Source: an uncultured delta proteobacterium (lineage in GTDB: Bacteria; Desulfobacterota; WTBG01). From it: a stretch of DNA of 64,000 nt. The notes beneath the pieces were generated by a model. The model searched no databases. It saw only the letters and a list, made by a program, of their open reading frames with translations, and had not been told where the DNA came from. The position numbers were made by a program, and so were the translations under genes. Below are positions 1 through 64,000 of this stretch, piece by piece. Location of the stretch: NCBI GenBank assembly GCA_963793865.1, contig CAWCBP010000008.1:320001-384000 (forward strand), in the 5' to 3' direction. The first letter of the stretch is position 1. The number at the start of each line of letters is the position of its first letter.

Positions 1-222
1 ATCTCATGTAAAAAGTTTAATCAAATTGAGGATCATTATCTTGATTTTGGACATTAGTTAAAAATACTTTCATTTGAAAGATATTTGTGCTATCCATTAA
101 ATAAAGACGTGAGGGGGGTGGTTATAATGAATGAATGTGAGTGTGGCGGTGGCGACGGGTATTCCTGTCGCTTGTTTGCTTTCGGAACAGCTCTTTATAA
201 AGACTATAAAGAAAGGAGGAAA

Positions 223-2842
223 ATGATGAAAAAGCTGGCCATTATATTTATCTGTGTATTATCGGTATGCATGGTCCCTGGTTCTGCCTCCGCTATCAGT
301 TATGGCAAGGATTTTTTGGAGACGGGAAACCCCGGAGGCACGAGCGGTCTGAAGACATTCGACATCGAGTGGTCCATGCGCCAGTTTGAAACGGTTGATG
401 TGGACATCTGGCTGATCGATGTGCCGGAGCGCATGCTGACGGCGGGTTTTTATTTTGTCTTCGATCCGGCCAAAGTGAGCGTTGCAGCCTTTCAGGTATA
501 TGATGGTGTCAATGGACCCGCGGGACCGTGGGACCCCGGCGCATCTTTGTTCGGTCCGGTTGAAGGCGACCCGGGCGCTTATTTTGTGGCCCTGGCCAAT
601 CTTGGCTGCGTAACCCCTGACGGAGGCGGAGATATTGTCATGGCCAGGATCCGCTTCAAGTGTGAATCGCCCGGAGATGCCGTTATTACCTTCAGCCCTA
701 TTCCTGATTTTGACACCGTTGTTGATTGTGCCCTGCCTCAAGGTGTTATCTATGACCCGGTTATTCCAGTTGAGGGCGTCACCATCCACCAGATAGGAAT
801 GCCTGGCGAATTCGGACTGCAATGACAATAACAGCTGCACCGCCGATTCCTGCAACCTGTCTTCGAATCTCTGCGTCCATGTGCCCGCTTCCCAATGGGA
901 CCAGCTGCCAGGACGGCCTCTACTGCACGGTATCCGATGGGTGCGCGGGAGGGGTCTGCGTGGGCGGTTCCGTGAGGGACTGCTCCGCGGCAGGAAACCA
1001 GTGCAATACCGGGGTATGCGACGAAGCTTCCGATCAATGTGTGTCCCAGCCGGTGCTGGACGGTACGCCCTGCAATGACGGCCTCTTCTGCACGCTCACC
1101 GACGGGTGCCAGGACGGTCAGTGCCTGGGGACGGGTGAGACCTGCCCGGATGATGCAAATGCCTGCACTGACAACTGTGATGAGGTGCGGGATGTCTGCT
1201 ACCCTGCAATGCGACCGGTTCCTCCGATCCCTGCTGCGAAGATTCTGTCTGTGCCAGTGAGGAGATTTGCCTGGTTGTCATAAACGAATTCTACGTTGAT
1301 GGGACGGACGGGAGCAACACGAACGATGGTCTGTCTCCCGCAACTGCCTGGAAGACCATCACCTATGCGTTAAGCCGGGTGCCGGTGCTGATCACCCTGG
1401 GAGAAAATAATCGCGCCCTGGTGCATGTTGCCCCGTCGCTCTATGATACGGTCATGGGAGGAGGAGACGCCGAGACATTTCCCCTGATCATGAAGAAGTA
1501 CCTCTCACTGGTCGGTGACGGGGGATACAGCGGAACCATCATAGATGCCGACCGGACCGGCGGCGTCATTGAGTTTGCCAAGGAGGATGCATCCGGCTCC
1601 ACCATTGCCATAGAGGGCTTTACCATCACCGGGGGCTCCAATTTCAGGGGCGGGGGGATTACGGTGCTCTGGGCTGACCCCTCAATCAGGCGCTGCCTGA
1701 TCACCGGCAACATTTCCACTGACATCAACGGCGGGGGCATTTACCTCCAGCGTTCAAACGCCGCCATAACCGACTGTATTATTTCGAACAACACCGCACC
1801 GCAACAAAACGGCGGCGGTATTTCCTGCGGCAACATGTCAAGCCCCGCCATCGTCAACTGTACCATTGTTAATAATGGTGCCGGGTGCGGTTCGGAAGAG
1901 GGCGGAGGCGGGGTGTATGCCGGGTACGATTGCTTTCCCCGGCTCATCAACTGCATACTCTGGGACAATTACCGGGACTGCTCTCCCGCCCCCGTTCCCG
2001 ACCAGATAAAGGCGGTGGAAAACATTGCGGTCAGCTACAGCTGTGTCCGGGACGGATTTGCAGGCATCGGTAATACCGCCGTGGACCCTGCCTTTTTCGG
2101 AGGGGAGTATTTCCTCTCCTACGGATCCCCCTGCATTGATTCGGGAACGAGTGACGGGGCAACCTTCACAGATATCGACGGAAACGGACGCTATGATCAC
2201 CTGGCCACCCCCGACACGGGCGGCGGATCGTCTCCATTCTTCGATATCGGAGCGCGCGAATATCAGAATGATACAGACGCTGATGGTGTTCCGGATGATG
2301 GAGATGAAGGCGGGACGGTGGGGGATAATCCCTGCACGGGCGGAGCGACCACAGGCTGTGATGACAACTGCATAAGCATTCCCAACCCCGCGCAGGAAGA
2401 CGGCGAAGGGGACGGCGCGGGGGATGTGTGTGACAACTGCCCGCTGTATCCCAACGGAATCATCCTCGGGACATGCCTGAAGCGGCAGAGCGCTGAAGTG
2501 ATTTTTGTATCTCCTTTGAGCTGCACCCGGGACGCTGATTGCGGCAGCCCCAATCTGCTCTGCGATAACGATCAGCTTGACGCCAACGCCAACGGGATAG
2601 GGGATGTCTGCCAGTGTGAGTTTGATTTCGACTGCGACGGCGATGTGGATGGCACCGACGCGGTTGTCTTCAAGGCGGATTTTGGAAGGAATGCCTTGAG
2701 CAGACCCTGCACCGTTGCCGATCCCTGCATTGCCGATTATGACGGGGACGGGGATGTTGACGGCACGGACGCGGTAAAATTCAAGGAGGATTTCGGCAGG
2801 AACGATATTAATAAGCCCTGCGCTTCCTGCTACGGCGAATAG
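223..2842 (+). CDS. Secreted modular protein: cohesin-like (class A) + Cys-rich repeats + DUF1565/right-handed beta-helix + TSP3-like repeats + dockerin-like tail; reconstructed across ~3 frameshifts
   Basis: AGGAGG RBS then MMKKLAII signal peptide. ORFs 85-825, 822-1283 and 1379-2842 join through frame changes at ~799, ~886 and ~1203. Bridging frames read CLANSDCNDNNSCTADSC and EFYVDGTDGSNTNDGLSPATAWKTITYAL. GGGI/GGGV beta-helix repeats follow, then a doubled DGDVDGTDAxxFKxDFGR motif at the C-terminus. Confidence 0.75.
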
Positions 2843-2879
2843 CAGCGAGCTTTGTGCGCAGGTGAAGGCCATCTGTGAT

Positions 2880-2916
2880 ATAAATCAGCCGGGCGCATAA
2901 GGCCCGGCTGATTTAT
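2880..2916. terminator. Perfect 15-bp hairpin, probable intrinsic terminator
   Basis: ATAAATCAGCCGGGC-gcataag-GCCCGGCTGATTTAT just downstream of the stop at 2842. Confidence 0.7.
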
Positions 2917-3077
2917 GCGCATAGACGGGTGCTTGTCATCCCGTGAAAGGGCGCATGGCGGCAGATAATCATCTCTTTATGGCCCCCGCCCCGGTTAAAA
3001 ACTAATTGCAATTCGGGGCCGCTTTGGCATATTCTGCACGCTGTAACTCAAACCAGATCCGAGACGGCAGAGGCGGC

Positions 3078-5537
3078 ATGCGGTTGAAGCAATTTCTGAG
3101 GATAGCCCTTTTTCTCCTGGCGGTAAGTTTTCTGACGGAAAGCCTGGGCTATCTCACCCATGAGATGTACCAGTACCTGGGAGTGGCACTGCTGGTCCTG
3201 TACGGGTTGAGCATTTTTCCCGGCGGCCAAAAAACCGGGAAAGCGGCACTCTTCTTTTCAGGCTGTCTGCTTATTACGCTCTCCTTTTTCTTCCTGAGCG
3301 GACCGATCCTTCCCCGGCTCGCCGGAACAGCGCTGTTCATCTTCGCGCTTATGCTTGTGGTGGAAAGCAGGAATGGGGAGCAGCGGGAGCTGCCGCTGCT
3401 CCTGGCTTCTGCGGTACTCTCCTCTGCTTTCTTTCTGCTGTACCTGTGTTCTCCGCCCTTCTGGTACGGGAGTAAACAGCTGTCCCTTTCCTTTTCCTCC
3501 CTGGTCAGCGGGGTGAGCGGCCTCCCCATTCTCTATTCCGCAACCTTCCTGGGTTTGCCGCTGACGGCCATCTTCCTGTCCGTCATGCTTCCCGCGTTTT
3601 TTCGAAGCGACAGCAGGAAGCGCCTTCTGTTTTGTCTTTCCCTCATCTCCCTGCCGGTGTTAAGCGGCCTCTACCTTGTAATCATGGGATATCTGCCCCG
3701 GCCGGGAAGAGCCCTTCTGGGGCTGTTCCCTGATGATACCGGTTTTTTCAATCTTCTGCTAACCTTTCTCTTCGATTCAAGCTCACCGCTCCCGCGCTGC
3801 AATTACCAGATGAATGCGCCGCTGGTTCTCTTCTTGCTCTACCTGGTTCCCCTGTATCTCATCTGCCGGGGACAAGGTGCAGCGGAGGCCGGCCCTGCTG
3901 TAAAACCGGGGAGGAAGAGAAACGCGCTTGCCTTCTTCCTGCTCATCATCCTGGCGACGGCGGCCCTGGTGACCGATATGCCCGGGACCCCTTCCGATAA
4001 AAGAAAGGTGGTGCTGTACAATCAGGGCTATCTCAACTGGCAGGTGCCCACCTTTAAGATGTACGGCTCAAAGAGCTCGGGCATGTTCGGGAACCTGCCC
4101 CTGTTTCTGGAAGCGATGGGGTTTTCCGTGGAACGATCCGATGCCATTTCCGCGGACGTGCTTCAGCAGGCCGGGATTCTGATGATGATTAATGTTGACC
4201 GGGAGCTGCCGCAGGAAGAGCTTGCGGCCATCCGGCGATTCGTTGAGGGAGGAGGGTCGCTCCTGCTGCTGGGCGATCATACCTTTTATAAGCACGGGGT
4301 GGAGCGGATTATTTTAAACGATGTCCTGCAGCCCTACAGCATCCGCTATAATTTTGATTCCGCCGACTGGTTTGTGGGGGGATGGCTGCACTCCTACCAG
4401 TACGCGAGCCACCCCGTCACCGCGGGCATGCGCGATGACATGAATGACGCGGGCATCGTGGTGGGCGCTTCGCTTTCGGCGCCGCCGCCCGCCTTTCCCC
4501 TGGTTATCGGCAGGTACGGTTATTCAGATCCCGGCAGCGCGCTCGCGGGAGACCGGCGGGGCTACCTGGGAAACCTCAATTACGATCCGGGCGAGCCGCT
4601 GGGTGATGTTGTCCTCTGCGCCGCCGAGTATCACGGGAAAGGCAAGGTGCTGGTCTTCGGCGACACCTCGAGCTTTGCCAACTCCATCCTGGTGAACAGC
4701 CATGATTTTGCCAACCGGGTGTTTACCTGGCTGGCCACAAATGAGGCCCCCCGGCAGTATCGCCTCTTCCTGGCCGCTTCGCTGCTGCTGCTTGCGGCGG
4801 CGCTCTTTTTTTACCGCGGGACGAGCCGGCGGCCCTACCTGCTGCTCATGGCCTGCATGCTGTCCCTGGCAGTGACGGGGGCATCCCGGGGCTTGAAGCA
4901 GTACGAGTGCCGGCGGGCGCTCAAGGGACCGATTGCCTACGTGGATGCGTCACACGGGGAGCGGTACTCCCCCGAGTCATGGAATGACAATGCCGTGCTG
5001 GGGCTTCATCTCAACCTGATGAGAAACGGCTATCTCCCCTTCACCCTCCGCCACTTTGACCGGAAGGCGCTTGAGGAGGCGAAGCTCCTGGTTTTGATTG
5101 CGCCCTCCCTGCCTTTCAGCCGGAGTGAGATCGGCATGATCAGCGATTTTATCAAGGCCGGCGGCACACTCATATTGAGCGTGGGATGGGAGGAAAAGGA
5201 GGCCTCGCTTTCGCTCATGGATGCCTTCGGCTTCTCCGTGGACCATATGCCCCTGGCGCAGTTCATCAGCGTGATTCCCGCTGCAGGGCAAAGGGTTCGA
5301 TTTGTCGAGGCATGGCCGGTCATGAGCAGGGAGGAGGGGGGCGAGGTCATCGCCGCCTATAAAAATTATCCGGTGATAATGAAAAAGCCGTATGGCAAAG
5401 GCACGGTGGTGATGGTCGGGGATTCCTCCTTTTTCTGGAACGCGAACCTGGAGATGGAGGAAAGCCACACAGTGGAGAACGTGGAGTTTCTGAAATGGCT
5501 GCTGGAGGGGCTGAGGCAGCCTGAAGGTTTTCGATAG
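3078..5537 (+). CDS. Large polytopic membrane protein with two DUF4350/GATase-like extracytoplasmic domains
   Basis: Hydrophobic N-terminal third. Two alpha/beta domains (FVEGGGSLLLLGDH; GKGKVLVFGDTS; GKGTVVMVGDSS) are separated by two TM helices. ATG at 3078 follows GAGG. Confidence 0.7.
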   Translation: MRLKQFLRIALFLLAVSFLTESLGYLTHEMYQYLGVALLVLYGLSIFPGGQKTGKAALFFSGCLLITLSFFFLSGPILPRLAGTALFIFALMLVVESRNGEQRELPLLLASAVLSSAFFLLYLCSPPFWYGSKQLSLSFSSLVSGVSGLPILYSATFLGLPLTAIFLSVMLPAFFRSDSRKRLLFCLSLISLPVLSGLYLVIMGYLPRPGRALLGLFPDDTGFFNLLLTFLFDSSSPLPRCNYQMNAPLVLFLLYLVPLYLICRGQGAAEAGPAVKPGRKRNALAFFLLIILATAALVTDMPGTPSDKRKVVLYNQGYLNWQVPTFKMYGSKSSGMFGNLPLFLEAMGFSVERSDAISADVLQQAGILMMINVDRELPQEELAAIRRFVEGGGSLLLLGDHTFYKHGVERIILNDVLQPYSIRYNFDSADWFVGGWLHSYQYASHPVTAGMRDDMNDAGIVVGASLSAPPPAFPLVIGRYGYSDPGSALAGDRRGYLGNLNYDPGEPLGDVVLCAAEYHGKGKVLVFGDTSSFANSILVNSHDFANRVFTWLATNEAPRQYRLFLAASLLLLAAALFFYRGTSRRPYLLLMACMLSLAVTGASRGLKQYECRRALKGPIAYVDASHGERYSPESWNDNAVLGLHLNLMRNGYLPFTLRHFDRKALEEAKLLVLIAPSLPFSRSEIGMISDFIKAGGTLILSVGWEEKEASLSLMDAFGFSVDHMPLAQFISVIPAAGQRVRFVEAWPVMSREEGGEVIAAYKNYPVIMKKPYGKGTVVMVGDSSFFWNANLEMEESHTVENVEFLKWLLEGLRQPEGFR

Positions 5538-5647
5538 AGGGAACTATTATAGTAATAAATCCGAAATCCGAAGCACGAAACCAGAAACTGCGACCACGAA
5601 GCGCACGAAGGGAGAAACACGAAGAACACGAAGAGAGACACAAAATC

Positions 5648-5709
5648 GTAGGGGCAACCCCCTGTCGTTGCCCTATGATAGCTGGGCAGGCACAGGGGCC
5701 TGCCCCTAC
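5648..5709. repeat. GTAG-type REP-like palindrome, family 1
   Basis: GTAGGGGCAACCCCCTGT.GTTGCCC...GGGCAGGCACAGGGGCCTGCCCCTAC. Near-identical copies at 8692-8753 and 59025-59086. Confidence 0.85.
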
Positions 5710-5963
5710 CGGTTCTTTGCAAAAACAAACCGGAACACGATGAGAGAAGCAACCCCAGAAAAACATGAAGGAAGAATCGCATTTTTCCCGGATCGTGCGA
5801 TCACTTCGCCGGATGATCACGCAAACATTTGCATTGAGAATATACTTCACTTTTCGTATCCTCTGCGATTATCGTTTTGAGCATTAGATATTTGAATTTT
5901 AGGTTTGTTTCGATTTCGTGCTTTGGATTTCGGATTTTTAATTTTCATATCTCCTCGGATGAG

Positions 5964-8519
5964 ATGCTCCCTATAAAAAGGTTATCTATGACCCTCATTC
6001 TCTGGTCCGGTCTCCTGTGCCTCTCCTGCACCTGGATCTTTACCCTTAAGCTCTATACTTCTGAGATAGATGCCTGGTGGATTACGCTCCTGATTGCGGG
6101 CATAGTGCTCAACGCCGCGGGGATGAAGGGGAAAGCGTCGTTTAAGGCCCTTGATAAAAAGTACCTGCTCCTGCTTATTCCTCTTGTCTCCTCCCTTCTC
6201 ATTATCCCTTTTCCGTACAGCCTGGGTATACTGGTGACGATCGCGGGCCTGCTCCTCCTTTCCCTGTGCCCCGTGCTTCCGTTTCTCTGCGCTCCCGCAT
6301 CAGGGCTCATCCTGAGCGGGGTGATGCTCATGGTACAAAGTCCGCTGGGACATCTCTACACGGTTTTTACTTCCTACTCCCGGAACATTTTCTGGCTGGA
6401 TGGCATCCTGCAGCGGCTTTTTGCTTTTTTCAGCCTCCAGGTCTTTTACAGCCAGCACCATTTTTACATCCAGACCATCAAGGATTTGTATGCCTTTCCC
6501 ACCACCTGGGACCGGCTCGGCTTCTTCCCCCTGCTGGCATTGTGGGCGGGCTCCATTCCGCTGCTCTATCTTTTCTCCGGTCAAAGGACAAGGGACGCCC
6601 TGAAGCTCTTTGCCTGCGGCATGATATATAGTATCGCGCGATATGTCTTTCTGATCCTGCTTTTCCTCTACCTCATGACCTTTGTGCCTTACAAGGAGGA
6701 GGTGAACCGGGTCCATATTTTCTGGGACGCCAGGGTGATCCTGCTGACATTCCTTCCCTTCATCTTTCTCCTCTGCAGGTGTATTCCTTTTAAAACCCGG
6801 GATGCTGTCTTTGCCTATGACAAGGTCTCCTTTTCAGGCGCTAATAAAAAATCGCTGGTCTACTGTTCCCTGGCGCTCTTTTTTCTCGGGGCTGTTTTCG
6901 GCTTCCAGGATCCGGGGAGAAAAAAGGAGGGCAGGGTGCTCCTGGACGAGCGGCACAGCGGCTGGGAGAAGAGCACCCGGAAGATGGACACGGAGTGGTA
7001 TGGAAACGAGTCCGGGTACAATTTTTACTGGATGGCTGAATTTATAAACCACCATTTTCCCCTGAAGAGAAATTTCGACGAGATAACACCTGAGATTCTT
7101 TCCGGGTGTGACATCCTCATTCTCAAGAACGCCACCTCGCCGTTCTCCGCCTCGGAAGTTGATGCCATACGCAGGTTTGTGAGGAGGGGAGGGGGCCTGT
7201 ATATTTTAAGCGAGCACACCAATGTCTTCGGCAACAGCACCTATCTCAACCCGATTGCCGAAGAATTCGGCTTCAGCTTCCGCTATGACGTGCTCTTTGA
7301 TATAGAGCGAAAGTTTGAGCAGCTCTACCATCCGCCCCGGCTGAATCCCCATCCCGTGGTCCAACATCTGCCCTACTTCTGCTTCAAGGTCTCCTGTTCG
7401 GTCCAGCCGGTGTCTTCACGCTGCGAGCCGGTGATCCTTTCCACGGGGATCAAGTCGCAGGACATCCATTATCCCAGCGCCAATTTCTACCCCCCGGTCA
7501 AGGACGAAAGCCAGATGCCCTTCGGCGCCTTCATGCAGATGGTGGGCATCAAGGCGGGCAGGGGCAGGGTGCTGGGGTTTACCGACAGCACCACCTACTC
7601 AAACTTTGAGGCATTTATAGCAGGCAAGCCCGAATTGCTGCTGTCGGCTCTTGACTGGCTCAACCGGGAAAACCGGTGGCACCGGCTCAGGTATCTCTTC
7701 CTGTCTCTTGCCGCCATATGCCTTGCCGGGGCCTTGAGACAGGGCAGCAGGGAAAGGCGCGACGGGCGCTTCTATCTCTGGATTGCGGTGCTCTCCCTTT
7801 TTTCCCTTGCGTGCGCCCTGCTTGCCTGCCAGTTCCTGTCCCGGAATGCATATCCATTGCCGCAGCCGGTCACCCCGTACACGAAGGTTGTTTTTGAGCA
7901 GGAGCACGGAGACTACGAGCTGCCGCTCCAGGGCTTTACCGACAAGGCGGACAGGAGCTTCGAGGTTTTTTACCAGTGGGTATTAAGAATCGGCTACTAT
8001 CCGTTTACCGGAAGAACCCTCACGGATGATCTGGCCGAGGCGGACATGCTTATTGTCATCAACCCGCAGAAAGAATTCACTCCTGCCGATATCGGCCGGG
8101 CACAAGAGTACCTGGCACGGGGCGGAAAAATCCTGGTCATGGATAACCCGGACAACAGCGCTTCTACCGCGGATGGGCTGCTTGCGCCTTTCGGCATGAA
8201 AATAAACAGGGAGAAAAAGGTGACCCTGCCTTCCTCCTATACTTTGTCCTGGATGGGCAGGACTGCGCAAAACAGCGCTGCGGCCATTGAGGGAGGAGAA
8301 GCTCTCCTTCGATCCCCTGAAGGCGAGCCAATACTCTCCATGGTGAAGGCAGGGAGCGGTACAATGGCGGTGCTGACCTTCTCCCGGCTGTTTACCAATC
8401 CCCCCATGGGTGGTAGCTACCGGGTGATGCCCAATCAGCAGCAGCGGGCGATCTATGATCTGCAGTTCAATCTTTTGCGGGGACTGGGGGAAGGAAAATT
8501 GGAGACATATTTTAAATGA
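5964..8519 (+). CDS. Large polytopic membrane protein, paralog of 3078-5537
   Basis: Same architecture: TM block, domain with FVRRGGGLYILSEH and GRGRVLGFTDS, two TM helices, second similar domain. The start codon is uncertain (5964 or 5988). Confidence 0.7.
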   Translation: MLPIKRLSMTLILWSGLLCLSCTWIFTLKLYTSEIDAWWITLLIAGIVLNAAGMKGKASFKALDKKYLLLLIPLVSSLLIIPFPYSLGILVTIAGLLLLSLCPVLPFLCAPASGLILSGVMLMVQSPLGHLYTVFTSYSRNIFWLDGILQRLFAFFSLQVFYSQHHFYIQTIKDLYAFPTTWDRLGFFPLLALWAGSIPLLYLFSGQRTRDALKLFACGMIYSIARYVFLILLFLYLMTFVPYKEEVNRVHIFWDARVILLTFLPFIFLLCRCIPFKTRDAVFAYDKVSFSGANKKSLVYCSLALFFLGAVFGFQDPGRKKEGRVLLDERHSGWEKSTRKMDTEWYGNESGYNFYWMAEFINHHFPLKRNFDEITPEILSGCDILILKNATSPFSASEVDAIRRFVRRGGGLYILSEHTNVFGNSTYLNPIAEEFGFSFRYDVLFDIERKFEQLYHPPRLNPHPVVQHLPYFCFKVSCSVQPVSSRCEPVILSTGIKSQDIHYPSANFYPPVKDESQMPFGAFMQMVGIKAGRGRVLGFTDSTTYSNFEAFIAGKPELLLSALDWLNRENRWHRLRYLFLSLAAICLAGALRQGSRERRDGRFYLWIAVLSLFSLACALLACQFLSRNAYPLPQPVTPYTKVVFEQEHGDYELPLQGFTDKADRSFEVFYQWVLRIGYYPFTGRTLTDDLAEADMLIVINPQKEFTPADIGRAQEYLARGGKILVMDNPDNSASTADGLLAPFGMKINREKKVTLPSSYTLSWMGRTAQNSAAAIEGGEALLRSPEGEPILSMVKAGSGTMAVLTFSRLFTNPPMGGSYRVMPNQQQRAIYDLQFNLLRGLGEGKLETYFK

Positions 8520-8691
8520 TGCATGATACAGGATGCATGATGCAGGGCGAAAGACAAAGCAGTTTACAGTTGCCGGTTGACAGTTTAAACGTAAAGCAAG
8601 AAGCGATGCAAGATGCAGTATGGGCCTGCACACTGTTCCCTGTCCCCTGAACCCTTTTTTTCAACCAGAATACGAAGAGAAAAACAAAATC

Positions 8692-8753
8692 GTAGGGGCA
8701 ACCCCCTGTGGTTGCCCTGCGATATCCGGGCAGGCACAGGGGCCTGCCCCTAC
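8692..8753. repeat. GTAG-type REP-like palindrome, family 1
   Basis: Copy of 5648-5709. It is flanked by heptamer-period GATGCAT/ATGCATC tracts at ~8518 and ~8775. Confidence 0.85.
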
Positions 8754-8817
8754 CGTTCATTTCCATGAATTCTATCCTGCATCATGTCATCATGCATCAG
8801 CAAAGTGAATTAATGAT

Positions 8818-10407
8818 ATGAAAAAAACACTCCTCCTGATTATTGCCTTCATTGGCCTCCTGGCCCTCTACAAGGCACAGCACGTGAAGCCGGTGGAAGA
8901 TCCCCGGGAATCTCCCATCTTCCAGCAGCGGCTGCAAAGCTCTCTGGATAAATTCCAGGAGAGCGATTATCCTTCCAGGTCCGAGCGAAAGCGGCGCGGC
9001 GATGCCGAAGCCGGGTCCCGGGCATCATCCGGCACGGAACAGCAGGTGAAAGACCTGGTCGCATCGGGCATGTGCGGTCAGGTTACCCTGACCTGGGTGG
9101 AGGAGAAAAAGATTCCCAAAGAGAAGGTTATCATCAAGCGCAGGGAACCGGATGAGGACTATGAACCGCTTGAGGGAACAGGCATCTTCGAGCGGGAGGA
9201 GGAAGGGGGAGTCAGGTACTGGTTTTCAGAAAGCGGACTGCGTGACGGCGTGAAATACGATTACCTGGTTTCGGTGAAGGATGAAGGGGTAAAAGCGCGG
9301 GTCAAAGGTCCTGTTTCCATTACGCTGGCCTGCACCGACCGGGACAGGGAGCTGCTGGCCAAGCGGGACAGGATGCTGAAGGAGTATGCCCAGAAGACGC
9401 CCCGGGAGCGGGATGGTGATCAGGCGGGAAAAGCATTGCCCCCGGCGAAGGCAGCAGGCGGGGATGTAATCGCTTCCGGGAGATGCGGCAGACTGACCCT
9501 GACCTGGGCCGAAACGGGGATGATTGACAAGAGCGGCGTTCAGATAAAAAGAAAATCCGGCAACGGGGATTACACGCTGCTCAAGGAAAGAAAAATCTAT
9601 CATAGAGAAGAGGAAGCAGGCGGGATACGTTACTGGGCCGCGGACGACGGCCTTAATGACGGGGAGAGCTATCAGTATCTTGTTTCATTTAAAGATGGGG
9701 CGGGCAAAGAGGTGGTAAAAGGTCCTGTCTCAATCAGCCTGACCTGCACGGAGAAGGACAGGGAAATGATAGCCGGGCAGGAAAAGATGGTTAAAGAGTA
9801 CTACCGGAAGCAGGCCGGCAGGGACAATTCCGCGCCCGGCGCTCCGGCTGCGGCAGCAGGGGCGTCGCCCTATGAGTTGAGCAAAGAGGTATATACAGTC
9901 GAGGCGGGCAAATCACCCTGGAAAGGAGCACCGGATGCGCCCGTGACCCTGGTGGTGTTTTCTGATTTTGAATGCGTCCACTGCGGTACCCTGGCGGAAT
10001 CTCTGGAAACCATGCTTAAGATATTTCCCGATGACGTAAAAGTCGTCTTTAAAAATTATATTATACCCTACCACAAGAACTCTGAATATGCCGCCATGGC
10101 AGCCCTGGCCGCGGGTGAGCAGGGGAAGTTCTGGGAGATGCACGATCTGCTCTTTAAAAACCAGTCGGCATTGGGGAAGGAGGCTATTACAGGCTTTGCC
10201 GCATCATTGAAACTGGATCTTGAAGCGTTTGAAAAATCCCTGGCAAGCAAGGAACTTAAGGATAAAATTGAACAGGATGGAGCCCAGGGTAAAAACCTGA
10301 ACATTCAAAACCTGCCCACCACCTTTATTAACGGCAGAAGCTTCATGGGCTCACCTCCCGCCGAACGCATAAAAGGCTTCATCGAAGGGATGCTTCAGAA
10401 GAGGTGA
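8818..10407 (+). CDS. Membrane-anchored DsbA/thioredoxin-fold oxidoreductase with two N-terminal FN3-like repeats
   Basis: GAPDAPVTLVVFSDFECVHC (CxxC), AGEQGKFWEMHDLLF and a cis-Pro-like NLPTTFING. The unit ASGxCGxxTLTW...GPVSIxLxCT is duplicated. Confidence 0.85.
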   Translation: MKKTLLLIIAFIGLLALYKAQHVKPVEDPRESPIFQQRLQSSLDKFQESDYPSRSERKRRGDAEAGSRASSGTEQQVKDLVASGMCGQVTLTWVEEKKIPKEKVIIKRREPDEDYEPLEGTGIFEREEEGGVRYWFSESGLRDGVKYDYLVSVKDEGVKARVKGPVSITLACTDRDRELLAKRDRMLKEYAQKTPRERDGDQAGKALPPAKAAGGDVIASGRCGRLTLTWAETGMIDKSGVQIKRKSGNGDYTLLKERKIYHREEEAGGIRYWAADDGLNDGESYQYLVSFKDGAGKEVVKGPVSISLTCTEKDREMIAGQEKMVKEYYRKQAGRDNSAPGAPAAAAGASPYELSKEVYTVEAGKSPWKGAPDAPVTLVVFSDFECVHCGTLAESLETMLKIFPDDVKVVFKNYIIPYHKNSEYAAMAALAAGEQGKFWEMHDLLFKNQSALGKEAITGFAASLKLDLEAFEKSLASKELKDKIEQDGAQGKNLNIQNLPTTFINGRSFMGSPPAERIKGFIEGMLQKR

Positions 10408-10449
10408 TGCAGATAAGCCATTAATCCCAGCCAAGGATATTTGAAATTT

Positions 10450-10503
10450 CGGTAGGAGCGCCTTCAGGCGCGAGGAATTCGCGGCTGAAAGCCGCTCCTA
10501 CCG
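10450..10503. repeat. GTAG-type REP doublet, family 2 (GTAGGAGCGGCTT.AGCCGCGA)
   Basis: Inverted pair. Other copies at ~12965-13016, ~15273, ~15413, ~18880 and ~30481. Confidence 0.85.
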
Positions 10504-10617
10504 GTTGCCAATATTTCTGAGAGAAATTTTCATATATGAGCCTGTAAGAATCTGTTAAACATTTATTTTCAATAAATTAGCACGGCAGGCCAATCTATAA
10601 AACACCAAAAAAAACGA

Positions 10618-10645
10618 TTGACAAATTCATCTGTTAATGTATTAT
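10618..10645 (+). promoter_or_regulatory. Possible sigma70-type promoter
   Basis: TTGACA at 10618-10623 and TATTAT at 10640-10645 (16-nt spacer) in AT-rich intergenic DNA. Confidence 0.45.
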
Positions 10646-10771
10646 ATTGAATATAAATTGTATAAAAAAGGGATTGCAACTTACATCAAATAAAACAATA
10701 TTCAATAGACTATTCCCCTAGAGATTTTACTAACCAGTAAAAACAACACGGGGAAATAATATGGATAATGT

Positions 10772-10815
10772 GTCCTCCATATACCAATAATGGTGTGGGG
10801 GACTTTTTTGTTTTT
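10772..10815 (+). terminator. Terminator-like hairpin in the 5' leader of the TxCP-repeat gene
   Basis: GTCCTCCATATACCA-ataa-TGGTGTGGGGGAC followed by TTTTTTGTTTTT, ~30 nt before the ATG. Confidence 0.55.
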
Positions 10816-10842
10816 GGTGAAGAACATTTTGATCAAGGGGGG

Positions 10843-12678
10843 ATGAGCATGAGAAGAATATATGGAATTGTAGCCACAGTACTGTTCGTGAGTGGGGCGC
10901 TGTTGAGTCAGGCCTTTGGGCAGCCATTTGATTTTGGTGACGCGCCGGAAGGCGCGCCTGCCTATCCTTCTTCGGGTGGGATGGGAATGTTTCCTACCTG
11001 CACAATGATTGGACCTGCTGGATGGATCCAGCACACCAATTTCGGTGGCTGGTTCGGACCGGCAGTCGATTTCGAACCTGATGGAAATGCCGGCTTTTGT
11101 CCACCCTCCGGCTTTCCCCCTTATGATCAGGACGAATGCTTTGCCGATGGTGATGCCGGGCTTATCATACCACCCGCATACACCATTGTCGGCGGAGTTG
11201 AGGTTCTTTGCCCTACAGCAACAGCCGGTTCCCTGGGAACAATCTGTCAGGCGGCTATCTGGGGTGGGAATGTTGATATCATTGTGCACAACTGGATGCC
11301 TAATCATCCTCCATATGTTTCTGCGTATGTCAATGTGCTCATGGACTGGGATCAGAATGGTGTGTGGGGCGGTGCTTCGACCTGTCCCCTGGGAAGCGCT
11401 CCGGAGCACATACTGGTTAACTTTGTGGTGCCACCCCAATTCGATGGACCACTCTCGGCTCTCGGGCCGCCGGGCTTCCTCATCGGCCCCAACCCGGGTT
11501 TTGTCTGGACACGATTCACTATCAGTGAAAAAGCTGTGGGTCTGCCCTGGACCGGTGAAGGAATGTTTGAGGATGGAGAATCTGAGGATTACTTACTGCG
11601 CATTGACCCGGCAGCGCAACCTACCATGCTACCTGTCATAACCGAGTGTCCTGTGGTTGCAACCGAATGTCCGGTTGGAGAAACCACCTGCCCGGTGGAA
11701 CAAACCTCTTGTCCTGTTGAACAAACGCACTGTCCGGTGGAACAGACCTTATGCCCGGTGATCAATACCCAATGTCCTGCACAACCGGAACCGACCATAT
11801 GTCCGGAAGCGGCAACCCAGTGTCCTGTGGTAGAGACTGAATGCCCGACACAGGAGACTATATGTCCCCTGGTGCCGACCCATTGTCCTGAGGAGCTGAC
11901 GCTTTGTCCCAAGGATCCGCCGTTCTGTCCCCCCGAGGAATTCACGATTTGGCCGGCAATACCGACCCAGTGTCCTGTGATATTGACAGCGTGTCCCATC
12001 GGTCCGACCTTTTGTCCTGATCCTCCTACTGCGTGTCCAATTACGCCAACCTGGTGTCCTCCGGTGGAGACGCAATGTCCCGTGGAGCCGGTTTTCACGG
12101 TATGTCCGCTCAACGCCACCCAGTGTCCTGTTGAACCGACAAAATGTCCGCCCCAGTACACCAACTGTCCGGAAATTCCCACCGTGTGTCCTATTGGCGC
12201 CGGGGCTACGACATGTCCGGAGATTCCTACCCAATGTCCCGTGGTTCCGACGGTGTGCGCGGCCCAGGTGCCCACGGTCTGTCCGGTGGACCCGACCTAC
12301 TGTCCGCTCAGTGACGCTGACGCTGACGGCGTTCCGGATTGCAGCGACAACTGTCCCACTAAATATAACCCGGGACAGCAAGACAGCTATCCACCGGGCG
12401 GGAACGGGTGCGGTGATGCCTGTGAGTGCGAAGGCAACTTCGATGATGACTATGATCAAGACGGGAGTGATGCGTCAACCTTCAAGGTGGATTTCGGCAG
12501 AAGCAAAATCAGCGGCTACCCTTGTACCAGCGCCCTTCCCTGCAATGGTGACTTTGAGTGCGATACCGATGTGGATGGAAGCAACGCATCAATGTTCAAG
12601 GTGGATTTCGGCAGAAGTAAAATCAGCGGCAACCCCTGTCCCATTTGCCCAACGAACCCGTGGTGCGTGTATCCCTAA
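10843..12678 (+). CDS. Secreted GEVED-like domain + ~31 TxCP heptad repeats + TSP3-like + dockerin-like tail
   Basis: Signal peptide, DFGDAP...WDQNG...RF...GESEDY (GEVED-like), repeat tract, then DADGVPDCSDNCP and CECEGNFD...FKVDFGR twice. Confidence 0.8.
   Translation: MSMRRIYGIVATVLFVSGALLSQAFGQPFDFGDAPEGAPAYPSSGGMGMFPTCTMIGPAGWIQHTNFGGWFGPAVDFEPDGNAGFCPPSGFPPYDQDECFADGDAGLIIPPAYTIVGGVEVLCPTATAGSLGTICQAAIWGGNVDIIVHNWMPNHPPYVSAYVNVLMDWDQNGVWGGASTCPLGSAPEHILVNFVVPPQFDGPLSALGPPGFLIGPNPGFVWTRFTISEKAVGLPWTGEGMFEDGESEDYLLRIDPAAQPTMLPVITECPVVATECPVGETTCPVEQTSCPVEQTHCPVEQTLCPVINTQCPAQPEPTICPEAATQCPVVETECPTQETICPLVPTHCPEELTLCPKDPPFCPPEEFTIWPAIPTQCPVILTACPIGPTFCPDPPTACPITPTWCPPVETQCPVEPVFTVCPLNATQCPVEPTKCPPQYTNCPEIPTVCPIGAGATTCPEIPTQCPVVPTVCAAQVPTVCPVDPTYCPLSDADADGVPDCSDNCPTKYNPGQQDSYPPGGNGCGDACECEGNFDDDYDQDGSDASTFKVDFGRSKISGYPCTSALPCNGDFECDTDVDGSNASMFKVDFGRSKISGNPCPICPTNPWCVYP
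11638..12306 (+). repeat. Coding tandem repeat xxxTxCP (21-nt period, degenerate)
   Basis: 29 CP dipeptides, 28 of them TxCP, plus TIWP and TVCA variants. Confidence 0.9.
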
Positions 12679-12721
12679 AGCAGGTGTTTTGCTTTAAGTG
12701 AATCGAATTACTGAGTACCGG

Positions 12722-12762
12722 ACAAGAGATGAGAATCTGATTATTTTCATCTCTTGTTTTTT
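12722..12762 (+). terminator. Intrinsic terminator
   Basis: ACAAGAGATGAGAAT...ATTTTCATCTCTTGT followed by a T-run. Confidence 0.7.
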
Positions 12763-12964
12763 ATGGCCATGACGGAGCATGGCCCTCCATTTTTATTGGA
12801 TGCTGCGATCAAGTCGCAGGATGACCCGCTTATGTATACATACAAAAAACAGGGGTAAGAAATGAGCTGATTTTTATAAATATTCTTAAATGTTTATTGA
12901 CGATTTACCGAATAGATTCTGCAGGCGCAGATCTTGAATTTCTCTCTCAGAAACATTGATAACA

Positions 12965-13016
12965 GGTAGGAGCGGCTTTAAGCCGCGAATGCATCGCGCC
13001 TGGAGGCGCTCCTACC
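12965..13016. repeat. GTAG-type REP doublet, family 2
   Basis: GGTAGGAGCGGCTTTAAGCCGCGA...TCGCGCCTGGAGGCGCTCCTACC. Confidence 0.85.
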
Positions 13017-13131
13017 GACATTTTAAATATCATTGCCTTGTTCTGACAGCAAACAAATGGCGCCAGTCATCCTGCGACCTGATCGCAGGATCCAATCAAA
13101 TCTGTATGTGTCAAAGCACGGGAACCTGCGC

Positions 13132-15176
13132 ATGAACATTACCGGTTCGCTTTTAAAATTCTGTTTAACCTTCACAATTGCATTTCTCATATCCTGTGCC
13201 GGTGCCTCCGCATTCGCGGGGAGCATGTGTGTTGAACTGACGGAGTCAAACAGGCTGCCTGACGGTCAAGAGTACGCCGCCGTTACCTTAAGCTACATTT
13301 ATAATGGCGACAAGAGAGGGGTGAGAATGACCGTAAAGGAGAACGAGGACATTCTTTTACCCCGAAAATATTTTGGCATCCGGAGGTTCGGTTTCAACAC
13401 CACCCTGGCTAATCCGGCAAAAAACCTGAAGATTAAAGTTCCCCGCGAATGGACCCGAAGGTTTAAGCGCTTCAGTTATGGCACATTCGGCCAGTTTGAA
13501 GTGAACGTCAGCAGGCGGGTTCCTTCCCTGGGGAAGATCTATAAACGGGTAACCCCGCTTATCATGGATATTTACTACCGCAGTGGAGATTTATCCTATA
13601 ACGATTTCATAGTGGAAAATAAAAAAGGGTACAATTTCGCCGCACTGATTGCAAACTATACGTACGATGACAAATACAACCCGGGTGCCTGTTTTGCCAC
13701 AGAAGAAAAGCCCTATGCCTGTGAAAAACCGTCCACCACAACGACCATCATTAAGCCTTATACAACCACAACAACCGGACCGGGAAGCACCACAACAGCC
13801 AAGCCTTCTTCAACCACGACATCCAAACCGGTCAGTACATCCACCGTAAAGCCATCCTCGACCACCACATCAAAACCGTTGAGCACCACCACTGTTAAAC
13901 CAACGACGACGAGCACGGTTCCGGCCACCACAACATCCGTCCTGACGACGACCAGCTCGCTTCCGACGAGCACGGTTCCGGTTACAACCTCCTCGATGCC
14001 GTCGACCACCAGTTCCCAGCCGGTGATCACTACCATCAGTGCCGATCAACAACCACTTCACAGCCCTCAACCACCAGCACGCAGTTGACCACCACCACCT
14101 CGGTGCCCTCTATCTGCACGGGGGAGATTTACGAGGGCGGCACCTGTGACCTGGGGCTGCCCATTGACGACCCGGCCTATAACCGCCCGGGCAGGAGGGG
14201 GCTCGCGCTTACCTGCGAGGACATTGTGGACTTCTGCGTCTGCACCGACTGCGTGAATCTTGATCCGGCATGCTTGGCCTGGGCGATAGATCCCGCGGAG
14301 CCGTATTTGAGCATCGTCGCCAACCCCAACGGGAGCGCGCGGCTGACGGTGGGAGAATCCTGCGACCAGCTTGAGGAGATCAGGGAGTACACGGTGACGG
14401 TGACCGATACTTGTAATGGCTGGTCGGACAGCGTGGTGCTTGAGCTGGGCAAGGTGACCATCGACGTTCAGGATGTCAGCGTGAAGAAGGGGAGTGGATC
14501 CTTTAAGGTGCCGGTGAGTCTTGTCAATCGTTACAACGCGGTTCGGGCGATGAGCGTTGATATCTGCGAATGTGACGGGGGTAGTGACGGAATAGTGTGC
14601 GACAGCTGCAGCATCGATCCCGCGCGCGCGCTTGAGTTCAACTGCTCGGCGCATGAAACAGCCGACGGCTGCTGCAGGGTGGTGCTGTATTCCACCAATC
14701 CCGCCGCCTTTATTTTGCGAGGGGCAGGGACAGTGTTAAACGTAGTCTATGAAGCCGAGGAGGCTTTTGAGGGCTGCAGCTGTCTGAGGCCGGTAAACAG
14801 GCAGGTCTCGGACCAGTTTAATGAGGAACTCTGTGCCTGCCAGTCACCGGGGGATGTTTGTTTCAAATCCTGCGGAGACATCTACCCCCAGGACTGTCTC
14901 GGTCCCGACTGCACACCCTGCGGAGATAACGTGGTTAATCTTTTGGATATACTGGAGGCAGTTGATATCGTTCTGGGCTATCAAACTCCGACTGCCTGCC
15001 AGCTTGATCACGGCGATGTGCCTAACGGCAAGCCGCCTTATTGCGGAAACCCCGCGGGTACCCTCAACTGTGCTTCGGACGGGGACATTGACGTGCTCGA
15101 TCTCCTGGTCATTATTGACATGGCGCAGGGCAGGGCCAACTGCTGCGATTTTTGTCTGTTTAAGAAGATTTTTTAG
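13132..15176 (+). CDS. Secreted protein: unknown basic N-domain + Thr/Ser/Pro-rich linker + Ig-like + cohesin-like (class B) + classical-type dockerin; one frameshift at ~14043
   Basis: Signal peptide MNITG...SAFA. The T-rich tract continues across the frame change into ORF 14085-15176. VPVSLVN...DICEC...FNCSAHE..DGCCRVVLYS, then GDNVVNLLDIL and DGDIDVLDLL. Confidence 0.7.
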
Positions 15177-15202
15177 CGAGGGTAGGGTTGAGATAATTTT
15201 TT

Positions 15203-15570
15203 GTCATCCTGCGACTTGATCGCAGGATCCAATAAAAAAAACTGGATTCTGCGGTCGAGCCGCAGAATGACCCGGTAGGAGCGGCTTCAGCCGCGAAGGA
15301 CATACCTGTCTTGAATGGACGCGCTCAGTCGCGTCCTCTTATTTTATGCGGCCACGACGAAGCGTGGCCCTCCATTGATCCACATTATTATTCTCTCGGC
15401 CTTTTTAACCTGCGGTAGGAGCGGCTTCAGCCGCGAAGTATGTTGCCTGGCCTGTCACACCGAATGAGCCTCACCCTTATCCTCCTCCCTCCTTCAGCCT
15501 ACTCCTTCTGCCTCCTCCTTCAGCCTCCCCTGCCTGTCATTTCGAAGGAGCTTTGGCGACTGAGAAATCT
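15203..15570. repeat. Cluster of several REP-like palindromic families
   Basis: GTCATCCTGCGACTTGATCGCAGGATCC (also ~13066 and reversed ~12800), GTAGGAGCGG twice, GCGGCCACGACGAAGCGTGGCCCTCC (also ~12763, ~35095) and GTCATTTCGAAGGA...GACTGAGAAATCT (also ~18919 and reversed ~20220). Confidence 0.75.
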
Positions 15571-15775
15571 TAAAAATGCCCGAGGCAGGCCTGCTACTAG
15601 GTTTTTGACCGGCAACTACTTATTTTGCATGATGATTTTTTTGAGTCGCTGACATAATTTAGCTTGACTAAATTTTTTATGAAATATAGTATTAATCGAT
15701 TTTTTTAAAATATACTTTTAAATCCGACAGGTCATTTTAAAACCGAAACATTAATTGAGAAAGAGGAGGGTGGTT

Positions 15776-17478
15776 ATGCTGAAGAAACTATCAATTTTAT
15801 GTGCAGTCATGTTTGCTTTTGGGCTGATGGCAGGCTCTGTTTATGCCCAGAGCTACTGCCAGGATGTTTTGGAGGCAGGGAATCCCGGCGGCATTACAAC
15901 CGGTCTTAAGACATGTGATACAGTTAATCCGGTAACGCTTAATCCAGGTGATACATTTTCCATTGACATCTGGGCAGCCGATATACCTGAGTCAATTATC
16001 TCCAGTGGATTTGAGATGCTTTACAATCCGGCCCAGGTAAGTCTCGTAAGCGTTCAGGCTTATGATGGTGTTGACATAGCCGGTCCTTGGGATGGAACAG
16101 CTACCCTTAAGATACCTGATGCTTATGGACCCGGTTCCTATGTACTGGCATTGGTACAGTTAGGTACCTGCCCGGTACCTGATGCCGGTGGTGACGTTAT
16201 CATAGCCAAGGTAACCTTCCAGTGCCTCGCAAATGGTAGCGGTGACATTTCTGTCAAAGGAATAACCGATTTTGATACAACGGTAGGGTGCACCAGCGGT
16301 ATAGTATACGATGCTACAATGGGCACCAATACACTTAATGTCACCATAGAAGCAGAAGGGTGTACTGTTGATGCAGAATGTGAAGACACACTATATTGCA
16401 ATGGCGCTGAAACATGCAATACCGTTACCGGACTCTGTGAGCCCGGCACGCCACCAAGCTGTGATGATGGGGTAGCTTGTACTACTGATGCATGCACTGA
16501 GGGTATAGACGAATACATCTGTACCCACACACCCATTAGATACAGTGTGTGACGATGGTCTCTACTGTAACGGAATCGAGACCTGTGATGTAGCGGCTGG
16601 TTGCCTGCCCGGCACACCGGTTTTCTGTCAGGATGATGGCCTTTTCTGCAACGGTGAAGAAATTTGCGATGATGTGCAGGACATTGTGTCATCCTGGAAA
16701 TCCCTGTTCTTCAGCCGGAGCCTGTGATGAGGAAACCAATACATGCATTTGCATATTATCAATAGATCCACCTTCAGCTAACGTGCAATTCCAGGGTACA
16801 ATTCAGTTCAATGCTGTTGCCAGCGAAGAGTGTGCTGCACCCAGCTATACGTGGGAAATTTCTGCAGGACGGTTGTACGGGAGAAACAACGGGAAGTGCT
16901 ATTGGCGGTGCCATCAATGCTAATGGTCTTTACACAGCAGGTGATACCGAAGGTACAGACCTTATCAGAGTAATCGATGTGAATAATGATAATATCTGTG
17001 CCACCGCTGAAGTGAATGTTTCCGCAAGCACAACCACAACAACCTCCGTCAGGCCGACGACAACAACCTCAACACCTACCACGACCACAACCGTTGAGCC
17101 GACGACCACGACTACCACAATCGGGCCGACGACCACGACCACCTCTATCCCCGGGGTAGTGCCAGCATCGACCTGAGGCCGGATTCAGTGTTCCAGTCGA
17201 GATGGTTCTTCTTGCCGCGGTTTTTAAGAATTGAGGGAACTAATACCAATTTTGTGCGCCGTCAAACAGCGGTGGCCTTCCAGCCAGCCAACGCAATATT
17301 GAAGTTTCGTCCTGTTGTGTTGGATAGTGATACTATCGTGATGTTGGTCATCATTATGCCAAGGTGGCTGACCGGGGAGGTTGACAGTGTTGAGGTGACG
17401 GCAATCACGGGGTCCGAATCGGCATCCGGTGAACTGGGTATTGAGTTACTCCCCTTCTTCCTGGAAGAAAAGCAGTGA
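15776..17478 (+). CDS. Secreted scaffoldin-like protein: cohesin-like (class A) + Cys-rich CDDGLYCNG repeats + Ig-like + Thr-rich linker + conserved C-terminal domain; ~4 frameshifts
   Basis: GGAGG RBS and signal peptide. The N-domain is clearly homologous to that of 223-2842 (GNPGG..GLKT, YDG...GPWD, DFDT). ORFs join at ~16537, ~16687, ~16862 and ~17155, with bridging peptide SASIDLRPDSVFQSRW. Confidence 0.72.
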
Positions 17479-17546
17479 GGAATGGAGTGCGGAAGAAGTC
17501 ACCGGTAAAACCCGTGATTTTATAAATTTGTAAATAAAACAAAACG

Positions 17547-17589
17547 ATAACCACGAAGATGTTAAAAAAAGCATCTTCGTGGTTATTTG
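17547..17589 (+). terminator. Hairpin, probable terminator
   Basis: ATAACCACGAAGATG...CATCTTCGTGGTTAT-TTG. Confidence 0.7.
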
Positions 17590-17685
17590 TTAGATATAAT
17601 TAAAGTACAAAGCGTTTAAATACGATATATAATTGAAAAAAAGCCGCTCTAAACCATTTTTAAACCTGTTTCAAGGAGGAGGTAC

Positions 17686-18804
17686 ATGAAAAGAAACAAA
17701 ACGCTGCTATGCCTGTTAATCATGACATTTTTTATGGGTAGCTTCCTGTTGGTCCCGTATCTGAATGCGGAGGAGCCCAAGATCAATGTTACCATAACCC
17801 CAAAGTCAGAAGCAAAAACACCGAAGGCAGAAACTCCTAAAGCTGTAAGCACAAAGGGCAAAACATCAGGAGAGAATCAGCCCGTCATATCTATCGATGC
17901 GAGGCTATATGACGCCGGAGAAGTATGGGAAGGGGATATGGTAACACACAGCTTTATTGTTAAAAATACGGGAAAAGGTGAGCTGAACATTGCCAATGTC
18001 AAGCCCGGGTGAGGCTGCACCGTAGCCGATTTTGACAAGGCTATCGCCCCCGGTCGGGAAGGCAAAATAACATTAAAGCTCAATACAAGCAGAAGGCAGG
18101 GCAAGCTCACAAAAACAGCTGTGGTCACCTCAAATGATCCGAACACGCCAAGTACCAGCGTAACGCTGGCCTGTTTCATAAAAGAACATATCAGCATTAA
18201 ACCCAACAACCGGTTTAACCTTACGGGGTATGAAGGCGACGAGTTGAGTCAAAAACTGACCATTACCGCGACAGAAGGCCAGGAGTTTGACATAAAGGAA
18301 GTAAAGACAGATCTGACGGATAAGATCAAATATAAGCTGGAAACTGTCCAAAAGGGGAAAGAATACACTCTGGAAGTTACGAGCCTTACCCGGAAAGAAA
18401 GTTTCGTTCGTGGGCAGATAGAGATCAGTACCACCAGCCAGAAGAAACCCCTCATAGTCCTACCGGTCTTTGTTAAGATCCAAAGCGAAGTCGAGGTGAA
18501 GCCAGCTTCCCTCTACTTCGGCAAAATCGATACAGCCGGCGGGCCGGTCAATCCTGAGATCCTTACCAAGTCCGTGGTGATTAAAATGGCCCGGGGGAAG
18601 GAGCTGGGCATCAAGAAGGTCAGTGGAAGCAGCAACTGGATTAAAACAGAGACGAAAACGGATGAAAAGGGCGTCCAGTATACTGTGGCTATTACTCTCA
18701 ACAAGGATAAAATGCCCAGGGGGAAATTTGACGAAAAAGTTGAAATAAAGACCAACAAGAAGGACGAGCCGTTAATAGTAAGCATTAAAGGTGAAGTCAT
18801 GTAG
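17686..18804 (+). CDS. DUF1573-like exported protein, probable selenoprotein (UGA at 18010-18012, motif KPG-U-GCT)
   Basis: ORFs 17686-18012 and 18121-18804 are in the same frame. Read-through gives VKPG*GCTVADFDKAIAPGREGKITLKLNT, matching the DUF1573 'CGCT...I.PG..G.I' pattern. Confidence 0.85.
18022..18044 (+). promoter_or_regulatory. Candidate bacterial SECIS hairpin
   Basis: GTAGCC-gattttgacaa-GGCTAT starts 9 nt after the UGA. It is 22/23 identical to the element after the UGA of the paralog. Confidence 0.6.
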
Positions 18805-18984
18805 GCTGGGAAGCAAAAACATATCAAAGATTTCTCGCTTCGCTTCGAAATGACAGAATAAAGAGCTCAGCATGACCCCGGTAGGAGCGGCATCAGCCGC
18901 GAATAATATTCACTGCTTGTCATTTCGAAGGAACGTGCGTGACTGAGAAATCTTTCATTTGCGAATTTTAAAAAAGGAGCATTA

Positions 18985-20154
18985 ATGATCAGCAGAAAAA
19001 CCAGAATGCCGTTAATGAGTTTGTTTGCAGCTTTGAGCCTTGCAACCCTGTTCCTTGCATCAACCGTGTGCGCGCAAGTGACGCTGACCGTTGGAAAGGG
19101 TTCCGCGCTGCCGGGGGCAACTGAAAGCGCTGTGCCGGTGAGCCTGGACAACCCCGGTAATAATATAGCCAGCGGGATGGAAATGACTATCTGTGATGCC
19201 AATAATTTTCTTGAATGTACCGGGTGTGAAACAACGGAGCGCACCACAGAATTTTCCTGTTTATTCAATGAATTAGGGGATGAACCGGATCCGCTAAAAG
19301 CCGGTTGCTGTAAGGTGGTACTCTTCAGCGTAAGCAGCGCAGACATTGAAACAGGTACCGGCCCCATATTCACTCTTTTGAATACCGTCAATAGCAGCGC
19401 GAGCGGTCAGACGTGCAAAGAATTGAGGATACTGGATGACGTGAAGATCGCAGATGCTTCCGGCCCGCAGATAATCCCGGAGCTGCAGCCAGGCGGGTTC
19501 TGCTTCCCCTGCAGCTCTGACGCAGATTGCGATGACGGGTTATATTGTACCGGTGAGGAAAGTTGTACAGGCGATGCCTGTGTGCCTGGTACGAATCCCT
19601 GCGCGGAAGGAACCGCTTGTGTCGAAGGCGCTGATGATTATGAGTGTGTTACGCCATCGACCACCACCACCGCAGGGCCATCGAGCACTACGACAACGGG
19701 GCCATCCACCACTACCACCACCACAGATTCAACGACCACTACCACCGGGCCATCCACCACAACCACGACGGTCTCCGGCGACGCGAGCATAGAGGTGATT
19801 TCGGATAATATTTGGAAATCCCGCTGGGTGGCGTTGCCGAAACTGCTGGTCATCGAAGGAAGCGGAACCAGCTTTCAGCCCTTTAAGACAACCGTTGCCT
19901 ATGATCCGCGGGATGCGGTGCTTAAACTGTTTCCCATAGTGCTGGGTGATAATTATATCTGGAACCTGATTCTGGTTATGCCCGGCTGGTTTGCGGGAAC
20001 AGGGGACCAGGAGGTGACGGTTACGGTCACCACGGGAGATGAAATCGTCAGCGATGATTTTCTGATACAGGAGCTTCCCTTTAAGCTTGATCGGAAGATA
20101 AAGCCCGTTAAAAGAAGGTTAATTCCCCCTCGAACCCCAGTCCGGGTCAGCTAG
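18985..20154 (+). CDS. Secreted protein: cohesin-like (class B) + Cys-rich repeat + Thr-rich linker + conserved C-terminal domain
   Basis: Signal peptide, VPVSLDN...TICD..N.LEC.GCE...FSC.FNEL...GCCKVVLFS, PSTTTT repeats and KSRWVALP...ELPF. Confidence 0.75.
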   Translation: MISRKTRMPLMSLFAALSLATLFLASTVCAQVTLTVGKGSALPGATESAVPVSLDNPGNNIASGMEMTICDANNFLECTGCETTERTTEFSCLFNELGDEPDPLKAGCCKVVLFSVSSADIETGTGPIFTLLNTVNSSASGQTCKELRILDDVKIADASGPQIIPELQPGGFCFPCSSDADCDDGLYCTGEESCTGDACVPGTNPCAEGTACVEGADDYECVTPSTTTTAGPSSTTTTGPSTTTTTTDSTTTTTGPSTTTTTVSGDASIEVISDNIWKSRWVALPKLLVIEGSGTSFQPFKTTVAYDPRDAVLKLFPIVLGDNYIWNLILVMPGWFAGTGDQEVTVTVTTGDEIVSDDFLIQELPFKLDRKIKPVKRRLIPPRTPVRVS

Positions 20155-20180
20155 AGCGCGAGTTGATGACCCCATGTATG

Positions 20181-20216
20181 TTTCCCTCAGGGAATTTATC
20201 CTGAGGGAAATTTTTT
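20181..20216 (+). terminator. Intrinsic terminator
   Basis: TTTCCCTCAGG...CCTGAGGGAAA-TTTTTT. Confidence 0.75.
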
Positions 20217-20315
20217 AAGATTTCTCAGTCGCGCTTCGCGCTCTTTCGAAATGACAGGTTAGGCCGCTCCTTTAAAAGATTTGACAAACAACTAGTGCTG
20301 CTTTAAAGATAAACC

Positions 20316-22227
20316 ATGCGTTCAGGAGATGACCATACCAAGGCACAAGGCTCCCGGAAAGTGGTTGGCCGGGGGCAGGATTGCCTGCAAAAAAGCGGTT
20401 CCGCGGGGGGAAGGAAAACGGCGGGCGGCAGGTGGTTATGGCTTTTCCTGGTGATCCTTGCCGTTGTGATGCTCAGTTATTCCAACAGTTTAGAGAATCA
20501 GTACATCTTTGATGATTTTCATCTGATACTTTCGAACCCTCAGGTGACCAGCATCGAGAACACCGCACGCGACCTGCTCTCGGGGAAGCTCCCGGCATAC
20601 TATAGGCCGCTTAGAACCATTTCCTATGCTCTGGATTACACTCTCAATAAAAAGTTCTGGTACCGGTTTGCAAGCCATCAATGGACTGACAGGGGGCTTA
20701 TTCCCCTGGGATACCACGTCTCCAATATTTTCTATCATATCCTAACTGCATTGCTCGTATACCTGGTAATTTATAAGTTATCCTTGAATGCCAGGGTCGC
20801 TTTTATAGGCGCAAGCCTCTTTGCCCTCCATCCGGTACACACTGAAAGCGTAGCCTACCTTTCGGGGAGAAGGGATATCCTTTCTACTCTTTTTTACCTC
20901 GCTGGTTTTTATTGCTTCCTCTGTTACAGGCAGGGAAAGCAAATACGCTTCATAGTCGCCGCCTTTCTTATGTATATGCTGAGCTTGGGGAGTAAGGAGA
21001 TGGGGGTTACCCTTCCCGGTCTCTTTCTCGCATATGACCTGGTAAAAAATTTTAATCACAATGAGAGCAGCATGGGCCCCGGCTATTGGAAGGCTCTCTT
21101 TTCAAGCGCGAAGAAAAGTTTTCAGCAGTCTTATTTACTGTATCCGGTTGCTTTCCTGGGGGCTTTAGCCTGCAGCTGCTATGCAGTGTTCATTAAATCA
21201 GCTTCCCGTCAGGATGCGTATTACGGAGATAGCGCGTTTACCACTTTTCTCACAGTTGGAAGAATACTGGTGCATTATATAAAACTCCTTGTCTACCCCA
21301 TCAGGCTCAATGCCGATTACAGCTACAATGCTTTCCCTCTTTCGGTCTCCTTATATGAACCATCAACCTTCCTGTCTGTCCTACTGTTACTGCTGATGGG
21401 GTATCTGACCCTCAAGCTGCTGGTTAATCATAAAATGGCTGCTTTCGGGATTGCCTGGTTTTTTATAACCTTGCTGCCGGTATGTCACATCATTCCCCAC
21501 CATGAGATGATGGCTGAGCACTATCTTTATTTGCCTTCGGTTGGTCTCTGCCTGGTCGCGGCACTGGCCGGTAAGCGCTCCCTGGCGACGGGGAGGTCAC
21601 AACCTTGTTGCTCACAGGCTGTTTTCTCGCCGTAGTTGTGCTCTTTTCATTCCGGATATGGGATAGAAACAGGGATTGGAGCGACAGCCTTACCCTTTAT
21701 GAAAAGACGGTTAAAACAGCGCCTCAGTGCGCCCGCGCGCACAATAATCTCGGCAATGCACTAACTCGTGCGGGAAGAATTGAGGAAGCTGTTTCTGCCT
21801 TTAAACAGGCGCTCGCTATTAAGCCGGATTTTGCAGATGCCCGCAATAATCTCGGGATTGTCTATGCCAGAAGCGGTGATGTGGACGCAGCCATCACCGA
21901 ATATAAGAGAGTGCTGGCCCTTACCCCTAAACATACCAAGGCGATAGCATATAACAATCTTGCCTGGATTTATGCTACATCCATAAACGAGGCACAACGT
22001 GACGGCCGGAGGCAGTTGCATTAGCAATCAAAGCATGTGAGCTAACAGGATTTAAAAATGCCAGCTTTCTGGATACACTGGCCGCTGCGTGTGCTGAGGC
22101 GGGTTATTTCAAGAGTGCCGTGTTCTATCAGAAAAAGGCTCTGGCCATGAGTCAGGAAAAAGAACAAGCAGCTCTCCATGTCCGTCTGCGCCAGTATGAG
22201 TCCGGCCAGGCTTACCGATCCTACTAG
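20316..22227 (+). CDS. TMTC-like GT-C membrane glycosyltransferase with C-terminal TPRs; frameshifts at ~21590 and ~22010
   Basis: YIFDD, YYRP, FALHPVHTESVAYLSGR, SKE and AEHYLYLP, then TPRs. The final frame reads AVALAIKACELT...LDTLAAA to TAG at 22225-22227. Confidence 0.78.
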
Positions 22228-22268
22228 GGCACTCATCTCTAACTGTCCCATCGTTTACTTTAGTGTGA

Positions 22269-24569
22269 ATGGCTGGAACCTATTCATTGAGGCGAGCATG
22301 GGAAAAGCGAGCGTCAGAAAAAAAAGCAGGAAGACGTCCAGGGGAGCCAGCAGTTGATAACGGGTCAGCCTCTGAAGCCGGCTGCCTGCAAGCTCCGGCA
22401 CAAGAGGCCGAGTGCAAAAGGAAGTGGTACCTGCTCCTGGCTGGCGTGCTGCTTTTAACCGCTGCCTGCTATGGTAATTCCCTGAACAATACCTTTGTGT
22501 TTGATGATGCCCTGGTGATTGCTGAAAATCCCGGGATACGCGGCATTGAAAATATTCCCCGGCTGCTGGGATTCACAACCGGCCGCACTTCCTACCGGCC
22601 CATCAGGATGGTCTCCTACGCACTGGATTATACGCTTAACAAGAACCTCTGGTGCCAGATCGGGAATTGCCGGGAATCGGATCCCGGGCTCTATCCCCCG
22701 GGATACCATATTGGCAATATTGCCTACCATCTGCTGACGGCATTGCTGGTTTTTCTGGTCGTTTCGCGCCTGGCCGGAAATTTCCGGGTTGCGCTGCTGG
22801 CAGCGGGCATATTTGCCCTCCACCCGGTGCACACCGACAGCGTGACCTATCTCGCGGGCAGGAGGGACATCCTGTTCACCCTGTTTTATCTGGCCGGGTT
22901 TTATTTTTTTCTTCGCTACCGGCAGGAAAAGCGGCTGTCCCTGATGATTTTCGCCTTTATCATGTATATGCTCAGCATGGGGAGCAAGGAAATGGGGGTT
23001 ACTCTCCCCGCGCTCTTTTTGTGCTATGACATGGTTGAAAATTTTTCCCCGCAGGGTATCGGCCCGGGAGGCCGTGCCCGGGAGCTTTTCAAGAGTTTTA
23101 AAAAGAGTGTGGCCCAATCCGCGTATCTCTATGTTCCCCTGTTCATCGGCGCTCTTGCTTTCATCTACTATAAAGTTTTCGTTGCGTCACCATCCTACCA
23201 GAAGGCCTATTACGGGGACAGCGTTTTCATCACCTTTCTCACCGTGGTTAAGATTCTGGCGCACTACATTCAATTGCTGATATATCCCGTCAATCTCATC
23301 GCGGATTATTCCTACAACGCCTTTCCGCTTGCAACTTCATTGTTTGAGCCCGCGGTCCTCTTCTCCCTTGTGCTTCTCGCGGGGGTGGTGTACGCGCTCC
23401 TCCGCTTGTTGGACGGCCACAAGCTGCCGGCATTCGGCGGCGCCTGGTTTTTCCTGACCCTGCTCCCGGTCTGCCATATTTTTCCCCACCACGAGCTGCT
23501 GGCTGAACACTATCTCTATCTGCCCTCGGTGGGTTTCTGCATTGCGGCGGCAGCGCTGTTCGACACCTTCATGAAGGAGAAAAAGTACCGCTTATATGCT
23601 TCAGCCGGTTGTGTCGCCGTCCTCATTATCTTTTCGCTGCGCGTGGTTGACAGAAACAGGGATTGGAAGGACAGCCTTACCCTTTATGAAAAAACCGTCA
23701 CAACCGTACCTGAATGCGCCCGCGCAAACTCCAATCTCTGCGAGGCCTATACCAATGAGGGAAGGCTGGATGAGGCCCTGGCGGCATGCAGGCAGGCGCT
23801 GGCCATCAAGCCGGACCAGATCGAGGCGAACCATAATCTCGGCACCGTGTATGCGCGCAAAGGAATGGCGGAAGAAGCGATTGCCAGCTACAAACAGGCC
23901 CTGGCTTTAAGGCCGCGCTACGCGAAGGCATATTTCAATATCGGTGTGCTGCTTTATCAAAAGGGTGATCTCGAGGGTGCAGTTGATGCGTATAAGCAGG
24001 CGCTTGCCATCAGTCCTTACTATGCTGAAGCGAGAAAAAATCTGGGCATGGCCTACAGCGCAATGGGAAGATTTCAGGAGGCAATTGAGCAGTACAGGTG
24101 GGCAATGGCCATCAAACCGAACTATACCGGCGCCCGGAACAGCCTGGCAGCCGCCTACCTGCAGCAGGGTGCGTTCGATAATGCCATAGCGGAAATGGAA
24201 TTGGCGGTGGCCGGCAACCCCGATGACGCGGACGCGTATTTCAGCCTGGGATATGCCTATTCACAAAAGGGGGATACTGCCAAAGCGGTTGACGCGTATA
24301 AGCGTGCGATTGCCAAGGGCCTGGTGAGGGCGGAAGTCCACAGCAATCTCGGCAATCTCTACCTTCAGGAGGGGAGGCTTGATGAGGCAATCAGTGAATA
24401 CCTGCAGGCGATTTCCATCCAGGATAATTTTGCCGGCGCCCATAATAACCTGGCCATGGCATATTTTAAAAAGCAAGAGTATGCCATGGCCATAAAACAC
24501 TGTGACAGGGCGGCGGAACTCGGTCTCAGCAATCCGGCCCTGCTGAAGGATCTCCTGCCCTATCGCTAG
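22269..24569 (+). CDS. TMTC-like GT-C membrane glycosyltransferase with multiple TPRs
   Basis: FVFDD, SYRP, FALHPVHTDSVTYLAGR and AEHYLYLPS, then a TPR array. Close paralog of the upstream gene. The start is uncertain. Confidence 0.85.
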   Translation: MAGTYSLRRAWEKRASEKKAGRRPGEPAVDNGSASEAGCLQAPAQEAECKRKWYLLLAGVLLLTAACYGNSLNNTFVFDDALVIAENPGIRGIENIPRLLGFTTGRTSYRPIRMVSYALDYTLNKNLWCQIGNCRESDPGLYPPGYHIGNIAYHLLTALLVFLVVSRLAGNFRVALLAAGIFALHPVHTDSVTYLAGRRDILFTLFYLAGFYFFLRYRQEKRLSLMIFAFIMYMLSMGSKEMGVTLPALFLCYDMVENFSPQGIGPGGRARELFKSFKKSVAQSAYLYVPLFIGALAFIYYKVFVASPSYQKAYYGDSVFITFLTVVKILAHYIQLLIYPVNLIADYSYNAFPLATSLFEPAVLFSLVLLAGVVYALLRLLDGHKLPAFGGAWFFLTLLPVCHIFPHHELLAEHYLYLPSVGFCIAAAALFDTFMKEKKYRLYASAGCVAVLIIFSLRVVDRNRDWKDSLTLYEKTVTTVPECARANSNLCEAYTNEGRLDEALAACRQALAIKPDQIEANHNLGTVYARKGMAEEAIASYKQALALRPRYAKAYFNIGVLLYQKGDLEGAVDAYKQALAISPYYAEARKNLGMAYSAMGRFQEAIEQYRWAMAIKPNYTGARNSLAAAYLQQGAFDNAIAEMELAVAGNPDDADAYFSLGYAYSQKGDTAKAVDAYKRAIAKGLVRAEVHSNLGNLYLQEGRLDEAISEYLQAISIQDNFAGAHNNLAMAYFKKQEYAMAIKHCDRAAELGLSNPALLKDLLPYR

Positions 24570-24694
24570 CAGGCTGTTGAAAAACACCCATCTGCTGCGT
24601 TACGCTCATCCTTCGTCATTGCAGCGTACTCGCATGTACGCCTCATTCCTCAGGATTTCGCGTGCCTTGCATCTGGATGTTTTTGAACAGCCTG
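24570..24694. mobile_element. MITE-like element with 17-bp terminal inverted repeats
   Basis: CAGGCTGTTGAAAAACA ... TGTTTTTGAACAGCCTG (16/17 match), non-coding. A partial left end recurs at ~47427. Both copies begin right after a TAG stop. Confidence 0.6.
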
Positions 24695-24740
24695 AGAAAA
24701 ACTACTTTTCAACAACCCGCAGGGAAAGACCCCGCCTGCT

Positions 24741-25757
24741 TTAGAGTACTTTGCCCTCGACGATAATAGTTGCCGCGACGGTCTTGCCCTGGCACTGCGT
24801 CTGAACGGTTACCGTTTCCCTGAATTTCTCTTTGGGTAATTTGTCCTTATTCAGCGAGATGGTGATGGTGTACTGTTTTCCCGCCTGATCGGCTTTTACC
24901 TCTGCCGTAATCCACTCCTTGCTTGTCTCGATCTTGTTAATACTCAGATCTTCCGACTGCAGATGGCTGATGACGGTGGTTCTCTTGAGGCTCGATGCGT
25001 CGAAGTTTTCCTTGCCGGTATCGATAACGCCGAAATAAAGATATTCGGGGGTGACCTTTATCTCTTTTTTCAGGTTTCCCAGGACCGATATCGAAACCTC
25101 GGGCTTCTTCTTTGATTCCGTCTTGAGCGCGATTCTTCCCCGGAAGGTATCTTTAATGCCGCCCCGCGTCTTAATCCCAAGGGTGTATTCCTTGTCCTTC
25201 TTCTCATTTTTCAGGGTGTATTCTATTTTATCGTCGATGTTTGAAGAAACCCCGGTTATGTTGAGAGGCTCATCAGTATTGGTGGTAATGCGCAGAACCT
25301 GTTCCAAACTGTCCCCGTAAAATCCGCTGAACATCACCCGGGGGGCCGGCTCTACGCTGATGAAGGGTTTTATCGTACCCCCGATGGAAACCGTGACCTT
25401 GGGCTGTTCGGGATCGTTTGAAAAAATAATCGCGCTCTGTCTTGTCGCTCCCATTTTGCCGGGTGTGCTGATTCTCAGGGTTACTTTGCCCTCCTGACCA
25501 GGAGGAATAGCCTTATCAAAATCGGCTACCGTGCACCCTCACCCCGGTTTGACATTGGTAATGTCGAGCTGGGCCGTGCCGGTATTCCTGATGGTGAAGG
25601 TGTGAATGATATCCTCACCCTCCCATAGCTCTCCGGCGTCATAGTCAGGGGCATCGATGGTGAGCCGGGGCTGGTCTCCTCCCTGCGCGAAGAGGCAGTG
25701 AACAGTAGAAAAGGTAAAGAGCAGGCAAAGCATGGTCAGAAACAGGTTTTTTTTCAT
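24741..25757 (-). CDS. DUF1573-like exported protein, probable selenoprotein (UGA at 25541-25539, motif KPG-U-GCT)
   Basis: ORFs 25539-25805 and 24741-25454 are in frame. Read-through gives NVKPG*GCTVADFDKAIPPGQEGKVTLRIST. Full-length paralog of 17686-18804. Confidence 0.85.
25507..25529 (-). promoter_or_regulatory. Candidate bacterial SECIS hairpin
   Basis: Minus strand GTAGCC-gattttgataa-GGCTAT, 9 nt after the UGA. Confidence 0.6.
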
Positions 25758-25933
25758 AAACAACATACGATTCTCCGGACTGGTTACAGGTGCGTGTTGC
25801 TTCACTGCTCATGCTTCCCGCAGATACACTTGCTTTCTCTCTCATTTTATATGTTTGCCGGGTGAATCAAGATGCTTGCGTATCCTGAACACATGAGAGG
25901 AAACAAGGCGGGTATAAATCAGAAAGGTCGTAT

Positions 25934-27163
25934 CTAGTAGTCGAATGTGAATTTCGTGGGTCCCATCTTGCCATCGTATACGGTCGAGCTGTTCCCCACG
26001 CTGGTGTCAAAATTCGGGACGGGGGCAATAGTGAATTCGCAGTTTCCTGTGCAGGTGCCGTAGAGCCGTGCAATGTTAATGGTGTCGTTTTGATCAGGTG
26101 CAACGCTGCCCAAATTACCCACAATAACCATATAGGTGCCGGGCCCCGAGGGGTTCGGGACTTTATTGGTCATGTCACTGTCCCAGGGTCCGCTCAAAGA
26201 AGAGCCGTCATAGACATCGGCACCGGTGATATTCATTTGAGATGGATCGTACTGGATCATGAAGCCGCTGGTAATAAGTTTTTCCGGTACATCTGATAAC
26301 CGGATGTCGACTTCCATTTGGTTGCCTGATCCCTCGTTTATGGCCCCGGCGGTATCTATTGCAAAACGGGGGGCACCTTCTATGGTCTGTTCCTGTTGAT
26401 TACCGCCGCTGCCGGGGAGGTTGTTTTCCTCTTCCATATTTGCATACAGGTCGGTGAGCGCGCTTTCCGCCGCCCTGCTCACCGCGGGATTGGGATCCTC
26501 AAGGGCCGATGTCAGCGGTCCCAGCGCGCCGTCACCCATTCTGGCCAAACCCTGCACCGCATTTACCTTGGCCGCTTCATCTCCCTCCTGCAGATCCTTT
26601 GACCATTCTTTCAGCGATTTAACGGTGTTTTCCCTGGGGGGCGTTTTTAAAACCTGTTTGTTTTCAGCCGGTTTGTTTTCGGCTTTATCGGTGCCGGCAG
26701 GATTTTGAGCGGACTTGCTGGCGCTTATGATCAAAGGTTTTTCAGATGACCCGCCTTTATTCTGTTCCTGAATATAAATCCTGACCTCCCTCAATGTGCC
26801 GGTTCCGGATCCCTTGTTCGCATCTGCCTGGTCATAAATGAAGACACGGTTATAGGAGGCCAGAACCTTATCTATTCCCTGATCAATGCCGAAGTTTGCA
26901 AATCGCACCATCAGCCTGTTCTGGCAAATAGAGGGCGGCAGGGAAAAGCTTATGCCGGTCTGGTCCGCAAGCTTTCGCAACACCTCTTCCAGAGGCGCGT
27001 CCTTGATATCTACCGACAACAGGTTATTTTCCAGCTTTGCGGTAAGAGAACCCATTGACAAGGCTGATTTCACCTCAGGTTTTCCCTGGCTCAAGCTGCA
27101 GAACCCTGCGGCAGATGAAAAAACAACAATCGTTATCACGCAGGCTATAAATAGTCTTTTCAT
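25934..27163 (-). CDS. Exported protein: secretin-N/STN-like domain + HEAT repeat + C-terminal cohesin-like (class A)
   Basis: LSVDIKDAPLEEVLRKLADQTGISF, then ALEDPNPAVSRAAESAL, then VDIRLSDVPE..ITSGF...YDP...YDG...GPWD...NFDT. Confidence 0.7.
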   Translation of the reverse strand: MKRLFIACVITIVVFSSAAGFCSLSQGKPEVKSALSMGSLTAKLENNLLSVDIKDAPLEEVLRKLADQTGISFSLPPSICQNRLMVRFANFGIDQGIDKVLASYNRVFIYDQADANKGSGTGTLREVRIYIQEQNKGGSSEKPLIISASKSAQNPAGTDKAENKPAENKQVLKTPPRENTVKSLKEWSKDLQEGDEAAKVNAVQGLARMGDGALGPLTSALEDPNPAVSRAAESALTDLYANMEEENNLPGSGGNQQEQTIEGAPRFAIDTAGAINEGSGNQMEVDIRLSDVPEKLITSGFMIQYDPSQMNITGADVYDGSSLSGPWDSDMTNKVPNPSGPGTYMVIVGNLGSVAPDQNDTINIARLYGTCTGNCEFTIAPVPNFDTSVGNSSTVYDGKMGPTKFTFDY

Positions 27164-27491
27164 GGGCACTCACCCCTTGGAGAATTATTCAGTTAAAACA
27201 GGTGGCCTGAGTTTTAAGTATGATAACGATTACACATCGGCTCTGGTCTTTAATTTAATAATATCATATTTTTAGATGCGGGTTAAGCAAAAAATTCAGG
27301 TCAAAATCCTGCGATGTGACCTCAGTATCCAATGCAATAGAGGCAACTGGATTCTGCAGCCGGGCCGCAGAATCCAGTACCTGCAAAATCATCAATTCAT
27401 GAGGATCAAACTTGACTGACAATTTTATTTAGATCCAGGACTTTTCCTCAACCTCCTTGAATCCTGGACCCTAAACCCTGGACCCTGTCTT

Positions 27492-29816
27492 TTAATAAGT
27501 GCACCACGGATCTGTTGCACAACTTGGGCAGCTGATACTGTATGAACTCCTGCCGAAATCCGCTTTAAAAAGTGCCGCGTCAGATCCATCAACATTCCCG
27601 TTGCAGCTAAAATCACCGTTGCAAAGAGCAACGGCGGTACAGGGGTTCTTGTATGAACTCCTGCCGAAATCCGCCTTAAAAACTGCCGCATCTGATCCAT
27701 CCTGGTCCAGGTCACCATCGAAGTTGCCCTCGCACTCGCAGGCATTACCGCAACCATTGCCGGCAGGAGGATAACTGTCGTCCTGATTGGGATCAAAAGT
27801 AGCGGGGCAAACATCACCGGCACAGACATTATCCCCGTCGGCCGTATCCGTACAGCTGTCACATGCATCGCCGGTCAAATCCTCGTCCGCATCTTCCTGG
27901 TTCATGCTGCAGAATCCGCCTGTCCCGCACTCGCTGGTGTTGTTTCCCGGAATGTTGCAGGGATCCCCGATATTGCTGCCGGCGGTGCAGGTGCCGCCGC
28001 TGGGCCCATTCTGGATGGCCGGGCAATTGTCACGATAATCGATGACCCCGTCATTGTCGGTGTCATCTTCAGCAAAGGCGCTTCCGAAGGAATATATTTT
28101 CCCGTTGGTGGAAGAATAGTAGACATGCCCGTCCGCCAGGGCGGGAGAAGGAACCGAATACCAGGCCACCACGTAGGGATCATGGCCCCTCACGATGAAT
28201 TCATTAGCCTGGATACTGCAGTTGTCATCCTTGCAGAACTGGTACTCCCACACGGGGGTCAGCGTGTTCGGGTCAGTAACGTAATCGTAGCAGAAGAGTT
28301 TCTCTCTCCCGTAGGTGTTTGAATTGATCCAGGCACGGTCATAGTCGGTGGCGGCCACATAGAGCAGGCCGTCCTGTGGAGAAATGGATATGCCGCTCGG
28401 CCCGGGCAGCCAATAGCCGGAAACAGGATGAGGATCGCCGACATTCCAGGTCGGCACACCCAGAAATGCTTCTTTAATGATCCGGCCCGTATCCTTGTTG
28501 AGCACAAACATGCGCCCGGTATCGGCTATGCCGATCACATACCCCCGGGATTCATCAACCGCAGGCGCTGAACAGAGGGCGGTATGACCCCTTACATTGA
28601 AGCCCGCATGGTATCCCCACTGCACCTGGCCGGTATCCACGTTCAGTGCCCAGAGGGCGCCGTCACCGCCGGGAGCATAAATAGTGTTGCCCGAAATGGC
28701 CTGGGTTCCTCCCTGAGCCAGTGGAATAGTTCCATGATGCCAGAGCTCGGCCCCGGTGTCTGCGTCAACCGTGCCAAACTGCCCGTAGTGATAATCGGTG
28801 GCGGTGTCCGCCTCGATGAAAACCTTGCCGTTCTGTACCGGCGGTATGTTGGTTACCCCGCATCCCCGCGGATTCCAGGTCCATAGGACCGAACCATTAT
28901 CTTCGTCTAATCCGTAAAAGTATCCGTCACGACCGGCCCAGTAGTTGGTGGCATCATTGCCGATGGTGGGCCAGGGATATCCCGGCTGCCCTTCAGTCAC
29001 ATAGGCCCAGGGCCGGAATATGGCATAAAAGCTGGGAAGGAATGACCCGATGTAGAGCTTGCCGTTGGAAATGGAGGGCGGGGAAAGATGCCAGGCCCAC
29101 TTCTGGTTATACCAGGGTTTCCCTACGTTCGGTCCCCCCGGGTCTTTGTAGGGTGTCCTCTCCCAGATGGTCGAGCCGTCATTCATGTTAAGCGAGATGA
29201 CCCGCCCGTCAAAGGTCCCGAAAATGACGCAGCCGTTGGTGCCGTAATTGGGGTCCATGGTGGGCCCGGTGATGAACTGGTCGTAACCGGCAGGAAAAGG
29301 AAGCGGGGCGATGAGAGAAAAATCAGTGCAGTCCGGCTGGGTGGTGGTGCACTCAAAACACCAGGAAGGACAAGTGCCGGTGGTATAGCACACCCCGGTG
29401 TTTCCCTCCAGCATGGGAATGTCATTGTAACACCAGTCGGTGGGGGCTCCGGCCGGTTCGGTGGGCGCCTGCCAGAGAAAGTGTTGGTGCCAGAGCAGGC
29501 CGCCGGTAAACTGATCGTTGGCTTGGATTACCCCGGAACCCGCCGTGATTATCATTCCCCGGTCCACCACCGAGGGACCCCTGGAATCGGCGCGAGTTGT
29601 GGGAGCCCAGGCGCGAAATTCGCGGTCTTGCATCCACAGCTTGGCTGCGGTGGCTGGATAGCCGCTGTCCGTTGCCGCGCCGCTGTTCAATAAATCATGC
29701 CTGAAGCTCGGCCAGGGATCTGCCGTCGGTCCCACAGCCAGACCCGTTCCCTGGATGCTGCACATTACAAAAATGATGAGAGGGAGAAAATACGCGAACA
29801 CTGTTTTCTTGCTCAT
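27492..29816 (-). CDS. Secreted PQQ-type (BamB-like) beta-propeller protein + TSP3-like + dockerin-like tail
   Basis: WPSFRHD..NSG, repeated A.D..TG..LW and SPALADGHVY motifs, and a CECEGNFD...FKADFGR tail twice. Confidence 0.85.
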   Translation of the reverse strand: MSKKTVFAYFLPLIIFVMCSIQGTGLAVGPTADPWPSFRHDLLNSGAATDSGYPATAAKLWMQDREFRAWAPTTRADSRGPSVVDRGMIITAGSGVIQANDQFTGGLLWHQHFLWQAPTEPAGAPTDWCYNDIPMLEGNTGVCYTTGTCPSWCFECTTTQPDCTDFSLIAPLPFPAGYDQFITGPTMDPNYGTNGCVIFGTFDGRVISLNMNDGSTIWERTPYKDPGGPNVGKPWYNQKWAWHLSPPSISNGKLYIGSFLPSFYAIFRPWAYVTEGQPGYPWPTIGNDATNYWAGRDGYFYGLDEDNGSVLWTWNPRGCGVTNIPPVQNGKVFIEADTATDYHYGQFGTVDADTGAELWHHGTIPLAQGGTQAISGNTIYAPGGDGALWALNVDTGQVQWGYHAGFNVRGHTALCSAPAVDESRGYVIGIADTGRMFVLNKDTGRIIKEAFLGVPTWNVGDPHPVSGYWLPGPSGISISPQDGLLYVAATDYDRAWINSNTYGREKLFCYDYVTDPNTLTPVWEYQFCKDDNCSIQANEFIVRGHDPYVVAWYSVPSPALADGHVYYSSTNGKIYSFGSAFAEDDTDNDGVIDYRDNCPAIQNGPSGGTCTAGSNIGDPCNIPGNNTSECGTGGFCSMNQEDADEDLTGDACDSCTDTADGDNVCAGDVCPATFDPNQDDSYPPAGNGCGNACECEGNFDGDLDQDGSDAAVFKADFGRSSYKNPCTAVALCNGDFSCNGNVDGSDAALFKADFGRSSYSISCPSCATDPWCTY

Positions 29817-32248
29817 GCTATACCTCCTTTAACTATTGTTCTGTTGCAATAATCAATGCGTAAAAATATGCAATTATTCAGCGCATGTGATCAATGAAAT
29901 CCGTCGGCAAAGTAGTCCAGCAGTTCAATCACCTCCGGATTTTTAGGATCAAGCGCAACTGCTTTATTAAGGCTCAGCAGGGCATTGCGCGTAGAACCTA
30001 TTTTTATGAATGCCCTTGCCAGCAGAATATGCGTATCAAGGTCGTCCGGATTGACAGTCAGATGAGCCGTCAGATAGCGCATGGCTACTTCGGTTTTTCC
30101 CTGATCCGAATAATGGGCTACCTTTTCCATGATACCCTGTTTGATGGTTGGCAACGCTGCCGTCTCGTCTTGATTGAGGGAAATGGATTTTTTAAATTCT
30201 CCAATTGCCTCCTTCAGGGATTCCTTTTTAAGGTAGGCAAGGCCCAGCTTGAGGTGCGCATCAGCATCATCAGATTTGTTCTTAAGGTATACATTGAAAT
30301 TCTCTATAGCCGCATCATAATTGCCCTTATCCAGAGCTTCTACCCCAAGCTGGTAGTTTTGAGATACAGTGCCCGCACATCCTGCAAGGAAAATGCAGAG
30401 CACAATAGTTACACAATGTATGGTTTTTCTCATTCGAATTTTGATCATTCGTATTCGCTGTGTGCCTCGGGTTTATGGTCGGTAGGAGCGGCTTTGAGCC
30501 GCGAATGCCTCACGCATGAACGCGCTCCTGCCGGGATTGCTATACAAGGCCACGATTTTATTTATACTCATATCAACTTTTAGCTAACCTCCCTTATTAC
30601 GGATAAGGGTCGCCGAAGCAGTATATTTTCCCATTGGTGGAGGAGTAGTAGACATGTCCGTCCGCCAGGGCGGGAGAAGGAACAGAATACCAGGCCACCA
30701 CGTAGGGATCATGGCCCCTCACTATGAACTCGTTGGCCTGGGTGCTGCAGTTGTCATCCTTGCAGAACTGGTACTCCCATACCGGGACCAGGGTGTCCGG
30801 ATCCGAGACATAATCGTAGCAGAAGAGTTTCTCTCTCCCGTAGGTGTTTGAATCTATCCAGGCACGGTCATAGTCGGTGGCGGCCACATAGAGCAGGCCG
30901 TCCTGGGGAGAAATGGATATGCCGCTCGGCCCGGGCAGCCAGTAACCAGAAACCGGGTGCGGATCGAACACATTCCAGGTGGGCACTCCCAGAAATGCCT
31001 CTTTAATGATCCGGCCCGTATCCTTGTTGAGCACAAACATGCTCCCGGTGTCGGCTATGCCGATCACATACCCCCGGGATTCATCAACCGCAGGCGCTGA
31101 ACAGAGGGCGGTATGACCCTTTACATTGAAGCCGGCCCAATGGGTCCACTTCACCTGGCCGTCATCGATGTCCAGTGCCCAGAGGGCGCCGTCACCGCCG
31201 GGAGCAAAGAGGGTGTCACCTGAGATTGCCTGGGTTCCTCCCTGGGCAAGCGGAATAGTTCCATGATGCCAGAGCTCAGCCCCGGTGTCTGCATCTACCG
31301 TGGCAAACTGCCCGTAGTGGTAATCGGTGGCGGTGTCCGCCTCGATGAAAACCTTGCCGTTCTGTACCGGCGGTATGTTGGTTACCCCGCATCCCCGCGG
31401 GTTCCAGGTCCACAGGACATCACCATTATCTTCATCCAATCCGTAAAAGTACCCGTCACGACCGGCCCAGTAATGGGTAGCGTCATTGCCGATGGTGGGC
31501 CAGGGATATCCCGGCTGCCCTTCAGTCACATAGGCCCAGGGCCGGAATATGGCATAAAAGCTGGGAAGGAATGACCCGATGTAGAGCTTGCCGTTGGAAA
31601 TGGAGGGCGGAGAAAGATGCCAGGCCCACTTCTGGTTATACCAGGGTTTCCCTACGTTCGGTCCCCCCGGGTCTTTGTAGGGTGTCCTCTCCCAGATGGT
31701 CGAGCCGTCATTCATGTTAAGCGAGATGACCCGCCCGTCAAAGGTCCCGAAAATGACGCAGCCGTTGGTGCCGTAATTGGGGTCCATGGTGGGCCCGGTG
31801 ATGAACTGGTCGTAACCGGCAGGAAAAGGAAGCGGGGCGATGAGAGAAAAATCAGTGCAGTCCGGCTGGGTGGTGGTGCACTCAAAACACCAGGAAGGAC
31901 AAGTGCCGGTGGTATAGCACACCCCGGTGTTTCCCTCCAGCATGGGAATGTCATTGTAACACCAGTCGGTGGGGGCTCCGGCCGGTTCGGTGGGCGCCTG
32001 CCAGAGAAAGTGTTGGTGCCAGAGCAGGCCGCCGGTAAACTGATCGTTGGCTTGGATTACCCCGGAACCCGCCGTGATTATCATTCCCCGGTCCACCACC
32101 GAGGGACCCCTGGAATCGGCGCGAGTTGTGGGAGCCCAGGCGCGAAATTCGCGGTCTTGCATCCACAGCTTGGCTGCGGTGGCTGGATAGCCGCTGTCCG
32201 TTGCCGCGCCGCTGTTCAATAAATCATGCCTGAAGCTCGGCCAGGGAT
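28093..32248. repeat. Direct duplication of ~1.63 kb (28093-29719 and 30622-32248, offset 2529)
   Basis: Identical incidental ORFs at 29088-29693 and 31617-32222. The remainder differs mainly by scattered substitutions. Confidence 0.9.
29891..30448 (-). CDS. TPR-repeat lipoprotein
   Basis: Lipobox LAGC followed by TPR motifs. Confidence 0.8.
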   Translation of the reverse strand: MIKIRMRKTIHCVTIVLCIFLAGCAGTVSQNYQLGVEALDKGNYDAAIENFNVYLKNKSDDADAHLKLGLAYLKKESLKEAIGEFKKSISLNQDETAALPTIKQGIMEKVAHYSDQGKTEVAMRYLTAHLTVNPDDLDTHILLARAFIKIGSTRNALLSLNKAVALDPKNPEVIELLDYFADGFH

Positions 32249-32351
32249 GGATGGTGGATCCGGTACCCAGCGCCCTGTCAAGCGGCATGCATATGACCAC
32301 TGCGGTCAGCATGAATGCACTGAGAAACCATAAACCTGACTTTCTACTCAT
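30597..32351 (-). CDS. Secreted PQQ-type beta-propeller protein without a dockerin tail
   Basis: Near-identical to the propeller of 27492-29816. It has a different signal peptide and ends right after the last blade. Confidence 0.85.
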   Translation of the reverse strand: MSRKSGLWFLSAFMLTAVVICMPLDRALGTGSTIHPWPSFRHDLLNSGAATDSGYPATAAKLWMQDREFRAWAPTTRADSRGPSVVDRGMIITAGSGVIQANDQFTGGLLWHQHFLWQAPTEPAGAPTDWCYNDIPMLEGNTGVCYTTGTCPSWCFECTTTQPDCTDFSLIAPLPFPAGYDQFITGPTMDPNYGTNGCVIFGTFDGRVISLNMNDGSTIWERTPYKDPGGPNVGKPWYNQKWAWHLSPPSISNGKLYIGSFLPSFYAIFRPWAYVTEGQPGYPWPTIGNDATHYWAGRDGYFYGLDEDNGDVLWTWNPRGCGVTNIPPVQNGKVFIEADTATDYHYGQFATVDADTGAELWHHGTIPLAQGGTQAISGDTLFAPGGDGALWALDIDDGQVKWTHWAGFNVKGHTALCSAPAVDESRGYVIGIADTGSMFVLNKDTGRIIKEAFLGVPTWNVFDPHPVSGYWLPGPSGISISPQDGLLYVAATDYDRAWIDSNTYGREKLFCYDYVSDPDTLVPVWEYQFCKDDNCSTQANEFIVRGHDPYVVAWYSVPSPALADGHVYYSSTNGKIYCFGDPYP

Positions 32352-32665
32352 GGCAATCCTCCTTTACATAAATGTTATCCGAATTACTGGTGTGGTGTCC
32401 CATGAATTACCTCATGAAGTAAAGAAATCTCTTGAATTCGACTATCCCCGCCTCAAGTCAATCAAAGGACAATTATCGCTTTTAAAACATAGCAAATGAG
32501 AGAAATCAAGTAAAAAATTGTTAGATAAGCAAATTATTAGATAATCTTAATAATAGGGTGTTAAAAGGCACGCTTTTAATGCCGGCGAAGCCTTAATTAC
32601 CTTATATGATTCAATTTAACCTGTGCCGCAAACATCAACAAGCCCTATCGGCAACAATCCTTTTC

Positions 32666-35021
32666 CTAATACCAGCACCACCGGGGCGTATCACATTTGG
32701 TACAGGGGTTGCTGTATGCGCTTCTGCCGAAGTCTGATTTAAACAGCGACGCATCAGAACCGTCGACGTTCCCGTTGCAGGTAAAATCACCGTTGCAAAG
32801 GTTACTATTGGTACAGGGGTTGCTGTACGTGCTTCTGCCGAAATCCGCCTTGAAGGCTGCTGCATCACCGCCATCCACGTCCACGTCGCCATCGAAGTTA
32901 CCCTCACATTCACAGGCGTTGCCGCAGTTGTTACCGCCCGGGGGGTAGGTATCTTGCTGGAGGGGATTGGAGAGAATGGAGCAGTTGTCACAGGCGTTCC
33001 CCACGCCGTCACTGTCACCATCTTCCTGGCTGGTGCTGCAGACACCGCCCGTCCCGCAGTGGGCGTTGCTGGTGCAGATCACATTGACATAACCGCTCAT
33101 GCAGGTGCCCATGCTTGCGGCGTTGGGTGCCGAAGGACAGTTGTCCGCGCTGTCTGATACACCATCCTCGTCCATGTCGTCAGTCAGGCCGTTGAGCTGT
33201 TTGAAGACCTTCGCCCCGCCAAGTCCCGAAGGGGTGGAGCTTGCGCCCTTACTGCCGGCAACATACAGGTGACTGCCGAAAACGGCAAAACCCTCAAAAT
33301 TGATTATTTCCGGGTCTCCAAACCCGTTGCCGGTTACCTGGGTCCATGTCGTTACGTCAGAGGTTTTCCATATCTGCGATCCGAGCATCTCATCAATGTT
33401 GGCGGAGCATTGTATTCAGGAACATATTGACAGATAATCCCGCCATACAGGGTGCCGTTAACGGGAAAAGGTTTACCGCAAGGTTCTGGTACGCGACACC
33501 AAAGAAGGGGTAATCCTGAGGATATTTATATCCGTCAAATCCATTAGGATAGGGGGAATCTCCCAGGGGATCAACATAGGAAGGGTCAACGGGGTCCACA
33601 TTGGCTTCACCAACGGCGTACTGCCAACTTCCATCATCTTTAATTTCGGAAAGGCCACTTTGCGCAGAGAGCACCCGCGCCCCATCGCCTACAACCCCTA
33701 CCATAAGATTATTGTCAAAATCAGCAAGACTCCAGGGCATGAAATTGTATTGATTGGTTCCGCACCCCGGCGGGCTTCCGAACCCGTTTTCATTACTGCC
33801 GGTGGTGTTGCCGTCAACCGCGTTATCGACGATGAGCTCCCATCCGAACTCGGTAAGCCGGGCCATGCGCGCGCATCCGCCCAAATCACCGCCGGTGCCG
33901 GTTCCCCCCGCATACAGCACCGGCGTTCCGGAAACTGAAGATACTGTCAGGTCGGATACGCTGCTTGAAACGGGCTTATAGCCCCCGGGATAGGCAGCGC
34001 TGTTGGAGTGGAAATTGCCGAAGCTGTGGTAGTTATAGGGTGCAGGGATACTCAGGACGGAGGGGGTTACAAACCAGTCATCGCCGTTCTCGGTGTACCA
34101 GATCTGCCCTCCGGTTTCATAGTTCAGCCCCGTGCTCACGTAGAGCTTGTTATCAAAAATACGCATCGCGGTAATGGTCTTGTTCCAGAAGTCACCAAAA
34201 CCGTTTTCATCGTCCCCCATGCCGATTTCATAGGAATTGCCGACTGCGACCGCTCCGAGTGTATAAGAATAGGAAGGAAAGGGATTGTTATAAACGGCGC
34301 TGCTGCAGTTTGTGTATTCGGTTTCCACACCGCCGCTGTAAGTGCCGGCCGTTTCGTTCTGCTGAACCGTAAGGGTATTAGCTGTATTGCTTACAATTAC
34401 AAACCTTCTATAGATGCCGGAGCCTGAGGTTATCTGCAGCACCCCGCCGGCCCATTCATTGGGCGACCACGCTTGTGCGCTGTCAGTAATATCGGCTGTT
34501 CGAACCCCATCTCCTGCGGCGCAGCCGGCAATACCGGTTATGGTTCCGGATTCTTCCGCGTCTCTCTTATCTGAAATTACCGCCTCCCAGTTTGTCCCAT
34601 CATAGCGCCAGATCTCCGCGCCGGTTGAACCAAGGTAATTTCCCTGCAGGCCGGAAGAGAGTCCGAAATAGAGCTTGTCCTGAAAAACAATCATCCTGGC
34701 CCATACGTTGTTGATGTGAGTATTGCCATATACCCCGTTGGTTTCACCACCGGGGAACAGCACCTGTTCCCAGCCTGTTCCGCCCGTCCGCCAGACTTCA
34801 GTGCCCTCCAGCTGATTCCTGGTCATGGCATACAAATTTCCCCCGTATTCGGCCATCGCCACCACCGACATGTTATCATCGCTGCCGAAACCCGGCGGAT
34901 TTACCTGCACCCACAGTGAACCGTCTTCACCGGTAATTGCCTGGGACCATTCAGGTGAGATCAGAAGCAGTGGCAAGATGATGATTAAGGTGATGATTGA
35001 TTTTGATAAAATACTTCTCAT
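32666..35021 (-). CDS. Secreted probable beta-propeller protein + TSP3-like + dockerin-like tail; two frameshifts at ~33458 and ~33397
   Basis: Repeated GFG...N and EVWR/EIWR/QIWY/QIWK blades. The bridging frame reads NGTLYGGIICQYVPEYNAPP between ORFs 33393-35102 and 32666-33388. Confidence 0.72.
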
Positions 35022-35168
35022 GCTTATTCCTCCTTCTTTGATTCGAAAATAAATCGTGTGGAGGGACGCACTCTGTTGCGTCCGATGCTTGTATGCGGCC
35101 ATGACAGAGCAGGGCCCTCCATCATCGACGTTTTCCTGCGGCGTGAATGCAGAATCCGCTATGTTTAG

Positions 35169-38100
35169 CTACGGTGCAGCCGTGACCCCAAATCCCTCCC
35201 AAATAATCTCTCCACTTTGACTCTTGGAGTCAGTCACCACACAGCGGACAGCGTAGGTCCCCTCGTCACCGGCTTGCGGGGTCCACGCCCAGGTGGTGCT
35301 ATTAGAACCAACCGTGGTCCAGCCCGGATCTGCTGCTTCCTTAATTGACCAGGCATAAGTGTATGGCGATGTGCCGCCTGTCACCACAGTAGCCTGGAAG
35401 GTCACACTCTGGCCAACCGCGGTGCCCTCCTTTTCTCCGTTGGAGAGATACACCATGGGCTTGATGATTGCGTTAACCACCTGTTTTGCCAGCAGCTGTC
35501 CCACCCGGGGATCATTGTCGGGCGGGGCGTACATTTCCCAGGTACCCGTGTACTGGTCCTGCACCGGGTTATTGGGATCAGGTGCACCCACGAGGGGATC
35601 ATATCCCAGGTGTCCGAAATCGCTCAAATCGTAGGCAAGCGATGGATCCAGATCATGCGCCCGGTCGGGTAGTGGGGTGAGCCGGGGCGCCGGATACGGC
35701 CGCGGCAGCGGATCATCAGCGCAGCCTCCCATCACGAAGCAGCAGTCGGATGAAAGGGTCTGGGTTTCAGTGCCGTTAGCCAGCGCATTGCCGAAAGGAG
35801 TCTTGTCATCGCGGATGGTCTCATTATCGCTGAAGGAGCCGACCAGATCCTTAAGCACAATCCTGCCCGCGGCGTTTCCGCCGGCCCAGCTCCCGCTTTC
35901 CACCGCGACCTGTTTTATGATGCCCGTCGCTCCCGATGTTTGACCGACGAGCTTTGCCCCCGGCTCGAGAGAAACCGGGTTGGTGCCGCCGCCGGCTATC
36001 TGCGAGGTTCCACCGTCAAACAGGAGTTCCCACTCGCCGCAATCCTGGTATACCCAGTTGCCCCAGTAATCGGCAAAGGGGTGGCCAACGACGGGATACC
36101 TGGTGAAATCACCCACGCTCCACAGCGCCCAGTTCTTTATGCCGATCTCCTTGCCGATCTGGTTGGGAATTTCAACCATGTCCAGCGCCGAGGAGGTAAT
36201 GATTTGGGTGAAGCCGACCACGATATGCTGCACCCCCTTGGTATTTACCAGGTAATCGATGGCATCCCAGTAGAGATATCCCCAGGGGTGAAATTTCCCT
36301 CTCGGGTCTGAAGGATTGGGATACCCCGCGCTTGAAGGAAATTCCTTTGTCGTCTCGTAAAGGTACTGGTGCCCCAGGTTTTCCCCGCGCATAAAAATGG
36401 TTCTTTCAAGTAACGAGTGCTCTGCTTCGGGGTTTAGTTCTTTGACACCCATGCGGGCACCGATGATGTTATCCGGGTCCATGGTGGGATGGAGCGCGAC
36501 GAGCTGGTCCTTGATGTTTTCATTCAAAACCACGGTATCGTTTAATTTGGGATCGAACACCTCGTCCAGATCGTTGATGGCATGGTTGAGGATGATGACC
36601 CCCGTATTTGCATCAGAAACGGTCCCTGAGAATGATGCCTCTATTGCCTCCCTCTGCAGCGTGGCCAGGTCGGGATCCGCGGCAACCGGGTTGGGACTTC
36701 CGTTTAGCAGCACTTCACTGTCCTGGGTCGGTAGTGCCCCGGTAGACCTGGTCCACCCCGCCGGAAGAATGGGATAGGAGCGTTTCATGAGATCACTGTA
36801 GTCGTTGACCCAGAGGAGGGGAACGGTAATACCATAAGTGTTCTTCCATTCATCGAGGCGTTTCTGGGACATGTTTTTCACATCGTATGTCTTGGAGAAG
36901 CGCACGCCGCCGACGGTGAGGTCAACCATGATGATCCGGTACACACCCTGCTTGAGCAGCCGGTCTATCGGTCCGTCCACGTTGTAGCGATTCGGGTCGC
37001 AACCGGGCCAGGGACCGCCGGGCTCCCCCTCTCCGCAGTAGGTGCAGTTGGTGCCAACGCCGGGGCCGTCAGGGCCGTAGTAAATGAAGCGGGGGTAAGG
37101 ATAATGGTCGATGCAGTCCCCGCACATCCATCCCGCCCAGTCAGTGGCAAAATCAATGTTATGGCTGTCGTTTTCAAGCTCGGTCTCCATGTCAGACAGC
37201 TGATCCAGAGTCAGGCCGCCGAAGGGATCTGTTCCCCCGATGCGCGGATACTCAAAATCATACTTGGCCATAAATTTTAAGGAGGACTCAGCCGTCAGCA
37301 CAAAGTCCCAATAGGCGGGGTTCCAGATGGCCAGCTTGTAAACACTGTTGTTGGGATCGTATGAGAACTGCTGTACCCCGGTGTCCCAGATATACTGATC
37401 TACATTGGTATCTGTTCCGCCATGCACGGTAAACAGCACTCCCACCGGCCGGCCGGCGGCAGGGCAGGGGTTAGTGAGTGACGTTCTGCCGAAGTCTGAT
37501 TTGAACACTGCTGAATCAGTACCATCGGAATCGCTATCCCCGTCAAAATTGCCGTAGCAGGGGTTATCATAAGTGCATGGATTGCCGCTGAGAGTACTTC
37601 TGCCGAAACTCTTCTTGAACACTGCTGCATCCGTTCCATCCTGGTCCAGGTCGCAGTCGAAATTCCCCTCGCAGTCGCAGGCATCACCCACGCCGTTCCC
37701 GCCTGCGGGAGAAGTGTCTTCCTGGTTGGTGCTGCACACACCGCCGGTTCCGCACTGGTAATCAGCTATACAGGTTCTCCCCTTCACACCTTTTGTACAG
37801 GTACCCAGATTTGGACCGTTGGGGGTTGAGGGACAATTGTCTGAACCGGTGCAGGAAACATCAGATACACCGGGATTGCAGATGCCATCACAATCATCGT
37901 CTATATCTTCATTTGTCTGTACATGACAGTCTGTGCAATTACCCCCCCGGGGGATATGATTTTGTACTTCGTAGCATTGAGAATGGCAATTGGCGCAGCC
38001 CGACGTTTCAACCGGACCAGGCCCGGTATTTGTTCTGCAAGGAGATCCTGTGCCCCCGTTATGGCAAAGCAAACATTCGGCAGGGTCTGTTAGCCCAATT

Positions 38101-38261
38101 TGCGTAAAATGGAAAGCGTGAATGTTGCTGCGGGAATGGCACTGAAGGCAGTTCTGAGCTGCAGGTGGAGCGACGCATTCGTAGGCGAAAGCGGTGCAGG
38201 TAAACGCGGATACAATGAAAAGTAGAGTTATACCTAGTATTCCATGCTGAACCTTTTTCAT
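35169..38261 (-). CDS. Secreted fusion: tetraheme c-type cytochrome + TSP3/dockerin-like + ferrochelatase-like domain + PKD/Ig-like C-terminus
   Basis: CLQCH, CLLCH, CANCH and CTDCH, then an internal FK.xFGR pair. Chelatase-like motifs: VGVLFTVHGG, YPRIGGTDP, KQGVYRIIMV, IILNH and KGVQHIVV. Confidence 0.75.
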   Translation of the reverse strand: MKKVQHGILGITLLFIVSAFTCTAFAYECVAPPAAQNCLQCHSRSNIHAFHFTQIGLTDPAECLLCHNGGTGSPCRTNTGPGPVETSGCANCHSQCYEVQNHIPRGGNCTDCHVQTNEDIDDDCDGICNPGVSDVSCTGSDNCPSTPNGPNLGTCTKGVKGRTCIADYQCGTGGVCSTNQEDTSPAGGNGVGDACDCEGNFDCDLDQDGTDAAVFKKSFGRSTLSGNPCTYDNPCYGNFDGDSDSDGTDSAVFKSDFGRTSLTNPCPAAGRPVGVLFTVHGGTDTNVDQYIWDTGVQQFSYDPNNSVYKLAIWNPAYWDFVLTAESSLKFMAKYDFEYPRIGGTDPFGGLTLDQLSDMETELENDSHNIDFATDWAGWMCGDCIDHYPYPRFIYYGPDGPGVGTNCTYCGEGEPGGPWPGCDPNRYNVDGPIDRLLKQGVYRIIMVDLTVGGVRFSKTYDVKNMSQKRLDEWKNTYGITVPLLWVNDYSDLMKRSYPILPAGWTRSTGALPTQDSEVLLNGSPNPVAADPDLATLQREAIEASFSGTVSDANTGVIILNHAINDLDEVFDPKLNDTVVLNENIKDQLVALHPTMDPDNIIGARMGVKELNPEAEHSLLERTIFMRGENLGHQYLYETTKEFPSSAGYPNPSDPRGKFHPWGYLYWDAIDYLVNTKGVQHIVVGFTQIITSSALDMVEIPNQIGKEIGIKNWALWSVGDFTRYPVVGHPFADYWGNWVYQDCGEWELLFDGGTSQIAGGGTNPVSLEPGAKLVGQTSGATGIIKQVAVESGSWAGGNAAGRIVLKDLVGSFSDNETIRDDKTPFGNALANGTETQTLSSDCCFVMGGCADDPLPRPYPAPRLTPLPDRAHDLDPSLAYDLSDFGHLGYDPLVGAPDPNNPVQDQYTGTWEMYAPPDNDPRVGQLLAKQVVNAIIKPMVYLSNGEKEGTAVGQSVTFQATVVTGGTSPYTYAWSIKEAADPGWTTVGSNSTTWAWTPQAGDEGTYAVRCVVTDSKSQSGEIIWEGFGVTAAP

Positions 38262-38292
38262 TTTTACCCCCCTTACATTAAATGAGATGACT

Positions 38293-38337
38293 AAAAAAAG
38301 GACTTTCATGCGGGTATACACCCGGCAGAGAAAGTCC
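38293..38337 (-). terminator. Terminator-like hairpin in the 5' leader of the cytochrome fusion gene
   Basis: Minus strand GGACTTTC...GAAAGTCC followed by T7, ~30 nt before the ATG at 38261. Confidence 0.6.
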
Positions 38338-38688
38338 CTTTATATAGAGCTAAACCTTGATTCTGTCATAGGGATGACAAAATAACTTTTTTATAATGCT
38401 ATATTAGTAAACGCGATGGATATTTATAACACGTTACTACCCTTGTCGTCAAGTATGATTCAAGATTATTTTAACATCATTTTAATAAAAAATCAAATTA
38501 ATCAGCTATTTGTCAATAAAAAAAGAAAATGGGGAGGGTATGCTATTATTGTATGTATCTGTAAAAGAAAGAATTATTTGGGATGGCGTACGATCGGCGA
38601 AAGATGGGCTGCGAATAGAATAAATTGAAAAAGGGGGGATTAATTAAAATAATAGGGCATTACATACGAGGGTTCTTGCATGGGTGGA

Positions 38689-39189
38689 TCACTCAAAGCA
38701 GAAAACGCCTTTTTTCACCCCTGCGGGAAGAGGGTTTCTTTCTTCATCAGAAACCTTGACATTTTTTGAGGTGATATCAACACATCGGCCTTCAGGGGCT
38801 TCTTCCGATACATCATAGCTGACATTGATGATCTGGCCCGCCTCCGCAGGAATCGCATTGCCGCTTAATGATACGAGCATTATTCTGAAGCAGCCGTCGG
38901 AAAGCTCGTTGAATGCGCAGGTGAATCCGGAAGCATTGCCCACGGCTTCGCAACCGACACCCTGCAGGTAGTTTCCTTTATCGCAGATATCCGCTTGAAT
39001 GCCTTTGACCGTGTTGGCAGGATTGTCAAGGGTTATCTCCACCAGGTTGTTTTCACTGCCCGGGGATCCTGAGCCGTTTTCAATGGTCAGGTAGATTTCC
39101 GCCTGTTGGCAGGAGGTCAGGCAGATGATGGCCAACGGGATGATCATAAGCATTGCTTTTGAAGTAAGGGTAAAGTGTCTCTTGTTCAT
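38689..39189 (-). CDS. Lipoprotein consisting of a single cohesin-like (class B) domain
   Basis: Lipobox LTSC, then VEITLDN...IQADICD.GNYL..VGCE...FTCAFNEL.DGCFRIMLVS. Confidence 0.75.
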   Translation of the reverse strand: MNKRHFTLTSKAMLMIIPLAIICLTSCQQAEIYLTIENGSGSPGSENNLVEITLDNPANTVKGIQADICDKGNYLQGVGCEAVGNASGFTCAFNELSDGCFRIMLVSLSGNAIPAEAGQIINVSYDVSEEAPEGRCVDITSKNVKVSDEERNPLPAGVKKGVFCFE

Positions 39190-39226
39190 GGTGGCATCCT
39201 TTGCGCTGAGCCCGGTGAACCGGAGT

Positions 39227-40795
39227 TTACTTTCTTTTGCGGACCAGCAAAATACCGGCGACGGCAATAAAAGCTGCCAGTGCAATCAGGGTACCGGGGA
39301 AAAAGGGGCTTCCGGACTTGGCGGTCCCGCCCTCAACAGCGCCGCCGTCTGCCGGGCCGGCCGGGGAAAATGCATCGCCCGGTGCCACGGTTACCAGCGC
39401 ATCGCTGCTGAGATTATCCCTGCTGTCTTTTATCATAATAATGTCGAGCGATTCCTCATTGGTCCTGTTGATGCCGGCTGTATATAAGCCCGCCCCGGTA
39501 ATGGTTGAACCGATTTTACTGCTCACTTTCCATTGGTATGCACCCTCGGCGCAGGTTTTGCCGACTTTTTTTGCAGTGAAGGTTATGACATTTCCGGGAG
39601 AGATTTCCGCCGAAGAGGGGGTCAGCAGCAACGCACAACCTTCAGAAGGTTCCTTTATGCCTTCTATGGTTATGGTTGCCGTCGCGCTCATGCTCTTATT
39701 TGAGGTGTCTGTTACACGGATGGTTTCCTGAACCGGCGAGCCGGAGGCGTTGATGCCCGCAGTAAATATCCCGTCCGCATCGATGGTGCTTCCGATGCCG
39801 CTTGGCGGAAATATCTCCCACCTGTACTTTCCCGTTACCTCTCTGCCTCCCGCGATGGTTTGAGCATCGAGCGCCAGTATTCCTTTGGAATTGATTACCG
39901 ACAGGGACGGTGAGATGATCAGCCGGGATTCCTCGCTTGCGGAGTCGCTTTTTGTCCCGGATGCCCCGGCGGAACGTGTATCGCTCTCCCGGGAGGCGGC
40001 GCTGCTTTTGCTGCCGGCAGTCCGGTTGCGGGAAGAGCCTCCGGTCGAGGTAAAGGTGTCAGTCTCAGGGGAGGCTTCCTGCACGCTGGTGGTCAATCCC
40101 CCCATGGGGGTTCTTAAGCCTGCCTGTGGATTTGCCGCGGCATTCGTGGAGTTGGTGGCGGGGGTTCCGGCCGCGGGTTCGTCCCCCGCGGTTTCAGGGC
40201 TTTCCGTGTTACCGGTATCGCCGGAGCGAGGGGTGGTGGTTGTGTCATCGCCGCTGCCGCCGCTGATGCAAAACTCACCACGTTCCGGCATGACAGTTAA
40301 TCCCCTCGAATTTAGAACTCCCGGGATTTCTGGACGTGCGACTTTTGCGAGCCTTGGATTGAGCGAGATGCAGCCGGAGGGTGCATTTTCTGAAACTTCG
40401 TAAGTGATTCGGGCGATTGGTCCATTGCCAGGTGCAATGGTATCCCCGAATCCCATAAGCGATATATCAGCGCATCCGGGAGCCTGCCGGCATGCAGCGA
40501 TCTTTGCATCGGTTCTGCACTCGTTCACGTAACAGGAAAGGCTGGAAGCGCGGCCCGTAGACGCGCAGCTTTTGACGGACAGATAATTGCCTTCATCACA
40601 AATATAGACATGCACCCCCGTCACGATGTCAGATGCATTGTCGAGCGTAAGCGTTATGGAACCGTTTTCTGAACCGGCCTCCGCCGAGCCGTTTCCGATG
40701 TCAAGAATGACATCTTCGGCGTATGCCCCCGGGCAAAAACAAAGGGCTGCCAGCAGACCAAGCAGTGATACAAGGGAGGGATTCTTAGATAGCAT
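39227..40795 (-). CDS. Surface protein: cohesin-like (class B) + S/T/A-rich linker + two Ig-like repeats + C-terminal TM anchor with basic tail
   Basis: Signal peptide, ITLTLDN...ICDEGNYL, IGSTI...G..TAG twice, and the ending SPFFPGTLIALAAFIAVAGILLVRKRK. Confidence 0.75.
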   Translation of the reverse strand: MLSKNPSLVSLLGLLAALCFCPGAYAEDVILDIGNGSAEAGSENGSITLTLDNASDIVTGVHVYICDEGNYLSVKSCASTGRASSLSCYVNECRTDAKIAACRQAPGCADISLMGFGDTIAPGNGPIARITYEVSENAPSGCISLNPRLAKVARPEIPGVLNSRGLTVMPERGEFCISGGSGDDTTTTPRSGDTGNTESPETAGDEPAAGTPATNSTNAAANPQAGLRTPMGGLTTSVQEASPETDTFTSTGGSSRNRTAGSKSSAASRESDTRSAGASGTKSDSASEESRLIISPSLSVINSKGILALDAQTIAGGREVTGKYRWEIFPPSGIGSTIDADGIFTAGINASGSPVQETIRVTDTSNKSMSATATITIEGIKEPSEGCALLLTPSSAEISPGNVITFTAKKVGKTCAEGAYQWKVSSKIGSTITGAGLYTAGINRTNEESLDIIMIKDSRDNLSSDALVTVAPGDAFSPAGPADGGAVEGGTAKSGSPFFPGTLIALAAFIAVAGILLVRKRK

Positions 40796-41007
40796 GGTGT
40801 GTTATCTCTCCAAGACTGAAAAAATGCCCCATGACGGGTAAAATAAGCTGACCAGGTAATAATCAATTATTTGCATGAGTGTCAACTATAGTCCCCGATT
40901 TCTATCTATTGCCTTTCGAACGATTATAGATGAATCAACCCATGTCCGGCAAATCATATTTAGTGAACGTTTCGGTATATTAATAAGTTTTATTTACATG
41001 TATCTTT

Positions 41008-42993
41008 TTAATAAGTTGGCGGGAGGTTACTCCCCGCCTGATTTTTCTTCAGCAACTCCAAAAGATCCCGGGGTATGGTGTGCCCGAGTTTTTGTATCGT
41101 TTCACATTCCTGTGCGGCTCGTGAATAATTACCCTGCAGGCAGTGAACATAAGCAAGATTAATATGTCCGGTGACCAGGGCTGGATTAATAGCCAGTCCT
41201 TTTGTAAGGTATACGAGTGCCTGATCAAAACTGTTTGTATTGAGATAGGCGGCACCGAGGTTGATGAGTGTTTCGGCGTGGAGCGGCTTTATTAAAAGCA
41301 CCTTTTGATAGGCGGCAATGGCATCTTCATAACTGCCCTTGTTTAAAAAGGCATTGCCGAGGTTATAGCGAGCCTCAATATATCTGGGGCTGATGGACAA
41401 AGCCTTTGCGTATGCCGCTATGGCGCTTTCGAGCCTGTCTTCCTTGGCATAAACGATGCCCAGGTTGTTGAGCGTCTTGGGATGATTGGGCTGCAGGGCC
41501 AGTGCCTGCTCATACACGGTGGCCGCGTCTTTTAATCTCCCCTGCCTGGTATAGGCCGCCCCCAGGTTATTATATCCTTCCAGATGCTCGGGGTTGATGC
41601 TCAGGGCTTTTTTAAAGTATTCCTCGCCCCGGGCCGGATTTCCCTCCTGGGTGACAATGATGCCGAGATTGTTATACGCCATCCAGGATCGGGGATTTTT
41701 TTTGAGCGTGTCCATCCACAGCGCGGTTGAGTCGCGATAGGCATATGACTGCTGCCAGGTTAATATCCCCAGCATGAGCAGGACGATAATCCCGATGCAT
41801 GTTTCCGCGTTTCGCAATCGCGCTGCCGCGCGGCTGCTTACCGTGCCTGTCCATGCGTCGAATTGCCGCCGTATGCCGCCCACAAACACCGCGATCAGTC
41901 CCAGGCTGGCAAGGTACTGGTAATGATCGGCAACGAATGAGTAGCGCATGGTGTAGTAATTGATGAACCCCAGCATGGGGGCCAGGGTTATGGCGAACAC
42001 GCACACGCCGGTCAACGGTCCGCGCCCCCATCTGTTTCTCATGTGCCACAGGACAAAGAGAAGCAGCACCAGCGCGAGGTGCCATCCGTACTGTTCCAAC
42101 GCAAAGGGATCCAGCGTCCACTGGGGGTAGGAAAAGGTGAGATTCACCGGCCAGAGCAGCTTGAGCATATAAAAGCACAGGGCCCGGCCTGAAAGAAGCA
42201 CGCGCTGGAAAAATGAAAAACTGAAGTCTTCTCCTATCGTTCCCTGATGATTAGCTTCCCACCAGCTTGAGAGCAGGCCCATTGCCAAACCGGCTGCCAT
42301 GAAGGGAACAAGCAGGCTTACCTCTCTCCGGGTTATGCGGCCTCTCCTCCACCAGCCCAGCAGGAGTATGACCAGCGGCAAGGTCAGGATCACCGTCTTG
42401 CTCAGGAGCCCCAGGGCAAAAAGAACGAAAGCCTGGATATACCAACGCCAGTGCCGGTTCTCCTCATAGCGCAGGTAACTCATCAACGCCAGCAGGCAGA
42501 ACATTCCCGATAAGGTGTTCTTCAGCTCCGTAACCCATGCCACCGACTCCACATGCACCGGATGAAGCGCAAAGATTGCGGCAGCCATCCAGGCCCCCTG
42601 CAGCTTGAGCCGGGTGAAGAGCAGGAAAACAAGCATGGCATTGAGGGCGTGCAGCGCTATGTTGACCAGGTGATATCCCGCGGGATTGAGATCCCACAGC
42701 CGGTGCTGAATCAGGAGCACGGTATAGGTGAGGGGGAAGTATTGAGAAGGGCTCTCGGTGGTGAACCAGATGCGCCGCAGCCCATCGGGGGCGGTTAACA
42801 GGTGGTTTTCAGTAACGTAGAGATCATCATCCCAGATGAAACCGGCGTGCGTTGCCGGATAATAAGCGATGCAGGCAATAATAAAGAGCACGATGAGCGG
42901 GCGCCAATCCCATCTCTTGCCGGGAATAACAGCACGCGGTGTTTGCGGTGCAGGTCTATCAGCCCCTGCTTGTTTTTTAGATTTCTTTCCCAT
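41008..42993 (-). CDS. TMTC-like GT-C membrane glycosyltransferase with TPRs
   Basis: FIWDD, QYFP, FALHPVHVESVAWVTE and ADHYQYL, then a TPR array. Confidence 0.85.
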   Translation of the reverse strand: MGKKSKKQAGADRPAPQTPRAVIPGKRWDWRPLIVLFIIACIAYYPATHAGFIWDDDLYVTENHLLTAPDGLRRIWFTTESPSQYFPLTYTVLLIQHRLWDLNPAGYHLVNIALHALNAMLVFLLFTRLKLQGAWMAAAIFALHPVHVESVAWVTELKNTLSGMFCLLALMSYLRYEENRHWRWYIQAFVLFALGLLSKTVILTLPLVILLLGWWRRGRITRREVSLLVPFMAAGLAMGLLSSWWEANHQGTIGEDFSFSFFQRVLLSGRALCFYMLKLLWPVNLTFSYPQWTLDPFALEQYGWHLALVLLLFVLWHMRNRWGRGPLTGVCVFAITLAPMLGFINYYTMRYSFVADHYQYLASLGLIAVFVGGIRRQFDAWTGTVSSRAAARLRNAETCIGIIVLLMLGILTWQQSYAYRDSTALWMDTLKKNPRSWMAYNNLGIIVTQEGNPARGEEYFKKALSINPEHLEGYNNLGAAYTRQGRLKDAATVYEQALALQPNHPKTLNNLGIVYAKEDRLESAIAAYAKALSISPRYIEARYNLGNAFLNKGSYEDAIAAYQKVLLIKPLHAETLINLGAAYLNTNSFDQALVYLTKGLAINPALVTGHINLAYVHCLQGNYSRAAQECETIQKLGHTIPRDLLELLKKNQAGSNLPPTY

Positions 42994-43241
42994 ATGAAAA
43001 AAAGCTTTTAGAGTGTCCTGCAGTGCCGGAGATGGCGTCACGGTAAACTTCAGACGCTTCTCAATTGTATCGCAGTCTGTTCTTGTGAATCAATGGATTT
43101 TTTTAAAACATCGCCGGGGCGCAACTTCCTGCAAAGGCTTGTCTGTCATGCGTTTTTATGCTACAATCTACAGCCATTGTTGAATCTGAAACAGCGTGTT
43201 GAAAAAGTGCTCAGGAGAACAGGTTTGATCGAAGCCAACAT

Positions 43242-45371
43242 ATGAATTCATCAAGAGTTGCACGTTTAAGCATAACTGCAGCCGCGCTGCTTCTTGTCCT
43301 TGTGCCCCTGAGGGCACATGCCTATATCGGGCCGGGGGCGGGCTTTGCGGTTGCCGGTTCATTCCTGGTCATGTTCGCGGCGATGGTATCGGCCCTGTTT
43401 CTTATGCTGACCTGGCCGGTCCGCTACGTGGTGAGGGCCATACGTTTCAGAAGGGTTTTTGCCCGCAGCCGGGTCAAGAAAGTGGTGGTGCTGGGGCTCG
43501 ACGGCCTCGATTATGCGCTGACCGGAAAGTGGATTGCCGAGGGCAAGCTTCCCAACTTTGCAAAGCTGCGCGATCAGGGCTGTTTCAAACCCCTTGCCTC
43601 AACCGTTCCGCCCATTTCCCCGGTTGCCTGGTCATCCTTTCAGACCGGCACCAACCCGGGGAAGCACAACATCTTCGATTTCCTCACCCGCGACCGGAGA
43701 ACCTATGCGGCAAAGCTGAGCTCTACAGCCATCAGGGAATCGTCACGCGCGATCAGCCTCGGGAAATATCGCATCCCGTTGGGATCGGCCGACATACGCC
43801 TGCTGCGCAAAGGGCTTCCCTTCTGGAAAATTCTCGGCGATCAGGGGATATTCAGCAGCGTCATTCGCGTTCCCATCACCTTTCCTCCTGAAAAGTTTTA
43901 CGGCATCCAGCTCTCGGCCATGTGCGTGCCCGACCTGCGCGGCACCCAGGGAATGTTTTCATATTATACAACCGAGCCGGGCGGGAACGGCCGCAGCACC
44001 GCGGGCGAAAATTTTCAGGTGCAGAAAAACGGCAACACGGTGAAGGGAGAGCTGGTGGGACCCAAAAATCCCATGCTGCAGGCGGGCGGGCTGCTCACCT
44101 GCCCCTTTGCGGTCACGCTTAACGGTGATGAGGTTGCCACCCTCAGAATCAGCGGGAAGACGGTGAGGCTCAGGGCGGGCGAGTACTCTGACTGGATAAA
44201 GGTTGTTTTTAAGGCCCCGCTCGGTGTCAGGATAGCGGGGATCTGCAGGTTCCTGCTGAAGAGCACCGCCCCGGAGTTCAAATTGTATGTTACTCCCATT
44301 AATATCGACCCGGAAAAGCCGGCGATGCCCATCAGCCATCCCCCGGTGTATGCCACCTATCTTTCCAAGCGGCAGGGTCCCTACGCCACGCTCGGGCTTG
44401 CCGAAGACTCGTGGGCGCTGAACGAGAAACTGATAAGCGATGACGATTTTCTGGAGCAGTGCCTGCAGCACGACGGCGAACGGGAGAGGATGTTTTTTGA
44501 TTCCCTGGACAATATACGGCGGGGGCTGTGCGTCTGCGTTTTTGACGGGACGGACCGGGTTCAGCACACCTTCTGGCGGCAGCTGGACAGGGATCATCCC
44601 GCTCACGAGGACAAGGGCTCAGCACCGGAACATTCGGCCATTGAGGAAATATACAAGCGTGCCGATGCGCTGCTTGGCAGGACCCTTGATAAATGCAGGG
44701 ACAAGGACACCCTGCTCATGGTCATTTCCGATCACGGGTTCAGTTCATTCCGTTACGGCGTTGACCTGAATCGCTGGCTTGAGGAAAACGGCTATCTGAA
44801 GTTGAAAGAGGGAGGCGGTGACAAAGAGAATCTTGCTGCGGTCGACTGGTCACAAACCCGGGCCTATGCCATCGGCCTTGCAGGACTCTACCTGAACCTC
44901 AAGGGGCGAGAAGGGCAGGGCATCGTCGATCCCCGGACCGAGGCGCCGGCGCTGCGGGATGAAATAGCGCGGAAGCTGCTCAGCCTCAGGGACCCCATAC
45001 GGAACCAGCCCGCGGTAAAGGGTGTTTATAACGCCTGGACGGTATACAGCGGGCCTTACCGGGAGGATGCCCCGGACCTGATCGTCGGCTATCATGCGGG
45101 CTATCGCGCCTCGTGGGAAACAGCGGTGGGAAAGGTGACCGGCGGCATTTTCCACGACAATGTGAAGGCCTGGAGCGGGGATCACTGCATTGACCGGTCA
45201 CTGGTTCCCGGCGTGCTTTTCTGCAACCGCAGGATTGCTGATGAGCACCCGAGGCTCATGGACATCGGCCCCACCGTGCTCGATCTGTTTGGTGTAAAGG
45301 TACCCGCCCACATGGACGGCAAACCGCTCGCCGTGGCCATCGGCGGAAAGGACGCCCCGTCGGCGGCATAG
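43242..45371 (+). CDS. Alkaline phosphatase-superfamily (nucleotide pyrophosphatase/phosphodiesterase-like) protein, membrane-anchored
   Basis: VVVLGLDGLD, STVPPISPVAW, GKHNIFDF, VISDHGF and SGDH. The N-terminus has AHAYIGPGAG plus a TM helix. Confidence 0.85.
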   Translation: MNSSRVARLSITAAALLLVLVPLRAHAYIGPGAGFAVAGSFLVMFAAMVSALFLMLTWPVRYVVRAIRFRRVFARSRVKKVVVLGLDGLDYALTGKWIAEGKLPNFAKLRDQGCFKPLASTVPPISPVAWSSFQTGTNPGKHNIFDFLTRDRRTYAAKLSSTAIRESSRAISLGKYRIPLGSADIRLLRKGLPFWKILGDQGIFSSVIRVPITFPPEKFYGIQLSAMCVPDLRGTQGMFSYYTTEPGGNGRSTAGENFQVQKNGNTVKGELVGPKNPMLQAGGLLTCPFAVTLNGDEVATLRISGKTVRLRAGEYSDWIKVVFKAPLGVRIAGICRFLLKSTAPEFKLYVTPINIDPEKPAMPISHPPVYATYLSKRQGPYATLGLAEDSWALNEKLISDDDFLEQCLQHDGERERMFFDSLDNIRRGLCVCVFDGTDRVQHTFWRQLDRDHPAHEDKGSAPEHSAIEEIYKRADALLGRTLDKCRDKDTLLMVISDHGFSSFRYGVDLNRWLEENGYLKLKEGGGDKENLAAVDWSQTRAYAIGLAGLYLNLKGREGQGIVDPRTEAPALRDEIARKLLSLRDPIRNQPAVKGVYNAWTVYSGPYREDAPDLIVGYHAGYRASWETAVGKVTGGIFHDNVKAWSGDHCIDRSLVPGVLFCNRRIADEHPRLMDIGPTVLDLFGVKVPAHMDGKPLAVAIGGKDAPSAA

Positions 45372-45398
45372 AGGCCGGGTGCCGGAGGCATAGCGTAT

Positions 45399-47426
45399 AT
45401 GAAAAATATCAGCAGAAGAAATTTCATCAAGCGGTCCGCATGTGCCGCCGCCGCACTGGCAACGGGCATGGGCGTCGCCCCGGCATTTGCCGTCAGGAAA
45501 GGACGGGCAAACGCAGCGGGGAAACAAGTCATCGTGATCGGTTTTGACGGCATGGATCCCGGGCTGGCCCGGCAATTGATGAACGCCGGCAGGCTGCCCA
45601 ACCTGGAGCGCTTGCGAAGGCAGAACGGATACCGCGTGCTCGGGACCAGCATCCCTCCGCAGAGCCCCGTGGCCTGGGCCAACTTCATCAACGGCGCCGG
45701 GCCCGGTTCCCACGGCATCTTCGACTTTATCCACCGTGATCCTGAGCGGCAGGCCTATCCGTTTTTCGCCGCCGCTGAAACGGTACCGGGCGAGGGCTAT
45801 CTTGAATGGGGCGAGCATAAACTGCAGCTCGACTTCTGGCCCTTCAATCATAAGCCGGCCAGAACCGTGCTGCAGAGACAGGGGACTCCCTTCTGGGATT
45901 ATCTTGACCGGGAGGGAATTCCCTCCACCTTTTATGACCTGCCCTCGAACTATCCGCCCAGCCCTTCGCGCTACGGCAACCATCGATGCCTCTCCGGCAT
46001 GGGGACGCCCGACCTGCAGGGAAGCTATGGGACCTACCAGCACTTTGCCGAGGACGGGCCCGCGCAGACCCAATCCGAGGGGGGCGGAAAGCGGTCGAGA
46101 ATCCATTTTGAAGGTGATACCTCCCTTCCGCTGGCACTTCTGGGGCCGAGGAACACCCTGCTCAAGGATCCCCGGGATGCCGTCATCAATTTTACCCTTC
46201 ACCGAGACCGGGACGCGGGCGCCGCGGTGGTGGAGATCCAGAAGCACACCCTGGTTCTCAAACAGGGGGAGTGGAGTCCCTGGATACCCCTTGATTTCGG
46301 GCTTTCCACTCCGGCGATGCTGCCGGATAAACACGTGAGCGGCATCTGCCGCTTCTACCTGCAGGAAGTTTCCCCCTGCTGCCGGCTGTATGTGAGCCCC
46401 ATCAATATCAATCCCGCCAGCCCGGCGATCCGGATTACCGAGCCCGAAGAATTCTCTCAGGAAATGGCGCACCGCCTGGGCCTTTTCGCCACCACCGGAT
46501 TCCAGGAGGACCACAAGGCCCTGTCGAATAAAATTTTTACCGATGACGAGTTTGCCCGGCAGGCCGACCATGTGCTGCAGGAACGCATGAACCTGCTCGA
46601 TTATGCCTTGCGGAACTATGATGACGGACTGCTGTTTTTCTACTTCTCCAGCACCGACCTCCAGTCCCACATGTTCTGGTGGGACTGCGACGCGACGCAT
46701 CCCGTCCGGTCCCGGGAAGCGGCGATACACTACTTCGGGCAGCTGCAGGATCTCTATGCCCGGATGGACGCGGTGGTGGGTGATCTGCTCAAGCGCTACG
46801 GAGACAGGGCCCACATCATGGTCATGAGCGATCACGGCTTTTCCAATTTCGTGCGCCAGTTCAACCTGAACACCTGGCTGCGCGATAACGGCTATCTCGG
46901 CTCCCCCGACAGCACCTCCATCATGGACCGGGGCTTCGAATGGTCAAAAAGCCGCGCCTTCGGCCTGGGCATCAACAGCCTCTATCTCAATCTCAAGGGG
47001 CGGGAGCGTTACGGTACCGTGGAACCCGGCCCTGAGCGGGAGGGACTGCTGGAAGAGCTTGCGCGCAAGCTGGTGGCCGTCCGTGACCGCGACGGCAGGC
47101 AGGTCATCCGGGCGGTCCACCGGGCCGACAAAGTGTACGCGGGTACGGCCACGCGTTACGCCCCCGATTTGATTATCGGCTACAGCCGCGATTTCCGCGC
47201 TTCATGGAAAACGGTGCTCGGGGACATGACCGATGAGGTGATGCTCGATAATGAGTCGGCCTGGAGCGCCGACCACTGCATGGATGCGTCCGAAGTGCCC
47301 GGGGTGTTATTCAGCAACCGGCCCATCGCGGCGCCGAACCCCGCGCTTGCGGACCTGGCGCCCTCGATACTTACAGCGTTCGGTTTAGGGATACCATCGG
47401 ACATGACCGGCAGAAATATTTTTTAG
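45399..47426 (+). CDS. Tat-exported alkaline phosphatase-superfamily protein, paralog of the upstream gene
   Basis: SRRNFIK twin-arginine signal, IGFDGMD, TSIPPQSPVAW, MSDHGF and SADH. Confidence 0.85.
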   Translation: MKNISRRNFIKRSACAAAALATGMGVAPAFAVRKGRANAAGKQVIVIGFDGMDPGLARQLMNAGRLPNLERLRRQNGYRVLGTSIPPQSPVAWANFINGAGPGSHGIFDFIHRDPERQAYPFFAAAETVPGEGYLEWGEHKLQLDFWPFNHKPARTVLQRQGTPFWDYLDREGIPSTFYDLPSNYPPSPSRYGNHRCLSGMGTPDLQGSYGTYQHFAEDGPAQTQSEGGGKRSRIHFEGDTSLPLALLGPRNTLLKDPRDAVINFTLHRDRDAGAAVVEIQKHTLVLKQGEWSPWIPLDFGLSTPAMLPDKHVSGICRFYLQEVSPCCRLYVSPININPASPAIRITEPEEFSQEMAHRLGLFATTGFQEDHKALSNKIFTDDEFARQADHVLQERMNLLDYALRNYDDGLLFFYFSSTDLQSHMFWWDCDATHPVRSREAAIHYFGQLQDLYARMDAVVGDLLKRYGDRAHIMVMSDHGFSNFVRQFNLNTWLRDNGYLGSPDSTSIMDRGFEWSKSRAFGLGINSLYLNLKGRERYGTVEPGPEREGLLEELARKLVAVRDRDGRQVIRAVHRADKVYAGTATRYAPDLIIGYSRDFRASWKTVLGDMTDEVMLDNESAWSADHCMDASEVPGVLFSNRPIAAPNPALADLAPSILTAFGLGIPSDMTGRNIF

Positions 47427-47520
47427 CAGGCGGTTGAAAAACACCCATCTGCTTTGTGGCTCAAAGGGAGGGGCTTTTGACGCCACAACATTTCTACAAC
47501 CTTTTAGGGCGAGATGTTCA

Positions 47521-47709
47521 ATGGCCAAGATCAAGATTGATTCCAAGCTCTTTGACCGCGCGAAAGAAGCGGCGGAGAAGGCGGGATACGCCAGCACCGA
47601 AGAGTTTATCACCCACCTTATTGAGAAAGAGGTCGCGCGGCTGGAATCGCCGCCTGCCGGGGATGATGCCGTCGCGGACCAGCTTCGGGGCCTGGGATAT
47701 ATTGAATGA
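47521..47709 (+). CDS. Small protein (ribbon-helix-helix-like N-part) ending in QLRGLGYIE
   Basis: 62 aa from the ATG at 47521. Its stop overlaps the next start (ATGA). Confidence 0.7.
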   Translation: MAKIKIDSKLFDRAKEAAEKAGYASTEEFITHLIEKEVARLESPPAGDDAVADQLRGLGYIE

Positions 47710-48551
47710 CTGAACTTTTGCTGCGGACGCTGACGGGGATAAACACGGTCACCAATGCTCTCGGCGATATGCTGCAGGCGCCGGTTGCGACAATGCCGGG
47801 GTGGCTTTCCATCACCATCCTGTCCGCGGCGGTCGGGGTGCTTGCCCTGATTATTTTCAAATACACCTCCAATCAGAAGGCGATCGGCCGCGTCAGGGAC
47901 GACATCAAGGCCAACCTCCTGGCCGTCAAGCTCTTCAGGGACAATTTCTCCGTGGCCTTCCGGTCGCAGGCACGGGTCATGGCTGCCGCCGTAAAGCTGC
48001 TGGTTTATTCCCTGGTGCCGATGCTGGTTATCATCCTGCCGGTGTGCCTGGTGCTTGCCCAGATGGGTTCGTGGTATCAGGTCCGCCCTGTGCGGCCGGG
48101 GGACGGGCAGGTCACGGTACAATTAAAAATGAACCATCGCGCCGGCACCCTCCCGCAGGTTTCGCTTGACCCCCTCCCCGGTATCCGCCTCCTCACCGGG
48201 CCGGTTCGGGTCCCCAGCAGGGATGAGATTTATTTCAGGCTTCAGCCGCTGGAGTACGGGAACCACACCCTCGTTTTTCATATCGGAGACGCCCGGTATG
48301 AAAAGCAGCTGGCCGTCGGCGAAGGCTTCATGCGGGTAAGCCCCAGGCGGCCGGGCGCAAACCCGGGGGATGTTTTGCTGTATCCCATGGAAAAACCGTT
48401 CTCTTCCGGCGATCACGTTGGGTCGATCAGCATTGCCTATCCGGCACGGGAATCGAAAATTTTTGGAACCGACTGGTGGATTGTCTATTTTTTTCTGGCC
48501 TCCATGGCATTCGCCATGCTCTGTAAACCTTTTCTGAAAGTGAGGATATAA
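47706..48551 (+). CDS. Membrane protein of unknown function
   Basis: Three hydrophobic segments; translationally coupled within the operon. Confidence 0.75.
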   Translation: MTELLLRTLTGINTVTNALGDMLQAPVATMPGWLSITILSAAVGVLALIIFKYTSNQKAIGRVRDDIKANLLAVKLFRDNFSVAFRSQARVMAAAVKLLVYSLVPMLVIILPVCLVLAQMGSWYQVRPVRPGDGQVTVQLKMNHRAGTLPQVSLDPLPGIRLLTGPVRVPSRDEIYFRLQPLEYGNHTLVFHIGDARYEKQLAVGEGFMRVSPRRPGANPGDVLLYPMEKPFSSGDHVGSISIAYPARESKIFGTDWWIVYFFLASMAFAMLCKPFLKVRI

Positions 48552-48554
48552 GCA

Positions 48555-49130
48555 ATGGAGCAGAAGCCGTTTATTACCATTGTTTCGGGCCTTCCGCGCT
48601 CGGGGACATCCATGATGATGCAGGTGATTGAAGCCGGGGGCGTTCCCGCCCTCACCGATAACCTGCGCACCAGGGATGAGGACAACCCCCAGGGATATTA
48701 TGAATTCGAGCCGGTAAAGAAGACCAGGGAGGACCCATCCTGGGTCCCGGGGGCACGCGGAAAGGTGGTCAAGATGGTGTACCGCCTGCTGTATGATCTG
48801 CCCGGTGACCAGGAGTACCGCGTCATCTTCATGCGCAGGAACATCGATGAGGTCCTGACCTCGCAGAAAAAAATGCTTCAGCGCTCGGGCAAGCCGGGCG
48901 CGGCCATCAGCGATGAAAGATTGAAAGAGCTGTTTCTGGCCGAGCTGGACAAGTTCGATCGCTGGATAGCGGAACAAAAGAACTTCTCGATCATCGAGGT
49001 TGATTACAGCGACATGGTTGCCTCCCCCGGGACGCAGTGCAAGCGCATTAATGAATTTCTCGGAGGGGTCCTTGATAGTGACCGCGCGGCCGCGGCGGTG
49101 AATCCGTCCTTGTACCGCAACCGGAGCTGA
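48555..49130 (+). CDS. Sulfotransferase-family protein
   Basis: PAPS-binding-like SGLPRSGTSMMM and IFMRRN..EV..S. Confidence 0.8.
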   Translation: MEQKPFITIVSGLPRSGTSMMMQVIEAGGVPALTDNLRTRDEDNPQGYYEFEPVKKTREDPSWVPGARGKVVKMVYRLLYDLPGDQEYRVIFMRRNIDEVLTSQKKMLQRSGKPGAAISDERLKELFLAELDKFDRWIAEQKNFSIIEVDYSDMVASPGTQCKRINEFLGGVLDSDRAAAAVNPSLYRNRS

Positions 49131-49244
49131 TATTCCGGGGACACCATACGCAATGTGATGTTGCATGGAACGGAATGCTCTTTTTTATGCACTATTACGT
49201 ATGGTGTCCCCAAATGACTTGAAGGTAAAAGTCAACAGGTAAGC

Positions 49245-49276
49245 AAAGGGCCTGGCATTGAGCCGGGCCCTTTTTG
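49245..49276. terminator. Terminator between convergent operons
   Basis: AAAGGGCCTGGC-attga-GCCGGGCCCTTTTTT. Confidence 0.75.
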
Positions 49277-49299
49277 ATTCAATCGTCTCAATGCGGCGG

Positions 49300-51456
49300 T
49301 CAGGGTTCCGGCTCAAATACCAGGATATAACGCTGCGGGATGAATTGTGCCCGGTCAACCAGGCGGAAGCCGTAGTGCTTCAGCTGGCTGATGATGAGCT
49401 CCGGGGCGATGCGGGGGCCGTAGTAGGGATTTTCAGCGTCCGCCAGGACGGCATTGTCGGCGATGACCAGCCGGGCGCCTTTTCGCAGGGAGCGCTTGAG
49501 GCTGTTGATGAAACCGTCTTTCACATATTCCAGCGAGCCCATGTAGATGGCGTGATACACGGAGCAGATGTACACCAGGTCCACGCTTTCGGGAGGCAGC
49601 GCGGCGTCATTGTCCCGGGCCAGGACGGTCTGAATGTTGCGCACCCCGTTTTTTATCGACACCTCCCTGACATAGTCAAGCATGGCTTGCGTGGTGTCGG
49701 TGGCGTAAACCATGCCATCCGGGCCTGCCAGTTCCGCGAACTTGAAGGTGTAATAGCCGGGGCCGCAGCCGATATCCGCGATGCGGGTGCCGGGCTTGAT
49801 GTTGAGAAACTCAATGACCCTGCCGGTGCGCTCCCAGTTTTCGCGATAGGGGCTGCTGAAGGCAATGAACTCGCCCCATTCGTTAAGCTGGCCCTGGGTC
49901 ACCGGGGCGGATCCGGGAAGCTCCAGGTCGCGAATGGAGAGCTTCTGAGCGCCCGGGCCGGCGTGCGCCGCGTCTTCGTCGTCGAGCACGGCGTCGAAAT
50001 AATATTTATAGCGCAGATAGGTCTTCAATACCCTGAAGTCGTCAACTGCCAGCCGCTCGAAGTAGCTGCGGACAAACCAATGGGCAAGCAACTCCTGTCT
50101 TAACCGGGGTGAGGCAAGCAGATACTCGCAGAACCATTGCCAGGCAAGATATTCGTCGCCGAACCGCTCCCGGGGAATCAACGCCCTGTAGGCTTCCAGG
50201 GCCGCATTGATGGTTGGCGGGTCCTTCTTTTCCAGGGCTGTGTACATCAGCCGCGCTGCCCGCCGGCCGGCCAGGGTAAAGCCCGGGGAGGAGGCGATCG
50301 GCGAGGAACGGAGCAAAGAAGATTTTGAGATGAGGGGGACGCAGTCATCGCCGAGTGGTCGGTCAAGCGGCGCGGGCTGCGGCTCCTCCGGCATCATCTT
50401 AAACACCAGGATGTAGCGCTGGGGAATGAACTGGTAGCTTTTGACCAGCTGCAGGCCATAATACCAGAGCTGGTTGATGATCAGTTCCCTGGCGAGATGG
50501 GGACCATGATAGGGAAGAGTCCTGTCTTCAACCAACCCGTTGTCCACGATCACCAGCATACCGTCCGGCTTGAGGTTGCTCTTGATGCTGTTGATGAATG
50601 TGCCGCGCTCTTCATCGGTGTCCAGGGCATATATATTGTGATACAGCGAGCAGAGGTAGGCCATGTCCGCTTTCCGGGGAAGCAGCATGCCTGTTGACGC
50701 CGGCACCACTGCTTCCACGTTCTTCACGCTGAGCTTCTTCACCAGCTTCGATACATAGTCAATATGCTGCTGATTGGTGTCTACCGCATACACAAGGCCG
50801 CGCTCGCCGACCATTTCCGCGAACTTGAAGGTATAGTAGCCGGGGCCGCAGCCGATGTCGGCCACCACGTCGCCCTTTTTCAAACCGAGGACTTCAAGGA
50901 TGCTTCCGGTCTTTTCCCATCGCTCGCGCCGGGGATTGTTGAAGAGGATGAAATCCTCCAGAAAGCGGAACCTTGGCTCCGACTTGGGCGTCGCCCGGTC
51001 CTTCCATTCCAGCAGGTGGTACTTCTTCTTGAGGTAGTCCCTGAGCGGCTCGAAGTCATCCCGGGAGAGATAATCGTACCACGCAGCCGTGATGGGGTCG
51101 GCGAGCATCTTCTCCCGCTCCTTTCCGGATGCCGCCATGAACTCGCCGATCCATTCCAGCGCGGTGTATTCCCCGCCGAAATTCTCCGAGGGTATGATCT
51201 GCCGGTAGATCTCTATCGCCTCACGGGCGGGCCGTGGATCCTTCCGGGTCAGACAGTCATACATCAGCGAGGCCGCCCTGGTGCCGCCTTCGGTGATGTC
51301 GAAGGAATCGAGGCTGCCCAGATGAATGAGGGAGGCCCTGGAGGTAACGCGGATGAAATGCGGGGGCGCCGACGGGACATCAGGCTGCCTGAGCAAAGGA
51401 GGCGGGGGCTGCCGCAACGGCGCCGAGCAGGAGGTAACTAAATAAAGAGGTTTCAT
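49300..51456 (-). CDS. Internally duplicated protein with two class I SAM-dependent methyltransferase domains
   Basis: ADIGCGPGYYTFKFAE twice and QFIPQRYILVF twice. Each is preceded by a helical E.FG.EY.A..W unit. Confidence 0.85.
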   Translation of the reverse strand: MKPLYLVTSCSAPLRQPPPPLLRQPDVPSAPPHFIRVTSRASLIHLGSLDSFDITEGGTRAASLMYDCLTRKDPRPAREAIEIYRQIIPSENFGGEYTALEWIGEFMAASGKEREKMLADPITAAWYDYLSRDDFEPLRDYLKKKYHLLEWKDRATPKSEPRFRFLEDFILFNNPRRERWEKTGSILEVLGLKKGDVVADIGCGPGYYTFKFAEMVGERGLVYAVDTNQQHIDYVSKLVKKLSVKNVEAVVPASTGMLLPRKADMAYLCSLYHNIYALDTDEERGTFINSIKSNLKPDGMLVIVDNGLVEDRTLPYHGPHLARELIINQLWYYGLQLVKSYQFIPQRYILVFKMMPEEPQPAPLDRPLGDDCVPLISKSSLLRSSPIASSPGFTLAGRRAARLMYTALEKKDPPTINAALEAYRALIPRERFGDEYLAWQWFCEYLLASPRLRQELLAHWFVRSYFERLAVDDFRVLKTYLRYKYYFDAVLDDEDAAHAGPGAQKLSIRDLELPGSAPVTQGQLNEWGEFIAFSSPYRENWERTGRVIEFLNIKPGTRIADIGCGPGYYTFKFAELAGPDGMVYATDTTQAMLDYVREVSIKNGVRNIQTVLARDNDAALPPESVDLVYICSVYHAIYMGSLEYVKDGFINSLKRSLRKGARLVIADNAVLADAENPYYGPRIAPELIISQLKHYGFRLVDRAQFIPQRYILVFEPEP

Positions 51457-52925
51457 GGTTTTGAACAGCTTTCCCGGGCAATATGCGGGGGTCCTGAGTG
51501 AGTTCCGTGCATATAAGGATTAAGCGGGCCGTCCGCATAGCGTGCCGGGGCAAACGGCATATATTCCTTCTGGTGAAACTGCTGCACCACCTCGTCGGCG
51601 AAAAACGCCCCCAGCGGGGTAAGCTCAACGCGGGACCCGGTTTCGCTGATAAGCCCGAACTCTTTAAGGCCTGCAAAAATGCCGGGGAAGGCTTCGGCCA
51701 GGGGAACCCCGGTCACCGCTTCAAAATGCTTTTTTCTGATAAAATAGTTCTTCAGCGGCAGTATGATTGCCCACCGCGTCTGCTCATCTTTGCTGCGCAC
51801 CAGGCCGCGATTGAGCGGCAGGCGCCCCGCCTCAACGGCGCCATAGTACTCGTCAAAGTACTGCACGTTCAGGCTGAAGCGGTCGCGCATGCTGCTGAAC
51901 GCGGTCAGCCCGAACCCTATCTGGTCGAGCAGGGCGCAGCACTGGTTGAAGGCGTACAGCGAAATGTCCGACCGTTTCCTGGTAAACACCCGCCGCAGGT
52001 TCTCGTGAAAGCCGCTGCGGGCGAGCAGGTCGATGGCCACCTGCTTCATCAGGAACATGTCTTCAACCGCTATCATTTCATCGGGACGGATCTCCCGCAC
52101 CTTTTGAATCACCCCCTGCTGGTCCCCGTAGGGTATGACCTTGAGCCGGTAAAACTGGATTTCGTCGACGCCGGCGCCCAGCGCCTGCTCCAGCACCGCC
52201 ACCCAGTTTTCCATGGTCTGACCGGGATACCCGAAGATGAATTCAATGTTCACCTTGTAGCCGTATTCCTGCGAGTTCCTGATGGACTCAAGCGCAACCG
52301 CGGCATCATGTGAACGGTTCATCCGTTTGAGTATGGCGTCATTGAAGGACTGCACCCCGATGGTCAGGCGGTTGACGCCGAACGACCTCATGATGCGCAG
52401 CCGCTCCCTGCCTTCGGGACCCACCAGGGTTGAAGGATCAACGTCATAATTGAACTGCCGGCATCCGCCCATGTCCAGCCGGGAGGTGAAGAAGGTCAGG
52501 AAGCGCTCCAGCTGTGCCGGGGTCAGGTCGGTCGGCGTCCCGCCGCCGACCAGGATGGAGCGCGCTTTAATGGAGCTGATTCCCAGCCGGCGCAGGTAGA
52601 GATCCATCTCCCTTTCCAGCGCAGTGAGGTAGCGGTCTTTTTCCGCATCAGCCGCGCCGTAGAGGGAGGGATAGTGGCAGAACACGCAGCGGCGCATGCA
52701 AAAGGGAATGTGCACGTAGAGATCAAACATGCCGTCCGGCGGCAGGGTGTACGTGTCAAACAGCGCTTCTTCGGTAACCGGCGGATACATGGTAATCGGC
52801 GGATAGTGGACCGAGGGGAAGAAGTCCCCGTCCATGGGAACGAGCCCCGCCTTCCTGAGCCGCCGGTAATCGTCCAGTCTCGGGCGGGCCGCATCCAGCA
52901 TTTCCCTGATTTCGCCGCTACGCAT
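51453..52925 (-). CDS. HemN-like (class C) radical SAM protein
   Basis: LYVHIPFCMRRCVFC, GGGTPT, RLTIGVQSF, FIFGYPGQT and a HemN_C-like LTPLG.FFADEV. Confidence 0.85.
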   Translation of the reverse strand: MRSGEIREMLDAARPRLDDYRRLRKAGLVPMDGDFFPSVHYPPITMYPPVTEEALFDTYTLPPDGMFDLYVHIPFCMRRCVFCHYPSLYGAADAEKDRYLTALEREMDLYLRRLGISSIKARSILVGGGTPTDLTPAQLERFLTFFTSRLDMGGCRQFNYDVDPSTLVGPEGRERLRIMRSFGVNRLTIGVQSFNDAILKRMNRSHDAAVALESIRNSQEYGYKVNIEFIFGYPGQTMENWVAVLEQALGAGVDEIQFYRLKVIPYGDQQGVIQKVREIRPDEMIAVEDMFLMKQVAIDLLARSGFHENLRRVFTRKRSDISLYAFNQCCALLDQIGFGLTAFSSMRDRFSLNVQYFDEYYGAVEAGRLPLNRGLVRSKDEQTRWAIILPLKNYFIRKKHFEAVTGVPLAEAFPGIFAGLKEFGLISETGSRVELTPLGAFFADEVVQQFHQKEYMPFAPARYADGPLNPYMHGTHSGPPHIARESCSKP

Positions 52926-53991
52926 GAAAGGCCTCCATGGAGAGTCGCATGCCCGCGCGGCGCACAATGTCTTCAAGGTGCGCTTCATTCGGCACAACGC
53001 GCTTGAGGGAGTAGATGGGGAAAAGGCGCTTCAGCTCCGGGGGCGTTCCGTCGTGAATGGTGACGGTATTGGCGCCGGCCGTCAATCCGCGGTACTGCCC
53101 CTCCGGCGCTGCTTTTTCCAGGGAACTGGTGGCCGGCATGAGCACGGAGGGATTCATGATCCTCATCAGGGCCATGACGGCAAGGGTACGATCCAGGCTC
53201 CCCATCGGTTCATCCCGGCAGCAGGAGTCTTCCGAGGGGATAAATGCCGTGCAGCTCACCATGGACAGGGGATATTGTTGCACCAGCAGCAAATCAGCCG
53301 CGATGTCCTCCAGCGTCTGGCCGGGCAGGCCGACGATGTTTCCGGTGCCGACCGCGAAGCCGGCGGACAAAAGGTGCTCAATGCACGCCAGCCGCCGCGT
53401 GAGCGAGTCACCGGGTTTCAATTGTTCATAGAGCGCGGGATTGGCTGTTTCAAACTTGAGAATATAGCGCTCCGCCCCCGCTTTCCTGAGCCGGCGATAC
53501 TGGTCGGGACGCAGATTGCCGAGGCACAGGATGACCAGCAGGTCGCTGAAGCGGGCCTTCACCCTCTCGACGCAGCGGCACACATAGTCGACAAAGGATT
53601 GAGCGGGGTTTTCACCCGACTGCAGGAGTATGACCCGCCTGCCCTTCAGGTAAACGGAGGCAACAATTTGTTCAAATGCCTCCGGGTCAATCCGGTAGCG
53701 TTCCCGCTTCGAGCTTCTGGCCATGTTGCAATAGAGGCAGTCGCGCACGCAGGTATTGGATATTTCGATCACGCTCCGCACTTCCACTTTTTTTTCAGGA
53801 AAGTGGAGGTCCCGCGTCTTCCGTGCCAGGGCAAAGAGAAGGGATTGCGCTTCACCGTCGAAGGAGAGTGCCTCTTTCAGCAGGGAGGGATGGAAATCAC
53901 CGCTCGCAAGCGCATCAATCACTTCATGAAATGCCATCTGCCGCGTGCTTTCGACACACATGGTATCCTGTCCCTTGGTGACTCTGCTCAC
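52918..53991 (-). CDS. BioB/HydE/PylB-like radical SAM protein
   Basis: IEISNTCVRDCLYC, LLQSGE, KFETAN, GNIVGLPGQT, PATSSLE and AGAN. Confidence 0.85.
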   Translation of the reverse strand: MSRVTKGQDTMCVESTRQMAFHEVIDALASGDFHPSLLKEALSFDGEAQSLLFALARKTRDLHFPEKKVEVRSVIEISNTCVRDCLYCNMARSSKRERYRIDPEAFEQIVASVYLKGRRVILLQSGENPAQSFVDYVCRCVERVKARFSDLLVILCLGNLRPDQYRRLRKAGAERYILKFETANPALYEQLKPGDSLTRRLACIEHLLSAGFAVGTGNIVGLPGQTLEDIAADLLLVQQYPLSMVSCTAFIPSEDSCCRDEPMGSLDRTLAVMALMRIMNPSVLMPATSSLEKAAPEGQYRGLTAGANTVTIHDGTPPELKRLFPIYSLKRVVPNEAHLEDIVRRAGMRLSMEAFHA

Positions 53992-54875
53992 ACCCTGCAG
54001 AGCAGTATCACCCCGAACACCGTAAGCACCGCCCCGGCTATCTCCATCAGGGTGACCCGCTCCTTTAAAAACACCACCGCCAGCGGAATGACGAACAGGG
54101 GCTCAGCCGCGCTCAGCGCGTTGGCGATGGCAATCTCGACGTGCTTTATGGCCACCAGCGACAGCCAGAAGCCGCCGAAGGTGACCACGCACACCGAGAT
54201 CACGAATACGCCGAGCATGTTCATGTCGCTGAAGGGGTTGATCCACTCCCTCACCCGGCCGGTGAGCATGCCGAAGATGAGCATGCCCAGGGTTCCCGCG
54301 ACCATGCGAATGAAGGTGGCGGTCATGGTTGAAACCGAGCCCAGCGCCTGCTTGGCAATAATCAGCGAGATCGACATGGCCAGCATGGAGAAAAAGCCCA
54401 GCAGGATGCCCCGCATCCTGGTCGGCCGGTGGGTTTCATCCCGCGAAATCTGGGTGAGCAGCACCATGGCAATGCCGGCGAGGACCACCCCTATGCCCGT
54501 CCACTCCCCCGGCCGGGGCACCTCTCCCAGAAAAAGGATGGCCAGCAGCGCGGTGAGAATCTGTCCGGCCATGAAAAACACGATCAACCCGACCGGGCCG
54601 AGGTCCTGCAGGGCGGCAAAAAAAAGCGTGTCTCCAACGGCTATCCCCAGTATGCCGCTCACCAGCAGGAGGCCGAGCGCCCCGCCGGGAATGGCGCCGT
54701 ATCCGGTGATGCAGAGCACCGCCCCCAGCAGCAGCGAGCTCACCGCCCCCTTGCTCAGGGTCATGCCGAAGGGGGTGACCGTCTCACCGATGCGCTTGAA
54801 GAGAATTGAGCCAACTGCCCATGATGCCGCGGAACCGAGCGCAGCGCCCATGCCCAGCAGCTTAAGGTCTGTCAC
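53988..54875 (-). CDS. EamA/DMT family transporter
   Basis: About 10 TM helices in two repeats; FLGE and FLKERV motifs. Confidence 0.85.
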   Translation of the reverse strand: MTDLKLLGMGAALGSAASWAVGSILFKRIGETVTPFGMTLSKGAVSSLLLGAVLCITGYGAIPGGALGLLLVSGILGIAVGDTLFFAALQDLGPVGLIVFFMAGQILTALLAILFLGEVPRPGEWTGIGVVLAGIAMVLLTQISRDETHRPTRMRGILLGFFSMLAMSISLIIAKQALGSVSTMTATFIRMVAGTLGMLIFGMLTGRVREWINPFSDMNMLGVFVISVCVVTFGGFWLSLVAIKHVEIAIANALSAAEPLFVIPLAVVFLKERVTLMEIAGAVLTVFGVILLCRV

Positions 54876-54922
54876 GTCTCCTCCTGTGGATCTTCAACGG
54901 ACGGCAACCGGGTCATGCCGGA

Positions 54923-56212
54923 TCACTCGTACCGCAGCGCGTCGATGGGATTGAGGCGCGCCGCCTTCCGCGCCGGGAAAAAGCCGAAGATGATGCCGAT
55001 GGCCGCGGAGACCATCACCGAGACAAAAATCATTTGTGCCCTGATCAGGGCGCTGAAGGCGGTAAACCCGTTGATGCCCCATGCGGCAGCCAGCGCCAGC
55101 AGCACCCCGCAAATGCCGCCGATCAGGCTCAATACCACCGCCTCGGTGAGAAACTGCACCATGATGTCGCTGCGGCATGCCCCCACCGACATGCGTATGC
55201 CGATCTCGTGAGTTCTTTCGGTGACTGACACCAGCATGATGTTCATGATGCCGATGCCCCCCACGATCAGCGCGATGCCCGCGATGGCGGCCAGAAAGCT
55301 GGTCATCAGCTTTGAGGATCTGGTGACCACCTCAATGATTTCAGTCTGGTTCTGAATGGTGAAATCATCCTCCCCGCTCTCCAGGCGATGGGCATCACGG
55401 AGGGCGGCTCGCATCTCCTCCTCGGCGTCTTCAAGCACATCCTCCGACACCGCGCTTGCGGTAATCAGATCGATGTAACGCCCGCCCTTGAGACGGTACA
55501 GCACCGTGGTGGCCGGGGCGATGACCAGGTCGTCCTGGTCCATCCCCCTTCCGCCCTGCCCCTTTTCCTCAAGCACGCCGATGACGGTGAAGGGTATGTT
55601 TCTGATGCGGACCTTCTGCCCCACGGGATTTTCGCCGGCAAACAGCTCGTCGGCAACCGTCCTGCCGAGCAGCGCAACCTTTCTTCGCCCGTTCACATCC
55701 TTTTCGGTGAAAAGCGTGCCCTGCTCCGGCTTCCAGTTTTTTATCTTAAAATAATCGGTGCCCACCCCGCATATTTCGGTTGCCCAGTTGGCACTTCCGG
55801 CGATGACCTGCCCGCCCGCCATGACCAGCGGCGATATGGCCCGGAGCTGTGTCACCGATTGTCTGATCTTCTCCACGTCATCCAGGGTAAAACGGTTGAG
55901 GCTTCCCATGCCCCGCTGCACACCTCCCAGGCGGCTTGATCCGGGAGAGACAATGATCACGTTCGTGCCCAGGAGGTTGATTTCCTTCCTGATCAGGTCC
56001 TGGGTTCCCTCCCCGACCGCCGACATGACGATCACCCCGCTTACACCGATGATGATGCCCAGCGAGGTCAGCATGCTGCGCAGCTTGTTCTTGAGAATGC
56101 TCCTGAGGGCGATCCCGAGCAGATTCTTAAATATTAGCGGCAACCCCATATCCTGCACCATGTGTTCTGCCGGTCCCGCATCCGGCGGCGCCCGGTGGGC
56201 CGAAACGCTCAC
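54923..56212 (-). CDS. MacB/FtsX-type ABC transporter permease
   Basis: RSMLTSLGIIIGV, GGIGIMNIMLVSVTERTHEIGIR and PIDALRYE. Confidence 0.92.
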   Translation of the reverse strand: MSVSAHRAPPDAGPAEHMVQDMGLPLIFKNLLGIALRSILKNKLRSMLTSLGIIIGVSGVIVMSAVGEGTQDLIRKEINLLGTNVIIVSPGSSRLGGVQRGMGSLNRFTLDDVEKIRQSVTQLRAISPLVMAGGQVIAGSANWATEICGVGTDYFKIKNWKPEQGTLFTEKDVNGRRKVALLGRTVADELFAGENPVGQKVRIRNIPFTVIGVLEEKGQGGRGMDQDDLVIAPATTVLYRLKGGRYIDLITASAVSEDVLEDAEEEMRAALRDAHRLESGEDDFTIQNQTEIIEVVTRSSKLMTSFLAAIAGIALIVGGIGIMNIMLVSVTERTHEIGIRMSVGACRSDIMVQFLTEAVVLSLIGGICGVLLALAAAWGINGFTAFSALIRAQMIFVSVMVSAAIGIIFGFFPARKAARLNPIDALRYE

Positions 56213-57510
56213 AGGCCGGGGGGCGGCGGTCCGGGCGGCGGACCCATGGACCCCGGCTGGTCTCCCATCAGTATCCGATTCACATTGCCAATGCTCTTGC
56301 CGCCCTTGTCTGTGCTGCTCACTCCGCAGAGCACCTGCATGCCTTCCTGAAGCATGCCCGGATCGGAGAGCTCGGTAAACATCCCGTCGGCAATGCCGGT
56401 CTTCACCCGCTCCATTGTCAGACGGCCGTCCCGGTCAATGAACCACAGTTGACCGTCGCTGTCCCGGGAGGCATCCTGCCCGGAAGGGGAGGCCGTGCGG
56501 GCCGCGCCGTCTTCCTGCGGCCTCTTGAGGCCGCCTCCGGCTGACTCCCCGGAGGGCTGAAACTGAAGCGCGGCGGTGGGAACGAGCAGGACACCGCTTC
56601 TCTCCGCGATCACAAAGTCAACCTCGGCGGTCATGCCCGGAAGCAGCAGGTGATCCTCATTGACGGCGTCAACCACCACCGTATAGTTAACCACGTTGGA
56701 TATCAGCCTGGGCTGCAGGCGGATTTTTTTCACCACCCCTCCAAAGACCCTGCCGTCATATGCCTGGACCTCGAACTGCACCTTCTGCCCCTCTTTGATT
56801 TCACCTATGTCGCTCTCATCCACGTTTACCAGGATTTCCAGGTGCGACAGGTCGGCGGCAATCTCAAACAGCGTGGGCGTGGCAAAATTGGCCGCGAGCG
56901 TCTGCCCTTCCTCCACGTTTTTCGCGATCACGATGCCGTCAATGGGTGAGCGGATCACCGCGTACTCGAGATTGCGCCGGGCCTTCTGCAGGGTGGCCCT
57001 GGCTGATTGCAGCTCCGCCTGCCGTGTTTTTAACTTGACCCGGGTGGTTATGAACTGGAAGTCGGAAATGACCCCTTTTTTAAAAATCGGCAGATTGCGA
57101 TCATACTCCGCCTGTGCTTCCTCCACGGCCGCTTCTTTATTGCTCACGTTCGCTTCCGCGTTATCCACCTCCGCCTTGAAGAGCGAGGTGTCCAGCTCTG
57201 CCAGGAGCTGATCTTTTTTGACCCCGTCGTTGTAATCCACGTGAATTCTGGCAATGGTGCCTGATACCTGCGTGCCCACCTCCACCTTGGTTACCGGATC
57301 AAGCGGGCCGCTGCAGGATATGGTTTTCCTGATGTCGCCCCTGCTGATGGCGGCCATTTTGTACGGGGCATTCCCGCGCTGCGCAAAAAACCCTCCGATA
57401 AAACGCACCAATCCCGCGAGCACGATTGCGCCTACCAGTAGCCACAGCAACCTCCCTCTCGCGCCCTTTTTAGCCGTCATGGGCGGTTCGATGCTTTCCT
57501 GCGACGCCAT
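56209..57510 (-). CDS. MacA-like periplasmic adaptor (membrane fusion protein)
   Basis: VEVGTQVSG, IRSPIDG, VDESDIG and LLPGMTA. Confidence 0.92.
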   Translation of the reverse strand: MASQESIEPPMTAKKGARGRLLWLLVGAIVLAGLVRFIGGFFAQRGNAPYKMAAISRGDIRKTISCSGPLDPVTKVEVGTQVSGTIARIHVDYNDGVKKDQLLAELDTSLFKAEVDNAEANVSNKEAAVEEAQAEYDRNLPIFKKGVISDFQFITTRVKLKTRQAELQSARATLQKARRNLEYAVIRSPIDGIVIAKNVEEGQTLAANFATPTLFEIAADLSHLEILVNVDESDIGEIKEGQKVQFEVQAYDGRVFGGVVKKIRLQPRLISNVVNYTVVVDAVNEDHLLLPGMTAEVDFVIAERSGVLLVPTAALQFQPSGESAGGGLKRPQEDGAARTASPSGQDASRDSDGQLWFIDRDGRLTMERVKTGIADGMFTELSDPGMLQEGMQVLCGVSSTDKGGKSIGNVNRILMGDQPGSMGPPPGPPPPGL

Positions 57511-57617
57511 GTTTTCACCGTCTCATGTTCTTTCGGAATTGAATCGTCACCGCGCGAGGTTACAATACGGGTACTTTATATAATAAGCGCATAAAAACAC
57601 AATATTAAAATTGACAA

Positions 57618-58328
57618 TTGTCCCAAAGTTCTATACATGTCATTAGGAAAAAGCCACCGTGTGAGCCCGCACCCATGTCAGCAATGAAACAGATCATTGC
57701 AGCCCGCCACTACAGCTCTTCTGACTCTTTGATCCCTTTTGTGCGTGATTCCTCTCATCCCCAGCCGGCTGTTTGCCGCCCCGCCCCCCGATCATTGCCC
57801 GACCGGATTTACATCATCGGGTTTTCCGGCGTGGGGAAAACAACCGAGGGAGCAATAATCGCCCACATGCTCGGTCGGAAATTTATTGACCTGGATCAGG
57901 CGATTACCGGAAGCACCGGGAAGACCATACCGCAGATTTTCGAGGAAGGGGGACAAGACCGCTTTCGCGCCGTCGAGACACGTGTGCTCCACGAACTGGC
58001 GGCAGCCGAACACAACGCGGTTATTGCCTGCGGGGGAGGGACGGTCTGTGAACGGATAAACCGCCGCATCCTCAAAGAGAGCGGCCTCAGCATCCTGCTC
58101 GTTGCCGATGTGCAGACGATCTATAAGCGCACGCGTTCGTCCGACCGGCCGCTGCTGAGCGGCGCGGACCCGCTGCGAAAGATTGAGGAGCTCCTGCGCG
58201 ATCGCCGTCCTCTCTACCTCGAGTGCGCTGACTGCATCTTCTCAACGGGCCGGACATTGCCCGATGAGGTTGGAAGAGACATATGTAATTACTATCTGGC
58301 CGGGCAGCCCCAGGCCGGTATGCGTTAG
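57618..58328 (+). CDS. aroK: Shikimate kinase (start uncertain)
   Basis: IGFSGVGKTT P-loop, FIDLD, FRAVE, GGGTV, RPLL and R..LY. Confidence 0.85.
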   Translation: MSQSSIHVIRKKPPCEPAPMSAMKQIIAARHYSSSDSLIPFVRDSSHPQPAVCRPAPRSLPDRIYIIGFSGVGKTTEGAIIAHMLGRKFIDLDQAITGSTGKTIPQIFEEGGQDRFRAVETRVLHELAAAEHNAVIACGGGTVCERINRRILKESGLSILLVADVQTIYKRTRSSDRPLLSGADPLRKIEELLRDRRPLYLECADCIFSTGRTLPDEVGRDICNYYLAGQPQAGMR

Positions 58329-58381
58329 CACATTAAAAAAGTGTAATCGGTAAAAGCAGCTCAAACATGGAGGATTTCAAA

Positions 58382-58804
58382 ATGGGTCCGGGAGAGAATG
58401 CGGTTTCTTATTTTGAGCAGGGAAATAACTGAGCGGTGTCAGTGTTTCGCTCGTTGAGCGAACTGGTTGATGCCGGTGAGAGGATGGACTATCATCTGGC
58501 GGCGGGATTCGGAGGCGGCCTGGGCAGAAACGGTTACGTGTGCGGTGCCGTCGCGGCTGCAACCATGATTATCAGCCTGGAGGGAAGGGGAAAGGAGAAG
58601 AAGGAGATCTACAGAGATGTGGATGGATTTCTTAATGATTTCAAATCCCGCTTCGGAGAGGTTAATTGCCGCGGACTGCTGGGAGTGGACCTTAAAACCA
58701 AAGAGGGAATGGCATTTCTCGCAACAGAGGGACACAAAAAGTGCGCTGACTATGTCCGTTACGCCGCGGACCGGGTGGGGGACATGATTAGTGTGAAGGA
58801 GTGA
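58382..58804 (+). CDS. C-GCAxxG-C-C family redox protein, probable selenoprotein (UGA at 58430-58432)
   Basis: GGAGG RBS, ATG at 58382, then MGPGENAVSYFEQGNN*AVSV in frame with GFGGG..CGAV..VNC..KC. The UGA sits at the family's first Cys position (N-C-A). Confidence 0.82.
58446..58462 (+). promoter_or_regulatory. Candidate SECIS hairpin
   Basis: TTCGCTC-gtt-GAGCGAA, 13 nt after the UGA, with G first in the loop. Confidence 0.55.
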
Positions 58805-59024
58805 GGGGAGATAGGACGAATGATGCAGGATACAGGATACATGATGCACGATACAGGATGTGAGGTGAGGCAAATCCGAAGCGCGAAGAGAGGTAAACCC
58901 TAATTTCAAAATCCCAAATCCCAAAGAAATCCAAAATCCAAATGTCAAATGCTCAAAACGGAAACCACGAAAGACGCGGAAACAACATACTTCACCAGAG
59001 CGTGAAGGAAAACGACAGGCAACA

Positions 59025-59086
59025 GTAGGGGCAACCCCCTGTGGTTGCCCTTTGATATCCGGGCAGGCACAGGGGCCTGCCCCTAC
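59025..59086. repeat. GTAG-type REP-like palindrome, family 1
   Basis: Copy of 8692-8753. Confidence 0.85.
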
Positions 59087-59124
59087 TCAACCGACAAACA
59101 AGGGAACGGGCAAACCAGCAAACC

Positions 59125-59943
59125 ATGAACCGCCCTAAGATCACCGCCTCCACACAACTCTGCGCCATCATCGGCAACCCCATAGGACATTCCCTCTCTC
59201 CGCTGGTGCACAATGCCGCTTTCCGGCACCTCGGGCTGGATTATGTTTTCGTGGCATTCCGGGTGGAGCGGCTGCAGGAGGCGGTCCGGGGCATCGCGGC
59301 GCTCGGTTTGAAAGGGATCAGCGTCACCATACCTCACAAGGTGGAGGTGATGGCCTGCCTGGATGAGATAGAACCGGTGGCCCGGCGGATAGGGGCGGTG
59401 AACACCATTGTCAACAGGGATGGAAAGCTCATCGGCTATAATACCGATTGGAACGGCGCCATGAGGGCACTGCAGAATAAAATTGAGCTTCAGGGAAAAA
59501 CTGCCGTGGTTCTGGGGGCGGGAGGTGCGGCGCGGGCGATCGCCTTTGGCCTTAAAGAAAAGGGCGCTGACCCGGTTATTCTCAACCGGACGGTTTCCAA
59601 AGCCGAAGCGCTGGCTTCAGGGCTCACATGCCGTTTCGGCGGCCTTGAGCTCATCGACAAGCTGTCTTTTGACCTGGTAATTAACGCCACCTCAGTGGGG
59701 ATGTCCCCCGACGCGGACCGCACGCCCCTGAACAGGACGGTGCTCAAGAATGTGCTTGTCTTTGACACGGTGTACAATCCCTTAAAGACCCGCCTGATCA
59801 GGGAGGCTGAAGAAAACGGCTGCGCCACGGTAACGGGGCTGGAGATGTTTGTGAACCAGGCGGCCCTGCAGTTCGAGCTGTGGACCGGGCAGACGGCCCC
59901 GCTGGATATCATGAAACAGGTTACCGCCCGGGAGCTGGCATGA
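59125..59943 (+). CDS. aroE: Shikimate dehydrogenase
   Basis: GNPIGHSLSP, SVTIPHK, GAVNT, GYNTD and GAGGAA. Confidence 0.95.
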   Translation: MNRPKITASTQLCAIIGNPIGHSLSPLVHNAAFRHLGLDYVFVAFRVERLQEAVRGIAALGLKGISVTIPHKVEVMACLDEIEPVARRIGAVNTIVNRDGKLIGYNTDWNGAMRALQNKIELQGKTAVVLGAGGAARAIAFGLKEKGADPVILNRTVSKAEALASGLTCRFGGLELIDKLSFDLVINATSVGMSPDADRTPLNRTVLKNVLVFDTVYNPLKTRLIREAEENGCATVTGLEMFVNQAALQFELWTGQTAPLDIMKQVTARELA

Positions 59944-61208
59944 ATATTGTGGTTGAGCCTTCCCGCCTGCAGGGCAGCATAGACATACCCTCATCCAAGT
60001 CCCACACCATCAGGGCCGTGGTTATCGCCTCGCTTGCCGAAGGAACATCGCGCATAGGAAACCCGCTGGATTCCGGGGATACCCGTTCGGCGGTTCAGGG
60101 CTGCAGGGCCCTGGGCGCCGGGATTGAAACAGGCGATGAATGGGTGGTGAAGGGGGTTGGGGGACGTCCCCGGCTCACAGTGCCCCGGATAGACCTGGGG
60201 AACTCCGGCACCTCGCTCCGTCTTCTGACCAGCACGGCGGCCCTCCAGGACCGAGAGGCCATTTTTGACGGGGACGCATCGCTGCGAACCCGGCCGCTGC
60301 AGCCGCTGCTGGAAGCGATAAACGCGCTCGGCGGCAGCGCCTGCTCCCTCAACGGCAACGGCTTCTGCCCGGTCAGCGTGAGGGGAATAATGCGGGGCGG
60401 GAGGACCGCGGTGAGCGGCGTGACCTCACAGTTTCTCTCCAGCCTTTTGATCAGCGCGCCCCTCCTGGAAGGGGATACCGAAATTACAGTTGCCGCGCTC
60501 AACGAGAAACCCTACGTGGAGATGACCCTGACCTGGCTGAAGGAACAGGGCATCCGCTATGAGCGGTCCGGCTGGGAATCCTTTTTTATCAGCGGAGGGC
60601 AGCGGTACCGCCCTTTTGACAAGCCGGTGCCGGGTGACTTTTCCTCCGCTGCCTTTCCGCTCTGCGCGGCGGCCATTACCTCCTCCCGCGTCCTGCTCAA
60701 GGGGCTGAGCATGAGCGACACCCAGGGTGACAAGGAAGTGTTCAGCATGCTCTCATCCATGGGGGCATCTGTCCAGGCGACAGCGGAAGGCGTTCTGGTC
60801 TCCCCGGGAGAGCTGACCGGGACCGAGCTTGACTTAAACAGCACGCCGGACGCGCTTCCCGCCCTGGCAGTGGTGGGGTGCTGCGCAAAGGGAACGACGG
60901 TGCTCAGGAATGTGCCCCAGGCGCGCATTAAAGAGACGGACCGTATCAGGGTGATGGCGACCGAGCTTTCTAAAATGGGGGCCTCCATCGAGGAGATGGA
61001 TGACGGGCTGATTATCCGGGAGAGCAGGCTTACCGGAACCAGGGTACGGGGCTATCATGACCACCGGGTGGTCATGGCGCTTTCCCTCGCCGGCATGGTG
61101 GCCGGGGGTGAGACCGAGATTGACACGGCGGAGTCGATCGAGGTTACCTTTCCCGGGTACGTCCAAAAAATGCAGGCGCTGGGAGCCCGGATACGGGTGG
61201 TGACGTAA
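59940..61208 (+). CDS. aroA: EPSP synthase
   Basis: PSSKS, GNSGTSLR, SQFLSSLL, KETDR and DHRVVM. ATGA overlap with aroE. Confidence 0.95.
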   Translation: MNIVVEPSRLQGSIDIPSSKSHTIRAVVIASLAEGTSRIGNPLDSGDTRSAVQGCRALGAGIETGDEWVVKGVGGRPRLTVPRIDLGNSGTSLRLLTSTAALQDREAIFDGDASLRTRPLQPLLEAINALGGSACSLNGNGFCPVSVRGIMRGGRTAVSGVTSQFLSSLLISAPLLEGDTEITVAALNEKPYVEMTLTWLKEQGIRYERSGWESFFISGGQRYRPFDKPVPGDFSSAAFPLCAAAITSSRVLLKGLSMSDTQGDKEVFSMLSSMGASVQATAEGVLVSPGELTGTELDLNSTPDALPALAVVGCCAKGTTVLRNVPQARIKETDRIRVMATELSKMGASIEEMDDGLIIRESRLTGTRVRGYHDHRVVMALSLAGMVAGGETEIDTAESIEVTFPGYVQKMQALGARIRVVT

Positions 61209-61256
61209 GCGGAAGAGATGGCTGGAGCGCGTCCCTCCCTGTGATTCTTATTTACA

Positions 61257-61286
61257 TGTAGGGGCGACCGGCCGGTCGCCCCTACA
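61257..61286. repeat. Perfect 30-bp GTAG-type palindrome
   Basis: TGTAGGGGCGACCGG|CCGGTCGCCCCTACA. Confidence 0.8.
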
Positions 61287-61355
61287 GAGACCTCATTTTC
61301 GTGTTAAACAATCGAGTTCCTCGGGAATAGCACGCAATCGAGAAACCGGTGCGGT

Positions 61356-61787
61356 ATGGGAAAGAAGGATTTTTATCAAAAGCTGCGCATACGGTTGAAA
61401 GAGTGGGCAGCAGGAGCGGGTAAAGACAGTACGGCACTCAAGTATGTGCTGCTCGCGCCTGACTTTTTTCATTTGCTCTGCAAAATTCTTCTTGATCCGC
61501 GGGTTCCCGGCAAGGAGAAGGCCAAGGTGGGAGGCGCCATTGCCTACTTTATGTCACCCCTTGACGTGGTGCCTGAGGGGCTGCTCGGCCCTGCCGGTTA
61601 TGTTGACGATGTCGCTCTTGCCGCATATGTCCTCAACAGCGTATTGGAAAGCGCCGGTCCCGAAGTGCTCCGGGAGCATTGGGCGGGCGACGGAGATGTG
61701 CTTGAGCAGATCAGGAGTGTCATCAAGGCGGCTGACAAGCTGCTCGGGTCAGGCGCCTGGAGTAAGATAAAACGCTTGATCAAGTGA
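61356..61787 (+). CDS. DUF1232/YkvA family protein
   Basis: AYFMSPLDVVPE...GYVDD. Confidence 0.85.
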   Translation: MGKKDFYQKLRIRLKEWAAGAGKDSTALKYVLLAPDFFHLLCKILLDPRVPGKEKAKVGGAIAYFMSPLDVVPEGLLGPAGYVDDVALAAYVLNSVLESAGPEVLREHWAGDGDVLEQIRSVIKAADKLLGSGAWSKIKRLIK

Positions 61788-61793
61788 GAACGG

Positions 61794-62717
61794 GTGAGCA
61801 TGCGCGGGTTCACATCTTTATTGATACTTTCAGCTGTTTTTCTCCTTCCCCTTTCCTGCGTTCATTTCAGGGAACCCGTTCATCTCGATGTCTATCGGGG
61901 GGAGCCAATTCCCTTTGAGGAAATGATCGGTTCCCTGGCGCAGGCCCGGCTGATTTACATCGGCGAGATACATACCCTGGAGCGGCACCACCGCTTTCAG
62001 CTGCTGGTCATACAGGCGCTGAGCCAAAGGAACATCCCGCTGGCCGTCGGCCTGGAGATGCTTCCCTTCACCGTGCAATCCCACCTTGACGCCTGGACTG
62101 AAGGCCGTTTGGGCGAGAAGGAATTCCTACAGCTCATCGACTGGAAAACCAACTGGGGCACCGACTTTGGCCTTTACCGGCCCATCTTTGAGTATGCCCG
62201 GAGGAATAAAATTCCCCTCAGGGCGCTCAACGCGCCGCGCGACGCGGTAAAGGAAGTGGCGCGAAAGGGACTTTCGGGTTTGAGCGAAGAGACGCGCCGG
62301 ATGCTTCCGCCCGTAACCGTCTCTTCGGAGGAGCATCGCCGCCTTCTGGCCCTGTTTATCGGCAGGCATAAAACCCTGCGCGCAGATATGCAGGATGCCG
62401 CCTATGAAGCCCAGGATGTGTGGGATTCCACCATGGCTCACGGCGTGGTGCAGTACCTGAACAGTAAAGAAGGAGCGGGGAAAACCATGGTTGTGCTTGC
62501 CGGAACGGGACACCTGGCATACGGCTTCGGAATACCGGAACGTGTGGCGCGATCATGCAATCTTCCCTGCCGGATCATCATTCCCTCCGACAGCGGTGAC
62601 CTTGAATATGAAAAGGAATGGGAGCGCTATGTTGAACCGGCTGACCTGACCCATGAAGATTTTCTTTTCCTTGACCGGCCCATAGCAAATTTCATTTTTT
62701 TAGTGCCCCTGCGTTAA
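61794..62717 (+). CDS. ChaN-like (DUF399) lipoprotein
   Basis: Lipobox PLSC, YIGEIH, VGLEM, AQ..WD.TMA and GTGH..YG.GIP. Confidence 0.8.
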   Translation: MSMRGFTSLLILSAVFLLPLSCVHFREPVHLDVYRGEPIPFEEMIGSLAQARLIYIGEIHTLERHHRFQLLVIQALSQRNIPLAVGLEMLPFTVQSHLDAWTEGRLGEKEFLQLIDWKTNWGTDFGLYRPIFEYARRNKIPLRALNAPRDAVKEVARKGLSGLSEETRRMLPPVTVSSEEHRRLLALFIGRHKTLRADMQDAAYEAQDVWDSTMAHGVVQYLNSKEGAGKTMVVLAGTGHLAYGFGIPERVARSCNLPCRIIIPSDSGDLEYEKEWERYVEPADLTHEDFLFLDRPIANFIFLVPLR

Positions 62718-62782
62718 AGGCGGCATACGGTTTTCTTTATCACCATTCTCCGGACGATTGTTTCTCCCCCCGACTACTGCCC

Positions 62783-63949
62783 ATGGACTTCTTGCACGAC
62801 CGGCTTGAGGATTTGAAGAGGATGGGCCTGTACCGCTCGCTCAGGGAGGTGGAGGGCCCCCCGGGGGCAACCATCGTCATTGACGGCAGGAAGCTGCTGC
62901 AATTTTCCTCGAACAACTATCTGGGACTGGCGAATCATCCCCGCTTGAAGGCTGCCGCGATGGCTGCCGTGGAGCGATACGGTGTCGGGTCGGGGGCATC
63001 GCGCCTGGTCTGCGGGAACCTGGACCTGAACCGGAAGCTTGAGGAAAAGGTCGCGCAGCTGAAAAAGAAAGAGGCGGCGCTGCTGTACAGCACCGGCTAC
63101 ATGGCCAATCTGGGCGTCATAGCAGCCCTTGCCGGTGAAGGCGATCTTATCCTGAGTGACGAGTTTAATCACGCCAGCATTGTCGATGCCTGCCGCTTGA
63201 GCAGGGCGCAGACCAGGGTATACCCGCACAAGCGCATGGATGAGCTGGAGAAGCTGCTTGCCGGCGCGGGGAGCAGCAAAAGGCGGCTCATTGTTACCGA
63301 CGGGATATTCAGCATGGACGGTGACATAGCGCCGCTTCCCGATCTGGTGGAGCTGGCCGAAAAATATGAGTGCCTGCTGATGGTCGATGATGCTCATGCC
63401 ACCGGGGTGCTGGGGCCTGACGGGGGCGGCACGGGGGACCATTTCGGCCTGGCGGAAAAAATTGATGTCGCCATGGGTACCTTTGGAAAAGCGCTGGGCG
63501 GCTTCGGGGCTTTTGTGGCCGGAGACAGAAACTTGAGGGAGTTGCTCATTAACTGCTCACGTCCCTTCATGTTCACCACCGGGCTTCCTCCGTCAGTGCT
63601 TGCGACCGGCATTGCCGCCCTAGAGCTGGTGGAGGAAGAGCCGGAGCTTCGGGCTCGCCTGAGGGACAACGCAAACTTTCTCAGAAACGGGATTGAAGAG
63701 CTGGGCTTCAAGGTGGCCGGCAGTGAAACCCAGATTATTCCCCTTCCGGTGGGAGATGCCTCCCCGGCCATGGAAATGAGTTCCCTCCTTCTGGAAGAGG
63801 GCTTGTTCATCCAGGGAATCAGGCCTCCTTCCGTCCCGCCGGGCACTTCCCGGCTGCGCATAACCGTCACGGCGGTCCATACCCGGGGTGAGCTGGCCTT
63901 TGCGCTGGAGGCGCTTCAGAAGGTGGGGAGACGGGTGGGGATTATTTGA
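62783..63949 (+). CDS. bioF: 8-amino-7-oxononanoate synthase
   Basis: SNNYLGL, NHASIVD, FSMDGD, VDDAHA, GTFGKA and IRPPSVP. Confidence 0.92.
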   Translation: MDFLHDRLEDLKRMGLYRSLREVEGPPGATIVIDGRKLLQFSSNNYLGLANHPRLKAAAMAAVERYGVGSGASRLVCGNLDLNRKLEEKVAQLKKKEAALLYSTGYMANLGVIAALAGEGDLILSDEFNHASIVDACRLSRAQTRVYPHKRMDELEKLLAGAGSSKRRLIVTDGIFSMDGDIAPLPDLVELAEKYECLLMVDDAHATGVLGPDGGGTGDHFGLAEKIDVAMGTFGKALGGFGAFVAGDRNLRELLINCSRPFMFTTGLPPSVLATGIAALELVEEEPELRARLRDNANFLRNGIEELGFKVAGSETQIIPLPVGDASPAMEMSSLLLEEGLFIQGIRPPSVPPGTSRLRITVTAVHTRGELAFALEALQKVGRRVGII

Positions 63950-64000
63950 GAAGTGATGGGGGATGTGCGATGGAGGAGGCAGGAGGCAAGATGCGCGACG

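Follow-up and report, generated by a model that had tools for sequence, protein, structure and literature searches.

The window, by which we mean the whole 64,000-nucleotide stretch of DNA analysed here, carries a gene for a protein with a long repetitive stalk (10843..12678, + strand; 611 aa plus stop), assigned from the list of open reading frames and the N-termini of homologs. A longer + strand open reading frame spans 10768-12678, but the ATG at 10843 is probably the true start and the longer frame unused; this start was preferred because the homolog N-termini align to MSMRR there. A Sec-type signal peptide of 26 aa ending in AFG (10843..10920, +) is predicted from a hydrophobic core with a cleavage motif of small residues behind it, and an AlphaFold2 helix at residues 3-25 lies within it. 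It is followed by a GEVED-like head with six conserved cysteines (10921..11619, +), the stalk (11620..12306, +), a thrombospondin type-3-like calcium-binding repeat (12307..12429, +) and two Asp-rich loop and helix repeats (DxDxDGxDAxxFKxDFGRS) that end in PWCVYP, found by alignment and motif scan (12430..12675, +). The mature protein contains 47 cysteines, and its full-length homologs are 51-91% identical. A promoter-like site, TTGACA-16-TATTAT (10618..10645, +; 11/12 matches), lies upstream of the gene, and a terminator-like hairpin with a T run (12765..12794, +) lies 87 nt past the stop; both are consensus matches only.

Directly upstream (360 bp, same strand) is a gene (8818..10407, +) whose secreted product, a DsbA-like thiol:disulfide oxidoreductase, contains a CVHC motif and, at the N-terminus, two repeated domains. 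Pfam searches assigned this protein to Thioredoxin_4 (1.3e-24) and DSBA (7.1e-17) at residues 364-523, and a match to the NCBIfam Rcas_1661 thioredoxin-like lipoprotein family (9e-28) fell below the family cut-off. The genes neighbouring the stalk gene likewise encode Cys-rich secreted proteins, and the one at 13033-14088 carries a classical T/S/P-rich linker. Three PMT_2/TMTC-like genes with TPR domains were found in the window scan, at 20316-21635, 22269-24569 and 41008-43041.

A preliminary description of this DNA had reported about 31 xxxTxCP units at 11638..12306. Parsing of the translated sequence gave 31 tandem units in an array region of 11620-12306; position 11638 is the isoleucine of the first ITECP, and a Cys-less entry unit, PTMLP, opens the stalk at 11620. 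The variants reported among the units were recovered as well: 28 T.CP units are joined by PFCP (unit 14), TIWP (unit 15) and TVCA (unit 29). Unit length is 7 aa in 26 of the 31 units, and the longer units are those originally listed, with 9 aa in units 8, 22 and 27 and 8 aa in units 15 and 30. The stalk is 223 aa long, with 22% Pro and 15% Thr, and 29 of its 30 cysteines are directly followed by proline, giving 29 CP dipeptides.

Over 20,000 composition-preserving shuffles of the 223-aa stalk, the mean number of T.CP motifs was 1.0 (sd 1.0, maximum 6), compared with 28 observed; whole-protein shuffles gave a mean of 0.6. A chance origin of the T.CP array is excluded. Frame +0 of the 64-kb window contains 29 T.CP motifs, 28 of them inside the stalk ORF, and each of the other five frames contains 1-3. 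At the DNA level the 21-nt units are diverged, as had been noted, with a mean pairwise identity of 54% and a maximum of 76%. The accompanying proposal that the pattern is maintained at the protein level agrees with the codons used for the conserved residues, which are synonymous (Thr ACC/ACG/ACT/ACA = 17/8/3/2; Pro CCG/CCT/CCC/CCA = 13/10/6/1), and with homologs that keep both the period and the cysteines. Tandem Repeats Finder called repeats only at 11640-11777 (+; periods 21 and 42), which covers the first ~6 units. This N-terminal stretch is the sole part of the stalk still repetitive in DNA, its units are recently duplicated, and unit number varies among homologs within it. That the stalk is no functional feature at all, being a low-complexity expansion or a misreading of strand or frame, is barely credible. 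Long antisense ORFs do overlap it (11589-12275 and 11749-12459, - strand), but these were rejected as mirror images of the repeat, and in the + frame the repeat is preceded by a signal peptide and a conserved head and followed by a conserved tail. Codon use at the conserved residues and the full-length homologs also contradict such a reading.

The head was compared with Pfam, where GEVED (PF20009) matched with an E value of 0.23 and 12.7 bits, below the gathering cut-off of 24.4. PF20009 is present in many head homologs at 45-65% identity, and the Atlas clusters nearest to the head are GEVED (score 0.88). A sequence comparison of the head with the PDB gave a chance-level match only. The head contains six cysteines in 15 of 17 relatives, the exceptions being P0008 with seven and P0038 with one. 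A GESED motif closes the head, the PTMLP entry unit begins 11 residues on and the first TECP a further 8. In fibrillar adhesins, stalks begin 12-17 residues after GEVED (PMC10952558), and the head-stalk junction agrees with this spacing. The overall layout likewise resembles that described for CshA-type fibrillar adhesins, in which a tip and a GEVED motif are followed ~11-17 residues later by a repetitive stalk and then a C-terminal anchor, and in which heads and stalks are shuffled (PMC10952558). The stalks of fibrillar adhesins are tandem folded domains of ~80-100 aa, whereas the stalk in the window repeats a peptide of 7 residues with one Cys, for which no fold is predicted.

In the proximal tail, the calcium-binding motif DxDxDGxxDxxDNCPxxxNxxQxD is present with its cysteine (DADADGVPDCSDNCPTKYNPGQQD). 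Pfam TSP_3 (PF02412) scored 20.8 bits on the whole protein and 23.2 bits on the tail alone, against a cut-off of 25, and matched four of five paralog tails from the window at E ≤ 1 (best 1.7e-8). A profile built from the five paralog tails of the window matched COMP (3fby) with an E value of 3.5e-4 and TSP-2 with 0.056. The distal tail module is common to five genes of the window and may be an anchoring module in dockerin position, with a putative doubled calcium loop; the AlphaFold2 model, of low confidence here, places helices at residues 541-551 and 579-590. Dockerin_1 (PF00404) gave no match to the stalk protein at E ≤ 1 and weak matches in two of five paralog tails (best 7e-4). An alignment of the tail by hhalign with the dockerin-bearing P0156 returned a probability of 0.1 and no match, and a scan of 22 window proteins turned up no cohesin. 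In two relatives, P0039 and P0045, a true PF00404 occupies the alignment position of the distal tail. The stalk had been described as separating a GEVED-like head from a dockerin-like tail; the spacer, the GEVED-like head and a calcium-binding type of tail are upheld, but a dockerin-like identity of the tail is weakly supported by these matches.

The preliminary description did not recognise the repeat family, and the stalk indeed has no match to a characterised repeat family in Pfam, NCBIfam or the PDB (no PDB sequence match at E ≤ 10). The ESM Atlas gave no usable match for the stalk, and text searches, with subscription journals outside their coverage, found no paper on an xxxTxCP repeat. 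Used alone as a query, the stalk matched 228 protein clusters at E ≤ 1e-3, 86 of them also at E ≤ 1e-10 (clusters counted at the 50% identity level), and at least 8 T.CP motifs were present in 114 of 149 clusters among the matches listed. The phylum of the Planctomycetales is the only phylum named among the stalk-bearing matches. Judged by these matches, xxxTxCP arrays form a large, widespread and so far unnamed family. Domain scans of 64 array proteins found DUF7901 in 14, GEVED in 12, Laminin_G_3 in 6, peptidases S8/C10/C25 in 6, dockerin in 4, a T9SS tail in 2, cohesin in 1 and no partner domain in 21; among the best domain stretches listed for these proteins, none lay inside an array. Lectin-like domains are among the heads carried by array proteins, P0038 joins a DUF7901 head to the same stalk and tail as the window protein, and in P0141 and P0148 the array forms the end of the protein, with no other anchor. 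The arrays thus serve as interchangeable spacers between many heads and anchors. At 11 genome-contig loci that matched the head, tblastn with the stalk, the tail and the DsbA-like protein returned nothing, and a motif scan of the same head-only loci found no T.CP arrays.

T, C and P are invariant in homologs of the stalk, and differences in length amount to whole units. Two findings had been set beforehand as points of refutation, namely a match to a characterised repeat family and a period and cysteines that are not conserved in homologs; the preliminary description survives both, because the period and the cysteines are conserved and no known family was matched. The distance from one CP to the next was 7 residues in 1789 cases, against 140 at 14, 53 at 12, 42 at 9 and 40 at 8. 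Array length varies between 8 and 42 units in a set of 78 arrays, of which 54 are strictly 7-periodic. The higher-order period first noted, with every seventh unit longer, fared less well: it is seen in the window protein, where long units are spaced at intervals of 7, 7, 5 and 3 units, and similarly in its close relatives, but not in distant members or the wider family. Across the 78 arrays, none of the 23 intervals between long units equalled 7, and a longer seventh unit was rejected as a family feature, there being no fixed super-period. The best block lag also varied by array, lags of 1, 2, 3, 4, 5, 7, 8, 9 and 10 each being best in at least one of 26 arrays.

Position 4 of the unit is Thr in 96.8% and Ser in 1.0% of 2096 units, position 2 is commonly V, I or A (V in 29-30%), and position 5 is mostly polar (Q/K/R/E). 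Among 112 irregular units, Cys was kept in 106 and Thr in 100, with Ser in another 10, and Pro was replaced in 99. These figures bear on a further reading, that the stalk is a mucin-like O-glycosylated linker in which the invariant Thr would be a putative acceptor for nearby PMT/TMTC-type enzymes, glycans would stiffen and protect the chain and the cysteines would be secondary. The PT or mucin-like linkers found in cellulosomal proteins and in secreted glycoside hydrolases are Pro/Thr-rich, variable in length and placed between catalytic or binding modules and dockerin-type anchors, and the stalk resembles them in its Pro- and Thr-rich composition, its variable length and its place between modules and anchor. 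The three PMT_2/TMTC-like genes and the T/S/P-rich linker of the gene at 13033-14088 are in favour of this reading, as is the composition of the stalk. However, the glycosyltransferase genes are 8-30 kb distant, and so little Ser would not be usual at sites that accept glycans. PT linkers are free of Cys, accept Ser and follow no strict period. In the stalk, by contrast, no residue is more conserved than Cys, the period is a strict 7, and the stringency of Cys, greater than that of Thr, goes unexplained by glycosylation. With Thr and Ser at these frequencies, an invariant Cys and this period, the stalk falls outside the definition of a Pro/Thr-rich mucin-like linker, in which Thr and Ser are interchangeable. 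The Thr:Ser ratio of 97:1 is easier to reconcile with a structural or very specific role than with that of a generic glycan acceptor, and on balance we regard the glycosylated linker as quite unlikely, although glycosylation could coexist with an extended cross-linked spacer.

Three other modifications of Thr or Cys were considered and rejected. Lanthionine-type Thr-Cys cross-links were set aside because the protein is a Sec-exported protein of 600 aa; lanthipeptide-synthetase, cyclase and radical-SAM families were absent from the 22 window proteins scanned. The formylglycine motif CxPxR was discarded because its pattern differs from xxxTxCP, and the Bacteroidetes O-glycosylation motif D-(S/T)-(A/I/L/V/M/T) does not suit a unit with a mostly polar residue at position 5.

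The number of cysteines was compared between arrays. Internal arrays had an odd count in 52 of 83 cases and an even count in 31, in a sample whose array boundaries were set by a heuristic and in which many database proteins are metagenome fragments. Among 17 close homologs the stalk count was even in 11 and odd in 6, and in five of nine close-family members the cysteines flanking the Cys-less TIWP unit numbered 14/16 or 12/16. Close homologs differ by odd and by even numbers of units. The preliminary description proposed a disulfide-laddered or metal-thiolate solenoid with an aligned Thr face. These counts are relevant to its form as a compact beta-solenoid, in which the heptads would be coil sides, the cysteines would form an intrachain ladder across the core and the threonines an aligned ladder, as in insect antifreeze proteins. 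The even counts and even TIWP flanks of the close family are what an intrachain pairing model predicts, the alternation of V2-T4-C6 with polar positions 3 and 5 suits short beta-strands with one buried face, and the DsbA-like neighbour is also consistent with it. The extreme conservation of Thr and Cys recalls the TCTxSxxCxxAx coils of TmAFP, in which the cysteines are paired within each coil (PMC8038014), and the stalk shares with this Tenebrio-type antifreeze beta-solenoid short tandem repeats, invariant Thr and Cys, secretion and a disulfide-rich character (PMC8038014). The TmAFP coil has 12 residues, two paired cysteines and an outward TxT face, whereas the unit of the stalk has 7 residues and one Cys. 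Its Thr, moreover, lies on the Cys face: residues at i and i+2 share one face, so that an exposed Thr face with buried Cys is impossible in a regular strand. The arrays also differ from TmAFP in their odd Cys counts, in the lack of predicted strands and in being internal spacers of large proteins. The number of units per block is not constant, though a fixed coil size would favour constancy, and the homologs that differ by odd numbers of units likewise speak against the solenoid.

Structure prediction gave it no support. Two AlphaFold2 runs, one on the full-length protein (mean pLDDT 37.4, stalk ~26-36) and one on the stalk only (25-row alignment; mean pLDDT 49.4), yielded no DSSP elements in the stalk, where pLDDT was ~26-60 overall. 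The lack of a predicted fold is only weak evidence because confidence was low: the alignments were shallow (17 and 25 rows), and novel folds with such alignments also give low pLDDT. The 52 odd against 31 even arrays, together with the 47 cysteines of the mature protein, argue against a closed intrachain disulfide ladder, although cysteines of the flanking domains could pair with those of the stalk. With odd counts, a block periodicity that depends on the array and no predicted fold, the self-contained disulfide-laddered solenoid was not borne out, and we consider it very unlikely.

Neither parity nor the number of units matters across the arrays, which would suit cysteines that stay reduced outside the cell, as expected in an anoxic habitat, each Cys-Pro being a putative binding site for heme, for a soft metal or for a surface of sulfur or metal sulfide. 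Such a brush of thiols would suit a repeat in which Cys is the most conserved residue, and arrays that end the protein in P0141 and P0148. A lone Cys every 7 residues in a Pro-rich chain nevertheless chelates poorly when set against CxC or CxxC clusters, and no enrichment of His or Tyr was found in the 2096 units. Reduced cysteines are also hard to reconcile with the adjoining DsbA-like oxidase and with the disulfides that the head and the thrombospondin-type repeat of this protein require. Transient heme binding is described as relying most often on CP motifs, in which Pro helps the thiolate to coordinate and aliphatic residues precede the Cys; a band at ~370 nm is typical of them (PMC10377097). 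The stalk resembles these heme-regulatory motifs in its Cys-Pro dipeptides, which account for 29 of its 30 cysteines, in its flexible context and in the V, I or A at position 2 (PMC10377097). The known motifs are single or few and belong to intracellular regulators, however, whereas the stalk, a putative heme binder, has 29 arrayed CP in a secreted protein. We regard a role for free thiols as unlikely.

The reading that we tentatively prefer, with somewhat less than even confidence, is that autonomous heptads make the stalk an extended spacer, not a folded solenoid, and that disulfides probably cross-link it from chain to chain. On this reading the protein is a secreted, modular surface protein made of signal peptide, GEVED-like head, stalk, thrombospondin-type-3-like repeat and an anchoring tail with a doubled calcium loop. 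Each heptad would be autonomous, a V2-T4-C6 face alternating with a polar 3/5 face and a Pro corner at the end, and the array would for that reason behave as an extended, semi-rigid rod, longer or shorter according to how many units it has. The near-invariant Cys would most likely form disulfide cross-links to a second chain, which could belong to a homo-oligomer joined in register in the manner of the IgG3 hinge or to neighbouring Cys-rich envelope proteins, and the adjacent DsbA-like oxidoreductase would aid formation of these bonds. We infer the extended conformation, the disulfide state of the cysteines and the interchain partner. Insensitivity to parity is compatible with an interchain-disulfide rod but not specific to it, and the strict Thr (97%) is left unexplained by a hinge-like model.

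The human IgG3 hinge is described as 62 aa long, with 11 interchain disulfides and CP-containing repeats, and as extended and semi-rigid, measuring 7.67-10.80 nm for ~62-70 residues (PMC8371214). Like the stalk, this hinge (ELKTPLGDTTHTCPRCP(EPKSCDTPPPCPRCP)x3) consists of tandem Pro-rich units with Thr and Cys-Pro placed between functional domains, and its number of cysteines need not be even because the bonds run between chains (PMC8371214). Its 11 cysteines stand in CPxCP pairs within a 15-residue unit, whereas the 223-aa stalk has 30 single cysteines and a strict 7-residue period. Scaled from the hinge at 0.12-0.17 nm per residue, the stalk would measure an estimated 27-39 nm, against about 7-8 nm for a solenoid with two heptads per coil (31 units / 2 x 0.48 nm) and up to ~70 nm for a fully stretched chain. 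The IgG3 hinge is also eukaryotic and dimerised by the Fc domain, and its likeness to the stalk is an analogy only, with no homology. A further comparison is offered by the YTV wall proteins of Planctomycetales, which are likewise Cys-rich secreted envelope proteins (PMC8567305). A Pfam scan found no YTV domain in the window protein, and its repeat and architecture differ from those of the YTV proteins. The AroA protein encoded in the window has its best named relative, at 73% identity, in a Deltaproteobacteria MAG.

A bolder form of the cross-linked spacer, possible though doubtful, makes xxxTxCP arrays the bacterial counterpart of an antibody hinge, a redox-reversible disulfide zipper of up to ~40 rungs that joins copies of a protein or staples it to the envelope. 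Two or more copies of a secreted protein would be joined in register, or enzymes and adhesins would be stapled onto a Cys-rich proteinaceous envelope. The gain and loss of units would adjust the length of the tether, and the attachment could be undone by the surrounding redox state.

Repetitive stalks and linkers set the reach of bacterial adhesins and enzymes from the cell. To our knowledge, those known are either tandem folded domains or Cys-free Pro/Thr linkers. The xxxTxCP stalk is a third type, with a strict 7-residue unit, one invariant Cys and one invariant Thr, and many surface proteins of uncultured bacteria now annotated as 'hypothetical' would be better described once the family has a name. 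Should the cysteines join chains to each other or to the wall by disulfides, or act as ligands of metals or heme, the arrays would represent a new principle of anchoring or sensing and would offer protein engineers a simple scaffold that can be tuned. The disulfide zipper, if true, would be a previously unrecognised means of redox-switchable surface anchoring and spacing in uncultured, largely planctomycete-like bacteria.

Cutting the stalk (11620-12306, +) after each C-P yielded 31 consecutive units, of which 28 carry the Thr-any-Cys-Pro core (T.CP) and three are the variants PFCP (unit 14), TIWP (unit 15) and TVCA (unit 29). Twenty-six units are 7 aa long, three (8, 22 and 27) have 9 aa and two (15 and 30) have 8, so the unit counts, variants and long-unit positions of the preliminary description were all correct. 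Chance would give far fewer such units: shuffling the stalk 20,000 times at constant composition produced 1.0 T.CP on average and never more than 6, and outside the stalk ORF each of the six reading frames of the 64 kb contains 1-3. The 21-nt units share a mean DNA identity of 54% (maximum 76%), the invariant Thr and invariant Pro each use four synonymous codons, and Tandem Repeats Finder detected only the first ~6 units (11640-11777), indicating that the repeat is maintained at the protein level, as had been proposed. This N-terminal part of the stalk is recently duplicated. Two antisense ORFs overlying the stalk (11589-12275 and 11749-12459, both -; 228 and 236 aa) contain GH.V-type repeats and were rejected as genes; they are mirror images of the sense repeat that a gene caller could miscall.

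The stalk-protein ORF (10768-12678, +) encodes 636 aa, with ATG 10843 as the likely start from homolog N-termini (611 aa). By sequence reading the N-terminus is a hydrophobic, signal-peptide-like segment, modelled by AlphaFold2 as a helix over residues 3-25. An upstream promoter-like site (10618-10645, 11/12 matches) and a downstream terminator-like hairpin with a T run (hairpin 12765-12784) are consensus matches only. The head contains six Cys conserved in most relatives and ends in a GESED motif. Its match to Pfam GEVED was below threshold (E 0.23, 12.7 bits versus 24.4); PF20009 (GEVED) is present in dozens of proteins 45-65% identical to the head, and the nearest Atlas clusters are GEVED clusters (score 0.88, a lead only). 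The GEVED-defining paper places the domain at the tips of adhesin-like proteins, with stalk domains starting 12-17 residues after the motif (PMC10952558); here the Cys-less entry unit PTMLP begins 11 residues after GESED.

The segment following the stalk is thrombospondin-type-3-like (Pfam TSP_3 20.8-23.2 bits versus a cut-off of 25), and a profile of the five paralogous tails in the window matches COMP 3fby (E 3.5e-4). It is followed by two Asp-rich loop-plus-helix segments (DxDxDGxDAxxFKxDFGRS) and a terminal PWCVYP. Copies of this module lie at 2579-2839 (+), 12307-12675 (+), 27495-28064 (-), 32669-33178 (-) and 37401-37700 (-), the other four being 53-63% identical to that at 12307-12675. 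Most have a PWC.Y ending, and the copy at 37401-37700 is internal to a 1050-aa ORF (35169-38321) rather than C-terminal. The heads of the tail-bearing proteins differ, including a beta-helix and a PQQ-type propeller, and the module resembles an anchoring address that several surface proteins have in common. A scan of 22 window proteins showed no cohesin-like partner. The tail had been described as dockerin-like. Dockerin_1 matched two of the five window tails weakly (best E 7e-4) and not that of the stalk protein itself, hhalign of the tail against a dockerin-bearing protein found nothing, and in the homologs P0039 and P0045 this alignment position is taken by a genuine PF00404 dockerin; the term therefore holds as a positional and architectural analogy, with membership not demonstrated. 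Adjoining genes at 27492-29816 and 30597-32351 (-) encode paralogous PQQ_2/BamB-type beta-propeller proteins, only the first of which carries a TSP3 repeat and the shared tail.

Homologs of the protein were sought by a word-based search; of 8000 candidates scored, 321 reached E<=1e-3. Among the best 120 listed, ~15 are full-length at 51-91% identity, and the remainder share the head only, combined with T9SS tails, FlgD_ig, DUF7901, peptidase S8 and others; in homolog P0038 the stalk and tail are the same but the head is DUF7901. One scan of genomes gave matches to the head only. When 17 sequences were aligned, most units had invariant T, C and P columns, homologs had gained or lost entire heptads relative to one another, and the odd units KDPPFCP, PEEFTIWP and VEPVFTVCP are kept in closer relatives. 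The heptad period and the Cys are thus conserved in homologs.

The stalk of the window protein had no match in Pfam or NCBIfam at E<=1, none among PDB chains at E<=10 and no usable match in the Atlas; it is a member of no tested family, and the first reading had not recognised one. When the 223-aa stalk alone was searched against 1.84 billion representatives, 228 clusters were returned at E<=1e-3, of which 86 reached E<=1e-10 and 19 reached E<=1e-30. At least eight T.CP were found in 114 of the 149 matches listed, part of the remainder being short fragments or unrelated CP-containing low-complexity proteins (e.g. P0151, P0217 and P0231). CP-to-CP spacing in these 149 was 7 in 1789 cases, 14 in 140, 12 in 53, 9 in 42 and 8 in 40. 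The only organism labels among 46 stalk matches were two Planctomycetes/Planctomycetota MAGs and 'subsurface metagenome', and these proteins are all 'hypothetical' or named for another domain.

Partner domains were scanned with Pfam in 64 proteins that carry arrays and are 330 aa or longer, selected for total residue count. DUF7901 (14), GEVED (12), Laminin_G_3 (6), peptidases S8/C10/C25 (6), Dockerin_1 (4), T9SS tail (2) and cohesin (1) were found, with PA14, F5/8-type-C, FG-GAP and SBBP among the others; 21 proteins had none, and no best stretch among the matches listed fell within an array. Arrays follow the signal peptide (P0128), lie between domains (P0121, two arrays) or form the extreme C-terminus (P0141 and P0148). 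The last two have unrelated heads, one a peptidase C25 and one without a Pfam match, and strictly 7-periodic terminal arrays of 36 and 32 units, both of which repeat in blocks of four units and finish alike (CPPEP/CPPQP). This suggests that the array itself can serve as a C-terminal anchor.

A position profile was built from 2096 units defined solely by CP at 7-residue spacing. Position 1 is A/P/V, position 2 is V (29%) plus I/A, position 3 is A/E/P/S/T, position 4 is T (96.8%; S 1.0%), position 5 is Q/K/R/E, and positions 6 and 7 are C and P. V, T and C at positions 2, 4 and 6, alternating with polar 3 and 5, are the signature of a short two-faced extended strand closed by Pro. Irregular units with regular neighbours on both sides numbered 112; of these, 106 kept Cys and 100 kept Thr (10 had Ser), and Pro was replaced in 99, so that constraint falls in the order C > T > P. 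A variant of 9 residues, xxPxxT[VI]CP (ATPQATVCP, QTPQPTVCP, AQPEPTICP, VEPVFTVCP), recurs in otherwise unrelated arrays (P0121, P0132 and window stalk units 8 and 22) and may represent a defined kink or register shift.

The seven-unit spacing of long units noted earlier (8, 15 and 22) is present in the window protein and is not general. Of 78 arrays with at least eight consecutive T.CP units, 54 are strictly 7-periodic, and the 23 intervals between successive long units were 2, 3, 4, 6, 8, 9, 12 or 17 units, never 7; in distant members of the protein's own family (e.g. P0021 and P0016) the long units fall elsewhere. Autocorrelation of the variable positions, computed for 26 arrays with 14 or more units, gave best lags of 1 (3 arrays), 2 (2), 3 (3), 4 (5), 5 (5), 7 (1), 8 (3), 9 (3) and 10 (1). 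This scatter points to arrays shaped by the duplication of blocks of no fixed size, and not to a structural super-repeat.

The preliminary description proposed a disulfide-laddered or metal-thiolate solenoid with an aligned Thr face. For a closed intrachain disulfide ladder, an even Cys number and fixed units per coil would be expected. However, the Cys count was odd in 52 and even in 31 of 83 internal arrays (with heuristic boundaries and some proteins fragments), and the mature window protein has 47. Thr and Cys, at i and i+2, share a strand face, which does not allow buried Cys with an exposed Thr face. AlphaFold2 usually builds solenoids readily from such repeats; here it predicted no secondary structure in the stalk, at a low pLDDT that makes this weak evidence (~26-36 full-length; mean 49 when the stalk was modelled alone from 25 aligned sequences). 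Pointing the other way, 11 of 17 members of the close family have an even number of stalk Cys, and in five of nine the TIWP unit, which lacks Cys, is flanked by 14/16 or 12/16 Cys (17/16, 22/19, 10/20 and 11/16 in the other four), so the solenoid is retained as a rival, albeit a quite improbable one.

Any explanation must account for one near-invariant Cys per unit, the Pro after each Cys, indifference to parity and unit number, and secretion. The Cys could fit interchain or intermolecular disulfides, ligand-binding free thiolates, or both under redox control. We tentatively rank first, at somewhat below even chances, an extended rod along which the near-invariant Cys would form interchain or intermolecular disulfides. 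Counted for it are a secreted DsbA-like oxidoreductase (CVHC motif) encoded 360 bp upstream of the stalk gene on the same strand, the many Cys-rich secreted proteins of the surrounding island, and the thrombospondin-type repeat of the same chain, a disulfide-containing module in solved relatives. Two precedents also count: the extended, semi-rigid IgG3 hinge, with 62 residues, CP-containing repeats and 11 interchain disulfides (PMC8371214), and documented Cys-rich wall proteins of Planctomycetales (PMC8567305). Ligand binding by free thiolates is ranked lower, as unlikely; in its favour, CP dipeptides are the commonest transient heme-binding motif (PMC10377097). With Thr and Ser at 97:1, the Thr more probably has a steric or hydrogen-bonding role or is the target of a highly specific modifying enzyme. 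The window also encodes three PMT_2/TMTC-like putative protein O-mannosyltransferases, although at 8-30 kb from the stalk gene (20316-21635, +; 22269-24569, +; 41008-43041, -; the latter two with long TPR domains); they are possible modifiers of nearby Thr-rich surface proteins.

Other features of the window were also recorded. In the DsbA-like protein (8818-10407, +), two ~130-aa repeated N-terminal segments (VASGMCGQVTLTW... and IASGRCGRLTLTW...) precede the thioredoxin fold, an arrangement not usual among DsbA proteins. The 13033-14088 and 14085-15176 ORFs (+) have 4 nt in common, and the Thr/Ser/Pro-rich mucin-like tract of the first runs on in the frame of the second from ~14040; 13033-15176 is probably a single gene interrupted by a frameshift, which may be genuine or come from misassembly, with a head, a mucin-like linker and a Cys-rich (8.5%) C-terminal part. 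ORF 822-1283 has 11.8% Cys. G+C is ~47-57% in the surface-protein island (1-43000) versus 56-61% in the housekeeping part (44000-64000), where aroE, aroA and a bioF-like gene lie. The best named relative of the AroA encoded there, at 73% identity, is labelled 'MAG: Deltaproteobacteria bacterium'. The 64-kb window contains no tRNA or tmRNA gene that ARAGORN could find.

A literature search, with most subscription journals outside its coverage, found no published description of the xxxTxCP array. The arrays constitute a large unnamed family, and the region would serve as stalks and linkers do in modular surface proteins. Secreted proteins with repetitive spacers are already known; the presumed chemistry of this one is unusual.

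Follow-up and report, generated by a model that had tools for sequence, protein, structure and literature searches.

The window analysed here, a stretch of 64,000 nucleotides, comprises positions 320001 to 384000 of contig C8 in a genome of 3.85 Mb (14 contigs). On its forward strand, positions 17686-18804 hold the putative coding sequence of an OS_HP2/DUF1573 selenoprotein. Direct reading gave the sequence aag ccc ggg TGA ggc tgc acc, in which the TGA occupies positions 18010-18012. With this codon read through, a single frame of 372 residues was obtained that closes with a TAG stop codon at 18802-18804; its sole odd codon is that of U109, in the context K-P-G-U-G-C-T, and the codon of the partner residue Cys111 lies at 18016-18018. 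Translation with table 11 divided the same frame into an ORF of 108 aa (17686-18012) and an ORF of 227 aa (18121-18804). The preliminary description of this DNA had stated that two ORFs of one frame were split only by the TGA, giving KPG-stop-GCT, and that standard annotation would divide the gene. The first statement was confirmed by the direct reading and the translation. The second is borne out by public protein clusters: the shorter fragment, which ends at the TGA, belongs to a cluster of 22 near-identical proteins from several sources (12 of the 15 members listed are exactly 108 aa long), and the longer one to a cluster of 9, the named ones being called 'hypothetical protein'. The two public fragments should be merged into one selenoprotein, and the same applies to a second copy in the window and to many relatives in the class.

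A Shine-Dalgarno-like sequence, AAGGAGGAGG, was read directly at positions 17673-17682 of the forward strand, 3 nt 5' of the ATG. Further upstream, a terminator-like hairpin was found on the same strand by direct reading at positions 17549-17591; it has a 13-bp stem (17549-17561 paired with 17572-17584), a 10-nt loop and a T-rich tail. As this hairpin closes the upstream unit, the OS_HP2 gene is regarded as a separate unit. The terminator scan accepted loops of up to 8 nt, and the hairpin at 17549-17584 with its 10-nt loop was thus not listed by it. No promoter-like sites were found by the promoter and terminator scan, and the two terminator-like sites that it reported lay inside the OS_HP2 gene and were at chance level. 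TGA is the ordinary stop of 4 of the 20 long ORFs in the window; the genetic code is therefore not reassigned. Other window ORFs that could be extended through a single TGA (41008-43149, 43158-45371, 61356-62717 and 29885-30583) were rejected as selenoprotein candidates, being artefacts of upstream extension.

A paralogue (copy 2) is located on the reverse strand at positions 24741-25766. It has its UGA at 25539-25541 in the motif KPG-U-GCT, is 39% identical to copy 1 and possesses the same two hairpins downstream of the UGA. For this paralogue, the N-terminal fragment delimited by the start selected here was missing from the protein collection.

The family assignment was clear. The DUF1573 model (PF07610) matched residues 69-156, across the TGA, with an E value of 2.6e-29 and 101.5 bits. 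The NCBIfam model NF041425, 'OS_HP2 family (seleno)protein', matched residues 73-165 with 115.1 bits against a curated cut-off of 100, a score obtained on the read-through protein with C substituted for U. In the six-frame search of the genome the same model gave 95.8 bits at this locus, slightly below the cut-off, the stop not being scored as Cys. OS_HP2 is listed as one of six new selenoprotein families of the Olavius symbiont metagenome (Zhang & Gladyshev 2007, PMC1976440, Table 2), and the GOS survey gives it as 'pfam07610, UxC' and counts 2 sequences with Sec and 354 with Cys (Zhang & Gladyshev 2008, PMC2398784). Entries reading 'DUF1573 ... UGC' occur in reviews of 2022 and 2026 (PMC9312934, PMC13188914). 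The gene belongs to this published family, which has been predicted since 2007, and is not new. Since both the family and a curated NCBI model exist, the preliminary description had rediscovered a known selenoprotein family. The agreement extends to the DUF1573/PF07610 domain, the UxC (UGC) motif with Sec in first place, the occurrence in sulfate-reducer-type Deltaproteobacteria/Thermodesulfobacteriota and an HMM score above the cut-off; no essential difference from the published OS_HP2 was seen. The signal peptide with three Ig-like domains, the occurrence of the gene in several copies within one genome and the RNA element of two hairpins do not appear in the OS_HP2 entries of the 2007 and 2008 papers, and the legend of the SECIS figure of the 2007 paper covers five of the six new families and omits OS_HP2 (PMC1976440). 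Only two points are mildly new, namely the candidate SECIS with two hairpins that lies out of range, and the exported three-Ig-domain architecture. Cys-form (C-G-C) DUF1573 proteins of Bacteroidota, Planctomycetota and others are alike in domain and motif position and are envelope-associated, but they have Cys in place of Sec and require no SECIS. DUF1573 proteins are also listed in the vesicle proteome of Tannerella forsythia (PMC10682907). A sequence search of the PDB returned nothing meaningful (best match E 0.8), and no relatives were found when the copy-1 protein alone was used as the query against the genome-contig collection.

The genome itself carries the genes for selenocysteine insertion. 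Matches above the curated cut-offs were obtained for selA (577.2 bits), selB (370.4 bits), selD (302.7 bits, with one in-frame TGA of its own) and tRNA-Sec (77.4 bits). The last is encoded on contig C1, and ARAGORN detected no tRNA in the whole window. Two fdhA-type genes and one DsbA-like gene (C4:116629, motif YQ-U-PYC) are further UGA-bearing genes of this genome.

Of 41 genomes of the class that were searched in six frames, 34 gave a match. Among the 58 match rows, 44 contained one in-frame TGA, one contained two and 13 contained none. In an alignment of 33 copies from 27 genomes (the two window copies, two other copies of the same genome and 29 fetched relative loci) the position of the TGA formed a single column, with U-G-C encoded by TGA in 30 copies and C-G-C encoded by TGY in the other three (L023, L036, L037); in this class OS_HP2 is thus nearly always the Sec form. 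The frame after the UGA was kept to the C-terminus, over about 260 further codons, in all 28 full-length UGA genes that were aligned (A3). Contigs from three other DNA (metagenome) studies and from one RNA library bridge positions 18010-18012, and among the differences listed the codon was unchanged. The preliminary description had proposed selenocysteine in a UxC motif, with the selA, selB, selC and selD genes and a Cys/UGA alignment of homologues as its checks. All four genes proved to be present and Cys was found opposite the UGA, and together with the NF041425 match these results uphold the proposal. On this comparative sequence evidence, the UGA at 18010-18012 is a selenocysteine codon in a U-G-C motif. 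The contig from the RNA library, which had been prepared with oligo-dT, covers positions 17834-18100 with 4 differences; it was not counted as proof of transcription because DNA carry-over is possible.

Conservation of the TGA together with its recovery from independent samples makes both a sequencing error and a pseudogene very unlikely. That the TGA is an error of sequencing or assembly in place of a genuine TGC or TGT is hardly credible: Cys homologues do exist and the genome is an assembly of 14 contigs, but TGA occurs in 44 of the 58 matches from the 41 genomes, the 108-aa fragment recurs in its cluster from several sources, and the contigs of three other studies show no difference at the site among those listed. 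The view that the TGA is a true stop, leaving either a broken gene or two genes (a 108-aa fragment with a signal peptide and a 227-aa ORF), has some points in its favour. Gene callers annotate two ORFs, TGA terminates other ORFs of the window, and two more copies in the same genome are degraded, that on contig C2 to an ORF of 139 aa and that on contig C6 by a frameshift just before the UGA. Against this, the TGA lies inside one domain that the HMMs match across it, the column holds TGA or Cys in every copy, and the downstream frame is retained in the 28 TGA genes. In addition, the start codon of the 227-aa ORF would be a GTG located within a beta-sandwich, and its product would lack a signal peptide. 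A true stop is accordingly regarded as very improbable.

Two hairpins follow the UGA on the forward strand. Hairpin 1 (18022-18044) has a 6-bp stem and an 11-nt loop and starts 9 nt 3' of the UGA, where a hairpin had already been noticed in the preliminary description. Hairpin 2 (18046-18063) is formed in copy 1 by the pairing GCC-CCC / GGG-AA-GGC, and its apical loop GGUC begins at a distance of 39 nt from the UGA. Most relatives have a perfect 6-bp helix here, CCUCCU-GGUC-AGGAGG, while copy 1 has a shifted pairing.

Both hairpins were conserved in two alignments numbered from the U of the UGA as position 1. The first (A1) comprised 15 close relatives including both window copies, and the second (A2) 15 more distant relatives with one extra codon. 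In A1, 94.4% of the cells were paired in helix 13-18/30-35, in which pair 15:33 was A-U in 7 and G-C in 5 sequences, and 82.2% in helix 37-42/47-52 with its GGUC loop. The whole structure was 88.3% paired, compared with 30-58% in slid controls. In A2, helix 17-23/28-34 was 89.8% paired with three pairs altered on both sides, and the nearly invariant helix 38-43/49-54 was 100% paired; the value for the whole structure was 94.5%, compared with 50-67% in slid controls. Codon entropy of conserved residues was lower at +1 to +19 than in the rest, with 0.71 versus 1.30 in A2 (one-sided Mann-Whitney p 0.0003) and 0.99 versus 1.32 in the close set (one-sided Mann-Whitney p 0.03), these p values being rough because the sequences are related. 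The strongest synonymous constraint was seen at hairpin 2, whose codons ATT CCC CCG GGC GGG GAA are almost fixed. Hairpin 2 also overlaps codons for Pro-Pro-Gly-x-x-Gly, which are self-complementary by nature, and a small hairpin can be formed at the same site in two of the three Cys homologues. The stability of the 69-nt fold was no better than that of shuffled sequences (z -0.52; 52 of 200 shuffles folded as well).

According to the bSECIS consensus, the loop comprises 3-9 nt with a G in its first two positions, lies 16-37 nt from the UGA, and the MFE is at most -7.5 kcal/mol (PMC13188914, Fig. 2 legend). Hairpin 1 has a G in first place, but its loop of 11 nt, spacing of 15 nt and MFE of -7.3 kcal/mol are all outside these limits. 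Hairpin 2 agrees in loop size (4 nt), in the G (GGUC) and in MFE (-7.9 kcal/mol) and departs from the consensus in its spacing of 39 nt, so that neither hairpin conforms to all four rules. A search of the whole window against Rfam at the gathering threshold gave no match; a general bacterial SECIS family may be absent from Rfam.

The elements of other selenoprotein genes in the genome lie closer to the UGA, with a GGUCU loop at 18 nt in fdhA and a GGA loop at 20 nt in selD. The SECIS loop of E. coli fdhF is likewise GGUC. The element downstream of the OS_HP2 UGA resembles the canonical bacterial SECIS of the E. coli fdhF type in being a stem-loop that lies 3' of the UGA inside the coding region and has a small apical loop beginning with G, and it shares the loop GGUC with the fdhA element of its own genome. 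It differs from the canonical SECIS in that the GGUC loop is 39-40 nt away from the UGA and the gap is filled by a second conserved hairpin. As both hairpins are conserved and the GGUC loop is out of range, we propose that hairpin 2 would be the helix bound by SelB, while hairpin 1 would bridge the extra distance. With its signal outside the standard bSECIS spacing, the gene could reasonably serve to test how a non-canonical SECIS is recognised.

The protein obtained by reading through the UGA begins with a predicted signal peptide (residues 1-28; 17686-17769, forward strand), which consists of a basic KRNK segment, a hydrophobic core and the residues L-N-A, followed by E. The full N-terminus reads MKRNK, then LLCLLIMTFFMGSFLLVPYL, then NA/EE, and the N-termini of homologues are hydrophobic too. 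The signal peptide assumed in the preliminary description is therefore likely, and the protein would probably be exported via the Sec translocon. Residues 29-65 (17770-17880) form a Lys/Pro/Thr-rich linker of low complexity that is predicted to be disordered. Three Ig-like domains follow on the same strand. Domain 1 (residues 66-166; 17881-18183) is the DUF1573/OS_HP2 domain recognised by the HMMs, the alignment and AlphaFold; domains 2 (residues 169-266; 18190-18483) and 3 (residues 269-371; 18490-18798) were delimited as beta-sandwiches by AlphaFold. The AlphaFold2 model, calculated with an alignment of 31 sequences, had a mean pLDDT of 88.3 and showed a helix at residues 4-21, disorder at residues 24-60 (pLDDT below 50) and the three beta-sandwiches. 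U109-G110 was placed in a turn between strands 100-107 and 111-116. Invariant columns were N94, G96, L100, U109, G110, C111, I120, G126, N150 and D151, and H88, E125 and K143 were nearly invariant. When the model was compared with the PDB by Foldseek, only generic tandem Ig-like proteins were retrieved (ciliary central-apparatus proteins, adhesins, cadherins and titin; TM at most 0.31), and none provided a functional lead. The gain in biological knowledge is modest: a member of OS_HP2 is now seen as a well-folded three-Ig-domain protein, predicted to be exported, with its Sec in a beta-turn.

We put the probability at roughly nine in ten that positions 17686-18804 are one gene, encoding an exported OS_HP2/DUF1573 selenoprotein whose UGA is decoded as Sec with the help of the downstream RNA structure. 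In this process the ribosome would read the UGA as Sec using the SelA, SelB, SelD and tRNA-Sec of the genome, and the two conserved hairpins just downstream, the second capped by the fdhA-like GGUC loop, would recruit this machinery. In the product, a cleavable signal peptide would be followed by a disordered linker and then by three beta-sandwich domains of the Ig-like type, with U109-G110-C111 placed in a beta-turn of the first domain.

The genes flanking OS_HP2 in the window encode secreted-looking, Cys-rich proteins with poly-Thr linkers (15 Cys in 265 residues, 17 in 389, 31 in 363 and 48 in 636). The same island also encodes a DsbA-domain protein (8818-10407) and three PMT_2/TMTC-like TPR membrane proteins. 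The preliminary description had placed the gene between two Cys-rich, cohesin-bearing genes. Of this, the richness in Cys stood (15/265 and 17/389) and the cohesin domain did not: for Cohesin (PF00963), the upstream ORF at 15755-16552 reached 18.2 bits against a gathering cut-off of 24.1, and the downstream ORF at 18985-20154 gave no match at E <= 5.

The same description had suggested a role in the folding of these neighbours, and a dedicated redox chaperone for Cys-rich, cohesin/dockerin-like secreted proteins was considered in view of the Cys content of the flanking proteins, the DsbA-domain protein in the island and the arrangement of the two OS_HP2 copies, which lie on either side of the glycosyltransferase-like genes of the island. 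Of the 20 loci fetched, five have relatives of the Cys-rich neighbours next to OS_HP2. They come from three genomes (G001, G003 and G037), namely both same-genus genomes fetched and G037, and two of them (L133, L151) also carry TMTC/PMT_2-like genes. For the remaining 15 loci, however, tblastn detected no relatives of the window neighbours, and the adjacent ORFs that were scanned proved to be unrelated genes of the housekeeping type; among them were genes for TetR, IlvD, glycogen phosphorylase, ClpB and NAD synthase. These 15 loci, which belong to more distant relatives, showed no consistent gene partner; a family-less ORF of about 190 aa, present in 5 of them, and a TetR regulator, present in 4, were the only neighbours that recurred. 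As the neighbours are kept in 5 of the 20 loci only, a function as a folding helper is possible for this lineage and is unsupported at the family level. With the cohesin assignment also below threshold or absent, a chaperone dedicated to such neighbours appears quite improbable.

With regard to the activity of the exported selenoprotein, the motif residues U109 and C111 would form a redox-active selenenylsulfide, or else a soft-metal site, outside the cytoplasm. In several relatives (e.g., L025, L034 and L041) the U and C of the motif are the sole Sec/Cys residues outside the predicted signal peptide. With no other Sec or Cys available, any redox chemistry would involve either an intramolecular Se-S bond spanning the single glycine or a mixed bond to a substrate. 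The exported DsbA-like selenoproteins (U-x-x-C), one of which is encoded by this genome, are likewise extracytoplasmic and have a dithiol motif whose first Cys is replaced by Sec, but they possess the thioredoxin fold and CxxC spacing, whereas OS_HP2 has an Ig-like beta-sandwich and a one-residue spacer. The model was all-beta and Ig-like, and no match to a thioredoxin family was obtained; from this fold and the spacer it follows that OS_HP2 is not a thioredoxin-fold oxidoreductase. The N-terminal domain of DsbD is an Ig-fold periplasmic redox domain with a redox-active Cys pair. The spacing of its motif differs from that of OS_HP2, and it can serve as an analogy only.

The gene may also encode a selenoprotein in which U-G-C binds a soft metal or metalloid (e.g., Cu, Hg, As or Cd) in the envelope and forms no redox selenenylsulfide. 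The lack of a resolving cysteine elsewhere in several relatives is in keeping with such a site, which could be completed by the invariant or nearly invariant polar residues H88, E125, N150 and D151, and metal-related families (MerP/MerT-like, YHS, CopZ-like) are listed beside OS_HP2 in the literature tables (PMC2398784, PMC9312934, PMC13188914). A metal-resistance gene context was found in 0 of the 20 loci, which counts against metal binding. Most bacterial selenoproteins are redox enzymes, and this was weighed in the same direction. A soft-metal site is a serious alternative, though a rather unlikely one.

A wider proposal can be built on the redox selenenylsulfide. OS_HP2 proteins would then be a distinct group of extracytoplasmic selenoenzymes in which a beta-turn of an Ig-fold domain carries U-G-C as a strained selenenylsulfide, and in this lineage they would act on disulfide-rich surface proteins with Thr linkers that are probably O-glycosylated. 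Their UGA would be decoded by a non-canonical bipartite SECIS, in which an inserted covarying hairpin brings the GGUC-capped SelB-binding helix, 39-40 nt away, into the range of the ribosome. As a whole this combination is rather improbable. OS_HP2 could also reasonably be used to study redox or metal sites of the cell envelope that are not of the thioredoxin type, and does not amount to a discovery. As for the lineage, the best matches of the EPSP synthase encoded in the window were to Thermodesulfobacteriota MAGs, with identities of 82%, 72% and 71%.

Besides copy 1, the window carries a second intact selenoprotein gene of the OS_HP2 family (DUF1573), copy 2, at 24741-25766 on the minus strand, with its UGA at 25539-25541. 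The two copies were 39% identical, and the motif KPG-U-GCT was common to both. They are convergent, with TMTC/PMT_2-like genes between them, and the same arrangement was found in a genome of the same genus (locus L151). Two degraded OS_HP2 copies were present elsewhere in the source genome. The copy at C2:37751-37960 (L020) corresponds to a 139-aa ORF ending inside domain 1, and the copy at C6:5144-5415 (L021/L022) has a frameshift immediately 5' of the UGA; the U-G-C codons were retained in both, as was the hairpin sequence.

In the same genome, in-frame UGA codons also occurred in two fdhA-type genes (C6:197212-199227 and C10:24987-26408; CARL-U-HSS), in selD (C8:451149-451973; KSAG-U-AAK) and in a DsbA-like gene (C4:116629-117030; YQ-U-PYC). 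The hairpins of fdhA and selD were located 18-20 nt 3' of the UGA.

The window encodes three membrane proteins with PMT_2 or TMTC-DUF1736 domains and TPR repeats, at 20316-21635 (+), 22269-24569 (+) and 41008-43149 (-). Because these proteins adjoin apparently secreted proteins with long poly-Thr linkers, a protein O-glycosylation island is suggested. Upstream of copy 1, three ORFs on the plus strand (15755-16552; 16811-17176, poly-Thr; and 17188-17478) look like a split paralogue of the gene at 18985-20154, the last ORF showing 43% identity to the C-terminal domain of that gene (E 1e-22). The split may be due to a frameshift in the gene or to misassembly of the Thr-repeat region. Further upstream, the gene at 8818-10407 (+) encodes a 529-aa protein whose C-terminal part is a DsbA/Thioredoxin_4 domain (E 1.3e-24). 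Directly after it come two genes for apparently secreted proteins that are very rich in Cys, 10768-12678 with 48 Cys and 14085-15176 with 31.

Among 15 OS_HP2 loci of more distant relatives, an ORF of about 183-224 aa without family assignment adjoined the OS_HP2 gene in five (L137, L138, L142, L144 and L150); a Pfam scan of three of these five ORFs gave no match at E <= 1e-5. A TetR regulator was located nearby in four of the 15.

The intergenic segment following copy 1 (18805-18984) contains short dispersed repeat modules of about 25-40 nt, which matched 38 other sites in the genome, and the depth of metagenome contigs was >100-fold higher at this segment.

What the first reader, a model, noticed from the sequence alone, without database searches (positions are those of the whole stretch)
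24741..25757. Second paralog keeps the same UGA and a nearly identical downstream hairpin
Seen: an otherwise well-diverged paralog on the opposite strand has TGA at the same codon. The 23-nt segment GTAGCCGATTTTGAYAAGGCTAT is 22/23 identical in both genes, including synonymous positions. The same nonsense mutation or error in both copies is unlikely. Local nucleotide conservation suggests a SECIS-type recoding signal.
Basis: partly seen in the sequence, partly recalled or inferred. Interest (0 to 1): 0.8.

Follow-up and report, generated by a model that had tools for sequence, protein, structure and literature searches.

The report
Known DUF1573 selenoprotein gene, two-hairpin signal
The in-frame stop codon is a genuine selenocysteine codon in a member of a selenoprotein family catalogued since 2007, so the finding is real but ordinary; the one unusual point is that its RNA insertion signal seems to consist of two adjacent hairpins.

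Summary
Gene 24741-25757(-) has TGA at codon 73, and its 42%-identical paralog 17686-18804(+) has TGA at the aligned codon 109. The 23-nt stretch is 22/23 identical.

Both proteins score above the curated cut-off of NCBIfam NF041425, "OS_HP2 family (seleno)protein". This is the Pfam DUF1573 family with a U-G-C motif, listed as a selenoprotein family since Zhang & Gladyshev 2007. The genome has selA, selB, a Sec-containing selD and tRNA-Sec(UCA), and it uses TGA as its commonest stop. So UGA = selenocysteine, and that is already known. This scan has noted DUF1573 selenoproteins in at least 24 other genomes.

The wider comparison does support an RNA signal. The region downstream of UGA is more structured than synonymous-codon shuffles in 53/54 Sec forms (mean z -2.17). 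For 29 Cys forms the mean z is -0.49.

The signal has two parts:
- **H2**, an adjacent G-loop hairpin at +36..+53 with loop GGUC. This resembles the same genome's fdhA SECIS loop but lies 39 nt from UGA, outside the canonical 16-37 nt range.

I infer that H2 binds SelB and H1 acts as a folded spacer. This is untested.

The parts
24741..25757 (-). OS_HP2/DUF1573 selenoprotein gene (338 codons plus TAA): N-terminal signal-like helix, then three Ig-like beta-sandwich domains
   Evidence: Translation with TGA=U. PF07610 scores 82.5 bits over residues 33-127. NF041425 scores 118.1 bits against a cut-off of 100 over residues 36-129, spanning the TGA. AlphaFold model mean pLDDT 93.4.
25539..25541 (-). 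UGA codon 73, read as selenocysteine (motif U73-G74-C75)
   Evidence: The column is invariant U/C in a 34-sequence alignment.
25506..25530 (-). Hairpin H1, nt +12..+36 from the U of UGA: GGUAGCC[GAUUUUGAUAA]GGCUAUU.
   Evidence: The H1 region gives z -2.42 and p 0.03 against synonymous shuffles.
25489..25506 (-). Hairpin H2, nt +36..+53: UCCUCCU[GGUC]AGGAGGG. The loop is at 25496-25499, 39 nt after UGA. Candidate SelB-binding stem-loop.
   Evidence: Energy -8.9 kcal/mol. It encodes P-P-G-Q-E-G.
17686..18804 (+). Paralogous OS_HP2/DUF1573 selenoprotein gene (372 codons plus TAG)
   Evidence: PF07610 scores 101.5 bits. NF041425 scores 115.1 bits. 42% identity to the other copy.
18010..18012 (+). 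UGA codon 109 of the paralog, aligned with codon 73 of the other copy
18022..18044 (+). H1 of the paralog: GUAGCC[GAUUUUGACAA]GGCUAU
18046..18063 (+). H2 of the paralog, imperfect: GCC-CCC[GGUC]GGG-AA-GGC (3+3 bp with an AA bulge), loop at 18052-18055
   Evidence: The minimum-free-energy fold of 18004-18110 shows it. My bulge-free census counts only 4 bp here.

Best explanation
Both genes encode exported three-domain Ig-like proteins of the OS_HP2/DUF1573 selenoprotein family. The in-frame UGA is decoded as selenocysteine by SelB and Sec-tRNA(UCA), giving a U-G-C motif in the turn between two strands of the first domain.

The recoding signal lies in the 50 nt after the UGA and has two adjacent hairpins:
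- H1 (+12..+36) is variable in sequence and loop across the family.
- H2 (+36..+53) carries a G-rich loop, GGUC in this gene.

My preferred model is that H2 is the SelB-binding stem-loop. H1, by folding on itself, shortens the path between the UGA and H2 from 39 nt to about 14-16 nt. That brings it near the 19-20 nt seen in this genome's other selenoprotein genes.

What is shown and what is inferred:
- Shown: family membership, Sec machinery, Sec-specific RNA structure.
- Inferred: which hairpin SelB binds (about 55% H2, 30% H1, 15% both as one unit), and the protein's role. The role is probably an extracytoplasmic selenol/thiol redox or metal-binding site; this is a low-confidence inference.
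For: **Family.** NF041425 scores 118.1 and 115.1 bits against a cut-off of 100. PF07610 matches run across the TGA. The literature lists OS_HP2 = pfam07610 with motif UxC/UGC (PMC1976440 Table 2; PMC2398784; PMC13188914 and PMC9312934 tables).

**Machinery in the same genome.**
- selB 370 bits against a 242 cut-off.
- selA 577 bits against 268.
- selD 303 bits with its own in-frame TGA.
- tRNA-Sec 77 bits, anticodon TCA.
- TGA ends 837 of 1955 ORFs of >=300 codons, so it is a normal stop.

**Conservation.** The family is found in 34/41 relatives and 147/401 genomes of the phylum, in both TGA and Cys forms.

**RNA structure.**
- MFE of +10..+60 against synonymous shuffles: Sec forms mean z -2.17 and 53/54 below 0; Cys forms mean z -0.49 and 21/29 below 0.
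- Each half separately: H1 region z -2.43 (Sec) against -0.50 (Cys); H2 region z -1.72 against +0.05.
- H1 >=6 bp in 40/54 against 3/29. H2 >=6 bp in 34/54 against 4/29.
- With this gene's structure laid on 39 Sec sequences, 74.7% of cells pair against 43-52% when partners are slid, and 8 of 13 pairs show double changes.

**H2 as the SelB site.**
- G occupies the first two loop positions in 38/43 H2 against 17/50 H1.
- In this genome the hairpin loops are GGUCU (fdhA), GGA (selD, hdrA) and GUU (a C_GCAxxG gene), all at spacing 19-20 nt.
- The peptide motif PG.EG that encodes H2 is present in 46/54 Sec forms against 5/29 Cys forms.
- With H1 looped out, the effective spacing is 14-26 nt, median 21, in the 38 Sec forms that have both hairpins.
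Against: - No experiment shows Sec insertion here.
- In this gene alone H2 is not significant against synonymous shuffles (z -0.85, p 0.24), because P-P-G-Q-E-G codons pair almost by necessity. H1 is the significant half.
- In the paralog H2 is imperfect, and neither half reaches p 0.05 (H1 p 0.09, H2 p 0.17).
- Neither hairpin meets all four rules of the published bSECIS model as I applied them.
- Some Cys forms also fold well: 4/29 have z below -1.64.
- Sec and Cys rows are relatives, so the Mann-Whitney p values overstate. A phylogenetically independent test had only 3 supported pairs and no power.
- RNAalifold found no single consensus on 39 sequences, because H1 sits in different registers in different subfamilies.
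- The Sec sites are the best-scoring loci of two searches, not a random sample.
Confidence: 0.9

Rival explanations
1. The reader's hairpin H1 alone is the SECIS that SelB binds. H2 is a by-product of the conserved P-P-G-x-E-G peptide, or a mere stabiliser.
For: - H1 starts 9-14 nt after the UGA (H1 start +12..+18 in 37 of 38 rows). This is where this genome's fdhA, selD and hdrA hairpins start (+14..+17).
- H1 is the more significant half against synonymous shuffles: mean z -2.43, with p<=0.05 in 37/54 Sec forms.
- H1 covaries strongly: 5 of 6 pairs show double changes.
- In this gene its loop begins with G.
Against: - H1 loops are very heterogeneous across the family (3-11 nt; UCUUUC, UUCG, UAUU, GAUUUUGAUAA). 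G is in the first two loop positions in only 17/50.
- In this gene the loop is 11 nt and A/U-rich, unlike the GGUCU, GGA and GUU loops of the same genome.
- This model does not explain why H2 and the PG.EG motif track the Sec state.
Confidence: 0.3
2. The UGA is read through without selenocysteine, for example by near-cognate Cys or Trp tRNA or a reassigned code, and the hairpins merely slow the ribosome.
For: No direct evidence. Structured RNA after a stop codon can promote read-through in other systems (recalled).
Against: - TGA is the commonest stop of long ORFs in this genome: 837/1955.
- The site aligns with Cys in homologues. This is the classical Sec/Cys signature.
- A complete Sec pathway is present.
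- The family is curated as a selenoprotein family.
Confidence: 0.04
3. The TGAs are true stops, pseudogene lesions or sequencing errors, and the frames are broken.
For: Two further copies in the genome (L019, L020) do carry single-base homopolymer frameshifts. So errors or decay do occur in this family in this assembly.
Against: - The same codon is TGA in both window copies and in 54 sites from dozens of genera.
- The domain models align across it.
- The read-through protein folds as one confident three-domain chain, pLDDT 93.4.
Confidence: 0.02

Closest known systems
OS_HP2 / 'DUF1573 domain-containing protein' selenoprotein family (NCBIfam NF041425; Pfam PF07610; Zhang & Gladyshev 2007, PMC1976440; GOS survey 2008, PMC2398784)
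   Same: Same domain. Same U-G-C motif at the first Cys of the C-G-C motif. Scores above the curated cut-off. Found in a Desulfobacterota-type genome, as were the original delta-symbiont sequences.
   Different: Nothing essential. This subfamily is a long form, with two extra Ig-like domains after the DUF1573 domain. The papers I saw give only table rows for the family. Fig. 5 of the 2007 paper, by its legend, shows SECIS drawings for five other new families but not OS_HP2.
Canonical bacterial SECIS (E. coli fdhF type; consensus model as given in PMC13188914, Fig. 2 legend)
   Same: A stem-loop in the coding sequence after UGA. H2 has a 7-bp stem and a 4-nt loop GGUC, which fits the G[G|U]N loop pattern. 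The same genome's fdhA has the loop GGUCU.
   Different: H2's loop is 39 nt from the UGA (36-41 nt across the family), against the model's 16-37 nt and 19-20 nt in this genome's other selenoprotein genes. A second, variable hairpin fills the gap. The fdhF details (loop G23/U24, 11-nt spacer) are recalled and come from no call.
Cys-containing DUF1573 proteins (C-G-C or C-A-C motif)
   Same: Same fold and domain, and the same position of the motif. Tandem Sec and Cys copies lie side by side in two genomes (L065, L066).
   Different: Cys forms mostly lack both hairpins and the PG.EG motif.
Cys-Sec (C-U) DUF1573-like subfamilies noted earlier in this scan (AI notes, for example e1-4882077)
   Same: Same superfamily, exported or membrane-anchored, Sec in the Cys motif.
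   Different: In those, Sec replaces the second Cys, and they sit in copper-gene clusters. In the present family Sec replaces the first Cys, and no conserved neighbour was found in the 27 loci checked.

Membership tests
OS_HP2 family (seleno)protein, NCBIfam NF041425 | HMM score at or above the curated cut-off (100 bits) | tested here: met
   118.1 bits (this gene) and 115.1 bits (paralog) with C in place of U. The six-frame genome search, which counts the stop, gave 94.8 and 95.8 bits.
OS_HP2 family (seleno)protein, NCBIfam NF041425 | DUF1573 (PF07610) domain with U or C at the first position of the U/C-G-C motif | tested here: met
   PF07610 scores 82.5 and 101.5 bits. U73-G74-C75. Columns C73 and C75 are invariant in 34 sequences.
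Bacterial selenoprotein gene (SelB-dependent) | selA, selB, selD and tRNA-Sec(UCA) present in the genome | tested here: met
   All score above their curated cut-offs.
Bacterial selenoprotein gene (SelB-dependent) | Cys-containing homologues aligned at the UGA position | tested here: met
   29 Cys sites were collected. By my hand count, about 67 of the 150 listed rows have no stop and about 83 have one TGA.
Bacterial selenoprotein gene (SelB-dependent) | Selenium actually incorporated at the UGA | not testable with these tools
   Needs 75Se labelling or mass spectrometry.
Canonical bSECIS model (PMC13188914, Fig. 2 legend) | Apical loop of 3-9 nt on an upper stem of 4-16 bp | tested here: inconclusive
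   H1 fails: 11-nt loop on a 6-7 bp stem. H2 passes: 4-nt loop on a 7 bp stem. I used my own bulge-free enumerator, not bSECISearch.
Canonical bSECIS model (PMC13188914, Fig. 2 legend) | G in the first two loop positions | tested here: met
   H1 loop starts GA. H2 loop is GGUC.
Canonical bSECIS model (PMC13188914, Fig. 2 legend) | 16-37 nt between the UGA and the apical loop | tested here: not met
   15 nt for H1 and 39 nt for H2 in this gene. Across the family only 5/54 Sec forms had a hairpin meeting all rules. 28/54 had a G-loop hairpin of <= -7.5 kcal/mol at 38-45 nt.
Canonical bSECIS model (PMC13188914, Fig. 2 legend) | MFE <= -7.5 kcal/mol | tested here: met
   H2 is -8.9 kcal/mol. The H1 region is -7.8 kcal/mol.
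Rfam RNA families (release 15) | Covariance-model match at the gathering score | tested here: not met
   No match in the whole window. Only a chance RAGATH-25 hit at E 0.73 in the 121 nt around the signal.

The most novel reading that the evidence does not exclude
The OS_HP2/DUF1573 selenoprotein family uses a compound bacterial SECIS. A G-loop SelB-type hairpin sits 36-41 nt from the UGA, beyond the canonical window in 32 of 38 cases. It is preceded by an obligatory hairpin of free-varying sequence that acts as a folded spacer and restores a canonical effective distance. If so, it would be a definable second class of bSECIS. It would also help explain why about one in eight catalogued bacterial selenoprotein genes lack a 'canonical' element (BSepDB, PMC13326102).
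Probability: 0.35. Interest if true: 0.5.

Novelty: already known. Interest (0 to 1): 0.2.

Why it matters
**For annotation.** Both genes should be called as single selenoprotein genes of 338 and 372 residues, not as fragment pairs. The window also holds a third selenoprotein gene, of the C_GCAxxG_C_C family. None of this is new biology.

**The modest added value.** The recoding signal is the one new point. In this family the hairpin with a SelB-type loop lies twice as far from the UGA as in the same genome's fdhA, hdrA and selD genes, and a second Sec-specific hairpin fills the gap. The peptide motif PG.EG that encodes the distal hairpin tracks the Sec state (46/54 against 5/29). This illustrates how an in-frame RNA signal constrains protein sequence. 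If confirmed at the bench, it would widen the search model used to find bacterial selenoprotein genes.

Tried and rejected
- **RNAalifold on 39 Sec sequences:** no consensus pairs, because H1 is in different registers in different subfamilies.
- **Rfam:** nothing at gathering score. Only a chance hit in a local E-value search.
- **Strict genome scan** for TGA followed by a perfect stem of at least 5 bp capped by GGUC: 3 hits, of which only this gene is credible. This is too strict to define the genome's SECIS.
- **First coding-potential scan** for read-through ORFs: noisy, mostly antisense artefacts. It was replaced by a stricter scan that returned 10 candidates. Of these I confirmed fdhA (C6 copy), hdrA, selD and the C_GCAxxG gene with family models. 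I called two further fdhA-like hits by motif only. The other four were not confirmed. The OS_HP2 genes themselves did not pass that scan's filters.
- **First synonymous-shuffle null** with pooled codon usage: it gave Cys controls a negative bias, so I redid it with each ORF's own usage.
- **Gene neighbourhood:** 55 flanking ORFs, taken from the 75 the script listed in 27 loci, showed no conserved partner apart from a HAD_2 hydrolase in 5 loci.
- **Fold search of the model against PDB:** only generic tandem Ig/ASH-like chains, including HYDIN-type ciliary proteins, cadherins and one P. gingivalis protein of unknown function. No functional lead.
- **Phylogenetically independent pairs** (Sec state against PG.EG, or against H1): only 3 supported pairs, so no power.
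- **Literature search** for a two-hairpin or non-canonical bSECIS: nothing relevant among the 12 papers listed. Searches for 'OS_HP2' and for 'DUF1573' with 'selenocysteine' found only table entries.
- **Earlier scan notes:** none describes a two-hairpin signal for this family.

Full report
**1. The observation**

Read with TGA=U, window 24741-25757(-) is one frame of 338 codons. Its single TGA is codon 73 (25539-25541). Window 17686-18804(+) is a 372-codon frame with a single TGA at codon 109 (18010-18012).

The proteins are 42% identical over 313 residues, and the two TGAs share an alignment column. The 23-nt pattern occurs exactly twice in the window, at 18022-18044(+) and 25507-25529(-), with none in 100 shuffles.

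The 23 nt encode the identical peptide VADFDKAI. Six of its eight codons are identical, against 70 of 138 (51%) for all conserved degenerate codons of the pair. An equal or better run occurs elsewhere, and the permutation p is 0.89. The two-gene comparison therefore carries no evidence of an RNA constraint.

**2. What the genes are**

Both proteins match Pfam DUF1573 (PF07610) at 82.5 and 101.5 bits, with the match running across the TGA. Both exceed the curated cut-off of NCBIfam NF041425, 'OS_HP2 family (seleno)protein', at 118.1 and 115.1 bits against 100.

OS_HP2 was named in Zhang & Gladyshev 2007. I saw Table 2 and the figure legends (PMC1976440). The 2008 GOS survey equates it with pfam07610 and the motif UxC; I saw the table row (PMC2398784). 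[quoted passage not shown] The family is thus already catalogued.

This scan has also met DUF1573 selenoproteins before: 24 notes in at least 24 genomes. None is on look-alike DNA of this gene.

**3. The genome can make selenoproteins**

The window's genome (3.85 Mb, 14 contigs, completeness 98.6%) holds the full pathway:
- selB at 370 bits against a 242 cut-off;
- selA at 577 bits against 268;
- selD at 303 bits, itself with an in-frame TGA;
- tRNA-Sec at 77 bits, with anticodon TCA by ARAGORN.

TGA ends 837 of 1955 ORFs of at least 300 codons, so the code is not reassigned.

**4. Distribution**

The family model hits 34 of 41 relatives at E <= 0.001 and 147 of 401 sampled genomes of the phylum at E <= 1e-15. 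Of the 150 rows listed, about 83 carry one TGA and about 67 carry none. This is my hand count, and 41 further rows were not listed.

From 62 loci I extracted 54 UGA sites and 9 Cys sites. One locus, L058, showed no motif and was dropped. L065 and L066 each hold a Sec copy and a Cys copy in tandem. I added 20 more Cys sites taken from the 'none' rows, giving 29.

The Sec sites are the best-scoring loci of the two searches. They include the window genome's three copies and some near-duplicates.

**5. Is there an RNA signal?**

For each site I folded nt +10..+60 and compared the result with 300 shuffles. The shuffles keep the peptide and draw codons from that ORF's own usage.

| | Sec forms (n=54) | Cys forms (n=29) |
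|---|---|---|
| mean z | -2.17 | -0.49 |
| z below 0 | 53/54 | 21/29 |
| z below -1.64 | 37/54 | 4/29 |

The Mann-Whitney p is 5e-9, but the rows are relatives, so this overstates. This gene gives z -1.99 (p 0.037) and its paralog z -1.83 (p 0.047).

An earlier version with pooled codon usage biased the Cys controls and was replaced.

**6. Two hairpins, not one**

The structure resolves into two elements:
- **H1** lies at about +12..+36.
- **H2** lies at about +35..+54. In this gene it is UCCUCCU[GGUC]AGGAGGG, encoding P-P-G-Q-E-G.

Bulge-free stem census:

| | Sec forms | Cys forms |
|---|---|---|
| H1 >= 6 bp | 40/54 | 3/29 |
| H2 >= 6 bp | 34/54 | 4/29 |
| both >= 5 bp | 39/54 | 5/29 |

Each half is separately more stable than synonymous shuffles in Sec forms only:

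| | Sec forms | Cys forms |
|---|---|---|
| H1 region, mean z | -2.43 | -0.50 |
| H2 region, mean z | -1.72 | +0.05 |

H1 changes sequence, register and loop size between subfamilies while keeping its pairing. Examples are GUAGCC/GGCUAU, CUUUGGC/GCCAAAG, CUCUGUC/GACAGAG and CACGGUC/GACCGUG.

I laid this gene's two-helix structure on 39 ungapped Sec sequences:
- 74.7% of cells pair, against 43-52% with partners slid.
- 8 of 13 pairs show changes on both sides.
- 0 of 500 shuffles reach the observed covariation score.
- The structure was taken from one of the rows, which favours it.

RNAalifold itself returned no consensus, consistent with the shifting H1 register.

**7. Which hairpin does SelB see?**

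The published consensus (PMC13188914, Fig. 2 legend) asks for four things:
- a 3-9 nt loop on a 4-16 bp stem;
- G in the first two loop positions;
- 16-37 nt between the UGA and the loop;
- MFE <= -7.5 kcal/mol.

In this gene H1 fails on loop size (11 nt) and marginally on spacing (15 nt). H2 meets every structural rule (-8.9 kcal/mol) but sits 39 nt from the UGA.

With my own bulge-free enumerator (not bSECISearch), only 5 of 54 Sec forms have a fully canonical hairpin. 28 of 54 have a G-loop hairpin of <= -7.5 kcal/mol at 38-45 nt. For Cys forms the figures are 2 and 2 of 29.

G occupies the first two loop positions in 38 of 43 H2 but only 17 of 50 H1.

Within the same genome I found hairpins at spacing 19-20 nt after the UGA of fdhA, hdrA, selD and a C_GCAxxG_C_C gene. 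Their loops are GGUCU (or GUC in the alternative register), GGA, GGA and GUU. The identities of these genes are supported as follows:
- fdhA: TIGR01591, 848 bits.
- hdrA: 810 bits to an HdrA2 model, below that model's cut-off.
- selD.
- the C_GCAxxG_C_C gene: PF09719, 77 bits.

Two further fdhA-like sites show the same layout; I judged them by motif only.

So H2 carries the loop this organism's SelB evidently meets elsewhere, but twice as far away, and H1 fills the gap. In the 38 Sec forms with both hairpins, the raw distance to the H2 loop is 36-41 nt, and 32 of 38 are above 37. If H1 is treated as looped out, the distance is 14-26 nt with a median of 21.

The peptide motif PG.EG that encodes H2 is present in 46 of 54 Sec forms but only 5 of 29 Cys forms. 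This suggests that the RNA element shapes the protein.

**Points against the H2 model**
- In this gene alone H2 is not significant against synonymous shuffles (p 0.24), while H1 is (p 0.03).
- H2 is imperfect in the paralog (3+3 bp with a bulge).
- The phylogenetically independent test had only 3 supported pairs.

I therefore put about 55% on 'H2 binds SelB, H1 is a folded spacer', 30% on 'H1 binds SelB', and the rest on a joint unit. The E. coli fdhF details used as background (GGUC loop, G23/U24, 11-nt spacer, strict distance dependence) are recalled and not taken from a call.

**8. The protein**

The AlphaFold model (34-sequence alignment, mean pLDDT 93.4, pTM 0.75) shows an N-terminal helix at residues 4-21, which is signal-peptide-like. 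Three beta-sandwich domains follow. U73-G74-C75 lies in the turn between strands 64-71 and 76-80 of the first domain.

PDB fold matches are generic tandem Ig/ASH-like chains and give no function.

Neighbours are not conserved. I scanned 55 flanking ORFs, taken from the 75 the script listed in 27 loci. They showed only a HAD_2 hydrolase, in 5 loci.

In this window the two paralogs face each other across TMTC-like (PMT_2/DUF1736 + TPR) membrane-protein genes. A same-genus genome has the same inverted pair about 7.4 kb apart.

A UxC motif in an exported domain suggests a selenol/thiol redox or metal site. This is inference from general selenoprotein knowledge, not a result.

**9. Verdict**

The finding is real and its interpretation correct, but the gene family, its Sec codon and the existence of a downstream structure are already known and curated. 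The only point that may go beyond the literature I could search is the two-hairpin layout, with a distal G-loop element.

Limits on what I could see:
- Searches found no description of such a layout.
- I could not see the figures of the 2007 paper, only their legends.
- I could not reach BSepDB's per-family SECIS statistics.
- BSepDB reports that 87.4% of its entries have a canonical SECIS and calls the remainder uncharacterised (PMC13326102, passages).

Noticed in passing
window 58367-58801 (+), TGA at 58430-58432: A third selenoprotein gene in the window. It is a C_GCAxxG_C_C family protein (PF09719, 77 bits) with an in-frame TGA at codon 22 (GNN-U-AVSVF) and a 7-bp hairpin with loop GUU 20 nt downstream. 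This too is a known selenoprotein family.
   Followed up: partly
L019 (G000:C2, about 37.7 kb, -) and L020 (G000:C6, about 5.2 kb, +): Two more short-form OS_HP2 copies, 88% identical to each other (690/787 columns). Both keep the TGA and H2. Each is broken by a different single-base homopolymer indel: an A-run in L019, and a C-run just before the TGA in L020. Both lie next to a rhodanese/thrombospondin-repeat gene. They are pseudogenes or assembly errors.
   Followed up: partly
window 20316-24569 (+): TMTC-like membrane proteins (PMT_2/DUF1736 plus many TPR repeats) lie between the two inverted OS_HP2 paralogs. 20316-21635 and 21605-22024 look like one such gene split by a frame change. The same inverted pair, about 7.4 kb apart, is seen in same-genus genome G001 (contig C35).
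   Followed up: no
L065 and L066 (G079:C37, G394:C18): A Sec form and a Cys form of the family lie in tandem about 1 kb apart in two related genomes. Only the Sec copy has the strong downstream structure (z -3.5, against -0.01 and -1.1 for the Cys copies).
   Followed up: partly
window 24570-24740 and 18805-18980: The intergenic stretches after both paralogs contain long imperfect inverted-repeat-like sequences, seen by eye. They could be terminators or small repeat elements.
   Followed up: no
G000:C1:969976-971350 (-): The selA match is in two pieces in different frames (positions 59-453 and 1-53 of the model). This may be a frameshift or an assembly error near the 5' end of selA.
   Followed up: no
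G000:C6:198840, C10:36968, C1:242646: Three formate-dehydrogenase-alpha-like genes with Sec (…ARL/ARI-U-HS…). Each has a [G]GUC-loop hairpin 19 nt after the UGA. Only the C6 copy was confirmed with a family model.
   Followed up: partly

Follow-up and report, generated by a model that had tools for sequence, protein, structure and literature searches.

An exported Desulfobacterota protein that joins a predicted ferrochelatase-like core to four CxxCH motifs and a dockerin-like cassette

Here, we focus on a single open reading frame, 35169-38261 on the minus strand of the window (the whole stretch of 64,000 nucleotides that was analysed), whose product of 1030 aa (P0001) starts with a signal peptide and four CxxCH motifs, continues through an internal TSP3/dockerin-like cassette into a core of 675 aa and closes with a C-terminal Ig domain. 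From structural modeling, the core is predicted to belong to the class II chelatase superfamily, as a divergent member without annotation that is nearest in shape to the HemH/CpfC ferrochelatases. Judged from its sequence, the gene encodes a genuine modular protein with the marks of export.

Ferrochelatase-type enzymes are biosynthetic and reside in the cytoplasm or at the membrane. To our knowledge, the class II chelatases found outside the cell are only a few small relatives of the CbiK type. The HemH-like fold described here appears in a sizeable family of putatively exported proteins that is recognized by no domain library, and in one member it is joined to a tetraheme cytochrome and a docking tag.

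The Gene, the Signal Peptide, and the Cytochrome Module

The gene begins with an ATG at 38261 and ends with a stop codon at 35169-35171; the features described below all lie on the same minus strand. A GTG at 38321 was considered as an alternative start, but the ATG was preferred because a purine-rich, Shine-Dalgarno-like run (38267..38274), read from the sequence, lies 5 nt upstream of it and an AT-rich spacer of 428 bp precedes this ribosome-binding site and the ATG. The first 26 residues (38184..38261) are a predicted Sec-type signal peptide, as the first-pass annotation had noted, with a basic start, a hydrophobic stretch from aa 8 to 20 and, before the predicted cut, Ala-Phe-Ala (aa 24-26). 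Export appears to be common to the whole core family, as a hydrophobic signal-like run is present within the first 45 aa in 169 of the 182 members with a complete N-terminus. In 134 members, the core starts no more than 60 aa from the N-terminus.

The signal peptide is followed by a putative tetraheme c-type cytochrome module (aa 27-118; 37908..38183). Exactly four CxxCH motifs occur in P0001, at aa 38-42, 63-67, 89-93 and 109-113, and the distance from the first Cys to the last His is 76 aa (aa 38-113), close to the roughly 80 aa that had been estimated at first. When aa 27-114 were searched alone, Pfam Cytochrome_C7 (PF14522) gave 21.1 bits (E 2.8e-4; cut-off 24.8). The AF2 model of aa 27-270 is poor, with a pLDDT of 55.9 that falls below 50 in the cytochrome part, and among the three cytochrome-bearing sequences H102 is the only non-motif His that is kept. 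Several CxxCH motifs, a signal peptide and cytochrome c assembly genes in the genome (PF01578, two matches over cut-off with 186.6 and 110.1 bits) are what is expected of a multiheme c-type cytochrome, and the same genome encodes a stand-alone paralogue of the module, P0272. Following Sec export and removal of the signal peptide, four hemes would be covalently attached to this c7/c3-like N-terminal module.

The Dockerin-Like Cassette and the Surface Island

The cassette (aa 119-265) has two halves. The first is TSP3-like and Cys-rich (aa 119-194; 37680..37907), as seen in cassette alignments and in TSP_3 Pfam matches of P0019, P0004 and a neighboring ORF, while the second is a dockerin-like pair of duplicated Asp-rich segments (aa 195-265; 37467..37679), assigned through homology to the P0019 cassette. 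The whole cassette aligns with the C-terminal cassette of the neighboring ORF 32666-33388 (47% identity, E 6e-37) and with the TSP_3 and Dockerin_1 region of P0019 (37% identity, E 9e-17). The Dockerin_1 model (PF00404) scores 25.2 bits on the P0019 cassette, over its cut-off of 22.9, and 14.8 bits on that of P0015, and it gives no match at E<=10 on the P0001 cassette itself. The duplicated calcium-loop segments lie at aa 200-222 and 237-259, and the model has helices at aa 209-218 and 247-256 (medium confidence), in line with the layout of a type I dockerin, in which a short helix comes after each Asp-rich segment. Sequence and homology thus back the earlier proposal of an exported protein with an internal dockerin-like tag.

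About 70 proteins of this organism carry such a cassette, and its genome encodes 17 cohesin-like modules; only ORF 25934-27169 matches Pfam Cohesin, weakly (E 0.0043). The P0001 gene itself is not part of a metabolic operon; its surroundings are a cohesin/dockerin island that also holds propeller and TPR genes. Upstream of it is a gene for a cohesin-like lipoprotein (38692..39285), a candidate docking partner, and a further cohesin-like module is found at 39230-40795. Through its internal cassette, P0001 may be tethered to cohesin-like scaffold proteins that neighboring genes encode. Syntrophic sulfate reducers and ANME archaea are likewise non-cellulolytic anaerobes with dockerin-tagged secreted proteins and encoded cohesin partners, and such modules are read as adhesion or assembly systems (PMC10553843; PMC9012536). 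No chelatase-fold cargo was found in the sections of the former (PMC10553843), and unlike the terminal dockerins of those organisms, the P0001 cassette is internal and has an extra TSP3/Cys-rich half. At the other end of the protein, aa 941-1030 (35172..35441) form a predicted Ig-like domain of the He_PIG/PKD type, with a Pfam He_PIG match below cut-off at aa 949-1017 (E 9e-4). In a phmmer search of PDB sequences, this domain also matches the Ig domains of phage decoration proteins (E 0.003-0.004).

The Chelatase-Fold Core

The core (aa 266-940; 35442..37466) was assigned through an AlphaFold model, fold matches and hhalign alignment to HemH. Its AF2 model has a pLDDT of 85.5 and a pTM of 0.86, and all 44 Foldseek matches at E<=0.001 are ferrochelatases. 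With VIA-align, the model superposes on Listeria CpfC (LmCpfC) with a Z of 24.2 (rmsd 2.8, 305 of 309 residues aligned) and on the CpfC/HemH set with Z 23-24 (302-307 of 306-311 residues), followed by human ferrochelatase (22.3), SirB (16.2), CbiK(P) (15.2) and FetB (14.9). Below Listeria CpfC, the next seven class II chelatase types fall at Z 12-22 and unrelated folds at 9.2 or less; among representative chains, class II chelatases fill the first seven places, after which Z drops to 9.2. The model has the two similar alpha/beta lobes and the central cleft of this class and can be superposed on its solved members, and the chelatase fold first suspected from the order of sequence motifs is therefore recovered in structure comparison. 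The motifs themselves (GVL..., Y..IGG..P, GV.RII.V, IILNH, KGV.HIVV) each coincide with their ferrochelatase counterparts when profile is aligned with profile, and in this comparison the family aligns with 18 canonical HemH sequences at E 4.5e-7 globally (301 columns) and 9.2e-5 locally by hhalign.

Domain libraries are silent on this relationship. With the whole of P0001 as query, the core was matched by no Pfam or NCBIfam model, and PF00762 (Ferrochelatase; cut-off 27 bits) gave no match at E<=1. The same model reaches 10.2 bits on the homologue P0019 and E 5.2e-4, below cut-off, on a family member in another genome (G035). Searches of PDB sequences with P0001 (phmmer) and with the family profile (hmmsearch) returned ferrochelatases at a non-significant E of 0.35, with chance antibody rows higher, and the ESM Atlas yielded no usable match. 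A second secreted protein with a sub-threshold PF00762 match (L081) is unrelated to the core family by hhalign.

The two-lobe fold is common to P0001 and HemH/PpfC or CpfC (PF00762; PDB 8aw7, 1ak1, 1hrk), with nearly the whole enzyme aligned at Z 22-24, five sequence motifs in the same order and, in the P0001 family, the His of the human His263 column kept together with the DP motif that follows. In contrast to these cytoplasmic or membrane-associated enzymes, the P0001 core would be exported, is fused to a cytochrome, a dockerin-like tag and an Ig domain, and is about twice their size, having been remodeled by three large insertions and an extension of 95 aa at its C-terminal side that bears a four-Cys motif. 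The first insertion (aa 396-430; 36972..37076) lies in the N-lobe, is Cys-rich and has no regular secondary structure in the model. The Cys-rich insertions that the first-pass annotation had noticed are present, with C380, C383, C406, C409 and C421, of which C409 is kept in 204 of 204 sequences and C421 in 196 of 197. A second insertion spans aa 605-663, and a beta-rich domain, seen as model strands at aa 742-839 (35745..36038), sits within the conserved four-Cys motif (C741, C840, C841, C847). A minimal paralogue on another contig (C2) is without the beta insert and has its four Cys inside 15 residues.

Desulfovibrio vulgaris periplasmic CbiK (2xvx) and Porphyromonas gingivalis FetB (9b86) have the class II chelatase fold outside the cytoplasm, as is proposed for P0001. 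In sections of one report, both are exported and bind metalloporphyrins, FetB can place Co and Mn in a porphyrin analogue and is required for Mn-protoporphyrin at the surface, and reverse activity of FetB on hemin was not seen (PMC13065792). However, CbiK and FetB are small (~260-270 residues), consist of a single domain without cytochrome or dockerin, and are structurally farther from the P0001 core (Z 14.9-15.2) than CpfC is (24).

Family Distribution and Gene Neighborhoods

The core has 455 homologues, which takes the observation far beyond chance, and by sequence it defines an unannotated family of apparently exported proteins. A search of 1.84 billion representatives gave 2641 matches at E<=0.001, a number that is not a family size because many of the 150 listed, the long multi-stretch proteins, are matched solely at the profile positions of the Ig domain. 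Among these 150 matches, from a library without names, no canonical ferrochelatase could be discerned. In the literature searched, no description was found of an exported ferrochelatase-like family or of DUF1838, a domain that recurs beside some of its members.

Within a phylum sample of 151 genomes, the family is confined to the class of P0001, in 5 genomes, and the same five are those with PF05996 (bilin reductase) matches over cut-off, 11-15 in each. As these five form one clade, the co-occurrence is not independent evidence. Three of the four same-class genomes have a PF05996 match no more than 10 kb from a family copy, and across 79 family loci PF05996 genes are present in 16. Their cluster is the commonest among the conserved neighbors, and 14 of its 20 members pass the Pfam cut-off. 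Split-barrel, Flavin_Reduct+PCP_red and OYE-type genes recur as well, and five loci (L017, L022, L047, L051, L058) have the same-strand operon MMPL-DUF1302-DUF1329-BNR-FAMILY-FDBR-...-PNPOx/HutZ-like-(Flavin_Reduct+PCP_red)-MFS. Unlike the members in bilin-reductase operons, P0001 is the cytochrome- and dockerin-fused form in a surface-complex island. Its genome has four family copies, none adjoining a PF05996 gene, with 31 kb as the shortest distance, and next to these copies are PNPOx-like and OYE-type genes only. In the 28 Gamma- and Alphaproteobacterial loci no bilin reductase neighbor was found; there the family is paired with DUF1838 and a FAD_binding_4 oxidase.

Other neighbors were considered as bilin-reductase kin, and hhalign found no relation for the clusters c17, c32, c24, c25 and c15 or for DUF1838. 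The OYE-type neighbor could not be assigned to bilirubin reductase, as its score is 358 bits where the cut-off is 750 and the BaiCD and mycofactocin models score alike. In the sections of the paper on pre-PcyA enzymes that describe gene clusters, a chelatase-like neighbor is not mentioned (PMC10151467).

Active Site and Possible Functions

With human ferrochelatase numbering checked against chain 2qd3_A, His560 (core H295; 36582..36584) falls by hhalign in the column of the catalytic His263, the HemH-type active-site residue at the start of the C-terminal lobe, and is His in 196 of 197 family sequences. His280 (core H15; 37422..37424) takes the column of Met76 and is His in 187 of 195; we take the Met76 position to lie on the face of the macrocycle opposite to His263. 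The column of Glu343, the conserved acidic residue on the following helix of HemH-type enzymes, varies in the family (N 110, D 59, T 20 and S 8 of 203 sequences) and the His341 column holds V or A. Of the catalytic His and Glu for which a check had been suggested, the His is therefore kept and the Glu is not found in its column. Three residues further on, Glu697 (core E432; 36171..36173) is Glu in 194 of 203 sequences and might be the equivalent of Glu343.

The reading that we place first, and hold about evenly between belief and doubt, is that P0001 works as a module docked at the surface and wired to a cytochrome, in which tetrapyrroles are bound and gain or lose their metal. A tetrapyrrole would be held in the cleft between the lobes, between His280 and His560, and the chelatase-fold core would take out its central metal or put one in, at a site outside the cytoplasm. 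Electrons from the fused cytochrome would set the redox state of the metal; for example, an Fe(III)-porphyrin might be reduced to Fe(II), the form that a ferrochelatase-type site can release or insert. The bilin-reductase neighbors of family members lend indirect support to a tetrapyrrole function. Counted against this reading are the N, D, T or S in the Glu343 column, the silence of PF00762, the island context, the count of 0/28 in Gamma- and Alphaproteobacterial loci, the rarity of the cytochrome fusion, the conservation of H102 as the only non-motif His, the poor N-terminal model and the distance of PF05996 genes from the copies in the genome of the window.

The nearly invariant pair of histidines can also be read as the ligands of a fixed cofactor. 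The core would then be a non-enzymatic module for stable binding of heme or porphyrin in which His280 and His560 ligate one heme b from both faces, and P0001 would either carry five hemes and transfer electrons at the surface or be a docked, hemophore-like protein for heme capture. The His in place of Met76, on what is presumably the face opposite His263, and the loss of the catalytic acidic column are in line with this, a cytochrome fusion suits a redox chain, and CbiK from the D. vulgaris periplasm and FetB hold metalated porphyrins as isolated, according to sections of the report on them (PMC13065792). However, most family members are without the cytochrome, many lie in operons with transporters and cytoplasmic reductases, which suggests turnover of a substrate over a fixed cofactor, and several paralogues per genome are more like a substrate-diversified family. 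On balance, we consider a fixed heme rather unlikely.

A narrower form of the chelatase reading is de-metallation at the cell surface, in which electrons of the tetraheme module would reduce environmental metalloporphyrins in the ferrochelatase-like cleft and so release the metal. The family would then stand, outside the cytoplasm, at the entry to a pathway that scavenges and breaks down tetrapyrroles without oxygen and that the expanded bilin-reductase and flavoprotein genes of this sulfate-reducer-type class continue, a scheme that we put forward tentatively and regard as unlikely in this full form. The substrates envisaged are heme and perhaps pigments derived from chlorophyll or corrinoids.

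HmuS, a CobN-like heme de-chelatase of Bacteroidota, resembles the mechanism proposed in the first reading: in sections of one report it takes the iron out of heme under anaerobic conditions, needs a reductant and must have its bound heme reduced (PMC12583661). However, it is a class I chelatase relative whose fold is unrelated to that of the P0001 core. Neither heme oxygenase (PF01126) nor CobN (PF02514) was found in the 98.6%-complete genome of P0001, and a canonical ferrochelatase was not found in it either. Together with what was not found in this genome, the unusual expansion of bilin reductases in its clade points to an undescribed anaerobic capture, de-metallation or recycling of heme- and chlorophyll-type pigments in sediments and wetlands. 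If true, such a process would matter for how iron is acquired, for the turnover of pigments in the carbon cycle of anoxic settings and for how far the chelatase fold has ranged in evolution.

The fold may instead have been reused beyond tetrapyrroles, for free metal ions, for another hydrophobic ligand of a DUF1302/DUF1329/MMPL envelope system or for an unrelated enzymatic or adhesive role at the surface. Sections of the literature tie DUF1302/DUF1329 clusters to the handling of fatty acids, alcohols and monoterpenes, and the empty count in the Gamma- and Alphaproteobacterial loci, the heavily remodeled core and the surface- and adhesion-type neighbors of P0001 itself could be explained in this way. 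Nevertheless, all solved proteins above Z 12 are tetrapyrrole chelatases, the porphyrin-side catalytic His is kept in all but one sequence, and bilin reductases are the commonest conserved neighbors, with a PCP_red-containing flavin reductase recurring beside them. Reuse of this kind therefore seems decidedly improbable.

Reality of the Fusion

The order of signal peptide, four CxxCH motifs, cassette and core recurs in L001, P0004 and P0015, which come from three other assemblies; L001 is another MAG with 89% identity to P0001 in the core. As this architecture is common to three other assemblies, the fusion is real and the assembly chimera against which the first-pass annotation had warned is not what is seen. 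The fusion to a cytochrome is rare, being present in 3 of the 120 listed homologues and in L001. In this genome the next gene downstream is broken in two (33393-35102 and 32666-33388), while it is a single ORF of 812 aa in L001. Public read-derived contigs over the P0001 gene are short (<=352 nt) and come from relatives with 90-99% identity, and none of them spans the whole gene. One DNA contig from a relative runs across the junction of dockerin and core, and an RNA-library contig from a relative runs across that of cytochrome and cassette, a weak line of evidence from relatives only and, for the RNA, from a single run with two contigs. That the frame is an artefact, whether a chimera or a decaying pseudogene without a protein product, is scarcely credible: the split gene downstream indicates that local errors or decay occur and the stretch is not covered end to end by any public contig, but 1030 codons run uninterrupted behind a good ribosome-binding site, the architecture is repeated in three other assemblies, every conserved residue of the family is intact in P0001, and both junctions are bridged, if weakly, in relatives.

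A predicted exported protein with a ferrochelatase-like fold

The gene occupies one uninterrupted reading frame of the minus strand, from an ATG at window position 38261 to a stop codon at 35169-35171, and encodes 1030 residues. The ATG is preceded, at a distance of 5 nt, by a purine-rich ribosome-binding stretch; this closes a 428-bp AT-rich spacer in which a promoter-like site also lies. Because of this stretch and the position of the spacer, the ATG start is preferred over an upstream GTG. The N-terminus reads as a putative Sec signal peptide (basic start, hydrophobic residues 8-20, Ala-Phe-Ala at 24-26). It is followed by four CxxCH motifs starting at residues 38, 63, 89 and 109, with none elsewhere in the protein, a cassette also found elsewhere in the island (residues 119-265), a large core (residues 266-940) and an Ig-like domain (residues 941-1030), which matches He_PIG below the cut-off (E 9e-4) and phage decoration-protein Ig domains (E 0.003). 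The signal peptide, four CxxCH motifs and internal cassette described in the first-pass annotation are confirmed.

The core was not recognised by Pfam, NCBIfam, PDB sequence searches or the ESM Atlas. An AlphaFold model was built from an alignment with 58 homologues (pLDDT 85.5, pTM 0.86), and all 44 of its Foldseek matches at E<=0.001 were ferrochelatases. When 48,161 representative chains were searched independently, B. subtilis CpfC came first (Z 23.1, 307/311 residues, rmsd 3.1), followed by yeast ferrochelatase (21.2), SirB (16.2), FetB and periplasmic CbiK (14.9 each), CbiK (14.0) and CbiX (12.2); after the chelatases, Z falls to 9.2, for sugar-binding proteins. In a second structure comparison the best match was Listeria CpfC (Z 24.2, rmsd 2.8, 305/309 residues), and human ferrochelatase scored 22.3. 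The 675-residue core of the model contains a whole ferrochelatase, C-terminal helix included, and otherwise consists of insertions. These matches and the signal-like N-terminus, both predictions, support the earlier interpretation as to structure and export, and the ferrochelatase-like domain proposed there is borne out. The protein is shaped like a ferrochelatase and would work like one, yet it fails the curated ferrochelatase sequence model and does not keep Glu in the column of the catalytic Glu343; the core is therefore classed, on the strength of its fold, with the class II chelatase superfamily and not as a ferrochelatase.

A half-kept active site

The profile of the family was compared with one built on 18 canonical HemH sequences, all taken from genomes of this phylum, and the two aligned globally at E 4.5e-7 over 301 columns and locally at E 9.2e-5 over 285 columns. 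The five motifs that had first been read as following the HemH order all fall on their ferrochelatase counterparts in this alignment. Residue numbers were transferred through one HemH aligned to human ferrochelatase chain 2qd3_A, which begins at residue 65. His560 aligns with the catalytic His263, the Asp-Pro that follows it with the conserved ferrochelatase Asp-Pro, and His280 with Met76. The family has Asn, Asp, Thr or Ser in the Glu343 column and Val or Ala in the His341 column, with Glu697 three residues past the former. Counted over 204 family sequences, conservation is 196/197 for His560, 187/195 for His280, 194/203 for Glu697 and 195/198 for His679. The active site is thus half kept, and of the catalytic His and Glu sought in the core, only the His has a counterpart in its own column. 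Met76 (Tyr13 in B. subtilis) and His263 presumably lie on opposite sides of the macrocycle, in which case the family has one histidine per face. The half-kept site favours the main rival to a chelatase-like function, in which the core would be a non-catalytic bis-His holder of heme or porphyrin.

Four parts of the core have no counterpart in HemH: a Cys-rich loop (residues 396-430), in keeping with the Cys-rich insertions noted at first reading, a second insertion (residues 605-663), a beta-rich domain (residues 742-839) and a C-terminal extension. The beta domain is located within a conserved four-Cys motif (C741, C840, C841, C847), each Cys of which is kept in 190-192 of 193-203 sequences; a minimal paralogue on contig C2 of the same genome has no beta domain and carries the four Cys within 15 residues. 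Given Sec export, disulfides are the simpler reading of this motif, with a metal site as a possible alternative. In the homologue P0015 the first, Cys-rich insertion itself contains another copy of the small beta-rich domain (residues ~430-520), so that within this family the insert behaves like a mobile module.

Distribution of the family

A word-indexed search, in which 7998 candidates were scored, gave 455 homologues at E<=0.001. Among the 120 homologues listed, source names offered nothing beyond 'hypothetical protein', no Pfam domain was found on the core, and a cytochrome occurs only in the protein under study (P0001), P0004 and P0015. In a species-representative genome collection there were 188 confirmed relatives. 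Of the 79 distinct loci kept, 28 belong to Gamma- or Alphaproteobacteria and the other 51 to MAGs that are either Thermodesulfobacteriota-type or unclassified. The N-termini of 203 sequences were surveyed; of the 182 that were complete, 169 start with a hydrophobic signal-like run and 134 begin the core within 60 residues of the start, many with a lipoprotein-like Cys. An evenly sampled set of 151 genomes from the phylum, searched at E<=1e-20, contained the family in the present genome and in all four others of its class, with several copies each, and in 0/146 outside the class. The four copies of the present genome comprise two that are plain and lipoprotein-like, one that is dockerin-tagged and the fusion itself. 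The literature searched held no description of an exported HemH-like family, and no member is among the pre-PcyA gene clusters set out in one report (PMC10151467). What is new here is the form fused to both a cytochrome and a dockerin.

Tetrapyrrole-linked gene neighbours

ORFs were called in the 79 loci and clustered, and recurrent clusters were annotated. The commonest is a ferredoxin-dependent bilin reductase (20 proteins, 13 loci), with 14 of the 20 over the PF05996 cut-off, four sub-threshold and two with no match. A second PF05996 cluster, related to the first (hhalign probability 96.8%, E 2.5e-10), occurs in five loci, two of them in common, bringing bilin-reductase neighbours to 16/79 loci, all within the 51 from outside the Gamma- and Alphaproteobacteria. 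Also recurrent are split-barrel PNPOx/HutZ-like proteins (10 loci), geranylgeranyl-reductase-like flavoproteins (eight), Flavin_Reduct proteins with a sub-threshold protochlorophyllide-reductase PCP_red domain (six), OYE/FadH Fe-S flavoenzymes (five) and MFS transporters. Five loci share one same-strand order: MMPL, DUF1302, DUF1329 and BNR, then the gene of the family, a bilin reductase, a small exported protein, PNPOx-like, Flavin_Reduct/PCP_red and MFS. These operon contexts and the expansion of paralogues argue against the non-catalytic holder.

The 28 Gamma- and Alphaproteobacterial loci have no bilin-reductase neighbours; in many of them the partners of the family are instead a DUF1838 protein with a Tat signal and an oxidase of the FAD_binding_4 type. 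Among them (L035-L079), DUF1838 flanks the family gene in 12 loci, the oxidase is often upstream, and L075 carries the tandem family-DUF1838-DUF1838-family-DUF1838. The family gene of L014, L016, L025 and L033 is immediately followed by two small Tat-signal proteins in tandem (cluster c17, 212-239 aa, without a match to any family).

Over the 151 genomes, PF05996 exceeds its cut-off in exactly the five that hold the family (11-15 matches each) and in 0/146 of the remainder, a co-occurrence that is not independent evidence because the five (G000, the present genome, with G035, G074, G108 and G141) form one clade. A family copy lies <10 kb from a PF05996 match in three of the four other genomes. 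In G000 no copy adjoins a PF05996 gene, the nearest being 31 kb off; one copy abuts a PNPOx-like gene and another an OYE-type gene, and the neighbours of the fusion itself are cohesin-like, propeller, TPR and glycosyltransferase genes.

A canonical ferrochelatase is found in 58/151 genomes, and the five family-bearing genomes give only weak PF00762 matches, none >57 bits. Canonical heme oxygenase and CobN-type chelatase were not found in G000, which is 98.6% complete. Another secreted protein of 516 aa in this genome (C4:289495-291042; L081 424-1971) matches PF00762 sub-threshold at 24.5 bits, and was rejected as a family member since hhalign gave no relation. Further frames of 440-520 aa with weak PF00762 matches occur in genomes of the class, some near family or PF05996 genes.

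The analysis shows the domain order, the fold, the conserved His pair, the export signals and the gene neighbours; a plausible function can be proposed. Ferrochelatase chemistry uses Fe(II). In the chemistry that we infer, the protein would be exported and four hemes bound to it covalently, the cassette would dock it on a cohesin scaffold, the chelatase-like cleft would hold a tetrapyrrole, and control of the redox state of its metal would fall to the cytochrome. HmuS, an unrelated anaerobic de-chelatase, is described as requiring a reductant and reduced heme (PMC12583661). Exported class II chelatases have precedent in P. gingivalis FetB, a CbiK homologue of the outer membrane described as binding hemin and as able to insert Co and Mn into a porphyrin analogue, and in the D. 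vulgaris periplasmic CbiK used in solving its structure, likewise a binder of metalated porphyrins (PMC13065792).

The fusion, its proposed origin and its cassette

The fusion is real and not an assembly chimera, as the same architecture is repeated in three other assemblies (L001, P0004 and P0015). L001, another MAG, has a core 89% identical and CxxCH motifs at 38, 62, 89 and 109. Separate halves are encoded in G000 by P0272 (277 aa, C12:80177-81007), which is 64% identical to residues 1-268, and by a signal-dockerin-core-Ig paralogue (C14:214183-216396), whose dockerin segment is 89% and core 57% identical. P0272 belongs with P0270 and P0273 to the stand-alone cytochrome and cassette proteins of 277-296 aa, and P0270 shows 84% identity up to the dockerin end. 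The fusion probably arose through recombination inside the shared cassette. P0272 ends in a conserved, Cys/Trp-rich tail; the fused protein has no such tail. Public contigs matching the gene are short fragments of relatives, of which one spans the dockerin-core junction and another, from an RNA library, the cytochrome-cassette junction, lending slight support.

Taken alone, the cytochrome module scores 21.1 bits against Pfam Cytochrome_C7 (E 2.8e-4; cut-off 24.8). It has three His outside CxxCH (H48, H51, H102), and H102 is the only one kept in three aligned cytochrome-bearing homologues. G000 also encodes two proteins of cytochrome c assembly (PF01578).

PF00404 does not match the cassette even at E<=10, and the label 'dockerin-like' is therefore based on homology and a duplicated Asp-rich segment pattern. 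The cassette is 47% identical (E 6e-37) to the cassette at the C-terminus of ORF 32666-33388 nearby and 37% identical (E 9e-17) to the N-terminal TSP_3 and Dockerin_1 region of the family member P0019, whose dockerin exceeds the Pfam cut-off (25.2 vs 22.9 bits). It is encoded at 71 distinct places in G000, and at 61 of these the match covers 60 residues or more. Of the 17 cohesin-like modules in the genome, most lie within the window or next to it, from C8:310 kb to 361 kb. Judged from these predicted modules, the cohesin-dockerin secretome is very large for a non-cellulolytic anaerobe. Examples of its sites are window 14451, 19072, 38692 and 40328, and C8:310261-319134. Such modules have been described as adhesins in syntrophic sulfate reducers (PMC10553843). 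The gene directly downstream of the fusion (window 32666-35102) appears to be split by a stop, frameshift or sequencing error: two minus-strand ORFs, one of 569 aa (33393-35102) and one of 240 aa with the cassette at its end (32666-33388), are represented in L001 by one 812-aa ORF (3523-5961). As listed, the cohesin-like ORF 38689-39285 begins with a TTG and shares 59 nt with the end of ORF 39227-40795 (window 39227-39285); an internal Met 32 codons downstream, directly before a lipoprotein-like signal, is the likelier start.
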